A stretch of 64,000 bases of DNA from Eledone cirrhosa (Eukaryota). Positions 1-64,000 of the stretch are shown one piece after another; positions within the stretch are counted from its first letter, which is position 1; every line of letters starts with the position of its first letter. The DNA is taken from the NCBI GenBank assembly GCA_964016885.1, contig OZ024743.1, positions 152,396,001-152,460,000 of the forward strand, in the 5' to 3' direction. The notes beneath the pieces were generated by a model. The model was given only the letters and a program-made list of their open reading frames with translations. It was not told the DNA's origin and did not search any database. Position numbers and translations under genes: made by a program.

Positions 1-689
1 GACAGTGGCATAGCACCTAATTAGATAAATATTTTTAGGATTTTTCCTGTCTATTTTTTCAGATGTGTATAAGTTAACTTTGGATAAAATAAAGGTGATC
101 TTCCCTTTTTCAAACACTATGTCATTTAATTTCCATTTTTTTTCAAGTAATAAACAGTGATGCTTCAAACATGTTCTGATTTAAAGTATAAAATATGTAG
201 CTGTATGTAATCTCCATCATAGTGGTGATTTCACCAGGATGTTTTTGTATAGGTGACAAAACAAATAATTATGCATGTAACTTGAATTATATTGCGACTA
301 CTATATTGGATTAAACTAAAATATTACATATTCTATATTAACAATTTTTTTTTTTCCTTTTGAAATTTTAATGACATTCATGTTTGTATTTTCTTATTCT
401 AATTTCTAGGTTTTGAATTTACAGTTGTAATATGATGGATCACCGAAATAGCAGCCAAATTTCCCTCAAATTATACTCCATTGGCATAAAAAAGCGGGGC
501 ACATTGGATAATATAAACCAAAATACATAATGCATTAAAAGAAAGAAAGGGATGCTTATGGCTGGAACCCTTTTGATCATTGGTCTCTTTGTTCAAGAAG
601 GGTCTATGGAGTAACATTACTTGATAGAATACATAGCTTGGAGATCAGGTAGTCACTCCAGGTGGGGCCACTACTTCTCCGAACTGCAA

Positions 690-885
690 GATACTACAGA
701 CAGAAAAAAATGATGGACAAGTTTTACTAGCAAAATCAACCAGCAGGAGACCCAGGGGTAGACTCTGAGCAAGAGAGTTAGATAACATTCATGAGTTTGG
801 CTAGACTTGATTGGGGATCCAGCTGGATCAACTAGAGATGGTTGCTTCTGACAGAACCCACTGGAATAAATGATTCAGAACTCTA
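690..885 (+). mobile_element. RTE-clade LINE 3' fragment, degraded
   Basis: Similar to the minus-strand RTE end at 5985-6250 (…SRRPRGR…DNIHE…LGIQ…LEMVASD…). Confidence 0.6.
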
Positions 886-1179
886 TGAGAAGAAGAAGAA
901 TCTAACTGAAATTGCTTGTCTCAAATGAAATAAGATATGGACCAACACCCTAAGACAAAATCACCATTCCTACTAAACAAGAACTCTATACAGTAAAACA
1001 TGAAGCAGTAAAAGATAAAACAAATCTATTGTTTTTAATACATTATGAAATGCAATTTACCTCATAAAGAATAGACATTAACTATATATTCAAATTAATT
1101 ATGCAAGCAAGGAAAATTGGATGTAAAATGATGATGATGATTTACTATGGGGATTTTGGTTGGTGTTTTTGTCCTGTAA

Positions 1180-1456
1180 AGACCATGGAATTTGAACCTA
1201 GAAAGTTCCCCTCCAAGGCACAATTCCATGCAAGGTTGTTTGTGGAAGACTAACAGTAGCCCATGCATACCAGTCACCCCTCTCCATGTCACCGATGTTG
1301 TCCAATGGCCGATACAGCTTGGCACCAGTGACGTCGCAACACTCATTTCTACAGCTGAGTAAACAGGAACAACGTGAAAGAAAGTGTCTTGCTGAAAGAC
1401 AACACACAGCCCAGTCCAGAAATCCAACGCCCAACCTCACGATTGCAAGCCCAATG
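1180..1456 (-). mobile_element. tRNA-derived CORE-like SINE
   Basis: Minus strand carries CAGCAAGACACTTTC…GTTTACTCAGCTGTAGAAATGAG, resembling the CORE domain; same family at 47893-48235. Confidence 0.75.
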
Positions 1457-2076
1457 CCTTTTGTCCTGTATGGGGAATATAATGAAACCAATGAGCATTC
1501 GTTTGGTAATGTAAGGTTAAAAAGCATTTAATCATCAGTACTAAATTACTATTCTCAAATTGTGTATTTTCAATCAAAACTATATTAAAAAAAAAATTAT
1601 TAGTTTGACTGTTCATGCGATAAATATATTTTTTCCTCATTCATTTCATATATTTAATGTTATTTCATTAAAAATACAATTATTTGGACTTAAAATCTTA
1701 GGAACAAAACTAACGGTAACAGTTCCAATAAGAAAAAAAAAGACAACAAATTATTCTATAATGAATATGAACAACTGACCACACAAATTTGAAGGGAGGG
1801 ATCAGGTGATTATACTCACAACCAAAATGTGAATGCAATCAATTAAATCCGAAGTATTTTGATCACAGCACTATCGATTGTGCCTTTAATTCCCGACCCA
1901 TCAAATATTTTATTAAATGGTCATAAGTATCCAGATTGAAGTGAGTGAAGTCCAAGCATTTTTTATTGGGTAAAATGATTATGATTGAAACCAAATTATA
2001 TTTGCCCTATAGCAGTTACTTTTACCTTACAGCAATCACTAAGGGTTCCAAATTTTATGAGGGAACATAAGATTCT

Positions 2077-2752
2077 GGCATACGTCAAGACAGGCGGTCA
2101 GGAAAGTGAAAGTAATTTTTGACACTGAATTTTTTTTTTTTTTTTTTACAACAGGTCTCAATAGTGAAAGTTACAATACACACGCAATTGTATGGATTTC
2201 TTAATATATATATATGTGTGGGTGTGTATATGTGTGTATATATATATATGTGTGTGTATGTATGTATATATATGTGTGTTTGTATATATATATGTGTTTG
2301 TGTCATCATCATCGTTTAACGTCTATCTTCCACGCAAGCATGGGTTTCTGACCCAAATCCCTTATCATTCTCTGTCCTTCTTATGACCCGACCTTAATTT
2401 CTTTGGGGACAGAGAGTTGGTGCAAACAAGTTTGGCGAGATGTACAAACACATATATACACACACAAACATATATATACGTCTAAACCCATGCTTGCGTG
2501 GAAGATAGACGTTAAACGATGATGATGACACAAACACATATATATATACAAACACACATATATATATACATACAGACACACATATATATACACACATATA
2601 CACACCCACACATATATATATATTAAGAAATCCATACAATTGCGTGTGTATCGTAACTTTCACTATTGAGACCTGTTGTAAAAAAAAAAATTAAAAAAAT
2701 TCAGTGTCAAAAATTACTTTCACTTTCCTGACCGCCCGTCTTGACGTATGCC
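2077..2752. mobile_element. Non-autonomous Mutator-like/foldback DNA element with ~270-bp TIRs and 9-bp TSD
   Basis: Arms 2077-2347 and 2484-2752 are near-identical reverse complements (GGCATACGTCAAGAC…); perfect TSD TAAGATTCT at 2068-2076 and 2753-2761. Confidence 0.9.
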
Positions 2753-3492
2753 TAAGATTCTTTAACATTCATACGTTAAATTCTTGGAAATAATTTATCA
2801 ATTCGTTCAAACAAATGTTACGTTTGTTGGATGGGGACATATTTGATCCGTTTGTAAAATATTATAAGTGAAATGAAAGTAAAATTACTATAGTAGATAA
2901 TTAAATTGTATTTTTGACTGCTCACTGGGGTCTTATCTTTGGTACCAGAACTAATGCAGTCATTTAATTGTTAGCAATGTAAATTGTTTTTTAACTGGTA
3001 ATTGAAACTGCTTCGCAATTTGATTTACGATATTTCCTCCATGGAATGAAATATCAATTTCTTATTTAAACACAAGGCCAGCAAATTTGGTGGGAAGAGC
3101 AAAGTTGATTAAATCAATCCCAGTACTTGACTGGTAGTTTATTTTATTGTATGGAATGTAATATTCATGACAATTTAATAAACACAAGCTTATAACAATT
3201 AAATCGAACTCGGTATGTGTTATTATGTCCCCCACCAATCAACTTCAAAAATGACGAAAAGCAAAGTTTAACCTGGAGAATATTTGAAATTCAGGACGAT
3301 AGAATGGCGGAACTGTTAGCGTATGACATTTGCATTCTGAGTTCAACTGTGGATCCACTGTTGCCAAGTTTTATCAGCCCTTACCTTTATCTTGGACAAA
3401 ATTGGAAGCATGAAGAGGGAGAGATTTTCATAAACAACATTGTCCAAGAGATGAACTTTCCAGGTGTAGAAACGTGGTCTCACGAAACATAC

Positions 3493-3652
3493 GTATAAAT
3501 GTATCCTGCCTTTTTTTCATGCACAGAGTAGAAAGAAGACCCCCCATATCACCCACATAACGACCTTTGTCGAAGTTTCTGAAATCCATGTGTAAAATAA
3601 ATAATTATAACAGGTTAAGCATTCAGACCAAAACAATAAGTTACATCCATAC
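3493..3652 (-). other. Candidate exon of a minus-strand host gene
   Basis: Acceptor TTTAATTTTATAAATTTACAG| at 3653 and donor |GTATGT at 3492; one frame reads MDFRNFDKGRYVGDMGGLLSTLCMKKRQDTFI up to the donor. Confidence 0.4.
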
Positions 3653-5197
3653 CTGTAAATTTATAAAATTAAAGACTCGTCATTTTCCCCCAGTAAATAT
3701 GTGCTCCCACATGTTTTTATGCACTTAGAATTTGTCAATAGAAGCTATCTAGTTTACGACGATAGAGGCAACCTTTCCGCCTAAAACCACAATTTAAAGT
3801 TAAATCATTGCCATTTCCCTCAGGTTTTCACATCGTTTCTTTTCACACTCATCTATTCCGATACTTAACCTACCCAATACCTAAATGCACTGTACCATAC
3901 ATTAATAAACATGAAACCAAATTTTATTTCCCTTGTACACAAACATTTTGGTATATAAAAAGAAACTAGTAAATTCAGGAAAACAAAACACTTTTGTATT
4001 TCTAAAGAATGTATAGAACCATGCAAACAGACGTGTTTGCTTGTTTATCTTATTTGTTAGAACATTCTACAATAATTTGCTTCCGTTTCAGACAGCCGTT
4101 TGACAAAAGCGTATAAGAAATTATTTTCCGTCAACCTTTTGATGCATTATTATAGTTTCGGTTAGGGCGGTGGTGTAGTAAAACTAAAAAAAAACTAACG
4201 TGTCGAAAGAAATACGTTTTCACCAATAGTTTTTAGTTTAAATCGCGCCAGGCTCGATATTTCCTTTCATCCTTATATGTACCAATAGTATGCTACCAAT
4301 TCCGTTGCAATTTTTCGGTTTTGTGTTTGTTAGGTAGTAGTGGTGAAGCCAGCGATAAGTGAGGTCCTAGTCTATAATTTAGTTTTAAATCTCTCTGAAG
4401 CCTAAATTGACTTTACTTCATCTACATCCCTAAAGTCCCCGGGACATTAGAATCTTATTTCATTTCCGTATCAAATCATAGCTATATGCTTAAGAAATTT
4501 ATTATTAGTTGATTCAACGCTAAGCTCTCGGCAAAACTCGACCACGATAATTTGTTATATTTCACTCAAGCCCGTAATGCACACCGCTAAGACATGAACA
4601 ATCGCTTCATGCTACCTTTCTGTATTAATTTGAATTCAAATCCTCGTGTCTTATAAAAGAAAAATTAATACTATTTAATACACTCCTTAAGTTTTAATAA
4701 CAGTTCAGACATATATCAAACTTGGACGTAAACATAAAAGTGACTGGAAGCAACAAGAAACGTGTTTTTTTTTAATAATATTAAGAAGTTTGCAGTTAAT
4801 TAATTAAAATGTTTTCAAGTAATTACACACTCATAAATTCTATTAAACTGTTATGTTGTCATAGATTTATATTTCTTGAGTAGTGTTTCTTGTCCAAGTG
4901 TTAATAGTGAAAAAAGTGTCGAAAATAAAAAATATCTCACGTTTGGAGTCGGTTAAGAACTAGCTGTTGGCGAATAAAAACATAATGGAATAAGCTTTAA
5001 AGAAATAAATAGCCTAACACCTTAACTATTTAGTCAATGCAGAGGCTGTGCTGAAGATAAAGTGTGTTTTACAATATGGAGACGGTCCTCCAATATAACT
5101 GAAAACAATACAAGAAAAAGTATGTAGCAATCAAAGAAATATGTTTGCCGTTTCTGTTATTCATTTTTCTTGCGTTGTAGAATCCAAGTAAACTCAC

Positions 5198-5436
5198 CGC
5201 GAGCGAATATCAATTTCCAGTGAAACCATTTCCTTCACATATGTCTTGTGGCAATATATTCGACAATATACAATTGAAGAAAAATCTTCCGTGGTAATTC
5301 CCAATGACTCATTAAGAGTTACATGACAATGGTAATATTTCGTTTTGAGATCACAATTCCCAGTAAAAATAACACTTCCTGTCATTGTTTGTAATTCCTC
5401 GTTTCTATCTTCTTTTTTTACCAAACGGTGCATCAT
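5198..5436 (-). CDS. Candidate first exon of an unidentified host gene (coding or uORF)
   Basis: Non-repetitive ATG-initiated ORF (MMHRLVKKED…EIDIRS) ending at a consensus donor CG|GTGAGT (5197); CpG-rich stretch immediately upstream (5460-5525). Confidence 0.4.
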
Positions 5437-5754
5437 TCATAAACAAACACAGTAGAAAGTACGTGGAGCATACTGAATGAAAAATATTGCGCGATGCATG
5501 GGGCGTCGTGCACAGTAACCATCGAGAATTTTAAACTATTTTAGTGAAATGAATTCTAATCATTGTTCGTTTCACATTTCAATTTTTCAATTTCATAAGT
5601 ATTTTTTTACAATAAATCATTCGGATTTTATCGGTATGCATATAAATCAGGTAACGTTCACTTTCATTTCTTCACATTCATTTACGATTACTGTTGATCC
5701 TGTCGTCATTTCCAACAGAAGTTGTCTGTGATTATAAAAGATTACCTTTATTCA

Positions 5755-5804
<50 letters not shown>

Positions 5805-5984
5805 TATAAGAACAGATTTTAGTCTTCACATTTATTATTATATATATATATATATCAAGTATCAAGGCCGGTGCCCCACCATGGCCTCAGCCGGATGGCT
5901 GGAACAGGTAAAAGAGTATTTTGTGTAAGAAATACCTCGCTTTGGAGTACGTATGTTTTATTGCTGTGTTCTCGAACAGTTGTT

Positions 5985-6720
5985 TGTCCTTCTTCAGAGG
6001 GTTGTGAGATCAGAGTTCTCAAACACTCCTTCCGGTGAGTCGTGTCAGAAGCAACCATCTCCAACCGATTAGGCTGGATCCCCAAGCGAGACCAGCGAGG
6101 CTCGTGGATGTTATCCAACCATATTGCTCGGGATCTGCCCCTGAGTCTCCTACTGGTTGGTTTTGTCCGTAATTTCTGCCCAGCGATTCTTTCCTGAAAC
6201 ATTCTAACCACATGTCCACAGTATCGGAACGGCTCTACGAATAAGGTTACTCCAAAGACCCTTCGGAAGAACTCGCTTGTTTTCGCGATCGTATTATTTC
6301 GGTCATTACCCAAGATTCATGACCATAAGTAAAGGTTGGCACGAATAATGAATTGAAGATAGCGAGTTTGACTTTTACACCTATCTCCTTCTTCTGATTA
6401 CTGAATGCTGAAGCTGGCGCAGTTTTCGCAGCACTGATTTTCATTCCAGCCACACAGCACTCGGTATCAAACCTTCTGTCGAGTTTAGTAACACCATATC
6501 GTCTACAATTTCCAGCCAAATGATTTTACACCTCCCAGTCGTGATACCATTCCAACCCGGCTGCGCATGTCAATCCTGTTCATGAAAATAATGAACAAGA
6601 TAGGTGGTAACACGCACACTTGGCTAAATCCGAATCCCACATTGAATGGTTTCGATTTAGCACCGTTTATCCGAACACAAATAATCGGGCATTCGTATAA
6701 AGAACAAGAAGCTGCCCATC
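5985..6720 (-). mobile_element. RTE-clade LINE, degraded RT C-terminal part
   Basis: Fragments LFIIFMNRID, IFNSLFVPTFTYGHESW, GHVVRM, RRLRGRSRAIWLDNI; stops and frameshifts. Confidence 0.8.
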
Positions 6721-6958
6721 GACTCCGTACTCTTGCAGAACTGTCTACAGCAGGTCCTGAGGAACGCGGTCATTTTCCTTTTTCCCGAAAGTAAAAAGAA
6801 TGCAGCAACTGCATTTTTTGCGTACCGTAGTGGAAACTATTGCTCAGCAAACTGAATGAGAATATCTTAGTAACTGTACCTGAAACACAACGTGAGTTTA
6901 AAAGGCGAAGAAACACTTTAGCTATGATGTCTGCCTTCGATAGATCCAAGAGAAATAT

Positions 6959-8090
6959 ATGAAACAGAACAAGGTGGCCTTGTGTACGATCATCGTTGAC
7001 TTCACTAATGTATTCGAGACAGTAAATCGGTCGAAACTGTGTCAAGTATTAAAAAGTTTTGGATATTTGGAGAACTTAATTCACATGAAAGAATATTTAC
7101 CTACTAGCATGAGAACTCAGTTTCCGCAAATGAGCTCGAGCTTTGCATAGTTTACCTGTAGTCAAGCGGGACTGTGTGCTAGCGCCAACATTATTCTCAC
7201 TTTATTTGTTACGATACTGGAGGAGGCATTTTTCAGTTCAATTGAAAGTGTCACACGCTGAGACCTGATGCTAACCTTTATTATCTACAACTAGTTGGAT
7301 TTCCGTCGGTTTAAACGATGATTGTTTCAAGTCTTCGATCAGCTAAACATGTAAGTAGCTGAGTATTCAACAGACTCGCGTATAACATAACCTTCATGGA
7401 GAAACAGTATGATAAAGCAGGCCCTTTGAATTGTCGGTACTATCTATCTGACCAGTTTCCAATTTACAATTTCACTCACAAAGTTTGAGTCGATACGAAG
7501 CTATGGTTAAAAAAATGAAACGAAAAAAAAAGAAGTTCAAGATGCCATACAGTGGGAGTGATCCTTGAATCTCATAATTGTGAAGTTCTTAGCCACACGA
7601 TCCTGCCATGCTTATAAGATATACAGAAAACTAAACAAAGCATAAAATAACAATTCACTATGAGTGCATGAGATCGGTCATGAATATCACATGATGTTCC
7701 CGATCACAAGATCAGAAATACCTTCATCTTTATGCCAAGCTCAATGGAACTGAAGAAATATTGGTGCGACAATACCTCCGCTGGCTTATTCTAGTCATAG
7801 TTGTCTAGTGGTACGAGTGACAAGTCGAAACGTTTGTAACCAGTGATGAGATTTTTTTAATTTCAGAGTAGTGGTGGTAGGGTGTTATAACGTCTACGAA
7901 CATTTCCAAACCTCAGCCCCACGTACCTCAGCTGATTCCTAAAATGGATTTCATTATTGGCTGTTGCTAAACGTAATATGAGGAGATTGGACATTATGGC
8001 CGCACAGCTGGACCACAGAAGCTGAAGATAGAAACCAAACGAAGATAGATTTACTTCTGATATTCCATTTCATATGGATAGTCATCAACG
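6959..8090 (+). mobile_element. RTE/BovB-like LINE relics interrupted by SINE pieces
   Basis: IVDFTNVFETVNR (RT D-x-x-K-A-F-D-like), VKRDCVLAPTLFSL, later RQYLRWL-like remnants. Confidence 0.6.
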
Positions 8091-9137
8091 GACAGCCAAT
8101 GATATGATGATGATGATAATGATTTCAAACAGTTTCTGTCGATGAGATGATCGCTAGCTAGAGAATGGTACCATCAGAATGTAAATAATTGTTTCTACGT
8201 TAGGCACAAGGCCAGCAATTACTCTGAATGTAAATAATAATCAGAATATGAAACTACCAATTTCAAACGGCTTTTCAAAGAACCCAATAGATGAGTTATA
8301 TCAAACAAAAACGTGCCAACATGTGAGCCTATACGCACTCGATCAACCTGCTGGAAATAGCAGCCAAACTTCCCTTACACTGCACCGTCGAAAATAAGGG
8401 CATATTAGATAATGTGGGCAGAGGTTCACAATGTCTGGAAAAAATACGGGCTGGTCATGGCTGGAATGCCTTGGATCATATGTCTTTTAGATCAAGGTCC
8501 GCTTGTGACTAAACAACAGCCAGAAGAGAAACAATAAATTCCAGGCTGAATGTATAATATGAATTAACAAGAAATCATTTGAGTTTCAGTGGAATTGTGT
8601 CAGTAACTAGATAACATATCCGACAATAATTTTGACACCACCAAAACAAACGAAATGTGAATATAGATTTTGGGGTGTTTTTTTAATGACTAAAATAACT
8701 CTTGCACGATGTAATTGCATCAGTTTCAACACACCAACTCAAATCAAATCACTTGCCAAACAAATACAACTCGTCATTTATTTCTTTTTATTAGTTATAA
8801 TACAAGTGATGGGAAATATCTAAAAATCGAACACGTGCAGTAAAATTTGGATATAACAAGATTGTTTACAAGCCTTCTCTCGTCTATTTAACCATATACA
8901 CAGGTTATCAAATCGGTTGCATAGGGATATTGTTGTGGTAGTGGTTGGGTGGTGGTCATGCTGAAGCCATCATCTTCCATTTACATTTGCCATCCGCCAG
9001 TGATGATACAACAATCAGCTGAGAGACTTAGGGACTTGGCTGATTCCAATCGATTCGCCAAAGAGAAGTCTTGTTTATGGTATATTGCACAACTTAAATG
9101 TTCTATCCTAGTCCGATTGAAATGACGTTTTAATGAC

Positions 9138-9282
<145 letters not shown>

Positions 9283-9822
9283 AGGGGGCGAAACGACGGG
9301 GGAAGACTGATAGAGAAAAGCAAGTGTATATGAGAGCACAATGTAATCTATATAGATTAAATATATGTGTGCGTGTGTAAACAAATACACACACAGACAC
9401 ATATATATATATACACACACACACAGTAATTATGATACAAGCAGACCATTTTAAAGTTCGTTTAATTTGTAATTATTCGTCTAGTTACAGATAATTTCTT
9501 CAGTGGTGCTAGAAGCAAGACAAATGCCAATTTATTTGAATGAGAATTGTAGAGTATTACACTGACTGTGTATGCATGCGTGTGAAAACAATACGATTCC
9601 AAATAGAAGCAAACATTCTTGTTATTAATTCTCACACATATACATAATATACACTACGTATTACACATACACACACATACACATATCTATATATATATAT
9701 ATAGATATGTTTCTTATATATATAGATAGACAGACACGTATGTGTGCAACAATAATGAATATATTCTGCTTGTATGAATCACTAAATAATATGCTTGTTA
9801 GGCTATATATATATATATACGT

Positions 9823-9859
<37 letters not shown>

Positions 9860-10013
9860 AACCTACATAAATACAATGGTTTGTTGAAGGAGTCCACTCT
9901 AGTCAAGCGATTTAGGCGAGGTCTCCGATCTGAGGATTATATTTCGTCCCACCAGTGGTGAGGGACCAGCGAGGGGTCATATGCTTCTCTTACTAAGCCT
10001 ATATATATATATA

Positions 10014-10062
<49 letters not shown>

Positions 10063-11669
10063 TTATTGATTTGTCATTAGACTGTGGTTACGCTAGGGTA
10101 CCGGCGTCATATCGACCTGAATACACATTTCATTGATATATATTTTATCGATCTCTATCTGTCGAAGAGCTAGGTTACGAAACATAAAGGAGCACAACAT
10201 AAACAACTTTGTAAACACACACACATATATATACACATACCCACAAACACACACTCACTTATACATACATATATATATATACCACGGGCTTCTGCATAAT
10301 TTCCAGCTACCAAATTCCACTCACATGTTATTGGTCAACCGGAGGTTATACGAATCGAACTCTGTGGCACGTGGTAGCAAAATTACGGATTCGATCCCAC
10401 TGATCACCACCTTCTATATATTTGGGATGACCAGTGTGAGGGCTTTGTTAGACGAAAAATATACAGAAGCTCTTCGTGTGAATAGATGCATCAGTACAGT
10501 ATATACACAATCTATTATATAATTTGAAAGATTAATCACGAAACACTAGAACAAATAACCGAAAGCCAGCACAGGAGGCCCTACACAGTCGTTCGATCTG
10601 CAAGAAATAGCAGCTAAATCTCTTTCAAAGAACATTTTAAAGGAAAACAACACATTAGATAACATAGTCATTACAAACCGGGAATGAATTTGGTTAAAGG
10701 TATGCTGGACCAGGCTTGGCCTGGGGCTAAACAACAACCGAAATTAAATCACAAGCCGGCAATGACTGAATGCCAAGTTTTATCTCAAAACTAGACTTTT
10801 TTCCTATTCCAATTTAATTTTAGTTGATTTTATATTTTAACCAGAAAACATTGTCTCCGCTTTTCACACAATATAGTTTTGTAACAATTTATATACTTTC
10901 GAGCTAGAACAGCTTATACATATTTATATTATATGAGCAGTCCTATTTATAGATCTTACGAAAACAACCAAAAACAAATAAAAGACAAACTACTATCGAA
11001 GAAACCTCTAGGTAGTCGCTCGACCTGTTAGAAATAGCGTCGAAATCTCCCTCATATTATAACGTTTTAAATAAAGGACACATTGGATAACGTAGTCATA
11101 TATCTATATACACATAAAAAGACGTGATAGTCACAGCTGGAATATCTTTGATCGGAGGTTTGCTCGATACGTGTTTGCAGGAAGCTAAACAGCAACAACC
11201 TGTATATTATATGCATATAGAATAAGACCCCGAGCAAGTAGTTATTTACTGACTGCCAAAAGTAATGTTTGAAACAAGCTGCTGGAAGAAGAGGGTGGGG
11301 TTATTTGGGGAAAGAAGTATAAGTTTAGTGGGGACAGCAGCATCTTGCATGTTTTCACTCCTTTTGGTTTGCTAGTGTTTACTTTGCTCGAACAGAAGTC
11401 AACTTTTTGAAGACACCCTCTACTTTATGTATAACATTTTTACATGTGTCAAGCTTACACATATATATATACTTGTGCTTATTTATCTGGCTTCTGTGTT
11501 TGGTATGTGTACTTGTTCGTCCTCATATTTCTTTTGTAGTTTTCGAGTGTATTCATAACAATACAATGACATGTCAAATTGAAATTAATATATGCTTAAT
11601 AATTTTACTACATTTACAAACACGAATATAAAATTAATATATATGCGTAGTATATATATATATATATAT

Positions 11670-11847
11670 AACTTAATACAATTCTCAATCGGTATTTTAA
11701 TTTCTTGTGTTATCAACACATTGACGTATAAACTCACATACATGTTTGCATATATATATATATGCAAACATGTATGTGAGTTTATACGTCAATGTATGTG
11801 AGTTTAACACAAGAAATTAAAATACCGATTGAGAATTGTATTAAGTT
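11670..11847. repeat. Nested palindrome/inverted repeat centred on a (TA)n tract
   Basis: Outer arms 11670-11712 and 11805-11847; inner perfect palindrome 11718-11795. Confidence 0.85.
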
Positions 11848-13834
11848 TTTTTGTTTCAATTTATTTGTGGCATGAATGAGATAATGTGTAGAAGGGGAGA
11901 AATGAAATTTGGTCAGTGAGGGTGGGATGTGTGTCTATTTAGGCATGGTTTGTGAGTAACAGTGATGAATCAGTCATTCGTATTAACCTACATGTTTACA
12001 TGTTCCATCACAACACATGTTAAAATATATGACAACAATAAACGGTAAAACGACCGAGAATGAAAGATCCAAAATAAGCGGACTTACCTTTCCTCGTGAG
12101 TGTATATGGTGTAATAACAGAATAATAATAAATCGACTCCGAACGTCACTTAGTGAGTGCCAAAATATATTTACATACACATACACTGTGTATATGTATG
12201 CATACATATATAGTTGTACATATACATACATATATATATATTAATATCACTATATATATTTATCTATCCATTTCACTTCGTATATATATGTAAACACGCA
12301 CATACATAAATGTTTGTTTGTATATACGTGTGTGTGTGTGAATATATTTATGTATGTGTGTGAGCCTGCTGCTGTTTGCGTGTATACAGATCTTTTCCCC
12401 CCGTATTTATATCACTTGCTGATTTTCTCTTGGCTTGTACGGGATTACAGCAGGTAGGTAAGGAAGGTGCCAGTAATCTGTCTAGGCGTGGAGGAGCAGC
12501 GCCAGTCATTCAGCCAGCATGGCAAGAAGGAAGAGAGGAAGAAAAAGTGACGAAGATACAAATCGAAAGAATTCACTATATATAAATATATATATATGTA
12601 CGTACAGGCAGTAGTTATATATTTATGTTGTAAATAGAAAGAAAATAATAGGATACGATGGGGGCAGGTAATATATAAACTAGATAGATAGAGAGATAGA
12701 TAAGTAGCATACAGGTTTGTTACTTTTTGGGAAGTATGTGCGTAGGCCTGTTTGTGTTTTTTCCTGTGTTATTTTTGCCGCTATCAGGAATGGGAAGTGG
12801 CGGCGGTACGCAGCTGATGTGTTACGGTGGTTGGAGCTAGAGGTGCTTTCAAGAACCACTAGTTGGCTACTGCATCTGCCTTGGAAACGAAAAATAGCGA
12901 GACAGGAAGAAATAGAGAGAAAAATAACTGTGTGCGCACGCGAGTGTCGGTGTATGTGAGGAGAAAGAGAAAGAATAAGTGTTTATGAGGAAAAGAGAGA
13001 AAGTGAGTATATATAAAGTGTGTGTATATATGTGTGTATATAAGAAAGTGGATTTGTATATAAGTGTATCTCTTCGAGTGGTTATATTAGTTTCTGTAAT
13101 AGGAGTATATAGTGAAAGAAAGAGATGAAGGTAGAAGAAGTCAGACTAAACGATCGAGAGAAAGATAGGATAACAAAACATATGATGAAAGAGAAGTAGA
13201 GGGAAAAGAGGGTCGCAGAGAGAGACATTAATAGGAGGATGGGGCGGTACCTGTACGTAATACTTATGTATAAGAATGATATTGATGGAACTTTTTACAC
13301 TGGTAGTTTGTTACTTTCAACGTTTCATTTTTTTGTATGTTTATTTTTTTCATCGATGTGAAAGCCATTATTAATTAGAGTAAGCAATGACAATGGTGTT
13401 GGTCTTGTTTATGGTGATGATGTCGGTGACAGCAGACGAATGCCAACGCTTTAGTTCCACTTGTTTTGTCTTGTCTTGCCTGTAAGATATTCAGTACACC
13501 GGAAAATTCATCGCCACGACAGACGACTCTTTCATTCAAATTTCTTTGACTCCTCTTACAACACTCACTAACTTTACGCATTCACTAAAGTGTTAGTATA
13601 TTATATATAAATACTTATATGTATATAAACACAACATACACGCACACACATATATATATTTGTATATATGTATACTTCGTTTTTGAATTTTTTTTGCGAA
13701 ATTTCTTATCTGAAAACGTGTTGAAACAGATATTGTTATACTTTGGGAGGGTCATGCTGCCAATAAAAACACACGCACCTGTTGTTTTTCATTTCAATTT
13801 GTTATAAATTTCTGGTGGCTGGTTGTTTATATAT

Positions 13835-13878
13835 TGCCAAGGCTCTTTCGTCACGCATACTGTGACCTCCTCGGTGAC
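13835..13878 (-). ncRNA. Degenerate minimal hammerhead-ribozyme-like motif
   Basis: GUCA-CCGAGGA-G-GUCAC(AGUAUGC)GUGAC-GAAA-GAGCCU-UGGC; core deviates from consensus. Confidence 0.4.
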
Positions 13879-13943
13879 TGATTTCTTATTCTGTGCCTCT
13901 CCATTGCTCTGACCTACACCATCTTGTTTTTGTGTGTTGTGCC

Positions 13944-13974
<31 letters not shown>

Positions 13975-14370
13975 CACTCAGCCTCCGGAATCCTCCCCCA
14001 CCCCTCCCCATCCACACACGCACGCACACACCGACCTACACCCCACCCCACACAAACACCTTTTCCTGAACATGGAACCCCGTTCTTCCCCCAACTCTCA
14101 CATTCACATACACACACACACACGTACACCTACACACACACACCACCTTCAGTCCTCCCCGCTCGGACACCCTGCCTCCCTCTCCCCACTCCACCCGCCA
14201 CCACCCCTACACGCCTCACACCCTTCCACCACTTGTTTATCTTCATGTTTATTTTTATTTTTATTGTTTTTATATTTATTTTCATTTGTACCGTTTCCTC
14301 TCATCCCCTTTTTTCTAAATGTCTCTCCCCCACTCCCCTAAACACCCTTGGAACTCTCTTCCGACACACT

Positions 14371-14406
14371 TTTCGCCTGAAGAAGGGCTTATGCCCGAAA
14401 CGTCGT
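14371..14406 (+). ncRNA. Minimal type I hammerhead ribozyme (Penelope-pLTR type)
   Basis: CUGAAGA(14377)-A-GGGC-UUAU-GCCC-GAAA-CGUC; stem I very weak; AATAAA about 40 nt downstream. Confidence 0.7.
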
Positions 14407-14642
14407 TCCCCACCACCACCCCACTCTCAAGAGCGTGAAACTAATAAACCTTTGTTCGTACTGCCTCTCTGTTTTGTTCCCGTTCCATTTTTCACTATAT
14501 AACCAAAGATTAATATGGTTCGTTGATTACTCAACGAATACAGTTTTACAATAGATTAGAAGGACTCAAAAGAAAAGTTTTCCTGGAGTTTTTAATATTA
14601 TTCAAAATGTTAACAAATGAAAAATATTCGCATAATCAAAAT

Positions 14643-14715
14643 ATATACTTTATTATATATATTTCAAAGGTACTGTGCTGTTTTTTTCAGTACGTCCTCA
14701 TCAGACAAAATATAT
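14643..14715 (-). ncRNA. Type I hammerhead ribozyme (mirror copy)
   Basis: Reverse complement of the 14817-14889 motif. Confidence 0.75.
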
Positions 14716-14816
14716 GATTTGATATATGACATACCGCTACGGTCTTGATTATTCAATCCCCTGCCAATACGGGGATTGAATAATCAAGACCGTAGCGGTA
14801 TGTCATATATCAAATC

Positions 14817-14889
14817 ATATATTTTGTCTGATGAGGACGTACTGAAAAAAACAGCACAGTACCTTTGAAATATATATAATAAAGTATAT
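14817..14889 (+). ncRNA. Type I hammerhead ribozyme
   Basis: Stem I AUAUAUUUUGU/AUAAAGUAUAU; CUGAUGA at 14828; stem II GGAcGUACUG/CAGUACcUUU; GAAA; palindromic stem III AUAUAUAU; AUA cleavage triplet. Confidence 0.75.
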
Positions 14890-15050
14890 ATTTTGATTAT
14901 GCGAATACTTTTCATTTGTTAACATTTTGAATAATATATATATATATTTATATTATATACATATATATATATACACATACATATGTATATATATATATAT
15001 ATTTATATATACATATGTATATATGTTGTGTTTTATATATATATATATAT

Positions 15051-15397
15051 GGCTTAGTGGTTAGAGCATTGGCCTTGCAATCGAAAGGTTGTGAGTTCAA
15101 TTCTCAGACCGGGTGATGTGTTGTTTCCTTGAGCAAGACACTTTATTTCACATTGCTCCAGTTTACTCAGCTGTAGAAATGAGATGATAGGGACTGAGAT
15201 CCATATCATTCCACTGCTAAGTGGTCGTGGAGGTGCCACGGCAAAAAAAAGCACCCAGCACTCACTATAAATGAGGTTGGTGTTAGGAAGGGCATCCAGC
15301 TGTAGAAATCAAGCCAGAATCAGTTCCCGTCCCACCCTTGCAAGCAGGGAAAAAAAGCGGACGTAAAATGAAATGATGATGATGATGATGATGATGA
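15051..15397 (+). mobile_element. Full-length tRNA-derived CORE-like SINE with RTE-derived body and tail
   Basis: A box GGCTTAGTGG, B box GAGTTCAATTC, CTTGAGCAAGACACTT core; 3' end matches the RTE end at 47418-47478, then (ATG)n. Confidence 0.85.
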
Positions 15398-15505
15398 TAT
15401 ACATATGTATGTATATATATGTGTTTTATATATATACATATATATATGTGTTTTATATATATACATATATATATATGTTATATATATATGTATATATATA
15501 TATGT

Positions 15506-15537
<32 letters not shown>

Positions 15538-15657
15538 TATATGTTATATATATATGCATATATATATATATATATATGTATGTAGATATGTTATATATAT
15601 ATATATATTTGGTGTATGATATATATATATAACATATACGTACATACATATATACAT

Positions 15658-15701
<44 letters not shown>

Positions 15702-15722
15702 CATATACGTACATACATACAT

Positions 15723-15776
<54 letters not shown>

Positions 15777-15932
15777 ATAACATTCTCATATAACGAGAAT
15801 AAACATTCCAGACTCTTGATGTTTTAATTTTCCCAACAAGAGTTTTGTGCAAAGCAGGCGGTTATCTTTTGTCTTTGCAAACATGTATTGGCTTCTCCGC
15901 ATCAGATATTACTTGTTTCGAAGGTCCTCACA

Positions 15933-16083
15933 CAGTGCCGGATTTAGGACAAATTAGGCACTGTTCTAGTTAAGTTATGAGACCCCAAACATTTGAAAAA
16001 TTAACAATGTTTTTGGCGGGCAGATGGGCTCTCCTTGGCTCTGTGCTTAAGCACACCTAAGCACAATGGTAAATCCATCACTG
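15933..16083. mobile_element. hAT-like MITE
   Basis: Imperfect TIR CAGTGCCGGATTTA…TAAATCCATCACTG; TSD degraded. Confidence 0.55.
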
Positions 16084-16451
16084 TCTCATGCACAATTATT
16101 CCGATAGCAATGGTGTTAATTGACTTTCTGGGGCTGTTATCGATATTTTTCTGCGTCTTTTGTACTAATTTGGATGTTCTGGTGGTATTAGGATCCTAAG
16201 CAGACGTTTTTCGTCAGTGACTTACAGCTGTTTGCGAACATTGACAATAAACGAGTATGAAACTTTCAGGAAGCGGGGGACTCTCTAAATCACAATGTTC
16301 TGCTTTTAAAGTAGCGATTGTAGTGTGCCTTTTCATTTGCTGAGTTAGCTTGATGTCTGTCATCATTTATCCGAAAGGAAATGATAATCAGAAGAGGTTA
16401 GAAAAAAGTGAGAACTATTGAAGGACGTGCCGCCAACGAACTGAGGACCCC

Positions 16452-16494
<43 letters not shown>

Positions 16495-16766
16495 TTCTGT
16501 ATATATATAAATATACATATTAGATATTAGGCATGTGCATATTATATATTGACGTAATCTTGGTTACTTCTTCTGTGTGTATACAGATATAACTTTATCA
16601 TACCCATCAGCCTCAAGCTCACATCTTAATATATACCTTAATTAATTACCAACACAAGCGCTAATTATATGCAAATTAGTACGCCCATTTCAGAATAATA
16701 CTAAGGCCGAATGGGTAAATAAGCCCATCAAATACGTATTTCCTTGTGGTTATTTGCATGATATAC

Positions 16767-16817
16767 AAAACTTCTGATGAGGGCCCAATTAGGCCAGAAA
16801 ATCGATCAAAGGTGTTT
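16767..16817 (+). ncRNA. Minimal hammerhead ribozyme motif within a diverged ~340-bp tandem unit
   Basis: CUGAUGA(16774)-gGGCC-caauua-GGCCa-GAAA-AUCGAU-C; diverged direct repeats start at 16562 and 16903. Confidence 0.6.
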
Positions 16818-17137
16818 ATCACTTTTTCAATTTACTGAGAAATTCGTATGTTTACATGCTTACGTATTAGATGTATATTTATATTCACATTGGGGCAATA
16901 TCGGTTACACCCTCAGTATGTATAGATAAAACTTTATCATACACCTTGGCTGCTAGTGAACTTCTTAATATACAATATATATATATATGTGTGTGTGGTG
17001 TGTGTGTGTGTGTGTGTGGATAGATATGTATATATATATATATATATATATGTAGGAGGTGAGTTTTATTGTAGTACAATAAAGCAATGCAGATATCGGA
17101 TAAGAAGCACTCTACAGTTTGTAGGACTGGAGTATAC

Positions 17138-17416
17138 ATAATATAAGATCAAAAGATGGTTAAAGGAGTTCCATGTATTTTATTATGCGCATTTCAAAAA
17201 CAAACATCATCATGCAATAATATTTGTGTTTTCATCAGATAAAACATGTTGATTTAAAACTGCACTATCCACAAGTGTTTTTTAGCCTTCATATCATGTT
17301 CTCCTGTTTTATCATGTGTTTTCATCATGAAAACACAAATATTATTGCATGATGATGTTTGTTTTTGAAATGCGCATAATAAAATACATGGAACTCCTTT
17401 AACCATCTTTTGATCT

Positions 17417-17424
<8 letters not shown>
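17138..17424. mobile_element. Head-to-head inverted pair of an HHR cassette
   Basis: Arms 17138-17235 and 17327-17424; the right arm is truncated inside CUGAUGA and runs into (TA)n. Confidence 0.8.
17172..17248 (-). ncRNA. Type I hammerhead ribozyme
   Basis: CAUG-UUUUAU-CUGAUGA-long stem II (ACAAAUAUUAUU/GAUGAUGUUUGU)-GAAA-UGCGCA-UA-AUAAAA-ua-CAUG. Confidence 0.8.
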
Positions 17425-17473
<49 letters not shown>

Positions 17474-17616
17474 CGTGTGTATGTATGCATATATATATAT
17501 GTGTGTGTTTCCGAGTATATGTATTATGTGTGTACTTGTAAATATATGTATATGTACAGGCGTATGTGTGTGTACGTGAATTAAGAAAATGCAATGAAGT
17601 TTCGTTTATATGTTGT

Positions 17617-17882
17617 TGTTTTTTTATTATCGACCTGTTACATACGTTTCACAGATGATTGGCTCAAGGTCACTTATGGAAGCTATCGACCCGACTCCAG
17701 CATCGACCTGCTTGTCAGATTTGGTGATCCACAAAAATTAAAAAAAATAAACGGAAAAAAAACGGAGAATCACCAGGTCTGACGATCAGATCGATGCTGG
17801 GGTCACGTCCATAACCTCCAATGGTGACCTTGTGTCAATCATATGTGAAATGTATGTAACAGACCGATAATCAATAAAAACA
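17617..17882. mobile_element. Older, diverged head-to-head pair of an HHR cassette
   Basis: Arms 17617-17728 and 17769-17882, visibly diverged; + arm CUGACGA(17779)…GAAA(17847)UGUAUG-UA; - arm CUGACAA…GAAACGUAUG-UA; long stem II. Confidence 0.7.
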
Positions 17883-17896
17883 TGTAAATGAAACTT

Positions 17897-19305
17897 TATC
17901 AATGGCCTGACTGTTTCACGAAGACTGCTACAGATACCTGGGGATAGACTAGAATATATCCTATGGAGGTATTTGTAACAAGGAACGCATAACCAAGGAA
18001 TATAATACCCGATTAAGAAAAATATGGTCATCTGAAATGTCTACGCACAATAAAACAGTTACTCACAATGTGCTTGCTGTGACTGTCCTATCACCAACGT
18101 TTGGAATACTAGATTGAACGAAAGAGTATATCCGAGCAATTGATGTTAAAACCAAAAAAAATCTTAAATAACACCAGAAACATCCACATCAACAGTGATA
18201 TAGTCCGCCTCTACTTGAATCGAAAGCAGGGAGGCAGAGGTCTAACATCAGTCCAGACAGTATTTGAATGTCACATTAAATCCATCCGGCAACATCTACG
18301 AACCTCCAAGCGTAGGAGCCCATCTATTGAGCAAGTCTAACTGCATGAGATAGATAAGATCATGAGAGTTGGGAAGGAACTCCTTGAAAGATATTCCCTG
18401 CATGATAATCAAACATTCACACCCAGGGAAATTGCCCAGCAATACGGCAGTGAATAGATTGATGAAAAACTGCGTGCTTATCAGCAAAAAATCATGCATG
18501 GCTATGTTGCAAAGAAGCTCCAAAGTGAGGGTAATATAGATAAGCAAAATAGTCTATCTTAGAATAACAACTGCTATATTGGCTCCCACTTTGAATGATA
18601 TGATTTTGCAATTAAAGAACAGGAAATCAATACAAAATACTTGATTCACAAAAGAGATAGGGATGCAGGCAAAACGTCTAGATGTGACAACAAATGCAGA
18701 CTCTGCAGAATTAACATCGAAGACTCATCCATGTCATAAGCAGCTGTCCAAAGATGTTATCACGGTACAATCTACCTATGAGACATGATGTAGTGGCCAA
18801 ACCACTATACAATGGAAATCCGTAGAAAAGATAGCCCCGACAGTAATTACATTACAAGTTACAGCAATATGGATGACATATACATAATATGAAAAAGTAC
18901 TGTTCCTGCCAAAACCCCAATAAAATCAAGCATAACAGACCAGATATAATGATATGGGTTAGGGAAAAGAAGGCATGCACAATAGTGGAAGTTATCTGCC
19001 CAGCAGATGCCAATATAATATTAAAAATTAGCGAAAAGGAGAAATCTACAGATACTCCACCCTGATTATACCTTCAGATGTATACCGGTTGTTATTGGGG
19101 TACTGGGATATGTTAGTAACAGTTTCAGTACAAATCTTGAGAAGCTAGGCTTCACAGAACCAAGAAGAACACGAATATTTAGGAAATTACAAGTACAATC
19201 CATTAATGGAACAGTAAAAATATGTAAAACTACCAAAAATTCTGCATGTAAAAACTACATGTATACATGCACACATATAACTCAAAATGCCCACATCCAC
19301 TCATA
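17897..19305 (+). mobile_element. R4/Dong-like (RLE) non-LTR retrotransposon, 3' half, degraded
   Basis: HINSDIVRLYLNRKQGGRGL, CRLC…H…SC zinc knuckle, HNRPDI restriction-like endonuclease remnant; homologous to 63015-63900. Confidence 0.85.
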
Positions 19306-19344
19306 TCTTAAGTTTTCTTAGAGTTGTCTGGAATGTATCCACTT

Positions 19345-19427
19345 AACACACGCTGATGAACCTGGGTGTTTCATTCCATTCACCAATCTTTTGGCGAAAC
19401 AAATCTCTTTGGGTTTGTACGTGTGTT
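19345..19427 (+). ncRNA. Type I hammerhead ribozyme with stable stem III
   Basis: Stem I AACACACG/CGUGUGUU (8 bp perfect); CUGAUGA at 19353; imperfect stem II; GAAA at 19396; stem III CAAAUCU/GGGUUUG; GUA triplet. Confidence 0.75.
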
Positions 19428-19602
19428 ATATATAGTTATAAAGGTGGGTAAATTCATTCTGATTTATATTTTTAATTATTATGCGTCTACCTCACTTTTC
19501 GTAGTTTATAGATTCCACACACTGGTGGTTTTCCCTGTACATTGATAAACACACACACTCTCTCTCTCGTGTGTTATCTTTTCTACATATTATATATATA
19601 CT

Positions 19603-22520
19603 GCTACCTGTTCCAGCCATCCGGTTGAGCCATGTTGGAGCACCGCCCTTGTTGCTACACGTTCTATATCCAGCCTGCGTTGGCTGGCTATTGATATAAG
19701 AGGGAGTTTGTTGCTGGTGCCCTTAGGTTCCCTTCGTTCCATGCTGTGGGTTCATCTGGGATCCTGGATAGCAGAGTGTCAAGATATTTCTTGAAAACAT
19801 CCACGTCCACACAATGCAGATCTCTCAAATTTCTATTAAAGAGTTGAGTCATTGAACCTCCAGCTATTGCAATATCTGCTCCTTACTCTAGATGTGAAAG
19901 ACGAGACTATTGGTACCACACATTGACGTCTTGTTCGAGGGTTGGTCCAGCTCTCAATGTCAAAGTGTGTGCTAGTCCCTCCAGGATCTTCCATATGTAT
20001 ATCGCTGCGTACCTCTCCCGCCTTCGTTCCAAGGAGTAGAGTTCTTTTAGCCTCTCCCAGTAGCTCATCTCCTTCATGTGGCACTCCTCTTGGTGTAGCT
20101 TCGTTGGATTGATTCAAGCTCCGTGGTTAGTTTGACACTATGAGGTGACCACAGTTGGGAACAATAATCCATTTGGCTTAGGACAAATGTCTACCATAGT
20201 GCCAACATGGTTTCTCGGTCTCTTGTTTTGAAAGTCCTCAAGATCCAGCCAGTGAGTCCTCTGCATATTGTTGCCATTTCCATGATGTGTGAAGAAAACG
20301 ATGTATCGTGACTCATGTCTATACCCAGGTCTCGTATCGATTTCGACACGGGGATTCCGTTCCCTCCTGGTCCGGTGTAGCTTTGTTGTACTGTCCTGTT
20401 GCTCTACTGTCCAGGTTGATATTGTAGGGCTTGAAGTTTTCCAACATTAAATTTAGCCCATTTGTATTTGGCATCCAGATCTCGGATTGCCTGTGCTACC
20501 CTTGTGTCATTAGCATAGCTGTGGGGGATGCTGTATGTACTACACAGGTCATGTCAGAAAGAGCTACCAAAAACAGTAGTGGTCCCATGACCGTACCCTG
20601 GGTCACCCCGGTTATTATTGATGTTTCCTTTGAGAGGTTCCCGCAACAGTCTGGCTTCAGTCTTTTAAGAAATCCTGCAGCCACTCACCTACTTTTCCAG
20701 TTATGCCGAGTCTGTGTAGTTTGTGATACATCTTTCCATGGTCGACCTTACCGAAGGCAGTCGACCTTATCGAAGGCCTTTGCAAATTCAAGATATATCA
20801 CATGTGAGCTATCTAGCAATTGTTTCAATACCCAGTCGTAGTGTTGTAAAATCAGTGTAAGGCAGCTTCTTCCTGGGCGAAAGCTATGCTGCGTGTTAAT
20901 TAGGCGGTCATTTTCTTCGAGGAACACGATCAGTTTCTTTCTGATGTTTCGTTCCATGACCTTACTGATATGTGAGGTCAGAGAGACTGGCCTGCAATTT
21001 TTAGCTTCTGCTCTGCTTCCTCTATTATGGATAGGGTATATTATGCCTCCTTTTAGTTCTCTGGGTAGTTTACCGCTAACCAGAGAACTTCTGAAGAAGA
21101 TCTTCATTGGTCATACTAAGGAATGCTTGCATGTTTTTAGGAGGATTGCTGGGAATCCATCAGGTTCAGCAGGTGAGCTTGCTCTCATTTTTTCTATAGC
21201 TGATATTATATCTTCCTCCGTTATATCTATGTGGTTGATGATCGTCATTTCTCCATATAGTGCTGTGGCATCAAAGTATTCTCCTGGCTTTGTTATTTGC
21301 ATGTGCCTCATTGGGTGTATGAAAACACTTTTGTATTGTTCATTCAGTGTATCACTTACCTACTGAGGATCCTCGGTCAATGAGCCATTTGTATGGAAAA
21401 GAGGCCCAACCTTGCAGTGTACCGAGACAGATTCTTTTGCAAATTCAAATAAGACTTGAAGTTTGTTTTAATATTTTCTATGGCCATGGCTTCTCTCTCT
21501 GCCCTCTCCTTCTCGTGGGAAATTTTGAGTGCAGTTTCAATTTCAAGCAGTGCCTGTTTCAGATAGAGTTCCTTCTTGTTCTTCTGTTGTGCAATTAACA
21601 GGTTTGAGATCTTTGTTCTTCGTCTCATAAGGATTTTCCTCTCTCTGGGAATAAGATTTTTGTCTCCGTTGACCTTTTTTCCGGGACAAACTTACGACAT
21701 ATGGTTTGTATTGTTGTCATGAAATGTTGAAATTGTACATTGGTGTCTTGTGTGGAGATGTTATCGATCGAGTTTGGTTTCAGGATCTCTTCCTGGATTC
21801 CTTTCTAGTTAGGCTTATGAAAGTTTAGGCTGGATAGATTCCCGGTGCTTCCTAAAGATGCGTCTCTACTGACTCCCCTGGATTATATATCATGAGTTCT
21901 ACTATGTTATGATCCGAGAAAATCGTTGGTGTCACCTTTACATTGTGGATGAGCACTACGTTATTTGTAACGCAAAGATCCAGAACATCCCCCCCCCACC
22001 TCTTGTTGGGTGGAGTACTACTTGTTCCATGAACAGCCTGTTTGTGAGGACCAGCAGGGACTCTCTGTCTCTGTTCGAGTGTTGACAACCCTTCTGTTGG
22101 TTTCTGTGGAGAGACCAAAGGATAGGTTTCTCCAGCAAAGTTGTTTTGGGGTTTGTTGAAAAACTCTTGGATCGTGTCAATAACGTCCTGTGTACGCTTC
22201 CTGTGTCGTCAAGAATGGGCAGGACGGCCCGCAGAGATTGTAATGAAGTTTGCCACTGTATCATAGGTCACAAACTTCTTCCCCCAGTTTTGCATATTGG
22301 CTTTGAAGGGAGATTTATCTGTTCCAAAAAAATGCATGAAATTGCTCCTGACTTGCTTTTTACGAGTGACGCTTATAGTAGTGTTTCTCACAAACACTCC
22401 GGTGCTGGAGTTTCCATGGAACTTTCGTCTTCTCAGACGTTGTATCTGCCATGTCCTGAAATTTGAGGTTGATCAGTTAGAAAATGAATATCTAGTCACA
22501 CAAAACATATGCGGGACAGT
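19603..22520 (-). mobile_element. CR1-clade LINE, degraded (APE + RT + 3' tail)
   Basis: LDLCVTNN…FSDHNIV (APE), RPVSLTSHISKVME, YLEFAKAFDKVD, GVTQGTVMGPLLFL; 3' tail similar to 5862-5912. Confidence 0.88.
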
Positions 22521-22552
22521 TTTTTTTAGACCTCTGTATATGTTTGAATGTA

Positions 22553-22644
<92 letters not shown>

Positions 22645-22910
22645 CATGTATGTATGAATGTATGTAACCACTTAGCCACGCACATCAAAAATGGTTACAC
22701 GACGACTTTGATGTCTTTGAAATGTGCATAACAGATGATGTGTTAAACTGAGGATGTATACGTGATACCGTATCTATTCTTTTTTATTATATATATGTGT
22801 GTGTGTGAAAGAATGTCCCGCGTAGCTAAGATCATACATACATATACAGCGGTCTAAAAAAAAACTCCTCCCGCATACGTCTCTTTCTCTCTTTTTTTCT
22901 CTCTCTCTTT

Positions 22911-22949
<39 letters not shown>

Positions 22950-23051
22950 AAGACAAACATAGAATATTCGAAAATATTCTGTATGTTTATAATAAACATT
23001 TCGAAGACCCAATCGCTATAGAATAGAATACGTCACGTATTACAATTTGAG

Positions 23052-23140
23052 ATTCTCGATAAAAGCAAGGGAAGTAACCTACGCGTTTCATTCTTATTAG
23101 AAATCATCAGGATTACATATCCAGTGCTTTTATCGAGAAT
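23052..23140 (-). ncRNA. Type I hammerhead ribozyme (mirror copy)
   Basis: Reverse complement of 23362-23450. Confidence 0.8.
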
Positions 23141-23361
23141 GACACAGCTAGAGACTTATAGAATACTTAGCTGTGTACAGGAACTGATTTGAAAGAGCGG
23201 TTGCCGGTCCGGCAGAAATTAGAATTTGGATATAATGCTCTGAAATAGCGATATATATGTGAAGCATTATATCCAAATTCTAATTTCTGCCGGACCGGCA
23301 ACCGCTCTTTCAAATCAGTTCCTGTACACAGCTAAGTATTCTATAAGTCTCTAGCTGTGTC

Positions 23362-23450
23362 ATTCTCGATAAAAGCACTGGATATGTAATCCTGATGATT
23401 TCTAATAAGAATGAAACGCGTAGGTTACTTCCCTTGCTTTTATCGAGAAT
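23362..23450 (+). ncRNA. Type I hammerhead ribozyme with extended stem I
   Basis: GUAAUC-CUGAUGA(23392)-uUUCU-aaua-AGAAu-GAAA-CGCG-UA-GGUUAC, closed by a distal 16-bp helix AUUCUCGAUAAAAGCA/UGCUUUUAUCGAGAAU. Confidence 0.8.
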
Positions 23451-23585
23451 CTCAAATTGTAATACGTGACGTATTCTATTCTATAGCGATTGGGTCTTCG
23501 AAATGTTTATTATAAACATACAGAATATTTTCGAATATTCTATGTTTGTCTTCACATATATATCGCTATTTCAGAGCATTATATC

Positions 23586-23656
<71 letters not shown>

Positions 23657-23695
23657 GATATTAATAAATGGAAACTATATTTATAAAACCATATT

Positions 23696-23760
23696 TATTT
23701 CATTATACATATTTCAGGGATACCAAATTAAATTATGGTATGCCTTCATCAGACAAAATA
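23696..23760 (-). ncRNA. Type I hammerhead ribozyme (mirror copy)
   Basis: Reverse complement of 23834-23898. Confidence 0.8.
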
Positions 23761-23833
23761 CAATATATAACAGTTTTACAAATAAGCTTTGAAGTACCCT
23801 ATTAAAATGCAACCATAAAACTGTTATATATTG

Positions 23834-23898
23834 TATTTTGTCTGATGAAGGCATACCATAATTTAATTTGGTATCCCTGAAATATGTATAATGAAATA
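23834..23898 (+). ncRNA. Type I hammerhead ribozyme
   Basis: UAUUUUGU-CUGAUGA(23842)-AGGcAUACCA…UGGUAUcCCU-GAAA-UAUGUA-UA-AUGAAAUA; related to the 14817 motif. Confidence 0.8.
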
Positions 23899-24026
23899 AA
23901 TATGGTTTTATAAATATAGTTTCCATTTATTAATATCGTATATCTACGCCAAATACTTGTCGAGCGCTTTATATCAGTTATAAAAATATTTACTTGTTGT
24001 ATCCCAACAATTTTAAATAGAACTTT

Positions 24027-24083
<57 letters not shown>

Positions 24084-24170
24084 GGTGTGACTATTAGTGT
24101 GGCAGAGTATAAAAACAAACACCCACACAATATATAGATATGTGCGTATGTATGTGTGTGTATGTATATA

Positions 24171-24231
<61 letters not shown>

Positions 24232-25311
24232 GGGGGGGGAGAGTGAGTGAGTGAGTGAGAGCGGGGGAGAAAGAGAGGAGGGGACATGTTTATGTATATA
24301 TATCAACAAAGTTTTGGAAAAGAAACCAGAAAATACGAATTTTGAATGAAGGTGTTAGAAAATCAGTGTGTGGAAGGGTGTGACCTAGTCAGTGACATTG
24401 CGATAAAGTAGCTGATTGGTGAACAGGTGTAGACCTACAGGCGTCTAAGTACAATTGAAGTAGAGTAGGTATATATATTTATACATACATATATTTATTT
24501 ATTTATTATATTTACATTTACATTCCAAAATACGCATTAAGTCTGCCTTTTTTTTCTTTTACTATTATATGTTATCCTTATTGTTATGCACTCACTACGC
24601 CCGCTACTTTATAAGAAGTTCTTTCACCTTCAATTGAATATTGCCAATGTGTGCCGTTGTCAGGGCGAAGTAACCTTCAATCCCGCGCCCTATAAAAATG
24701 ACACATAAGGCGGCGAATTGTCAAAATCGGTTTTTGTTCCGAATCACAGCGCTCTAAGTTCAAATCCCACCGAGGTCAACTTCGCCTCTCATCCATCCAA
24801 GGTCGATAATTATAATACCAGCCTAACACTAAGATCAATTCTCTCTCTCTCTCTCTAATCGATTGTGTTCCATATCGTGGAGGATTGAGTTCCACCAGGT
24901 TTAAATGTCTGAGACACATTGTATGTCTGGACGGCGTTCGTATAACTCCATCGGGAGTTATAGGAATTCTACATTTTTAATGAGATGTAGGTAAAAATGA
25001 ATTGAAAGTTACGACGTTCGATATCTGTTGACAAACAAACCTTCTGTCTCTGTCTATCTTAGTCTCCCTCCCTCTCCATTACTTAGAAACATTACGCTTT
25101 ATGACCACAAGCACATGAACAATAGTACCTCGGTTTTGGGGCACCATCGAAGGAAATAGCTAAATTTCGTTAAAATTCTACCATGCAATTCTAAGTATGT
25201 AAAGTCCGAAATAAAGATGGAATGGTTATAACTGGAATGACATTGATGGAAGTTCTGCTTAGTCAAGGTTGACGGGAAGGGAAGGGGCTAAAGAGCAACA
25301 GTCATCTACGG

Positions 25312-25507
25312 CAGGCATGCCAAACTGAGGGTTCTCCGAGGGCCGCATGGGTCACATGTGTTGTCTGAGGGCCAGACACAACTAATAGCGCACATTACAA
25401 CACATTTTTTAAATTTTATATCACGAAAATAAAAGATGCTCGCACAGTAAAAACCTTTGTGCGGGCTACAGGTGTGCTTGCAAAGGGCCACATGTTTGAC
25501 ATGCCTG
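25312..25507. mobile_element. hAT (Charlie-like) MITE, 196 bp
   Basis: TIRs CAGGCATGCCAAAC…GTTTGACATGCCTG; perfect 8-bp TSD ATCTACGG at 25304-25311 and 25508-25515. Confidence 0.9.
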
Positions 25508-25699
25508 ATCTACGGAGTCTTCTTCACAGCGTGTAAGTTACAAAATCCCTCTGTATTTCTCTCACCTATCGTCTGCTGTGACTTAATTTTAGCCTACACT
25601 GTTACCAACTTGAATTTCTTTCTAAAAATCCCTTTCACTAGCAATGTAATCAACACCAACATTACAAATCTACGTGCGATACCGCCACACTCAATCTTC

Positions 25700-26660
25700 T
25701 AAAAAGAGCAGCAAAATTCCCCTCAAAGCAAACCCTTACCAACTAAAAAATGGAAATATACCAGTTAACGTAGCCCTTGAATTACTGTCTAAAAAAATAA
25801 ATAGATGGTTATGGTTATAACGCTTTGAACATAAATATCAGAGCTGACCTGGGTCTTAACATCAAAGAAACAAGCCAGCGAGACAAGGGAACCTCTACAA
25901 CAGCTAAATAAGTTTTGCTAACCCCAAAACAACTCTAATACAGGCTCCTCTACTCAGCTGCTCAAACTGTTGAAAATAACAGTTAACTAGCCCTCAAATC
26001 AAACTCTATCGTCTTAAAAAATGACGTGTTATGTCATCCTCGTTACACTGTATCTGGCTAAAAGATGGTTAAACCAATAGTTAGACAATGATTCTAATGC
26101 GGCCTTACAACTAACTAGCGAGAGGAGTTCTACGCGATCGTTCGACCTCCTGGTAATAGCTGTAAAAGCTCCCCCAAATCATACCACACTAGTTTTGGAT
26201 TGACTTAGATCATAGGTCTGCTTGAACAGTGTTGACTTGTATCTAAACAAGAAACTGCACCACCTCCAGAATCAGTTGTCAGCGGAAGGTCACTAAGAAG
26301 TTACTTGCACAGGTAGAAACAATAGCCAAATCTCACTCAAATTACACCATACCCATATGATACATTAGATAATGTAGACCTACATTTTCCTAAAGCGACG
26401 ACATGATCATGGCAGCTCTATAGATAAACAACGACAGTTGCTTAAGAGGAAGTTCCTGGATGACCGCTCAACTTGCCAGAAATAACAGTCAAAAATCTAC
26501 CTCAAATTACACTATAGTGTTTTTAAAAATAGAGAAGCATTAGAGAGACAATATAATGTTTGGATATACTGTCTGAAAATAAGAAAGGGAGGTCACTGCT
26601 GGAACATATTTGATAAGAGGTTTGCCCAATTGTTACTGATCTGAGGCTAAACAACAGTCA
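25700..26660 (+). repeat. Cluster of diverged copies of an unclassified ~190-bp interspersed repeat
   Basis: Recurring GAAATAGCAGCCAAATCTCCCTCAAAT…CATTGGATAATGT…GCTGGAAT…TTTGATCA…GGGCTAAACAAC; also at ~440, 8340, 10590, 11010 and inverted at ~27250, 28610, 56430. Confidence 0.75.
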
Positions 26661-27660
26661 CCACCGTCCCTCATACAATCTATCACTACCGTCGTTAGCA
26701 CAGCTAACTCCGCTAGTGCCATCGCTGCCAACCCCACCAACTCTTCTTCTGCTACCACTACATCTACCGTCTTCTATTCCACAACTGCCATCATACTTAC
26801 TGTCTCCACATCTACTGCCACTAACAATTTTAACTTTACAGCTGAACTCTTGTTATTACTGCCACCCTTACCAACACCGCTTGCTATAACATCGCTACTG
26901 ACACTTGTTTGTTTTCTACTTAGGTTTATATCCGTGTTCATTCTACAAACAATAAACAAGGCTATTAGAAGATAAGGCGCGTGCTGCAAATACGAAAAGC
27001 TACTGTTTCGAAACCTACGCATTCTCAAGTAGTGTTTTGATAATTCGAGATGAGCGATGCAAAGAAGAAAGGAAGGAGATAGCGTTACTCTAAATGAATA
27101 CAGTTATTCTACATGTTAGTTTGTTGTTAGTATATCATTAATTAACTGTTTTACTAAGGAAAGCTAACCGAAAAAAACAAAAAAACTTTTGAGTCGGCTT
27201 CAGATCAAGATTTTAATTCGGTCCTAAGGTAAGTATTATTGTTGATTTAGCATCGAGCCTGCTCTAATCGAGCATACACCTATGATCAAAAGTACTCAAG
27301 CTGTAAACCAAACACCCATTTTATGTTTCAGGAATATGACTCCACAGAAAACATCATCCGACGCGTATTTAAAAAAAAAAGAAGCCGATTAAGGTGTAGT
27401 TTGATAAAGATTTGGATGCTTTTTCAAGCTGGCAATACCACCCGGGCACACTTGAATTTGCACCCCCACCATACACCTATCCACACATAATACAGCATAT
27501 TGCACAGTTACTCGCTTAAAGTGTCGCCCAGAGCAGATCGCCTCCCCTCCCTGCTATCGATACTACTAGCAGGTCGAGTGATTTCCAATGTCATTCGATA
27601 GTAAAAACTGGCGAAGTTTTAAAATAAGTCCAAACCAACCCTCATGCCCATAACTTGTAT

Positions 27661-28030
27661 TTGGATTGGCAGTATCGGTAGACGGTCGGACGCCATGCTT
27701 TCCAGCATAGTTACGTCCCTTTACGATCTGAGTTCAAATCCCACCGAGGTTGACTTTGCCTTTCATCCTTACGGGGTCGATAAAATAAAGTACCAGTAAT
27801 GCAGTGGGTAATTGCTGGCCTTGTGCCTAAAGTAGAAACAATTATTTAAGAAAGGACGGTGGATTGGCAGCATCGGTAGAGGGTCGGACACCATGCCTTG
27901 ACGCATAGAGTTACGGCCCTTATCATTCTCAGTTCAAATCCCGCCGAGGTTAACTTTACCTTTCATCCTTACGGGGTCGATAAAATAAAGTAATTGCTGG
28001 CCTTGTGCCAAAAGTAGAAACAATTATTTA
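27661..28030 (+). mobile_element. Two tandem tRNA-derived SINEs (Meta-like central domain)
   Basis: GGATTGGCAG…GAGTTCAAATCCC…GCCTTTCATCCTTACGGGGTCGATAAAATAAAGTA…GTAGAAACAATTATT. Confidence 0.85.
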
Positions 28031-29534
28031 TTTAAGAAATTTTTATACGCAGTTACGAGGTTGGTTACTTATTCTAAAATTATCGTAATAATAATAATTA
28101 CTAATAAACCCGTGTCATTAGTTATGATAGGAAGTAGTCTTTATAATAGTGACATTAATAACAGCAATCAGCCGTGAAGTTGGATATATTAATAGATTAT
28201 TTAATGTAGGAAACTACGAAAGAAAGGCACACAAATTAATGGGAACCACCTCAGCCAAAGTTAAATCTAAAAACTGAATTTTGGCTAATATTCCATTTTA
28301 CTTATCCTTATAGATTTTAAAGAGCTAACTCCTGCCTAATGGGGTTGATAAAATAAAACACCAGTAATGCACTGTGGTCGATTTAATCGACTTTCCCCTC
28401 CCCCAAAATTACTGGCTTTGTGCCTATAGTAGAATTCATTGTTATTTGTATATAATGTTAGGTGGGGGTGGAGCAGACACAAAGGAAAATATGTTTGCAG
28501 TATTAAATTTGTATCTTTCTATATTCTGAGTTCAAACGTGCCTTAATTTGCTTTGCTTTTCTCTCTATGGGTTGTTAATGTTTATTCCCAAGTGATCTAT
28601 GATTGAGTAAATCTATGATCAAAGGCATTCCAGTCATGATCATCTTGTCTTTCAAAGACTATTTAGGAATATATTATCTAATGTGTCCTGTCTTAAATAA
28701 GATGTTAAATCATGATTTAGGAAGATTTGGCTGCTATTTCAAGCAGGTCAAATCATTATGTAGAGAATCCCTCATTGACTCGTTTCTTTATAGGTCAATA
28801 ACATTAGTGCCATTCTTATGATTAGTTCAAATCAGTAGACCATATCCCTGATCTCCAATTTATATTCTTCTATCAATGTAAAAACTCATTATTTGCTCTA
28901 GTATAGAAGTCAGCTAGTCACGTCTATAACATAGTTTCAATTCCCACTTGTAACAATTTCATGATATGTACATGGTTAATATCATTGAGAGAAGCATGAC
29001 TGTCACACCCCACCATCTCAGTTTCTCTACCTTAATAATCATGTAAGAAATCAATATTGTCAATGAAAACCCACAAAGTATCACTATACATTTCTAACAA
29101 AGCGACCCCCCCCCTCTCTCTCTCTCTGTCTCATCAAATTAACAAATATCAATAATATTGATTTAATAGTATTACTTTCTTAGGCTGAAAGCTTTATTAT
29201 CCAGAAGAATTGACTCAACTCAAATAATATTATCAGTATTTATTCTATTGACCATAATGTTGTGTCCACGGTACTGGATCCATTACTAAAGTCTTACAAA
29301 GGCCAGTAATGTTATTACTGACAATGGAAAAGTATGGGTTATAACCAGATTTCTAATAGACAATCTATAACAAATATAGGTGTTTAGGACATTGGATACA
29401 ACTTAGCTAATTCTCTTTTGCAAGTTATGCCAATGTCTTTTCCAGTGAGTTATATTTCCTTATATTGCCAATTTGTGCTATGAGTATTCTGCTATCAATG
29501 TAGCTCTTTGGCTACTGAAGACATTCATTTTTGG

Positions 29535-29956
29535 CTACAGCTGGAATTGCAACCTAAGGAGGGATTTAGAGTATATGAAATTTGACATGCAAAATTTCAC
29601 AAAATCAGAAGAGGGTTAGACAAAATATTTTCAGCTATTCTATTATACTTTTGGGTTGTTAAAATTCGACCAGTCAAGTTCTATGAGTGTTCTGATTTAG
29701 TGACACACACGGTGAGCCTGATTGCTAAGAAGTAGGCCACTGTGACGTTTTTATATTAAGGAAAATGAATTATGACCAGACTGCAGCTAGAATTGATGTC
29801 TAGGGAGTGATTTTAACTAGCTGAAATTTGACATTCAAACACTGGCCCAATCAGAAAAGGGTTAAACAAAATACTTTCAGTTATTTAATTATGTATCTTT
29901 GCCTTTTGTACCTTTGTCTTGATAAAATTTGACCAGTCAAATACTAGGAGTGTTCT
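29535..29956. repeat. Diverged direct duplication (~245-bp period)
   Basis: 29535-29693 vs 29781-29956 share TGAAATTTGACAT…AATCAGAA.AGGGTTA.ACAAAATA…GACCAGTCAA…GAGTGTTCT. Confidence 0.7.
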
Positions 29957-31451
29957 ATTGTGGGCTTGTACAAAGCTGATGATACATCGATGGTAGATGT
30001 GTGAAATGTAGGCCACATTTCAACTGGAACTAGGCCCAAGCCAGATGTAAATTTTAGGCCCACTTCAAACTGCTTCATTAAGTATTTAGTAATTAGGCAT
30101 AAATGAATACATATGATTTGTGTATGAGGTAAAGGTATGTACAAGTTTGTGTAGAATAGATGATGTTTTAATAAGTATCAAAAGAGAATAGAAGTACTGC
30201 AATGATTCATAAAAGATGTGATTCTGTACAAAGGGATACCATTTAACATCTAACAAACACTCTCAAAATTATACGTCTATGCCAACTTACTATCTGACTC
30301 CCTATCTGTTCTGGCCTAATTATGACACCTAAATGCAAGAAGCCAGGAATAAAGAAGCCAATGAATATGTACAATATTTGATGCATTAGTTTTTTGTTTG
30401 TTTTTATTATAGTTTAAATCAAATTTGCATTTGAACATTGATTTTTGGTTATATTTAGTCAACATTAGTTGAACCATAGACAAAAAATATTGTAAGAGAT
30501 GTCAGAAAAAGATTGCACATCAATTTTCTAATTGATTATAGCTGATCTCCAAACAAATTATGGCCTTTTGCCTGTGTTAAAAGTCATTTTATATTTAGTT
30601 ACAGACCTTTCCAATCTGAGTTCAAATCCCACCAAGGTCACCTTTCATTCATTTATTTTCTAAGTTCATATTCTGCTCTGGACAACATTGCTTTTAGCAG
30701 GACCCACAGAGCATTAAGGTCTGGTTTCCTGTTTGGAGATACCTTCCCTCCCCCTTCCCTGCCAGCAGTCTTGGAAACTCTGCCTTTTCTTCAGTAAAAA
30801 AAAAAGAACCAGTTAAATACAAAGATCAATTCAATCAACTGCTTTGTCATGAGAAATATGTAATTTTTTGCCAATTAGCAGTATTGGTAGTGTATGGGAG
30901 AAATGCTTTGCAGCATTTAGTTACAACCCTCTTTATTCTATGTTCAAATCCTGCTGAGGTCAATTTTCCCTTGTATCCATCTAGGGTCAATAAAATAAAG
31001 TACAAGGCAAATAATGGTGCTAAAATTAGAAACTATTACTAGGTAAGTATAATAGAGAAGTAGAAATAGTAAACTGCCAGACTAAATGTTTTGTGGTGTC
31101 TAATTATGTTTTGATTCCAAATGGATAGAGGTAAGTATTGATGTCAATTCAATCATCTATATGTTTACTCAACAAATTTATGGCTATAGCCAGCCATTAT
31201 TAGAAAGTATTCTAATAGTGTCCAGTCACACTCACATACCTATAGTGATTAATTAGGCTGAAAGGGAGCAGTGTGTCCATTAATACCACCAACACTAAAC
31301 TTCGAGACCATCCAACTCAACTGAGACTCCTCAACATGGCTACTGAACATGTTATAGCAACTGACTCTCTATCAAATTACATTTTATCATCTTAGAAAAA
31401 GATGCAATAAATAATTGTCTCCTGGGTTCTCTACATAGAAAAAGACGCAAT

Positions 31452-31839
31452 TGTAGCGATGCTACTCGCTTGGTGTATTTATAAGCTATTCGTGCGTGAT
31501 TTGGCTAAGTCAGGTCAATCATAAGCCACGCTCAAATATATATTCCAACTTCCGCCCAAACAAAGATTTTCCCGCTTCTTTGGTTAAAACTATCTCAGTT
31601 GCTGCTTTAATCGCTGAACGGAAAAGACACTATTATGTAACGGTGAGATTTTCCCTTTGGCTTGTCGGCACAACGCCACTCTTACTTCTTGGTTCTTAAT
31701 TTTGCTTGTATCTTTTTGAACGGCATGCCTGCTTAACTCTCTGTAATTTAGTTGTAAATAAAAACATGTAAAAATGTTATTGAAGACTTACAACTATCTC
31801 AACAAACATTCACTTCTCTCACACATAATATACGTTACA
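31452..31839 (+). mobile_element. Probable LTR (TG…CA)
   Basis: Starts TGTAGCG, ends CGTTACA; internal AATAAA near 31757; CpG-richer than flanks; no clear TSD. Confidence 0.45.
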
Positions 31840-32226
31840 TTTCTAGCCATAACAAATAGCCTTACAACTCCTTGTATTCTAAAAAACAACACGCAACAAT
31901 TATATTTATTGATACTTCAATACCTCATCTACAACACGCAGCCTCTTATTCTCATTGTGCCAACACGGCACACAATTAAACTTTCTTATTAATATTATGC
32001 CAACATAGCATAATATTTTTTTTCCACAAAATCATAAATAATGGTGTCCTGGGTTCTCTACATAGAAAAAAGATGGGATGGTTATAGTTATGAATGCTAA
32101 GCATGATTTCATTAACTTTTCTCCTTACTTCTCCCATAAGTTGTGTATATTAGGATATAAAACTCTGTCACATTACTTAAAACTGGGCTTTGGATATATT
32201 TATGGCACATTATTGACAAGAATACC

Positions 32227-32411
32227 GCGGTGGATTGGCAGTGTCGGTAGAGGGTCGGGCGCCATGCTTTGACGCATAGAGTTACGGTCCTTGCCATTCT
32301 GAGTTCAAATCCCGCCGAGGTTAACTTTGCCTTTCATCCTTACGGGGTCGATAAAATAAAGTACCAGTAATGCACTGGGTAATTACTGGCCTTGTGCCAA
32401 AAGTAGAAACA
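32227..32411 (+). mobile_element. Young SINE (Meta-like family) with 18-bp TSD
   Basis: TSD ATTATTGACAAGAATACC at 32209-32226 and 32412-32429. Confidence 0.9.
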
Positions 32412-32559
32412 ATTATTGACAAGAATACCTGTAAAATACTCTTCCTAGATCTTCATTGAACTAATTTAGTCTTATAGTGTAAAATAAAAGTTCTTTTTTT
32501 TTGCCAGAATAAATTATCTCAACAGTATCGACTAACCATTCAGTGGTATATCTTTCTTC

Positions 32560-32900
32560 TTCTTCATCATGTCTGTTTCTCCATGCTTGCATAGGTTAGA
32601 TGAGTCTTCTTTAGTACTACATCTCTCCTCTTATTTCTTTCCTTTGATACTTCTTTTGTGCAGGTTGGTTTCCTGAGATACACCTCCACTTACTCTATCC
32701 ATGTTGTTTTTGGTTTTCCACTTCCATAGTTTCCTTCCACTTAGAACTTCTGGCATCTCATCAGCCAATGATCATCATTCATACACACTACATGATCATA
32801 TCATTGCAATCTTCTTTATTGCATATTACATATGATTCCTCTTAACCCAGCCATGCTTAATTTTTCTTTCAACTCATCCGTGTTTCATTGTTCATGCTTT
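32560..32900 (-). mobile_element. RTE LINE 3' fragment
   Basis: Decayed RRL-W-GHV and GKPKTTW motifs; CCTATGCAAGCATGGAG tail with (GAT/GAA)n. Confidence 0.7.
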
Positions 32901-33325
32901 TCTTTTACTTTGTTTCCATACTGTGCTATATTGCATATCATGTCATCCTTGGACAGAACCAGCAGCATATCAGCTTTTTGTGAGAAAATATTTGCAAACC
33001 CTCCATTCAATCCTTTTTTTATGCCTGATAACGAGATGCAATTAATGGTTCCCTATGTCCCTTCTCACAGTCTAGCATAAATGATTCTGAGAGACAGACA
33101 AAATAATTGACTGCAGTAATTGACTAGTAATTTATTTATTGGCATTGGAAAGATGAAAGATGAAAGTTACCTTACTGACATTTGAACTCAGAGGATAGAG
33201 AGAACAAATACAACAAGGGGTTCTATCTAATGTCTCTAATATCAATTTGCAACAGATTCAATCATGTGTGCATGAGTGTGTATGCATACGTACACGTTCA
33301 TGCACATACACAGGTACACACATGC

Positions 33326-33362
<37 letters not shown>

Positions 33363-33439
33363 CCAACCCATGCAAGCATGAAAAAGTAGAAGTAAAAGCG
33401 ATGATAATGGTTATACACACACACACATATATAATAATA

Positions 33440-33630
33440 ATAATTGTTTCTACTTTAGGCACAAGGCCAGCAATTACCCAGTGCATTACTGGTACTTTAT
33501 TTTATCGACCCTGTAAGGATGAAAGGCAAAGTTAACCTCAGCAAGATTTGAACTCAGAATGGCAAGGGCCGTAACTCTATGCATCAAAGCATGGCGTCCA
33601 ACTCTCTACCGATACTGCCAATCCACCGCC
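33440..33630 (-). mobile_element. SINE (Meta-like family)
   Basis: Reverse complement of the 32227 element. Confidence 0.85.
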
Positions 33631-35869
33631 TTTATATATAATAATAATAATAATTTCTGATTTAGGCACAAGGCCAACAATGTTTTGTTTTTTGAGGAGG
33701 GGAATTGATGAAATCGACCCCAGTGCATTACTGTTACTTTATTTTATCAAGCCATAAGGATGAAAGGCAAAGCTAACCTTGGCAGGATTTGAACTCAGAG
33801 CATAAAGGTCCATAACTCTATGCAATGAATCACAAAGTTGGCACCACTATACAAGAGTTGTGAGATTTTCCAATATTCTATGAATATCCTGGAGTTGTTT
33901 TCACTTTTTCTGTTAATTTAGTTTTTAGTCAGAAGGAAGGAGATACATCCATGACTGTTGTAACCCTTTTGAGATGGATAGGTTTCATGTAGTTGATGAT
34001 TAGCATGGACATTTACAAGTCAATATTTACAGGAAAACCATTAGTGGGAATGCAAAATGTTGACATTCAGGGAAGAAAATTTTGGGTTAAATGGTTATTG
34101 CTGGGTCTAGAAAAGGAGACCCAGAATAGGTGACAAAAGAAGAAGAGACAGATGTATCTTGTGGGTGTAGATGGAAAGTTATCTCTGAAGAGCAGAGGAG
34201 AGTAGTAATAATAGAAGAGGCGTTGTAACCTACAGTGCATCTGTAGGTTAGAGGCTAGAGTGTGTTGAGAGAGTTGCTGTTAGTCACATGGCTTTCTATT
34301 CAATAAAGTCTAGAATATTTGTGTGTGTAGCAGCAACGTCATATCAGATGTGGAAGTAGTATTCCATTTTGGGTTTCACTTTAGTTTTATAGGTAGTATT
34401 TTCTGTTTCTAAAGTGTAAGGTTAATCTTTGGGAGCCTAACATGTGCAGTTCAAGGGTTGTAATTGCATATTGTCCAAAACTAAAGAGGATGTGGTACAA
34501 GATTATATCCTTGGTTTCTTGCAAGCAGATAATAACATACTGCATATCATTGTTAATATTATGTATTTCAATGAAGAGAAGAAACTTTTCCCTATCAGCA
34601 GGCAAAAGCATTGTAGCTAGTGTCCATAAAGGCCTGTTTCTGACATTGATGACTGTTTTCATCTGTACACATTTTTTTATGAACACCATTTTATTGTTAG
34701 TAGTGATAATAGAATTCGTTGAAATGGGGCCACAACAGGGACACTTATTTTATGAACTCATTATCATCATGATAATTTATAAAAAACAAAATCAAGATTT
34801 CCCTTTTTACACCATTTTTTAACATTTTTCTTTCTTTTTTTTTTTTTTTAAATGGCAAACAAAATGAAAGCTGACACAAGAATTATTCCAGGCTATTAAC
34901 ATGTCTAACAGATGCTGGAGACAAGGCTATAATGCTATATTGTGTAATTTCTTCTTTTTTTTCCACTAACTAATTTGTGGTTATGTGATACAACTAGTTA
35001 TAAGGTTATGGTTTAAACTAAACAATGTAAGACAAATCCAAGTAAGCAAAGGAAACGAAGGAATAAATTTGTTATGTCAATAAGAATGACAATAACTTTG
35101 TCAGCATTAGTAATGACTGTGCAGAATAAGGCTAAGTAAATAGTTATACAAGATATTTACAGTAAGAACAACAACAAGTACAGAAATAATAACAATAATA
35201 ATTTGTAACAAAAACACAAGGTCAGAAATTTGGTGAGATGGCTAAGTTGGTTAATTAACCCCTGTGCTTCAGCAGTAACTTATTCTACTCAACCTTGGAG
35301 CCATGAAAGGCAAATTTAATCTTGCTTGGATTTAAATTCAGAATGCACAGTACTCAGTGTAAATGAGGTTTGTATTAGGAAGGGCACCCAGCTGTAGAAA
35401 TCAAGCCAAAATCAGTTCTGTATGAGCAAGACATGGTCGCCTGACCTGGCATTGCCCACAACAGGACAACCCGTCTAACCCATGCTAGCATGGAAGAACA
35501 GACGTAAAACAGTGATGATGATGCTGATTATGAATGTAAAGAGCTGGAACAAATAGCAAAAAGAGGTTTGTCTGATGCTCTAATGATTCTGCTAAGCCAC
35601 CACTCTAGCAATAAGGATGGCAATGATGATATTGATGATGAAGAAGATGATGGTTGTGATGGTGGTAATGATGATGATGATTTCTTATAAGGACACAAGG
35701 CCATACATTTTGTGACAATTTAATTAATTTCACTACATGAGCAGAAATTATTTTACTGACTCCAAAGTCATCATAGACAAAATTGACCTCTTGCTACCCA
35801 ATCTTAACCAAAATAGAATATATTTATTGACATGACAGAGTTAGGATTTACATACACTGGAGATTTTGC

Positions 35870-36290
35870 CAGCATTATGAGAAACCAACAGAAAAGAGAT
35901 GATACAGTATACAAGAGAAAAGGTTTGAAGGGATGACAAAGTAACCATACTCTGGGATATGCCAATATACACAGACAGGGAGATAAAAACCAGTTGTCTA
36001 GATATTTAGCCAATGACCACAAATAACTGAAATGCCTGCGAATTGACATATCAGTCCCCCACAGTTGACTATATATGTCCCAAAGAAATGGAGAAATCAT
36101 CCAAATATACACACATGAAGATAGAAATATCCTGAATGTTAATGAAAACAAAGGCAATTTTTATAATAATTAGGTGCTTTGAGAATGTTAAAACACACAC
36201 ACAGATACATAACCCAAACCCCAGGACTTACAAATATATGCAATATATAGAAAATAGTATTACTAAGCACTGCACACTTACTATGAATAG
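35870..36290 (+). mobile_element. RLE-domain relic of an R4-like element
   Basis: Decayed ILWD…TD…CLRIDISVP…IIIGA motifs. Confidence 0.5.
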
Positions 36291-36834
36291 TACTTTCATT
36301 ACAATAAAAACAATACCAAAAGCAGCACCGTTCATACCCAAGGCACATTCTGTAATGTAGTAACATCATACAATGAAAATATGACAAAAGATAATAATAT
36401 CGATAGTTTCTAATTTAGGCAAAAGACTACCAACTTTGCAGGTAAAGGTGTTCTATTTTATCTGTCCTGGTAGGACAAAAGGCAACCTTGATCCTGGCAA
36501 GAGATTAATTCAGAAATATAGAACTGGAAAAAAATGCTACAAAGTATTATGTTTGATGACCCAATGGTTCTTCCAGGGTTTCTTAAAATGGCTTGAGGCT
36601 CCAAATTTGGGAGAGGGACTTTCAATTGATGCTACTATTTATCTGGTGTTTATTTGATTGACCTCTGAAGGATGAAAGGCAAAGTTGACTTCTGAAGGAT
36701 TTGAACTCAGGATGTCAAATTAAAAACGTACACACTTTAAGATATTGTTTGTAGTGTTAGTAGAATATGTTGAAATTAGGCCACAACTAAAACACTTATA
36801 TTATGAACTCATTATTATACAGCCCCTATTAACA

Positions 36835-37300
36835 GCGGTGGATTGTCAGTATCAGTAGAGAGTCGGACGCCATGCTTTGCAGCAAAGAGTTACGGCCCTT
36901 TACGGTCTGAGTTCACATCCCGCCAATGTTAACTTTGCCTTTCATCCTTACGGGATCGATAAAATAAAGTACCAATAATGTACTGGATAATTGCTGGCTT
37001 TGTGCCAAAAGTAGAAACAATTATTATACAGCCCTTTATGGTCTGAGTTCAAATCACGCCAAGGTTAACTTTGCCTTTCATCCTTACAGGGTCGATAACA
37101 TAAAGTACCAGTAATGTACTGGGTAATTGCTGGCTTTGTGCCAAAAGTAGAAACAATTATTTTACAGCCCTTTATGGTCTGAGTTCAAATCACGCCAAGG
37201 TTAACTTTGCCTTTCATCCTTACGGGATCGATAAAATAAAGTACCAGTAATACACTGGCATAATTGCTGGCCTTGTGCCAAAAGTAGAAACAATTATTAT
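36835..37300 (+). mobile_element. SINE followed by two tandem 5'-truncated copies (~137-bp unit)
   Basis: Junction ATTATT(A/T)TACAGCCC repeated at ~36811, 37020 and 37157. Confidence 0.85.
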
Positions 37301-37472
37301 TTTATATTAGTTATATTATGCAGTTCTTCTCATCATAACAAGGTGGGGAGTCCTTCTATTCATCAGATTCAATAGTAATAATATAAATCACAATAACACT
37401 AATTACATAAAGGTATGAAAACTGGCAATGTAAATAAAAGTATTAGAAGTTGCAATATTATAGATAACAACA

Positions 37473-39099
<1,627 letters not shown>

Positions 39100-40921
39100 T
39101 CATCATCATCATCATCATCAGCGTTTAACGTCCGTGTTCCACGCTTGCATGGGTTTGGACGGGGGTAGTCCCACTTGAGGCAAGAGTGATTGTCTTGCTC
39201 GCATAGGACTGTCTGGCAGGTTTTCTACAGTTGGATGCCCTTCCTAACACCAACCACATTTACAGTGTGGGTCTGGGAGGTTTTTACCGTGTTGCCTACA
39301 CGGCCACATTACAGCGTGGACTGTGTGTTTTTTTGTCGTGACACCTACACGATCTCATTTGTTTCGGCCTCGATGGCGCGGCACCAACATAACTTTACAT
39401 AGAACGGGGTGGTGTGGATCGGGTGGGGGTGGTGGGACGGGGTGTATTTGTTAGAGATGCCTACTGGCTGGAGTAGGTTTTACTATATATTTAGGTAAGG
39501 CGGGTCTTCTCTGTTACTGAGTACCGCCAAAGGTCTCGGTCCAGTGACATTGTCTTGGAGAGGTGTAAGTGTGTGATGTCGGAGTTTATCAGCTCGTCCC
39601 AGGTTTTTCTAGGTCTGCCTATTCCGTGACTACCGTCTATCTTTATTGCCCTGCACTTTGTTATACAGCTATCGACTTTCATGCGCATCACGTGTCCATA
39701 CCAACGTAGCCTTCTCTCGAGTAAACAACATCTGATCCCTCTTATCTCTAATTTATTCCTTAGTTCGTTTATGCTTTGCCGTTCACGTATATTACTGTTA
39801 CACATCCAGCGGAGCATGCAAGCTTCGTTCCTCTCTAGTCTGCGTATATCCTCTGCACACAATGCCCAGGTCTCACTGCCATGCAGCATTGCTGTTCGTA
39901 TGCAGGCATCGTACAACCTGCCTTTCATTTTTAGTGAGAACCCTTTAGCAGCTAATAGTGGTATAAGCTCTCTGAACTTTTTCCAACCAGTTCTGACTCT
40001 AGCTACAGTACTTTCAGAGCACCCTCCCCCACTGCTGATTTTATCGCCCAGGTAACGGAAGCTGTCCACTATTTCTATAGAACCCTCTGCGCAATTGAAA
40101 GAGCTAGTAGTTTGTGGGCACTTGCTGCTACTTATTGCACCAGAGCACCGGCCACATGTAAAATCTATGTTCTTAGTTAGCCTACCTGTGATCCCACTAC
40201 ATCTTTTATGCACCCATACTTTGCATTTAGGACATAAAATGGAGTTTCTACCTACGCCTTTCCTACACACCGAGCACGACCATTTCCCAGAAGGGACCGC
40301 CGCCTTGTTTTCTTTCCTACAAACTAGTACTTTGGTCTTAGCCAGGTTAATTTTAAGTCCTTTTGACTCTAGGCCGTGCTTCCATGTTTGGAATTTCTTC
40401 TCTAGCTCGGCCATTGATTCCGCTATGAGTGTCAGGTCGTCTGCGTATAGGAGTTCCCATGGGCAGCCTGTCTTGAACTCCTCTGTTATGGCCTGAAGGG
40501 CAATAATAAATAGTAGTGGACTGAGAACAGAGCCCTGATGGACGCCGACTTTTACGCTAAACTCTTCACTATATTCGTTGTTAATTCTAACCTTGCTGAC
40601 TGTTTCTTTATACATGGCTTGTATAGCCCTCACAAGCCATTCGTCAACGCCTAGTTTTCTAAGAGCCCACCAGATAATGGAGCGGGGGACTCTGTCGAAG
40701 GCTTTCTCCAAGTCGACAAAAGCTAAGTAGAGGGGTTTACCTTTAGCTAGGTACTTCTCTTGTAGTTGTCGTACTATGAAAAGAGCGTCTGTGGTACTTT
40801 TGCCTGACACAAACCCGAACTGCATTTCATCTAGGTCAATTCTCTCTCTGATTAGCTGCGCTATTACTCTTTCCGTGACCTTCATGACCTGGTCGATTAA
40901 TTTAATGCCTCTATAGTTACT

Positions 40922-40922
<1 letters not shown>
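39100..40922 (-). mobile_element. RTE-clade LINE, 5'-truncated, with 3' UTR and (GAT)n tail
   Basis: Uninterrupted RT ORF; tail CCCATGCAAGCGTGGAACACGGACGTTAAACGCTGATGATG. Confidence 0.92.
39491..40922 (-). CDS. RTE ORF partial: reverse transcriptase with PHD-like finger
   Basis: [44 protein letters not shown]-x2-C…C-x2-C…WVHKRC…C-x2-[16 protein letters not shown]; no stops. Confidence 0.9.
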
Positions 40923-40962
<40 letters not shown>

Positions 40963-40981
40963 GTATATATATATGTATATG

Positions 40982-42030
<1,049 letters not shown>

Positions 42031-42819
42031 GATCTGATATTAAATGATGATGATGATATATATGTGTGTGTGTATGCATGTGTGGTAGACACACGTGTGT
42101 AAGTGTGCGAGTGTCTACCTTGCAATAGAAAAGATCTATCATTATAAGTAATTAATAAAAAGAAATATCAGTTAAACGTCCTCAACTCACATTTTTATTT
42201 TTATTTTCTAACATTTCAATACTATTTCCATTTCCAGGAAGAAAAAGTAATTTGTTAATAACTATTCATGAGCTTATTAAAAGTTCTGGATACTTTGATT
42301 AGTCATTACTCGTGATCTTTCAGTTTTGCTGTAATTCATTAGCATTTGAAGTTGTTGAATAGAAGGAAATGCACTAATACATTTACACTTTCCCTTCTTA
42401 AGAATACAAACCTAGACCTGTTTGTATTGTTATGCTTTTATGATTGTTGTTTAATCCTATTTCAGACTTATGATTATGGTTATTTTAGCCATGACTATCC
42501 TGGTTTTATCATTATTATCATTTTTTTAGACACATATTATCCTGTCTCACACAAATCCACAAAAAAAGCAAGATATTGAAAATATATTATACAACATTAA
42601 AAGACAGATTGGTACACACATTGCACATTGCTGCAAAGGAATACACAATGATTCTTACAACATGTAGTGCATTAAAAACAATTAATTTGTTCTAATATCC
42701 AGGAATTTTCTGATTTGCTTCAAAATCACACAAGACACTTGTGAACCATACATGCTACCCCTGTGTGCCATGGCACAGTGGTTGAAACCAGCTGGTTTAA
42801 TATGGTAACATGAAAAAGA

Positions 42820-43980
42820 AACAATGAATGAAACAGTAAGAAAAAAGGAAATAGATTCTGAAAATGAACCAATTATTGGAGCATCTGAGACCGACAATAT
42901 TTTACAAGAGAAAACCATTGAAAAACATTTCTTTTCAACCAGAATTGTGAAATCTTCTACTGGACATCAATATAAAAACACCAACATAACATTAAAAGAC
43001 ACACCATCAACAGCCAATACAATTATATTGAGAAAATATATAAAAGGAAAATGTGTTGTGCAATAAAGATGCATAATGGGTTCGAAAAGTAGAAGGAGAA
43101 GAAATATATAATAACTCTACAAGCATGGCTTAGCATATCAAGCAAGTAATTTGCCTACACAATAAAGACTGTGAGCAACTGGAAGGTTAGAAATGATAAA
43201 GTCTCTAATTTCTGTTGAAAATACATAACTGGTTACATAAAGCTATAGCAACAACATTCAAGAAATTACTGAAGAGTCAAGAATCAACACCTTACTGGTT
43301 AGTGGAGAAGAAAATAATATAATTCCCTCCAAAACAATAGCATCAAGGACCACCGAAACTACAGAGTAATAACCTGTTTGGCAACAATATATATATATAT
43401 ATACCAACAGACTGGTTGCTCATCTGGAAACTAATAACATCTTATATATCAGTAGAGCAGAAAGAGTGCCGGAAATACATGCATATGATGTAAAGAAAAG
43501 TTACTAGTAAAACTTGCAGTTATTGAAGACAGCAGAAAAAGATAGAAAACTCTAAGTGTAGCATAAATTTATTACCACAAATGTTTCTGACAGCATACCA
43601 CATTCCCGGATATTGAAAACACTGTCCATAAACAAAGCATTTCCAAATCAAAGGCAATGTATCAACCACGCCATGTCAAAATGGAAAACATAAAATCTAC
43701 TGAAAGAGAGGATGATAAAAACGAGCTCTATCGCCATAAAAAGGGGAATGCTTTATTTTGACTTCTTATCCCCGCTCTTTTTCTGTTTACCTGATACTAT
43801 TAACAAATCTGCTGTATCAAATAACCTATGGTTACAAATGCAATTGACAAGCTATAAAATATCTCCTATAAACTATGGATGGTTTAAAACCATATACAAG
43901 AGTCAACACCAAGCTAGAGAACTTACAGTGGTGATCCAAAAATGAGTATGAAATTAGAGAAATGGGCAAACGCGATACAA
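42820..43980 (+). mobile_element. Highly decayed R4-like RT remnants
   Basis: IKRGMLYFDFLSPLFFCL resembles the RT 'G…GD.LSP' motif; DSIPHS-like stretch near 43590. Confidence 0.45.
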
Positions 43981-44289
43981 GGAAAAGGCAAATTAATTAA
44001 AATTTTAAAGCATACTATTTTAAATGCCTAAGCTTCACAAAGGTATGGCCTTTTATGTATATCAACTTACATAAAATCTGAAAAATATGGTAAAATGCAC
44101 ATATTAAATCTATGACAAGGATACTCTGAGACATGTTTGTCAAGACCAACAGAGAGTTTGAAGGAAACTCTTGCATATCATAATCTATATTATAAAAGAA
44201 GGGCTGTTTCTCTATCTGTCTATCCATCATATTTATATATATATATATATTTATGCATATATATATGTGGTGTTTTTTGGGAGTTTTTT

Positions 44290-47200
44290 TATGACCATGC
44301 TGTAAAATGGAGGGGTAGAGAGGGTCCATGAGTCCAGTAAGACATCCTCTCTAGTGCTGGTGGCACAAATAAAAGCACCTGTAAAGTGGCGCTGGTGTTA
44401 GGAAGGGCATCCAAGCAGTGTATCAATGCCAAAACGATTATAAGCACAGCAACAAGTATATAGGAACAACAAAAATATGAAGACGTCGCAACACTTAATG
44501 TTGTCACTCTCTCTGGTAGATCTGCTGAAATAGTGGAGATGCTGGAGAGAAGACATGTGGATGTGTGCTGCGTGCAAGAGGTGAGATGGAAAGGTGCCTC
44601 TGCGAGACTAGTTGCAGACAAAAATCTTAGCTATAAGCTTTTATGCGTAGGTAAGGATGATGGATTAGGGGTGTAGGCATTTTCCTGGCTGAGAGATGGA
44701 TCAATAAGATAATAGAGGTAGTTCGAGTTAGTAATCGAATAATTAAGCTTAGATTAGTTATAGGCAGGAGACTACTGACAATCATCTCTGCCTAAGGCCC
44801 CCAAGCAGGCCTAGGCAAAGAAGAGAACGACTGCTTTTACGAGCAACTTTTACAAACAACCGCAATGACAGAGGACACAGACACCATTATGCTAGCAGGA
44901 GACTTCAATGGTCATGTTGGACAGCTCCAGGATGGTTACACTGGGGTACATGGTGGGCATGGTTACGGCTCAAGAAATGAAGGAGTGATACTTCTTGAAT
45001 TTTATGATGCAAGTACACTGACTATTTGCAACACTAACTTCCAGAAACCTGCCAACCACCTAATAACCTACAAATCAGGCGAGCACATAAGCAAGATTGA
45101 CTTCTTACTAGTTAGGCAGCGGGACAGGCAGATGGTGTCAAATACCAAGGCATACCCTGGGGAAGAATGTAACCCACAGCATAGGTTAGTCGTTAGTGAT
45201 ATCTCAGTAAGCAAGAGATGGAATTAGACATTCAGGAAGGTGTGGAGAAGAAAGACCTTTCACTAAAATACAAATTTAGGAAAGCCCTTCAAGATGTGTA
45301 TGACGAAAAAGAAGACGATTTAGAGACGTATGAAATAGATAATAACTGGAATTTCTTACGTGACAACTTACTGCAGGCTACTGAAGAAACTTGTGGCTGG
45401 AGCAGAGCTCCAACCAGACAGAGAGTGACCTGGTGGTGGAACATCACAGTAGATAGGGCCATTAGAGCCAAAAGACTAGCATGGAAGGCTTGGAAAAAGG
45501 GTAGGAGTAGAGAAAGATATACAGCCACTAAGAGAGAAGCTAGACATCAGGTGTACTTAGCACGCAGGGAGGCTGAGAGTAGGAGGTTTACCAATGTTCT
45601 GCGACGGGAAGATCAGAGGCGTGCGGTGTTACACATTGCAATGCAGTGTTTCAATGCAAATCAGGTTGTTGTTGGAGATAAATGTGTCCGGGATGATGCC
45701 GTGTACTTAGTGTCATGAATGATCAGAAAAAGGAGGCCTGGAAATGTCATTATAAGAGACTGATGAATGTGGAGAATGAATGAGAGAGAAATTACCCTCA
45801 GTAGATCCGACAGAGGTACCAGCTATTGAGATTGACGAATATAGGGTCCAAGAGGCGATTAAGGAAATAAAAAATGGTAAGGCTGCTGGACCATCAATCA
45901 GGTATCATCAATTAGGCATATATGGTGGTGTCATACCCAAATACTGGTGCAGCAGTATTCTCATAAATTGCTACAAAGGTAAAGGGGATGCTCTGGAGAG
46001 GAGCAATTATAGGGGTATAAAACTGATGGATCAGGTTATGAAAGTGGCAGAAAGGATATTAGCACAACTAATTAGAGAAAGGGTCAAACTAGATGAGATG
46101 CAGTTTGGTTTTGTGCCTGGGAAGAGTACAACAGTGCCCTCTTCTTGGTGAGACAATTACAAGAGAGGTTCTTAGAGAAAAATAAGCCACTATACTTAGC
46201 CTTTGCTGACCTAGAGAAGGCCTTTGATAGGGTACCCCGATCTGGCATCTGGTGGTCCCTAAGGAAACTAGGTGTTGAGGAATGGCTTGTGAGGACAGTG
46301 CAAACTTTGTACAGAGGTACTGTCAGTAAAGTCAGGGTAGGCATGGAGTTTAGTGAGGATTTCCAGATACAAACAAGTAGTAGTACATCAAGGTTCGGTC
46401 CTCAGCTCGCTCTTGTTCATTATAGTCCTCCAAGCCATAATAGAGGAGTTTAAGACTGGCTGTCCATGGGAACTTCTCTATGCTGACGATCTGGTTCTTA
46501 TAGCAGAATCAGTGGAGGAGCTAGAGAATAAATTCTGACTATGGAAACAGCAGTTGGAAGCAAGAGGACTGAGAGTGAACCTAGCTAAGACAAAAGTGTT
46601 GATGAGTAGAAAAGAGGACAAAACTCTGATTCCGTCAGGGAAATGGCCATGTTCGATATGCAGAAAAGGAACTGGCAAAAATTCTATAAAATGCACACAA
46701 TGCAGATCCTGGGTACACAAGAGATGTAGCGGGATAGCAGGCAAACTAACAGGTAGGGAGAAATACATATGCAGTAGATGTACAGGGAAATTAGACAGTA
46801 GAAGTCGTATTGATAGACACATTTTTCAAATGCAGACGGGTGCTATAGAAGAGGTGGATAGCTTCTGGTACCTAGGAGATCAGATTAGCATGGGAGGGAG
46901 GTGTTCAGAGGCCGTAGTATCTAGAATAAGGACGGGCTGGAAGAAGTTTAGGGAGCTGCTTCCTCTGCTGATGAAGAAGGGTTTCTCCCTGCGTACGAAA
47001 GGCCGGTTATATGATGCCTGTGTGAGGCGCGCAATGCTGCATAGTAGTGAGACATGGGCAGCAACTGCAGACGATATGCGACGGCTGGAGAGAAATGAGG
47101 CAATCATGCTCCGTTGGATGTGCAGTGTCAATGTGCGTGAACGACCCAGCATGAATGTGTTGAGAAAGAAACTGTGTCTGAGAGGGATAGAATGTAGTGT

Positions 47201-47478
47201 GCGAGAGGGGAGACTGCGGTGGTATGGACATGTGATGTGCATGGAGGATGACTGATGGGTGAAGAAGTGCCAGGAAATGCCAGTTGAAGGAAGATGTGGT
47301 AGAGGTGGACCACGAAAAACATGGGTGGAGGTGGTGAGAACAGACCTCAGATCGCTGAAGCTCACGGTGGAGATGACGAAGGACTGTGACAAGTGGAGAG
47401 ATGCTGTGCTGAATAAGACCCATCCCACCCTTGCAAGCAGGGAAAAGTGGACATAAAATGATGACGATGATGATGATG
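44290..47478 (+). mobile_element. Near full-length RTE LINE (APE + RT + PHD-like), inactivated
   Basis: ATLNV…DVCCVQEVRWKG, AGDFNGHVG, IDFLLV…[22 protein letters not shown]; several stops and frameshifts; (GAT)n tail. Confidence 0.93.
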
Positions 47479-47892
47479 AACACATATAACTTTTTGGTGG
47501 GTTGTTTGTTTGTGTGTGTGTGTTTCTGTATATCCTTCAACATATAGACAATGCAACACATACTTTAAAAAAAGACATCTGCTATAATGACAGGTTGTTG
47601 TTGTTATTGAGAGAGAAATACAGTGAGAGGGTGTGTGTGAAAAATAGATAGAATTAAAACTTGTTTCAAGAAAAAACAGCTAGTCGTTGATATTGTTATA
47701 AACTAAAAAGAAAAGCGAAATCAAAAATGTTGAAAAGCTATGAACATGCAAGCATTTTAAAACTGAAATAAGAAAGTTGCTGATTGTGAGAGTAAATAAT
47801 TGGTGTACTGGATATCATAAAAATGGACATAAAACCCCCATACAAGAACACACAACTTGATATAACCTCACAAAATATATCTACTAGGTAAA

Positions 47893-48235
47893 AGGGTAAA
47901 GAGTAAAGATCCCTTTCGGTCATGAATGACTATGGAATTTGCACTAGAAAGTTCCTCCTCCTAGGCACAAGTCCAGACAAGGTTGTTTGTGAAAGACCAG
48001 CAGGCACCCATCTATACCAGCCTCCCCTCTCAATGCCACCGATGTTGTCCAAGGGAAAGGCAAATGCGAATACAGCTTGGCACCAGTAATGTCGCAATTC
48101 ATTTCTACAGCTGAGTAAACTGGAGCAACGTGAAATAAAGTGTCTTGCTCAAGAACACAACACAAATCCCGGTCCAAGAATCAAACTCATAACCTCGCGA
48201 TTGTAAGCCCAATGCTCTAACCATTAAGCGATGCA
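47893..48235 (-). mobile_element. Full-length CORE-like SINE
   Basis: tRNA-like head GCTTAATGGTTAGAGC…GAGTTTGATTC, CTTGAGCAAGACACTT, (CTTTTAC)-type tail. Confidence 0.85.
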
Positions 48236-49153
48236 GTACACAATTTATGCTAGGCATTTTCAATTTGGTAACAAACTTCTCAAATCATATATTTTAGATA
48301 ATCAATTCTCACAAGTATAAAGCAGAAATGTCCAACCACTGTGCTGCAGAACAGTGTGCCATATATGTTCCACTAGTGTGCTGCGAGTCTTTGAGGTAAG
48401 CTGGAAAATAATAGAACATTAGGAAAACTTAATTAATTTTTAATGCCCTACACTGATGTATGTGTAATTCTCAATGCACTTGTCCATTTCTGTTTTGAAA
48501 CAATTTTAATACTCACTTTTTACAGAATATAACTTAAACAAAGCTGATGGTATGCTGTATCACTTTTATCAGTGTGTTATGGTTGAACATAGCTGTATTG
48601 ACACCTTCCTTTCTAATTTACTGTGTAATGATAGGTCTTTTTTCTTTTTGTCAATTTTCTATTATATATCATCATCATCATCATCATTACCGTTTTACAC
48701 CCATTTTTCCATGCTAGCATATATATATTTATATATTGAGAGTTGATCGACAATATGCCCTCGCTTAACGAGTTGGGTGGAGCTCATCAAATCGGACCGC
48801 CGAGGAAACAATGTTTCCATTGGTCTTTCCAATTGCTAATACTATCTGTAAGTCACAACTCCTGACAGAAGGAGTTACGTGAAATAAAATGTCTTGCTCA
48901 AGGACATAATGCATTGCCCGGCCCAGGAATCGAAATCACAACCTCACGATTAATGTTTAGGTTCACGTCAATATCAAGGTGTAGAACTAGATGGTGTAGT
49001 ATAATAATTGTTTCTACTTTTGGCATAAGGCCAGCAATTATCCCAGTGCATTAGTGGTACTTCATTTTATCGACCCCGTAAGGATGAAAGACAAAGTTAG
49101 GCTCGGCGTGATTTGAACTCAGACCATAAAGGGGCGTAACTCTATCCTGCAAT

Positions 49154-49280
49154 GATGAATGGTTCTCCTTCATTACATTTATTGGTTGGTGATGTGTGTT
49201 TCGCTATTGATCAAGGTTCGATCTGTAACAATCTAGCGCGTCACCAACCAATAAACGTAATGAACGAGTAATCATTCATC
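49154..49280. repeat. Diverged inverted pair of HHR-cassette 3' ends (relic)
   Basis: Arms about 49154-49197 and 49237-49280; - strand GCUA…UAGC-GAAA-CACACA-UC-ACCAACCAAUAAA; + strand GCGCGUC-ACCAACCAAUAAA; (TA)n follows. Confidence 0.55.
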
Positions 49281-49322
49281 TTTGTTGTATTATTATATAT
49301 ATATATATATATATATATAAGA

Positions 49323-50320
49323 ACGATCTGGTTCTTATAGCAGAATCAGTAGAGGAGCTAGAGAATAAATTCTGGCTATGGAAACAACAGTTGGAAGCAA
49401 GAGGACTGAGAGTGAACCTAGCTAAGACAAAAGTGTTGATGAGTAGAAAAGAGGACAAAACTCTAATTCCGTCAGGGAAATGGCCATGTTCGATATGTAG
49501 AAAAGGAACTGGCATAAATTCTATAAAATGCACACAATGCAGATCCTGGGTACATAAGAGATGTAGTGGGATAGCAGGCAAACTAACAGGTAGGGAGAAA
49601 TACGTATGCAGTAGATGTACAGGGAAATTAGACAGTAGAAGTCGCATTGATAGACACATTTTTCAAATGCAGGCGAGTGCTATAGAAGTGGTGGATAGCT
49701 TCTGGTACCTAGGAGATCAGATTAGCATGGGAGGAGGGTGTTCCGAGGCCGTAGTATCTAGTACAGGTTGGAAGAAGTTTAGGGAGCTGCTTCCTCTGCT
49801 GATGAAGAAGGGTTTCACCCTGTGTACGAAAGGCCGGTTATATGATGCCTGTGTGAGGAGTGCGATGCTGCATGGCAGTGAGACATGGGCAGCAACTGCA
49901 GAGGATATGCGATGGCTGGAGAGCAATGAGGCAAGCATGTTCCGTTGCATGAGCATTGTCAATGTACATGAACAGCCCAGCATGGATGTGTTGAGAGAGA
50001 AACTGTGTCTGAGGGGGATAGAATGTAGTGTACGGGAGAGGAGACTGCGGTGGTATGGACATGTGATGCGCATGGAGGATGACCGATGGGTGAAGAAGTG
50101 TCAGGAAATGCCAGTTGAAGGAAGACGTGGTAGAGATAGACCACGAAAAACATGGGCGGGGGTGGTGAGAACAGACCTCAGATCGCTGAAGCTCACGGTG
50201 GAGATGACGAAGGACCGTGACAAGTGGAGAGATGCTGTGCTGCTGAATAAGACCCGTCCCACCCTTGCAAGCATGGAAAAGCGGACGTAAAATGATGATG
50301 ATGATGTTGATGATGATGAT
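49323..50320 (+). mobile_element. 5'-truncated copy of the 44290 RTE
   Basis: Closely matches 46486-47478; 299-aa ORF at 49391-50290. Confidence 0.92.
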
Positions 50321-50667
50321 ATTCATAACAAACAACACTAACATATAACTCTAAGAAACAACAGCTCAAATCTCACAACAAATTAGCTCTAACACATAAA
50401 AATTCCCATTTACCCCAAAACATTAAAACTGCTTATATCTAAGGAATTTTGGTGCTCCTGGTTGCACAGTTAAAAGAACATTTTGTGGAAGTAGTAGGAT
50501 CGATTGAATCAAATATAATACTTTACTTTTACTTAATTTCTTTATTCAGAAAAGATGAAAGGCAAAGTTGACTCCTGCAAGATTTGAGCTCAAATATAAA
50601 GATATGTATTGAAATATTGCATAGCATCTTGCTCAGTGCTCTACTAATTCTACCATATACCATCTTT

Positions 50668-50702
<35 letters not shown>

Positions 50703-50959
50703 GAAGAAGAAGAAGAAGAAGAATGATAAGAATAAGGATAATAATAATTGTTTCTATTTTTGGCACAAGGCCAGCAATTATCCAAGGCATTACTGGTACT
50801 TTATTTTATCGACCCCGTAAGGATGAAAGGTAAAGTTAACCTCGACAGGATTTGAACTCAGACCATAAAGGGACGTAACTATGCTGGAAAGCATGGTATC
50901 CGACCCTCTACCGATACTGCAATTTACCTACTTGAAAAATCCCTTCATAGTACCTTCTT

Positions 50960-51760
50960 TAAGAAAACGGAATTTAGAGATCTACAGACATGGAACTGGT
51001 TAAAAAGAGGAGACCTTTAAAAAGCTACAGAAGGAATGCTAATGGCTGCGCAAGAGCAACCCCTCAAATTGAAGTGGGTGAAACACCATATTGACAAGGA
51101 GGAGGCTAGCTCACTCTGTAGGATCTGTGGAGAGAGAGAGGAGACTGTGGCTCACATTGTATCCGAGTGTAAACACCTAGCCCAGACTCACTATAAAGGC
51201 TAGAGACATGATGTGATAGGCAGGGTGACCCACTGGCATCTATGCAAACTAAACAATTTACCACATTCTGAGAAGTGGTTTGAGCATAAGACAGAGTCGG
51301 TGATAGAAAACGATCAGGTGAAGGTGCTATGGGATTTTAGCATACAGACGGACAAGAAATTAGAACACAATAGACCTGACCTGGTGGTTTTGGACAAGGA
51401 AAAAAGATTGTGCCTGATTGTAGATGTAGCCTGCCCATTTGACACGAGAGTGCAAGAAAAGGAGAGGGAGAAAATTAACCGATACCAGGATTTAAAGTGG
51501 GAGTTAAAAAGGATTTGGAACTGCCATGAAATCAATGTCATAGGTGCACTAGGTACTATCTCAAAGAGTTTCCAAGGATGGTTAAAGAAGATTAGTCCAG
51601 TCCCGCTTTTTGGAACAGTTCAAAAGGCATGCTTGCTGGGAACAGCAAGAACCCTCCGATACGTCCTGAATGTCTGAGGCTGCAGGTAGTGACTTGATAT
51701 TCATATCAACAAATTTTCCAGTTAAATAACATCAATGACTGAGACTCAAAGAATAATAAT
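50960..51760 (+). mobile_element. R4/Dong-like element 3' end (zinc knuckle + RLE)
   Basis: AAQEQ, CRICG…HIVSEC, VLWDFSIQTD…HNRPDLV…DVACPFD…K…Y, GTARTLR; ends in (AAT)n. Confidence 0.88.
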
Positions 51761-52450
51761 GGTTTCTTATATAGACACAAGGCCAGTAATTTGGGGGTAG
51801 GGGAAAGTTGATTAAATCGACCCCAGTGGGTGACTGGTACTTTATTTTATCGATCCTATAAGGATGAAAGGCAAAGTTAACCTCGGCGGGATTTGAGCTC
51901 AGATCATAAACAGCCGTACCTCTATGCTGCAAAGCATGGCGTCCGACCCTCTACCGATACTGCCAATCCACCGCCCTCAGACTCAAAGAATAATAATAAT
52001 AATGATAATTGTTTCTACTTTTGGCAAAAGGCCAGCAATTACCCCAGTGCATTACTGGTACTTTATTATATTGACTCCATAAGGATGAAAGGCAAAGCTA
52101 ACCTTGGTGGGATTTGAACTCAGAACGTAAAGGGCTGTAACTTGATGCTGCAACTTGATGCTGTTTGACGCTCTACCGATTCTGCCAATCCACCACCATT
52201 AATAATAATAATAATAATGATAATAATAATGATTTCTAGTATAGGCACAAGGCCAGTAATTTGGGGGGGAGTGGAAAGTCGATTAAATCGACCCCAGTAG
52301 GTTACTGGTGCTTTATTTTATCGACCCTGTAAGGATGAAAGGCAAAGTTAACCTCGGCGGGATTTGAACTCAGACTGTAAAGGACCATACCTCTATGCTG
52401 CAAAGCATGGTGTCTGATGCTCTACCAATTCTGCCAATCCACCACCCTTA
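51760..52450 (-). mobile_element. Three consecutive Meta-like SINEs separated by (AAT)n
   Basis: Same family as 32227; AGACTCAAAGAATAATAAT duplicated around the first copy; further copies at ~49000, 50746, 55083. Confidence 0.85.
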
Positions 52451-52494
52451 ATAATAATAATAATAGTAATAATAATAATAATAATAATGATTTC

Positions 52495-52960
52495 ATTTAT
52501 TGGCCACAAGGGCCGATATGTAGGGTACAATACAAAGACAGGGACAGTGGGGGTTTACAATAAGGTCGAGTAAAAGTGCACAATGGCAAGACTAATTTAA
52601 CAATGAAAATATACAAATATAAAATAAACTATGTATAAATATAACAAAATAAATAAATTCCCCTATCGGGGGTGGACGACCCAGGGGTGAATCAGGTACC
52701 CCACCAATCCTGAACCACCCTGCGCTTCTAGGGCACACAGGGAGACACCCCTCTCCTCAAGTTAGCTAGCCTATAGGCGCATGGTCAGAGTAGGCTCATT
52801 CACACGGGCCATTCTCGCCACATTCATCCACCTTTTAGCAAATGTACTGGGAGCAGCACTTCTCTCTCCACCCTCACCTTCCTTTCCAGGTGAAACTTGA
52901 AGAAGTTGATGAGGGATTGGCCGAAGAGAAAAGTGTCTGTCTTCAGTCATTTCAATCTGA
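52495..52960 (-). mobile_element. Possible L1/Tx1-like LINE 3' end
   Basis: FAKRWMNVARMARV C-terminus followed by a GC-rich then T-rich UTR and AATAAA. Confidence 0.4.
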
Positions 52961-53269
52961 TCCACCATATAACCTCTTTTGCAACTGCCACCAGATATGC
53001 AAAATGTTATTCAATTTAATTTTATTACATTTTATTTCATTTTTTTTCTCCCACAATGCAATGGTGGTCTTGCCTCTCTTTCCTCCAACACCTTCTCTTT
53101 CTGGGCTGTTGGACTTTCTCCCACTCTCTCTCTCTTACTACCTGTGTTTGTTGTTGTTTTTTTTTTACTTCACCTACAACACTTCCTTAATCAGAACCTC
53201 TCTTGACCAAACCCAGAGATGGTATCTTGAAGAAAATTACTCTTTGGTATTGAAGGATACATGGCATAA

Positions 53270-54960
53270 AGGTGCAACAAGAAAGCCTCACACTGTCTGA
53301 AACTTGTTCAAAAGGAGTATAAGATGGAGAGACATCATAATGTTGCCAAAGTAATCCACTGGAAACTGTTTGAGAAGGCAGACAAATGGTACATGCTGCA
53401 ACAGTAGAAAGTATTGGAGTCTGCAATATTTTATGGCATTGGCCCCATACAAACTGATAAACAGCTAGATCATAATAGACCAGACATTGTAATCGAAAAG
53501 AAAAAACAAAACGTTTCAGTTAATAGATCCAGCTTGTCTATTCGATACTCATATAGAAGAAAAAGAAGAAAAGTGCACAAATTATGGTCCCTTGAAATAT
53601 GAAATTTTAAGAATGTAGAAAAGGGAAAAATGATACCAGTAGTCATTGACGCCTTAGGGCTGATCACAGAGAATTTTGATAAATTGATAGAAAAACTAGA
53701 ATTGAATCTTATAGTGGAGATGTTACAGAAACCTTGTTTGCTTGGAATGGTTAGGATAATATGAAATGTATTGGATACAAACTGAAAAGAAAGAAAAAAA
53801 ACATCATGATACCTTGATCTGTTATCTTGACTAAACCAGGAATGATTGTAATGAATGAAATGATAGCAATGAAATAATTGTAATGAATGAAAAGGATACT
53901 GAAATGAACAGAGTTAATGGAGCTGGAACTTTATGTGAAGTTTCCTCATTCAGATTGGTTTCAACAGTTCAGATATTCAGTAAGAATATTGGGATGGAGT
54001 TTAACATTAAGAAGTGTCTATTTTTAATCACGAAGAGAGGAAAAATGGTTGCATTTGAAGGAGTTGAATTGCCCAATGGCGAAAGAATCTAAGGCATTGA
54101 AGAAGTAGGATATAGATATCTGAGTGTATTATATGATCAGATTAAATAAAAAGATATAAGGGGCATTTTTAAAGGAATACAAAAGAAGGGTAATATATGT
54201 AATTAAGTTGAAACTTAATGGCAGGTTTAAGATAACAGAAATTTTTGCAGTAGCAATTGTCGGGATATAGTGCAGTAATTGTGAAATGGCCAGTAGATGA
54301 GCTAAAATCCTTGATAGATAGATGAGGAAATTGATGCCTATGTATGGAGCACTCCACCCTAAAAGTGATGTAGACAGAATATAAGTAACAAGAAACAAAG
54401 GGGGTAAAGGGTGTGAGGAATGTGTGAGGACTGAGGAGAATAACTTCAGAAGAATTACTGTTAAAAGCAATAAAAAGAAGTGGTGTCATTGATACTGAAA
54501 ATGCTAAGTTAAGAATAACCTTATATGGGAAAAGGAAAATGAAAAGATGGCTAAATGGAATGAAAAAAATAATGTATGGACAATTTGTAAGAGAACTGCC
54601 AGTCAACCTATAAGGTGGAACTGGCTAAGGAAATCTGACCTCAAAACAACAACTGAAGCTCTAATTTTCTCTGTTCAAGAGCAAGCAATAAAAAACCAAA
54701 TAGATAAAACTGTAAATTCACCTCTATGTAGACTATGTGGTGAAAAGACTAAGTGTGTGTCACATCATTAGTGAATGCCACAAATTATCCTAAAAGGAAT
54801 ACAAGAATATAAACATGAGAAAGATTGAGGTCATACCAATATTAAGTATGTAGCTCTTGATTATGTGGCCAAGAAATTAAAAAAATTGATAGAAAAACTT
54901 CAATCCAGGTAGTATTTATTCCTTCAGAAAATGACATTCCTAGGAACAGCAAGAATTTGA
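53270..54960 (+). mobile_element. Two degraded R4/Dong-like fragments
   Basis: IQTDKQLDHNRPDIV; IGMEFNIKKC; LHPKSDVDR; WLRKSDLK.TTEALIFSVQEQ; CRLCGE. Confidence 0.75.
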
Positions 54961-57900
54961 GAGGGGTGAAGGGAACATAAGCTCAGGAGAAAGTAACGAA
55001 GTGTTTCTAGGTCATTAGTTATGATCTATCCTCTTAGTTTAGTAATACGGCTGAAAAAAAGCCTAAGAAATAATAATAATAATAATTGTTTCTACTTTTG
55101 GCACAAGGCCAGCAATTATTCCAGTGTATTACTGGTACTTTATTTAATCGATCCCGTAAGGATGAAAGGCAAAGTTAACCTCGGCGGGATTTGAACTCAG
55201 AATGGCAAGGGTCGTAACTCTATGCTTGGCGTCCGACCCTCTAGGTGGAAGCGATTGTAGTAAATGCATAGAAGTGAGGACGAAGTGGTAAAAGTTAAAG
55301 GAACTATTATCACTGTTGGCAACAAAATGTTCCTCTTTCTCTCCAAGTGAAAGGAAAATTATATAATGCTTGTTAATTGTTATTCTCATATTGTTATTCC
55401 ATGAATTCTCCAAAGATTTGAACACAGCTTCAAATCCAATATTTGATTAAATAAATAACTTTATTTTAGACAAATAGTTATGTGCATTCGTTTTCTCTTT
55501 TCACCTTTGTCAGCCTCTTCATCAAAACATAAATAATGGGCATGGAATGAATCTCTTATAGTTACAGTCATACATTTCTTCACATCCCTTTCACTATCAC
55601 CATCATTGCCTGCTTTATATGCATGAAAACTTTAAAATGGGCAGCTTTGTATTATAAAACTAGGGACGATTTTTGGAAGGTTGTTATCTAAAGGGTTAAA
55701 GCATATTAACTTCATCTTTGCCCTCTCTTGAATGAAGTCCTGAAATAATTAAATGCTTTCTGGCTTCACACAATTCTTTCAGGCAATTTATCCACACTCT
55801 AAAACTCTGAGCAACAACAGAAAGTAAACTGTCCCATTAATACTGTTGCTGTATTCAACATCTTGTTTTGCAACATATCTGTCTGTGTGTGAGTAAGAAC
55901 AAATCAAGTATTGAGAGCAGATGTTCAAATGTCAGTTAATATCCAATATTTGAAATTACTCCTAAGAAAATGTTGAAGCTAATATAAACACATCTACTTC
56001 CTATGAGAATCAATAATAACAATAACAATCATAAAATTATTCTGTTTTATTTTATTTCATTTTAATAACAATAATGAATTCAAATATAAGCACAAGATCA
56101 CACATTTTAGAGGATGGGTAAATCAATTATATCAACCCCAGTACTTCATTGATAATTACTTTATTGATCCCAGAAGGATGAAAAGCATAACTGGGGTTAA
56201 TTAATGAATTAACTGCTCTGATTTGAATGTCTCTAATTGATGCTTATAATATCTAATATCATGGAGATAACTTTATTATCAATACTCCCCTTCTCTTTGT
56301 TCTTATTGCAAGAAACCAATATTTTGGAAAGTGGTGTTATGAAAAATTGTAAAATTAAAAAGGCATACTACCGTACCAAAAAAAAAAAAAAAATTGAGGA
56401 GCTCTGAATAAACTATCATTTGAATGGTTGTTTAACTCCAGGTCAACCCAGATTGAGACCTATGATGAATGATATTCCATCCCTGACCATCCCAATTTTG
56501 TTTTACAGCACTCAACCAATATGTTCCTCCCTAGTATTTTAAAGGTAGGTATGATGTCTAACTACCTTTGTATTCTTCCATAAAAAATTCTAATATAATT
56601 ACATAGCACTTATCAAGGAGGCACATAGCCTAGCAGTAAGGGTGTTAGACTTATGATCATAATGTCATGGGTTTGATTCCTGGGCTGGGTTGTGTGTTGT
56701 GTTCTTGAGCAAAACACATCGTTTCACATTGCTCCAGTATACTCAGCTGAAAATGAGTACCAGTAATAGCTGGGAGTTTAACCCTCTGATGGATTGGTGT
56801 ATGTCCAGGGGGAAGTATTGTACTCGCAGTCACTTCATGCCATGAAACCAGGATAAGCACTGGCCTGACAAGCCTCCAGGCTAGAGACAGACTTTAGACT
56901 TGGACTTATCAAAGAAGTCACCAAGAGTTGCTTTTGATCTGATGGCACAAAAAAAAGGAAAGGATATGATTTTAAGGATAACTAGTTGTTATTTTTATCA
57001 GGCTGGACATTGAGACATTCTTTTTTGCTTATGTCACTTGAGTTTGACAGTGAATCTAAACCTTGGTCTAACAGTAGAGTAAAGAGTTTGCTGTCTCACC
57101 AGTCATAGGTATTAGCACATATATAAGGATAAATCATTTACTTGATTTAATTTCACAATTGTAATCCACAGAAGCTTTGGAATCATGTTAGAATTGACAC
57201 TGTTTAATTACCTGTTAGACCAAATTTGAAAAAGATCAACTCCATTTAAAAAAATAAAATTGTTTAGCTGTGTCAATGGTGAAATAAAATCTTCTGACTC
57301 TTGAACTGAAAAGAGGAAGATGGATTTCTGCAATCAGCTTCTGTGCTCTTTTATGGAGGTGAATTGGCAGAGTCATTAGAACGTTAGATAGAATGCTTTG
57401 CTGTATTCATTTTGGCTCTATGATCTCTGAATTCAAATCCTGCTGAAGTTAACTTTGCCTTTCATCCATTCGATGTCGATAAAAAAGTACCAGTTAAGTA
57501 CAAGGGTCGATTCTTCCTCTATATCTCACTTTCTCACTTTCTTTCTCTCACAATCTACCCTTCTCTGGCAGAAATTTGCTGTATTCAGACGTAGAGAGGG
57601 ATGGGCTCTGCCAGATTTAAAAATGCCCTAGAAATGCTGTACTTTAATATGGTACCCCCCTACAATTCCACCAGGAGTTACGGAACCATGTATGTATGCT
57701 CTTTTATTAATCACAACACTAGAAAGAAAAAAAAAACAACAAAAGAAAAACAATTGGTGAATTTATCTCTTATCTGTTATAACCTTAGTAACATAAAATG
57801 ATTTATCAATCTCAAATTTGTTCAGCAAAATTATAATTTTTAGAGAATCACTAAGAAATATGGCAGGTAAGAAGATTTAAGTGATGTAGGCATGTAAAGA

Positions 57901-58436
57901 GAATGGAAAATGTGGAATATTTTGTTTGAATTATGCTGGAGTTAACTTTGCCTTGGCAGAACATCAGATGAGATGTCTTCTAGTATCAGTTTTTGCTTTT
58001 TCTGCATTCTCCACCTCTCGTGGAGAGAAATGGTACCTTTAAAACAAATTAGAGGTCAATGTCAGACAGAGTGATGTGTTGATGGGAACAATATCTTTTC
58101 ACATCAAGTTACAACAATAAAGCACCCAGTCCACACTGTCAAGTGGTTGTGTAGGCACCATGGTAAAAAGCACCCAGAACTCACTGTAAATGAGGTTGGT
58201 GTTAGGGAGGGCATCTGGTTGTAGAAATCAAGCCAAAATCAGTTCTGTATGAACAAAACATGGTCACTTGACTTGGCATTGCCCACAACAGGACAACCTG
58301 TCTAACCCCTGCTAGCGTGGAAGAATGGACGTAAAACAGTGATGATGATGATACATGAATGTGGACCCTGCACTGAAGTAGGCTAAACTTTATAGAATTA
58401 AAAATTAACTGTTTTATTCCCCGAAAATTACATATA

Positions 58437-58536
58437 CAGGGTGTCCCAAAAAATGTATACATACTTTGATTACCTGTACAGCTAATATTTATAAGAATGC
58501 TGTTGAAGTGTGTATACATTTTTTAGGGACATCCTG
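58437..58536. mobile_element. Tc1/mariner MITE, 100 bp
   Basis: TIRs CAGGGTGTCCCAAAAAATGTATACA…TGTATACATTTTTTAGGGACATCCTG; TA on both sides. Confidence 0.85.
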
Positions 58537-59635
58537 TATATATAATAGAACAATACCAAGGCTTATTTCAGATGGTGACTACATATAATGATGATGATAA
58601 TTGAGCATTTTATTAGTCATTATAGCCATCTGTTTTAGTGATTAAAGTCAGGTAAATTAAGCTGGTAATATAATTTTGGGATACAACAGAATTCTTTTTT
58701 ATTTCTTTTTTTTAATGCTTAGGTCTTTAAATCAGTCTTATTGATAATGTATAAAACTGAAAATGAAATTGGATAGACATTTAAAAACCACCAAATGCAA
58801 ATAATATTGAATTCACTATCAAGTCTAAATCAGTTAAATGATATATCAATATATAATTACTTGCTTATCAGATATTGATCTTCTCTGTATATACGCCCCT
58901 CAACTAATTTAAATATTTGTCTGCAGTTTCAATATATTTTTTATTAAGAATCAATTCTAAAATATTTGTTTGCCTGCTAGAATTATGTTTTATTTGTTGA
59001 CACTTGTTATAACATGTTTTTGTTTTAATATACATATATTGTATGAACTGGATTATTCATTAACTGATAGAAATTAACTTAGGTATCTCTAAGCAATTTA
59101 TTTTCTAAATAATTCCATTCTTCTACACTAACAGGCATACAATCGTATACATTTAGTTAGTGATTTGCCCATCACTACATTGCCAAGTATGTGAAGGAAG
59201 TTATAATTCTATGATGAGGTCAAAATAAGACTGGATTATACTTAGAGCTGTCTATTGTACTTGTTGAAATAATTAAGATAATACTAAGGTTGTGAGTTCG
59301 ACCCTAAAAGCATATGGTGCACTGTACCCTTGAGTAAGACCCCAGTTCACTTACCTGGAAAATATGAGTACTATATTAACCCACAACACACTGTTTTCAT
59401 ATCCAATGGGGAGTTGTTTGCAGCAACAACACTGGTGCCAAGTTGTATTGGCCTGTGGGGTGTGTGGCATGCTTGAGCTGGTCATCCACAAAACACATTG
59501 CCCAAGCTTGTGTCTTGGACAAGAACATTCCTGGTGCAAATCCATGGTCAGTTATAAGTGAAAGAAGCCTAGTTGTGGTTATTAATTTACAATGGAATAC
59601 TTATTACCTATTATTGCTGTGCTCCCTTTCCCAAC

Positions 59636-59841
59636 ATTAATTATTAACTGTTTTAGTTTCAGCTCCTAAATAAATGGCATACATTCTTTGAGCCGTTTCT
59701 AATTTCATAAAATAAAGTACCAGTAATACACTGGGATAATTGCTGGCCTTGTACCAAAATTAGAAACAATTAATTATTAACTGTTTTAGTTTCAGCTTCT
59801 AAATAAATGGCATACATTCTTTGAACCATTTCTAATTTCAT
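59636..59841 (+). repeat. 73-bp direct duplication flanking a 60-bp SINE 3' end
   Basis: 59636-59708 vs 59769-59841 (3 mismatches); insert 59709-59768. Confidence 0.85.
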
Positions 59842-61210
59842 TCACTGAACTGCAGCTATATTAGAGCATGACCTTCTACCACCCTAGTTGTTATTTCATT
59901 GACTGGTACTGATTAGATCAATCTTTGAAAAATGAACGTCGAGATGGACCAAGATGAGATGTGAACTTGAAATAAAAAGGAGTAATGAAATATACCATTG
60001 TATTTTGCTGACAATCCACTGAGTTCATACACAAATATATACATGATAAACTTAAATATTACATTTGTAAGCACAAAATGAAATGGGAAAAAAATAAACC
60101 GAATTGCCTACAATAATGTGTTGTATATTGAACAACTCAATATCCATTAAATATGTCAACATCCAGCTTACATATTGTAACCACCAAATTAGCACATGAA
60201 ACCACCCAACAATTGTTTGTTGGATATCTCACAAGCATTGCAGGTATTTTAGTAGCCGCATAAACACAAATGGACAGATCACCATTGAAGTTCATGAGAT
60301 ACGAGTGGAGGTAGATATATTGACAGTCCCAAACAAGGTGGGAAGCCTTAGAGTAAAGGACTATGAAGAAGGAGAAATTAAGATGAAAGGAATGAATTCA
60401 CTTTAGACTTGAAATAGTTCAGGCCACAAGAAGGAGGAAAACTATGAGATGGAAGAGAGTTCCAAAGTCTGACAGTTAAAAAAAAAAAGCTACAAGCATA
60501 GAAAGAGGTCCGTATTCATGGAAACACAACAGCGTTCAGATGAAAACATTGTGAGTTTCAAGTTAGGTGAGATGGCACAAAGTGACATGAAATCAAATGA
60601 GAAACTTCATTGGAGCACTTCCTATGGTAATGATAGAAAGAACTAAGACTGGCAACATCACGTCCATCTGACAAGGGTTGCATAGTTGAAGCAATTGTAG
60701 TTTATCCAGTAGAAAATTGACAAATGTTAATTTGGCAGCAAGAAATCTTTAGTTCTCCTTACTACATAAATCCATATCCATCCATACATACATACATAAA
60801 TACATACATATTTTGCATCTAATAACTGCATATACACATGTACAGATACAAAGCATGCACACATACAACTCAAAACATACACATCCACACATACAATAAC
60901 ATCCATATCTACACATGCATGCATAATCTACTCATGCATGCATAATCTACCTAGTTGATGTTGTGTAAATTCCAATGAGAGAGTCTTGTGTCTATGTTAG
61001 AAACCGAATCTCTCTCTATTGGTAAACATTTGTAAAATTATAAAACCAGAAGAACCTACATACACACACACACACATATATATGATCGTCACTGAGTCAA
61101 AAACAAAAACACACTTTTTTTTCTTCTCTGTTTTTTTTTCTTTGCTTTTTTCCTTAAAGCTTCTTAGAATATGTTTACCATCATTCCTTTGCTATACAAC
61201 TATTATACTA

Positions 61211-61270
61211 TATACACCTGATGATGTCACCCGGTTCATACGCGGCCTGGCCACTGAAATGTACATAGTC
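61211..61270 (+). ncRNA. Degenerate hammerhead ribozyme motif
   Basis: CUGAUGA(61218)…GAAA(61256)-UGUACA-UA with palindromic stem III; stems I and II eroded; AATAAA and TA tract downstream. Confidence 0.5.
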
Positions 61271-61429
61271 TTTGCAGAAATAAATAATTAAAGGAATTCA
61301 ACATTTCTGGCTTTTCGTTATTTTACTTTATAATATATATAAATATATATATATATATCATATATATGTACATATATATGTATACATACATACATGCATG
61401 CATGCATACATGCATACATACATGATGAT

Positions 61430-62400
61430 GGCTTCCCCCTCGTTATCAAGTATGGCCATTGATGATAAACACACACTCACACATATAGTAATAATTAACC
61501 GTGCTGTGATCAAATTTGGCTTTTTAGCCCAGCCAATAATCTAAATAAAATGACTTGCACAGAGTTGGCAACCATGATAAAAACATTCACTGGCAATAGC
61601 CGGCTGTCGTTGGTCTTTATGTACTTTTGCATGTTGTTTGAGCCTTCCTGCTGGGCATTTCCACATGCTTGACAGGTATGATGAGTAGAATCTCCCACAG
61701 CAGCCTGGTAGTCAACCACTCATCTCACTTTATGACTGCAAAGAGAAGAGAAGAGAGCACACATGCCTTGTACACCTTTACCTTTGTCTTCTTTCATATG
61801 TCTCGCCAACCCCAGATGCACCTTTCTAGCTTTCTGAAAGCATCACTTGCTTTTCTAATCCTGTGTGGAATTTCATTATCAAGATTGCTGTATCAATTGA
61901 CAGTGCTTCCCAGGTAGACAAACTGATCAACCACTCCAAGTTGATTACCATACATATAGATATTTGGTTCATTGTACTGATACCAGGGGCAGGTTGGTAC
62001 ATGACAACGGTTTTCTTGAGACTGAGAGTCAATCCTAGGGCAGTGCAAGTGTCAGAAATGTGCTGCATATCAATCTCTGTGTGCGCTACAAGATCGCAAT
62101 CATCTGCATACAAAAGGTCTCTTATGATAGAGCTTAATACTTTTGTTTTTGTAGCAAAGCGCTGATGCTAAATATGCTGCCAGAGGTTCAATAGTAGATG
62201 TAAACACCATGCTTGCAATTCCTGAATGCAATATAGAAAACCATCGCAAAGTATATGGCAAATAGGTCGGTACTGGAATATCCTCCTGTTTCACTCCATT
62301 TTTCACTGAGATAGGCTCTGACATTAACCCAAGCCTTCATGTCATCATGGAAAGACTTAACCAAAGCAAGGAACTTATCAGGGCAACTAAGTTTCTGGAG
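61430..62400 (-). mobile_element. RTE/BovB-like LINE relic
   Basis: CPDKFLALVKSFHDDM, NGVKQ, YADDCDLVAH, KKTVVMYQP. Confidence 0.8.
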
Positions 62401-62409
62401 AACATACAT

Positions 62410-64000
62410 ACATACATAAGCAGCTGGAAAGAAAGGTGTTTGAGGGTGTGCTGAATAACTCCTAATTAACAAAACTGCAAAGTCAGAGGTGCAACAACTT
62501 ACGAGAAATATGGCTACAGTTTGGCTGGACTACGGGAAAGCATTTAATTCTGTTCCCCACTCTTGGATGATAGAGGCCCTCCAGCCTGCTGAAATCCCAG
62601 ACATTATTATCAGAGCCATAGAGAAGCTATCTTCTTCTTGGGCTATTATCCTAAAGTTAAAAACAGAGAAGGAGAACTCTATTTCCACTGATAAAATAGA
62701 ATATCACAGGGGTATATTTGAAGGAGACAGTCTCCCTGTTCTGCTATTTATCCTATCATTAAATCCCTTGTCCTTTTTGCTCAAGAAATGTGAAGGATAC
62801 GTCATTGGCTCACAGGAGGAGAGAAATACGAACTTACCCATAATTTCTTTGTGGATGATCTGAAATTCTATGCCAAGAACGTTATTGGGATGAAGAAAAA
62901 TCTTGACCTTGTTACAACGTTCTCAAAGAATACCGGAATAGAGTTTGGCCAAGATAAATGCTCATATATGACTGTAAAGTGAGGAAACTACAACCCAATC
63001 TAACAACATTTGTATCAATGGCCTAACTGTTTCAACGATATCTGGGGAGGACTGCTACAGATACCTGGGGATAGATGATAATATATCCTATGATATCCTC
63101 GACAAGAAATGCGAAACCAGGGAATATTACACCCGATTAAGAAAAATATGGTCGTCGGAATTCTCTGCGCACAATAAAACAATGGCTCAAAATGTGTTTG
63201 CTGTGCCTCTCCTAACACGAATATTTGGAATACTGAATTGGACAATAAACAAAATCCGAGCAATTGATGTAAAAACTCGAAAAATTCTAAACAACACTGG
63301 AAACTTCCACATTAACAGTGATATAGACAGCCTCTACTTGAAACCTAAGCAGGGAGGAAGAGGCCTAACATCAGTCCAGACAGCATTTGGGTGTCGCATC
63401 ATATCCCGCTGACAACATTTACAAACCTCCAGCAAGTCTGTCTGCATGAGACAGATAAGATTATGAGAGTTGGGAAGGAACTCCTTGAAAGATACTCCCT
63501 GATTGATAATCAAAAACTCACACCCAGGGAAATTGCTCAGCAATACTGCAGCAAATCCATGGCTGAAAAACTGCATGCTTATCAGCGAAAAGTCATGCAT
63601 AGATATGTTGCCAGGAAGCTCTAGGGTGAGAGTTATATAGATAAGCAAAGTAGTCATCTTGGACCAACAACTGCTATATTGGCTCTCACTTTGAAGTATA
63701 TGCTTTTGCAATCCATGAACAGGAAATCAACACAAAACACCTGCTCGGCTAGTTTGGAAATTACAAGTACAATCCATTAATGGAACAGTAAAAATAGGTA
63801 AAACATTCCACAAATTCTGCATGTAATAACTGCATACACACATGGTACAGATGCAAAGCATATGCACATGCACACATGTAACTCAAAACATCCACATCCA
63901 CAAATACAATAGCACCCATACCTGCACACACATGCATGTATGCAGACATGAACACATATCTACCTAGTTTATGTTGTGTAAATCCAAATGAGAGAGTCTT
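62410..64000 (+). mobile_element. R4/Dong-like element (RT to 3' UTR), degraded and internally deleted
   Basis: WLDYGKAFNSVPHSW, RGIFEGDSL, FVDDLK, HINSDID.LYL…GGRGL; its 3' UTR is also present alone at 60810-61050. Confidence 0.88.

What the first reader, a model, noticed from the sequence alone, without database searches (positions are those of the whole stretch)
13835..24030. Hotspot of hammerhead-ribozyme cassettes inserted as head-to-head inverted pairs at (TA)n microsatellites
Seen: within about 10 kb there are HHR cores (CUGANGA…GAAA…NUH with pairable stems I-III) at 14377, 14828, 16774, 17172-17248(-), 17779, 19353, 23392 and 23842, plus a degenerate one at 13835. They belong to several unrelated flanking-sequence families and none has an ORF. 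Five are inverted pairs with identical polarity: 5' ends joined in the middle, both ribozymes reading outwards, outer ends usually in (TA)n. Established: Penelope-like elements carry type I HHRs in their pseudo-LTRs and can insert with an inverted 5'-truncated partner; metazoan non-LTR retrozymes are short non-coding HHR repeats. Inference: a diverse, TA-targeting non-autonomous retrozyme/pLTR system whose usual insertion product is a mirror pair. This could arise if both ends of a break are each primed on an RNA copy and then joined.
Basis: partly seen in the sequence, partly recalled or inferred. Interest (0 to 1): 0.9.

Follow-up and report, generated by a model that had tools for sequence, protein, structure and literature searches.

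The report
Mirror-image Penelope insertions in TA repeats
These back-to-back ribozyme repeats are real insertions of a known kind of jumping gene (Penelope-like elements) and of a small non-coding repeat that likely hitch-hikes on them, and their lopsided ends suggest that both ends of the cut DNA start copying one and the same RNA at two fixed points, which makes an unexplained step of their life cycle testable.

Summary
Real, but mostly a described layout. Eight intact hammerhead folds (0 in 200 shuffles) and five 5'-to-5' mirror pairs lie in 13.8-24.1 kb. They are not one non-autonomous system: cassettes A, B and E are cut-down 3' ends of autonomous Hydra-type Penelope-like elements (PLEs) whose RT-GIY-YIG reading frames lie elsewhere in the genome; D is a 312-nt tandem retrozyme. 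Inverted partner, one-sided tail and (TA)n target are published PLE features (PMC8557442). Added here: mirrors are the usual product (27 of 39 position-sampled D loci; none tail-to-tail); each mirror has exactly one tailed and one untailed end (49 of 49 classifiable D mirrors; 83 of 90 Hydra pairs); both arms carry one insertion-specific haplotype (0.60% apart versus 2.17% between loci) with no register effect; arms run through the ribozyme cut site; centres show microhomology. Best model (inferred): a PLE enzyme primes both cut strands at two fixed sites on one uncleaved or circular RNA, and the two cDNAs are end-joined. Cleavage, RNA circles and D's helper element are untested. This scan noted the same pattern many times elsewhere in this genome.

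The parts
13700..13945 (-). I: old, common repeat with a decayed hammerhead core
   Evidence: Matches 32 held loci, including the window's own overlapping ones; an intact core is seen in the copy in L240; fails the descriptor here
13975..14500 (+). F: single C-rich 3' end (pseudo-LTR-like) with a minimal hammerhead core at 14377; ends in a short TA run into which A is joined
   Evidence: 1262 first-look candidates, 40 scored at 97-100%; in L313 it runs on into sequence similar to the N-terminus of a Neptune-type PLE protein, E 4e-11
14497..14761 (-). A left arm: 3' end of a Hydra-type PLE, hammerhead at 14704, with about 98-nt tail
   Evidence: endonuclease remnant upstream of the same end in L285 and L286
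14771..14937 (+). A right arm: same 3' end without tail, hammerhead at 14828, ends in (TA)n
   Evidence: 167 nt at 99% complementarity to the left arm
16577..16972 (+). G: old permuted unit of about 339 nt with a decayed hammerhead at 16774, single orientation
   Evidence: 57-nt direct repeat 339 nt apart; two other held loci at 72-73%; not searched genome-wide
17051..17250 (-). B left arm: 3' end of an abundant Hydra-type PLE, hammerhead at 17238, with about 82-nt tail
   Evidence: 18,107 exact matches of a 25-mer; open frames of 775 and 808 codons between tandem copies in L282 and L283
17247..17429 (+). B right arm without tail; hammerhead core broken by a small inversion; ends in (TA)n
17594..17899 (.). 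C: old mirror pair (about 80% complementary) of a long-stem-II hammerhead family, core at 17779 decayed
   Evidence: a Hydra-type protein remnant adjoins 1 of 19 loci
17897..19305 (+). Decayed 3' part of a LINE with a restriction-like endonuclease; bystander, the hammerhead at 19353 is not part of it
   Evidence: Motifs (clade assignment recalled); 39 other copies stop matching by query position about 370-412, before the hammerhead
19305..19598 (+). H: single 5'-truncated copy of a permuted non-coding hammerhead repeat, intact fold at 19353
   Evidence: 2098 first-look candidates; permutation seen in L347 and L351; fold z -4.0
22939..23264 (-). D left arm: 1.04 units of a 312-nt retrozyme, hammerhead at 23110, untailed end (site S1) in (TA)n
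   Evidence: L070
23263..23590 (+). D right arm: 1.05 units, hammerhead at 23392, tailed end (site S2, about 30 nt further) in (TA)n; 2-nt microhomology at the centre
   Evidence: 1799 exact matches of a 24-mer genome-wide
23648..23812 (-). E left arm: 3' end of a Hydra-type PLE, hammerhead at 23752, no tail; shares a (TA)n run with D
23811..24030 (+). E right arm, hammerhead at 23842, with about 86-nt tail, ends in (TA)n
   Evidence: 5911 exact matches of a 24-mer; Hydra-type coding sequence in 10 of 20 fetched loci, 695-codon frame in L304

Best explanation
The mirror pairs are genomic insertions of Penelope-like retroelements (three are clipped ends of protein-coding Hydra-type elements, one is a non-coding 312-nt retrozyme), and they are likely made when the element's enzyme cuts both strands of a TA repeat and primes reverse transcription from both DNA ends at two fixed sites on one RNA. 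Shown: the anatomy, the one-tail-per-pair rule, the shared haplotype of the arms, microhomology at the centre, read-through of the ribozyme cut site. Inferred: one end starts at the downstream site S2 (giving the tail), the other at S1, 30-100 nt upstream; both copy the same template towards its 5' end, one cDNA displacing the other; they stop at random points and are joined by microhomology-mediated end joining, then filled in. For D the template is more likely a monomer circle copied round and round (about 60%) than a linear read-through multimer (about 40%). Each insertion leaves TA runs on both sides, so later elements would nest beside it and build the cluster.
For: Position-ordered sample of 39 D loci: 27 mirrors, 12 single-orientation, 0 tail-to-tail. 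All 74 D loci examined: 52 mirrors; 49 of 49 with both ends classifiable are S1/S2 (binomial p 2e-15 against free choice of site; one pair of loci is a duplicate; 3 mirrors had an unclassifiable end). Hydra families: A 22 of 24, B 15 of 18, E 46 of 48 pairs. Two Neptune-type coding mirrors show the same asymmetry (L230, L239). Arm lengths uncorrelated (rho 0.06), S1 arm longer in 29 of 49. Arms differ by 93 of 15,380 sites in register, 168 of 25,822 out of register (Fisher p 0.61), 0.59-0.66% within arms, 2.17% between loci; identical at all diagnostic sites in 31 of 36 mirrors against 4.2 expected. Centre overlap of 2 nt or more in 31 of 51, 9.1 expected. 5' ends within 20 nt after the cut site: 8 of 104, 6.7 expected. 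TA run next to 45 of 48 S2 and 42 of 48 S1 ends. A purified PLE protein cuts and extends both strands and starts at two internal sites that bound the tail (PMC11167929).
Against: No biochemical or RNA evidence here; cleavage and circles are not shown. Two RNA molecules from one dominant source locus, or a young homogeneous linear multimer, would give the same haplotype sharing. Gene conversion between arms could also equalise them. Two loci carry G at the cleavage position in nearly all units of both arms (L042 5 of 6, L066 3 of 3), which fits an uncleaved template better than a self-cut circle. No error hotspot at the would-be ligation site. Five of 36 mirrors differ at one diagnostic site. 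Centre overlaps are BLAST overlaps that allow mismatches, the null is exact, so the excess is overstated. The A sample and 30 of the E loci were found with queries that include the centre, and pairs were only roughly de-duplicated. The element that mobilises D was not identified.
Confidence: 0.6

Rival explanations
1. One priming event gives a cDNA that folds back or template-switches onto itself; the hairpin intermediate is then resolved by staggered endonuclease cuts, which leaves the tail on one side only.
For: Explains one haplotype per insertion and centre microhomology. Craig et al. suggest the tail comes from endonuclease resolution of the intermediate (PMC8557442).
Against: A copy-back arm cannot be longer than its template arm or contain a tail that the template arm lacks; the tailed arm is the longer in about 20 of 49 mirrors and the shorter in 29, lengths are uncorrelated, and single-unit Hydra ends show both orders too. 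Tail limits match RT start sites in vitro.
Confidence: 0.15
2. A dimeric enzyme holds two RNA molecules, one primed at S1 and one at S2; they look alike because they come from the same source locus in that cell.
For: The PLE protein is predicted to be a dimer; an asymmetric dimer could enforce the S1/S2 rule without strand displacement; 5 of 36 mirrors have a one-site difference between arms.
Against: At least 18 polymorphic positions segregate among D loci, yet no mirror joins two clearly different haplotypes; variants private to one sampled locus are shared by both arms in several cases.
Confidence: 0.2
3. The inversions are amplification or assembly chimeras, or later DNA rearrangements at palindromic (TA)n.
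For: (TA)n is its own reverse complement; young arms are nearly identical; no long read spanning a window junction was available.
Against: Inverted similarity stops at element ends (only 4 of 48 loci have any short non-microsatellite flank similarity); strict polarity and one-tail rule; arms have diverged 0.6% (D) to about 20% (C); contigs of independent public runs carry arm-to-arm joints at other positions (X1 for E, X4 for D).
Confidence: 0.02

Closest known systems
Hydra clade of EN+ Penelope-like elements (Craig et al. 2021, PMC8557442; its File S1 lists Hydra-1_Obim with (TA)n preference)
   Same: C-terminal GIY-YIG, DKT motif, CxCx5C linker, CxxC and CxH motifs, hammerhead in the terminal repeat, (TA)n target, partial tandems, inverted 5'-truncated partner, one-sided tail (families B and E; A by its endonuclease remnant)
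   Different: Tails of 82-98 nt rather than 30-40; unit of about 3.7-3.9 kb rather than under 3 kb; RW but not RWK; the strict one-tail-per-mirror rule is not quantified in the passages read
Metazoan non-LTR retrozymes (Cervera and de la Pena 2020, PMC7229834; Li, Clavereau and Pollet 2026, 10.64898/2026.07.22.740005)
   Same: D: 312-nt, low-GC, non-coding tandem unit with one type I hammerhead; strongly self-paired as a circle; coexists with PLEs, proposed there as the helpers
   Different: Most D insertions are two divergent arrays joined 5' to 5' with PLE-type fixed ends in (TA)n; the word 'inverted' does not occur in PMC7229834 and only in a reference title in the 2026 preprint, which argues from phylogeny and favours local tandem amplification
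Poseidon element PAc in vitro (Frangieh et al. 2024, PMC11167929)
   Same: Both strands cut and extended, AT-rich target, two internal RT start sites bounding the tail, ribozyme cleavage not needed for insertion
   Different: PAc start sites are reported as not homologous to the target, whereas S1 sites here sit in short TA-alternating runs; the paper does not explain the inverted partner
L1 twin priming
   Same: Second target end primes on the same RNA and the cDNAs are joined by microhomology
   Different: L1 gives an inversion without duplicating the 3' end and the second site varies; here the second site is fixed and both arms duplicate the same 3' region

Membership tests
Hydra-clade PLE (families B, E, A) | Single ORF with RT and C-terminal GIY-YIG endonuclease | tested here: met
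   B: frames of 775 and 808 codons; E: 695-codon frame, 53% identical; A: only C-terminal remnants, 46-50%. Domains read from the alignment; Pfam gave no hit for the B proteins
Hydra-clade PLE (families B, E, A) | DKT in place of DKG; RWK motif | tested here: inconclusive
   DKT present in B and E; RW present but followed by I or R, not K (definition)
Hydra-clade PLE (families B, E, A) | CxCx5C linker; CxxC and CxH around the conserved E and N; no CCHH | tested here: met
   Seen in B and E; A not covered in an intact frame
Hydra-clade PLE (families B, E, A) | Hammerhead in terminal repeat and (TA)n insertion preference | tested here: met
Hydra-clade PLE (families B, E, A) | Placement in the Hydra clade on an RT tree with reference proteins | not tested
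   No tree built; the 37 homologues found (28-41% identity) carry no clade names
Hydra-clade PLE (families B, E, A) | Generally under 3 kb | tested here: not met
   Tandem spacing 3940 nt in L282 and about 3710 nt in L283; the paper says 'generally', so this is a soft feature
PLE insertion layout | Inverted 5'-truncated partner and tail at one end only | tested here: met
   tail length 30 nt in D, 55-98 nt in the coding families
Non-LTR retrozyme (family D) | Tandem non-coding unit of 150-450 nt with a type I hammerhead in each unit | tested here: met
   312-nt period; longest ATG frame 34 codons; hammerhead
Non-LTR retrozyme (family D) | Self-cleavage in vitro | not testable with these tools
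   Core nearly invariant in 228 aligned units; Rfam below cut-off
Non-LTR retrozyme (family D) | Expression as linear and circular monomer RNA | not testable with these tools
   Only indirect signs: no register effect, circular fold z -4.5 against 100 shuffles
MITE or fold-back DNA transposon | Fixed palindromic unit with identical terminal inverted repeats | tested here: not met
   Centres vary between loci and ends are unequal

The most novel reading that the evidence does not exclude
Penelope-type enzymes routinely prime both strands of a cut (TA)n target at two fixed sites of a single RNA, set by a small hairpin at the start of the tail, and in retrozyme D that RNA is a ribozyme-made circle copied in two rolling-circle runs at once; the mirror arrays would be the genomic record of circular-RNA retrotransposition and would explain the PLE inverted repeats and tail by one mechanism.
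Probability: 0.35. Interest if true: 0.75.

Novelty: new variant of a known kind. Interest (0 to 1): 0.45.

Why it matters
How Penelope-like elements make their tandem and inverted structures is called undefined in the reference paper (PMC8557442), and the helper and template of animal retrozymes are proposed but not shown (PMC7229834). The one-tail-per-mirror rule, the shared haplotype and read-through of the cut site restrict the models sharply and point to simple assays with an existing in vitro system. A young family with over a thousand copies gives a large natural sample. The elements and the layout themselves are known, so the value lies in mechanism, not in a new class.

Tried and rejected
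Fixed-centre palindrome as the mobile unit (A, E): an artefact of queries that spanned the centre; junctions differ. Hammerhead at 19353 as part of the adjacent LINE: other LINE copies end before it. Error hotspot at the would-be circle ligation site: none (position 312: 1 minor variant in 215; position 1: 0 in 215). A-to-I editing footprint in template-shared variants: 9 A>G against 5 T>C, p 0.18. Rfam: whole-window list was filled by microsatellite hits (150 of 242 rows shown); cut-out motifs stayed below cut-off. Minimum-energy folds of isolated motifs: only H beat its shuffles. Sequence match of D to a coding PLE: the 74-76% matches near GIY-YIG loci were to other short repeats, not to PLE ends. 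A GIY-YIG Pfam search listed mainly Neptune-type elements among the proteins read, and the Pfam model does not hit the B proteins. No RNA holder listed. The laid runs do not cover the window's unique flanks, so no empty site or spanning read was seen. G was not searched genome-wide. Literature searches found no paper stating the one-tail rule or mirror retrozyme arrays; most subscription papers, including early Penelope work, are outside the library, and the supplements of the bioRxiv preprint were not seen.
Full report
Setting. The window is G000:C4:152396001-152460000 in a 3.0-Gb animal assembly rich in (TA)n. I label the cassettes A (14.5-14.9 kb), B (17.05-17.43), C (17.6-17.9), D (22.9-23.6), E (23.65-24.03), F (14377), G (16774), H (19353) and I (13835).

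Observation. A hammerhead descriptor finds eight complete folds in 13.8-24.1 kb, none in 200 shuffles and none in the remaining 53.7 kb. A, D and E carry one on each arm, B only on the left arm, H one. C, F, G and I have recognisable but decayed or minimal cores and fail the descriptor. Rfam does not call any of them (best 17.6 bits against a cut-off of 52). Across all held loci the same descriptor recovers many families with different stem I sequences; since the descriptor demands pairing, the shuffle control is the real test. Five mirror pairs have their 5' ends in the centre. Density is higher beside such insertions (1.3-1.4 motifs per 10 kb) than beside an unrelated LINE (0.2 per 10 kb); A is joined to the end of F, and D and E share one TA run. 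Nesting in TA runs is my inference for the cluster.

What the cassettes are. Exact 24-25-mers occur 18,107 (B), 5911 (E), 1799 (D) and 498 (A) times. Widely spaced opposite-strand pairs of B, E and A enclose coding sequence: B has frames of 775 and 808 codons between tandem terminal repeats, with the tail just upstream of the start codon; E has related coding sequence in 10 of 20 fetched loci; A has endonuclease remnants upstream of its end in L285 and L286. The B and E proteins show DKT, a CxCx5C linker, a C-terminal GIY-YIG-type domain with CxxC and CxH, the features given for the Hydra clade (PMC8557442 section 11); no tree was built. So these three are 5'-truncated copies of autonomous elements. 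D is different: a 312-nt tandem unit without a reading frame, 94-100% identical across loci, in arrays up to seven units per arm: a retrozyme. H is a permuted non-coding repeat lying next to, not within, a decayed LINE. F probably belongs to a coding PLE (one of 14 loci runs on into a Neptune-like N-terminus). The genome also holds intact-looking Neptune-type PLEs (938 and 1096 codons); two of them are mirrors with a tail on one side.

Insertion rules. In a position-ordered sample (first 100 of 1799 matches, 39 loci) 27 D insertions are 5'-to-5' mirrors, 12 are single-orientation and none is tail-to-tail. With the 40 best-scoring loci added (74 distinct loci, one duplicated pair), 52 are mirrors; outer ends fall at S1 (about 125-141 nt after the cut site) or S2 (about 160-174), and 49 of 49 mirrors with two classifiable ends have one of each. 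Hydra families follow the rule in 83 of 90 pairs, with tails of about 98, 82 and 86 nt; B's three exceptions are two arms that run on into the next tandem unit and one nested case. Centres are variable, show overlap of 2 nt or more in 31 of 51 (9.1 expected; overstated because BLAST overlaps allow mismatches) and inserted bases in 9. Arm lengths are independent, and arms do not stop at the ribozyme cut site (8 of 104 against 6.7), so the template is not the cleaved linear monomer.

One template. Within an insertion all units differ by about 0.6% whatever the arm or register, against 2.17% between loci; arms agree at all diagnostic sites in 31 of 36 mirrors, 4.2 expected. This fits two primers on one RNA, and the lack of a register effect fits a single monomer copied repeatedly, as on a circle. 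Against the circle: two loci have G at the cleavage position in nearly all units, there is no ligation-site error peak, and a young homogeneous linear array or two RNAs from one source would look the same.

Artefact check. Inversion stops at element ends, polarity and asymmetry are strict, arms have aged, and contigs of two independent public runs hold arm-to-arm joints at other positions. No spanning long read was available.

Tail signal. I noted a shared GAGTGCTT-like motif in the tails of A, B and E; earlier scan notes suggested it is part of a hairpin. A short ACTC...GAGT stem follows S1 in B, E, C and another short repeat, with GCT...AGC in D and H, and is absent from two Neptune tails. 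The pattern was defined after looking, so it is only a lead that D uses a Hydra-type enzyme.

Comparison with print. Craig et al. 2021 (PMC8557442; passages, section 11 and a supplement search seen) describe the inverted 5'-truncated copy, the 30-40 bp one-sided tail, (TA)n preference of Hydra elements and non-autonomous Chlamys elements, and call the mechanism undefined. Frangieh et al. 2024 (PMC11167929; parts 1-2 of 4 read) show two-strand cutting and extension and two start sites. Cervera and de la Pena 2020 (PMC7229834; passages) show retrozyme circles and propose PLEs as helpers. Li et al. 2026 (parts 1-3 of 5 and a word search) link them by phylogeny. Seven searches found no statement of the one-tail rule or of mirror retrozyme arrays, within a library that lacks most subscription papers. 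Earlier notes of this scan report the same pattern at many places in this genome and in at least one other; they are unchecked AI notes and are not counted as support.

Verdict. Observation largely right, interpretation partly right. Known elements in a known layout, with new quantitative constraints on an open mechanism and an extension of the layout to a retrozyme. Interest 0.45.

Noticed in passing
D monomer position 190 (numbered from the cleavage site), loci L055, L161, L174, L181, L190, L194: This site is mixed within 6 of 50 multi-unit insertions, against 0-1 for nine other diagnostic sites; could be a modified base misread on each pass, a mixed template or a mutation hotspot.
   Followed up: partly
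L042 and L066, D cleavage position: G instead of A at the cleavage position in nearly all units of both arms, predicted to be poorly cleavable yet amplified.
   Followed up: partly
G000, pattern: Strand imbalance of D matches (725 forward, 1074 reverse) suggests one very long single-orientation array somewhere, a possible source locus.
   Followed up: no
L225, L226, L230, L233, L234, L236 3' ends: A Neptune-type family with intact-looking frames has no canonical core but a hammerhead-like variant in which the C3 and G8 positions appear as U and A (read by eye; identity as a known variant is recalled).
   Followed up: no
L226:7510-8419: A separate 459-nt tandem hammerhead repeat sits in the (TA)n right after a Neptune element, imitating its terminal repeat.
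   Followed up: partly
window 39491-41179 (-), 46097-47255 (+), 49229-50290 (+): Retroelement fragments with an RT domain followed by a PHD-type finger.
   Followed up: no
window 2069-2762, 11683-11834, 49154-49280, 58427-58546: Further inverted repeats without a hammerhead by the descriptor; the first has matches in 25 held loci.
   Followed up: partly
window 19605-22470 (-): Decayed LINE with AP-endonuclease and RT remnants between H and D.
   Followed up: no
L045 and L276: Nested insertions of several hammerhead families inside one another, including D joined to a Hydra element.
   Followed up: partly

What the first reader, a model, noticed from the sequence alone, without database searches (positions are those of the whole stretch)
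23651..24030. Second mirror pair, related to the 14.8-kb family, with structure-preserving changes
It shares TATTTTGTCTGATGA…GAAATAT.TATAAT with the 14828 motif, but stem II differs (AGGcAUACCA/UGGUAUcCCU versus GGAcGUACUG/CAGUACcUUU). Pairing and the C-C mismatch at the fourth position are both kept. This covariation argues for selection on ribozyme structure. The pair shares one (TA)n tract with the 312-nt pair, which suggests repeated targeting of the same microsatellite.
Basis: seen in the sequence. Interest (0 to 1): 0.7.

Follow-up and report, generated by a model that had tools for sequence, protein, structure and literature searches.

The report
Head-to-head Penelope retrotransposon stump with hammerheads
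The mirror-image sequence and its two hammerhead-ribozyme motifs are real and match the cut-short ends of a very abundant Penelope-like jumping gene, joined head to head inside a TA repeat; this is likely an ordinary insertion of a known class, though its two ends hint at how such inversions form.

Summary
Observation confirmed: exact 128-bp arms (23651-23778, 23816-23943), each carrying a type-I minimal hammerhead, with the stem II changes described. The 37-nt 'loop' is the left copy running further in antisense; the right copy has an extra 86-nt tail. The motif family has 39,328 exact matches in the genome. Long copies lead into a ~4.3-kb element encoding RT plus a C-terminal GIY-YIG-type endonuclease with the Hydra-clade Penelope motifs of Craig et al. 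2021. This is the known 'inverted 5'-truncated copy plus one-sided tail' insertion in (TA)n. Stem II covaries across subfamilies (7 of 9 pairs; 6 tree-level compensatory events vs 1.4 expected, p about 0.014), but that reflects selection on source elements, not on this locus, whose read-through RNA is predicted to form a long hairpin. Two mechanistic hints: 27 of 28 head-to-head pairs join one short end to one tailed end, and one insertion carries private A-to-G changes in both arms, suggesting a single sense RNA primed twice. The scan found this architecture before on other DNA, including this genome.

The parts
23589..23655 (.). (TA)n target tract, left flank; also the right flank of the unrelated 312-nt element
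23651..23816 (-). Left arm: 5'-truncated antisense copy of the element's 3' end (pLTR), starting at short end 'site A'; includes the apparent loop 23779-23815
23691..23766 (-). Hammerhead motif of the left arm (exact mirror of 23828-23903)
23816..23816 (.). Inversion junction, 1-nt overlap; junction 30-mer occurs once in the genome
23816..24029 (+). Right arm: 5'-truncated sense copy ending at tailed end 'site B'
23828..23903 (+). Type-I minimal hammerhead: stem I 23834-41/23891-98 (outer 23828-32/23899-903), CUGAUGA 23842-48, stem II 23849-58/23869-78 with C-C mismatch, GAAA 23879-82, self-complementary AUAUGUAU stem III 23882-89, predicted cut after A23890
   Evidence: cleavage not tested
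23939..23943 (+). Site A: internal TATAT where short-ended copies join (AT)n
   Evidence: 2,146 exact junctions; reads with (AT)n loose ends at 23943
23944..24029 (+). 86-nt tail, on this arm only; in read-through copies it continues ATATAT.. and reaches the ORF start 50 nt later
24030..24080 (.). (AT)n target tract, right flank
14497..14935 (.). Sister-family insertion (14.8 kb), same build with the tail on the left arm; bounds approximate

Best explanation
This is an insertion of two 5'-truncated copies of the 3' end (pLTR with hammerhead motif) of an abundant Hydra-clade Penelope-like retrotransposon, joined head to head in a (TA)n tract, likely made by priming reverse transcription from both target strands. 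Shown: family size, fixed ends, link to an RT-endonuclease ORF, stem II covariation. Inferred: the endonuclease nicks both strands of the self-complementary (TA)n; one strand primes at internal site A and the other at site B, 86 nt further 3', both at short ATAT matches to the target; the two cDNAs stop early and are joined at a short overlap. Inferred: the ribozyme is selected in full-length source elements, where it probably cleaves as a dimer or with protein help, while this stump is probably inert because a transcript through it would fold into a 128-bp hairpin.
For: Family: 39,328 motif hits. Architecture: 28 of 30 top loci are head-to-head pairs (the query favoured such loci, and one is the window itself). 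Unbiased by that query, exact ends on C1 to 193 Mb give 27 A+B, 1 A+A and 0 B+B head-to-head pairs. ORF link: long copies run from the same arm through about 2 kb of 3'UTR into RT (YRDD), CNCRNKSNC linker and C-terminal endonuclease. Direct-tandem pLTR-ORF-pLTR copies repeat at 4.2-4.3 kb. 1,316 protein homologues at E<=0.001. Motifs match the Hydra description and Hydra-1_Obim rows by eye. Literature layout. Two RT start sites delimit the tail, and both strands are cut and extended in vitro. Arms differ at 45 of 2,990 aligned positions and share subfamily and private variants. Folding: -192.7 kcal/mol for the 375-nt foldback vs -11.5 for the monomer motif.
Against: No intact ORF among 16 of 16 read-through copies (longest 510 aa), so current activity is not shown. 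Pfam found nothing in four ORF pieces and Rfam no hammerhead in the focused scan. Clade assignment rests on motifs, with no tree against reference PLEs. The unit (4.2-4.3 kb) is longer than described Hydra elements (<3 kb) and the tail (86 nt) longer than the usual 30-40 bp. No read spans this locus's junction. Junction overlaps are BLAST-edge estimates without a null: 15 of 27 are 1-4 nt. The monomer fold is not better than shuffles (z -0.78).
Confidence: 0.9

Rival explanations
1. The palindrome is itself a selected, self-propagating non-coding unit (retrozyme- or MITE-like) with a working ribozyme on each strand.
For: Intact cores on both arms; one other junction recurs at three unlinked loci, and L010 and L030 share another.
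Against: This junction is unique in the genome; junction points and arm lengths vary widely; the sequence is contiguous with a coding element; the foldback is predicted to bury both motifs.
Confidence: 0.04
2. Same element, but the inversion arises by self-priming on an antisense template (proposed in PMC3846280) or by foldback of one cDNA, with arm identity kept by gene conversion.
For: Published hypothesis for head-to-head Penelope copies. Some loci have spacerless palindromic centres (L005, L024). Foldback copying would also make the arms share variants.
Against: In L026 both arms carry A>G in element-sense polarity (12 of 13 and 9 of 10 rare substitutions), private to that locus, which points to a sense RNA template. 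Either arm can be the longer or the tailed one. This rests on one locus.
Confidence: 0.25
3. The mirror image is an assembly or library foldback artefact.
For: The arms are 100% identical here and no listed read or contig bridges the junction.
Against: The same two fixed ends recur thousands of times; the site A-(AT)n join is in raw reads of two other DNA runs (5,481 and 6,166 reads); arms at other loci differ by about 1.5%; the asymmetric tail rule is not expected of a chimera.
Confidence: 0.03

Closest known systems
Hydra clade of C-terminal-endonuclease Penelope-like elements, incl. Hydra-1_Obim (Craig et al. 2021, PMC8557442; passages, section 11 and supplement rows seen)
   Same: RT then C-terminal endonuclease; RW(K/R), DKT, CxCx5C linker, CxxC and CxH around E and N; canonical-core hammerhead near the 3' end; (TA)n target; inverted 5'-truncated copy noted for Penelope-13_HM.
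   Different: A different family from Hydra-1_Obim (other hammerhead sequence). Unit 4.2-4.3 kb with about 2 kb 3'UTR rather than <3 kb; clear pLTR tandems (Obim row: 'no pLTR'); 86-nt tail; RWR instead of RWK.
Insertion layout of endonuclease-bearing PLEs: inverted pLTR plus one-sided tail (PMC3846280 and PMC8557442, passages seen)
   Same: Head-to-head truncated copies, tail at one end, AT-rich target.
   Different: Here the one-short, one-tailed pairing is counted (27 of 28); target-site duplication cannot be read inside (TA)n.
Minimal type-I hammerheads of metazoan PLEs (Cervera and de la Pena 2014, PMC4209133; parts 1-2 of 4 read)
   Same: Intact core, long helix II, short palindromic helix III suited to dimers, many divergent subfamilies with compensatory changes, dual motifs 100-700 bp apart on opposite strands.
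   Different: Pair 10.1-11.1 is mostly A-U or G-U (G-C in 3 of 100); near-invariant C-C mismatch in helix II; longer helix I.
Poseidon_Ac in vitro mechanism (Frangieh et al. 2024, PMC11167929; parts 1-2 of 4 read)
   Same: Two internal RT start sites bound the tail; both target strands are cut and extended; AT-rich target.
   Different: There the start sites are not homologous to the cut DNA and lie inside the ORF; here both ends carry 5-6 nt that match (TA)n and lie upstream of the ATG.

Membership tests
Penelope-like elements (EN+) | Single ORF with PLE-type RT and GIY-YIG endonuclease | tested here: met
   Long copies: FIQLDI, GLYRDD, NFLDV, then VVY..YVG, R..NH, E, N; homologues. Pfam gave no hit; all copies seen are disrupted.
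Penelope-like elements (EN+) | pLTRs in direct tandem and inverted form, tail on one end | tested here: met
   L119, L120, L126, L201, L204, L207, L210-212, L214, L216
Penelope-like elements (EN+) | Hammerhead motif in the pLTR | tested here: met
   Core and stems present, covariation; no Rfam hammerhead hit
Hydra clade | RWK and DKT motifs, no GxKF/Y | tested here: met
   IRWRAF, SDKTNNLY, no N-terminal GxKF/Y, read; RWR variant
Hydra clade | CxCx5C linker; CCHH absent; CxxC and CxH around E and N | tested here: met
   CNCRNKSNC; one Cys between VVY and YVG; CDLC..E..N..CCRH, by inspection
Hydra clade | Insertion into (TA)n | tested here: met
   27 of 30 loci
Hydra clade | Generally shorter than 3 kb (a tendency in the paper, not a diagnostic motif) | tested here: not met
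   Repeat unit 4.2-4.3 kb
Hydra clade | RT phylogeny within the clade | not tested
   No tree with reference PLEs was built
Neptune / Nematis | CX2-5CxxC linker and CCHH motif | tested here: not met
   Linker is CxCx5C; CCHH cysteines absent
Active hammerhead ribozyme | Self-cleavage | not testable with these tools
   Needs an assay; stem I pair probabilities only 0.2-0.3 in the monomer
Non-coding retrozymes | Short non-coding tandem units, no own ORF (definition recalled) | tested here: not met
   The unit is the end of a coding element

The most novel reading that the evidence does not exclude
These stumps record the Penelope inversion mechanism in vivo: one sense RNA is primed twice, once from each strand of a nicked (TA)n tract, at two fixed ATAT-bearing sites, so every head-to-head insertion has one short and one tailed end; a host-edited (A-to-I) RNA copied into both arms proves the single sense template and argues against antisense self-priming.
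Probability: 0.5. Interest if true: 0.5.

Novelty: new member of a known kind. Interest (0 to 1): 0.25.

Why it matters
The locus itself is one of thousands and likely inert. The family is useful as a dataset: about 39,000 motif copies in many subfamilies give a natural covariation series for a Penelope hammerhead with an unusual fixed C-C mismatch. The short-end/tailed-end rule and edited copies make the open question of how Penelope inversions and tails form testable from genomes alone.

Tried and rejected
Rfam over the window was swamped by microsatellite matches (150 of 242 rows shown, no hammerhead among them); the focused scan gave 2 weak non-hammerhead hits. The repeat finder was swamped by the (TA)n array. 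Pfam: nothing on four ORF pieces, one sub-threshold RVT_1 hit among five homologues. First long copy tried (L031) held no ORF of the family. My first clade guess, Neptune/Nematis, was dropped. No RNA holder listed. Reads did not bridge this junction (reduced-representation runs and short contigs). No intact ORF among 16 read-through copies. Hyper-editing scan: only the two arms of L026 flagged among 140 pLTR copies, none among 54 3'UTR, 51 ORF and 40 sister-family pieces, so editing is rare. Stem I and III conservation was not used as evidence because the search pattern fixed most of those bases. An ORF contiguous with the 14.8-kb subfamily was not found; a 40-62% identical ORF lies in L058 but is not contiguous with its motif. 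Paper searches listed no description of this family or of the end-pairing rule; the library lacks most subscription papers and Repbase, so absence from print is not established.

Full report
Observation. On the + strand the motif is a type-I minimal hammerhead: stem I, core 23842-48, a 10-position stem II with a C-C mismatch, GAAA, a self-complementary AUAUGUAU stem III and A23890 as predicted cut site. Compared with the 14828 copy, four stem II pairs change on both sides, two become G-U and C-C stays (sequence). The two units are 136 of 195 aligned bases identical. Rfam gave no hammerhead hit.

Family. A pattern fixing only the core and flanks has 19,878 + 19,450 exact hits in the 3.0-Gb genome and 0 for the reversed control. 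Two raw DNA runs with the same species label lay 27,447 and 29,417 reads on the element. The host is probably an octopod; this is an inference from the microsatellites and the two named protein hits from Argonauta hians.

Anatomy. Thirty loci fetched with the right arm show one build: (TA)n, an antisense copy starting at a fixed point (site A), a variable junction, a sense copy ending 86 nt further 3' (site B), (TA)n. 28 of 30 are head-to-head pairs (the query favoured them and one is the window). The window's 'loop' is upstream element sequence in antisense. Exact joins to (AT)n number 2,146 for site A and 1,357 for site B, and 16 copies read through B. This locus's junction is unique; another junction occurs three times.

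Parent element. Long copies run through about 2 kb of AT-rich 3'UTR into an ORF. Read-through copies place the ATG 50 nt after site B and repeat the pLTR at 4.2-4.3 kb; none of the 16 is intact, the longest reading 510 aa. The protein has 1,316 homologues among 7,996 scored candidates and no Pfam hit. Its motifs (IRWRAF, SDKT, GLYRDD, CNCRNKSNC, no CCHH, CDLC..E..N..CCRH) match the published definition of the Hydra clade and the Hydra-1_Obim rows by eye. Hydra elements are listed as (TA)n-targeting with hammerheads, and one Octopus family is already named, with a different ribozyme sequence. No tree was built. An earlier scan note prompted the Hydra check.

Covariation. I used the first 100 listed hits, in which stem II is unconstrained except for length. 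Tip counts: paired in 81-97 of 100 at nine positions, C-C in 95 of 100; a one-base bulge was fitted in 19 of 100. On an unfitted MAFFT alignment of 80 distinct segments plus the two window copies, 7 of 9 stem II pairs have two-sided changes; 133 cells vs 51.7+/-5.8 shuffled (0 of 500) and 5-27 slid. The two measures counting pairs or types did not exceed shuffles (481 and 488 of 500), and cells are inflated by relatedness. On a tree from flanks only (94 sequences), 6 same-branch compensatory changes fall on true pairs vs 0-2 for slid and mean 1.4 for permuted partners, p about 0.014 (short flanks, noisy tree, not R-scape). Selection on stem II is therefore moderately supported, at the level of source subfamilies, as already described for PLE hammerheads. 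At this locus a through-transcript folds as a long hairpin (-192.7 kcal/mol) that would bury both motifs (-11.5 alone).

Mechanism. Using the 100 listed A ends and the 64 listed B ends on C1 up to 193.3 Mb, head-to-head pairs within 6.5 kb are 27 A+B, 1 A+A, 0 B+B. Independent choice would give about 48% A+B (hand arithmetic). One possible B+B pair lies beyond that range in the list, and L105 is A+A. Either arm can be the long one or the tailed one. Both ends carry 5-6 nt matching (TA)n in the element's own sequence. Arms differ at 45 of 2,990 positions and share variants. In L026, A>G in sense polarity makes up 12 of 13 and 9 of 10 rare substitutions on the two arms, nine of them shared, and a 30-mer with these changes occurs only in those two arms. 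That fits an A-to-I edited sense RNA copied into both arms (inference, one locus among 140 pLTR copies). Together with in vitro cutting and extension of both strands and two start sites bounding the tail, the best model is two-strand priming on one RNA. Foldback of one cDNA, or antisense self-priming, remain rivals.

Shared microsatellite. The 312-nt element (22947-23588) shows no blastn similarity to this one and is a separate insertion. Site B is followed by (AT)5 in 27 of 30 loci. Independent neighbours of this family within 1.5 kb occur in 2 of 30 loci (one pair) vs about 1.2 expected, so no hotspot beyond the general preference was shown.

Verdict. A real, ordinary stump of a new family of a known clade. 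The inverted copy plus tail layout and opposite-strand hammerhead pairs are in print, and the scan noted the same on other DNA. Papers were seen as follows: PMC11167929 and PMC4209133 parts 1-2 of 4; PMC8557442 passages, section 11, supplement part 2 and search rows; PMC3846280 passages; others as listings only.

Noticed in passing
window 22947-23588: The 312-nt pair is two circularly permuted copies of one unit with its own minimal hammerhead (core 23392 and mirror 23110, palindromic ACGCGU stem III). Three reads return from 23258 to 22947, suggesting tandem copies elsewhere. Possibly a non-coding retrozyme-like repeat.
   Followed up: partly
L026 (G000:C6, about 1329190-1329560): Insertion with clustered A>G changes in both arms, private to the locus; likely an edited RNA that was retrotransposed.
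   Followed up: yes
window about 17060-17420: A third foldback with another minimal hammerhead (core at 17238, minus strand, palindromic AUGCGCAU stem III); the second arm's core is broken.
   Followed up: no
window 14377 and 16774: Further CUGANGA-hairpin-GAAA motifs on the + strand, perhaps other PLE ends.
   Followed up: no
L011, L013, L014; L010 and L030: Identical inversion junctions at unlinked loci: recurrent break points or occasional re-mobilisation of a whole palindrome.
   Followed up: partly
L216 about 1010-1115: In read-through copies a 10-nt segment of the tail is the reverse complement of a segment just before the ATG, so site B lies inside a predicted stem-loop.
   Followed up: partly
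L119, L120, L201 ORFs: Asparagine-rich stretch between RT thumb and linker, reminiscent of N-rich inserts reported in rotifer Penelopes.
   Followed up: no
window 11716-11797: Near-perfect 82-nt palindrome centred on (AT)n; only sub-threshold miRNA matches.
   Followed up: no
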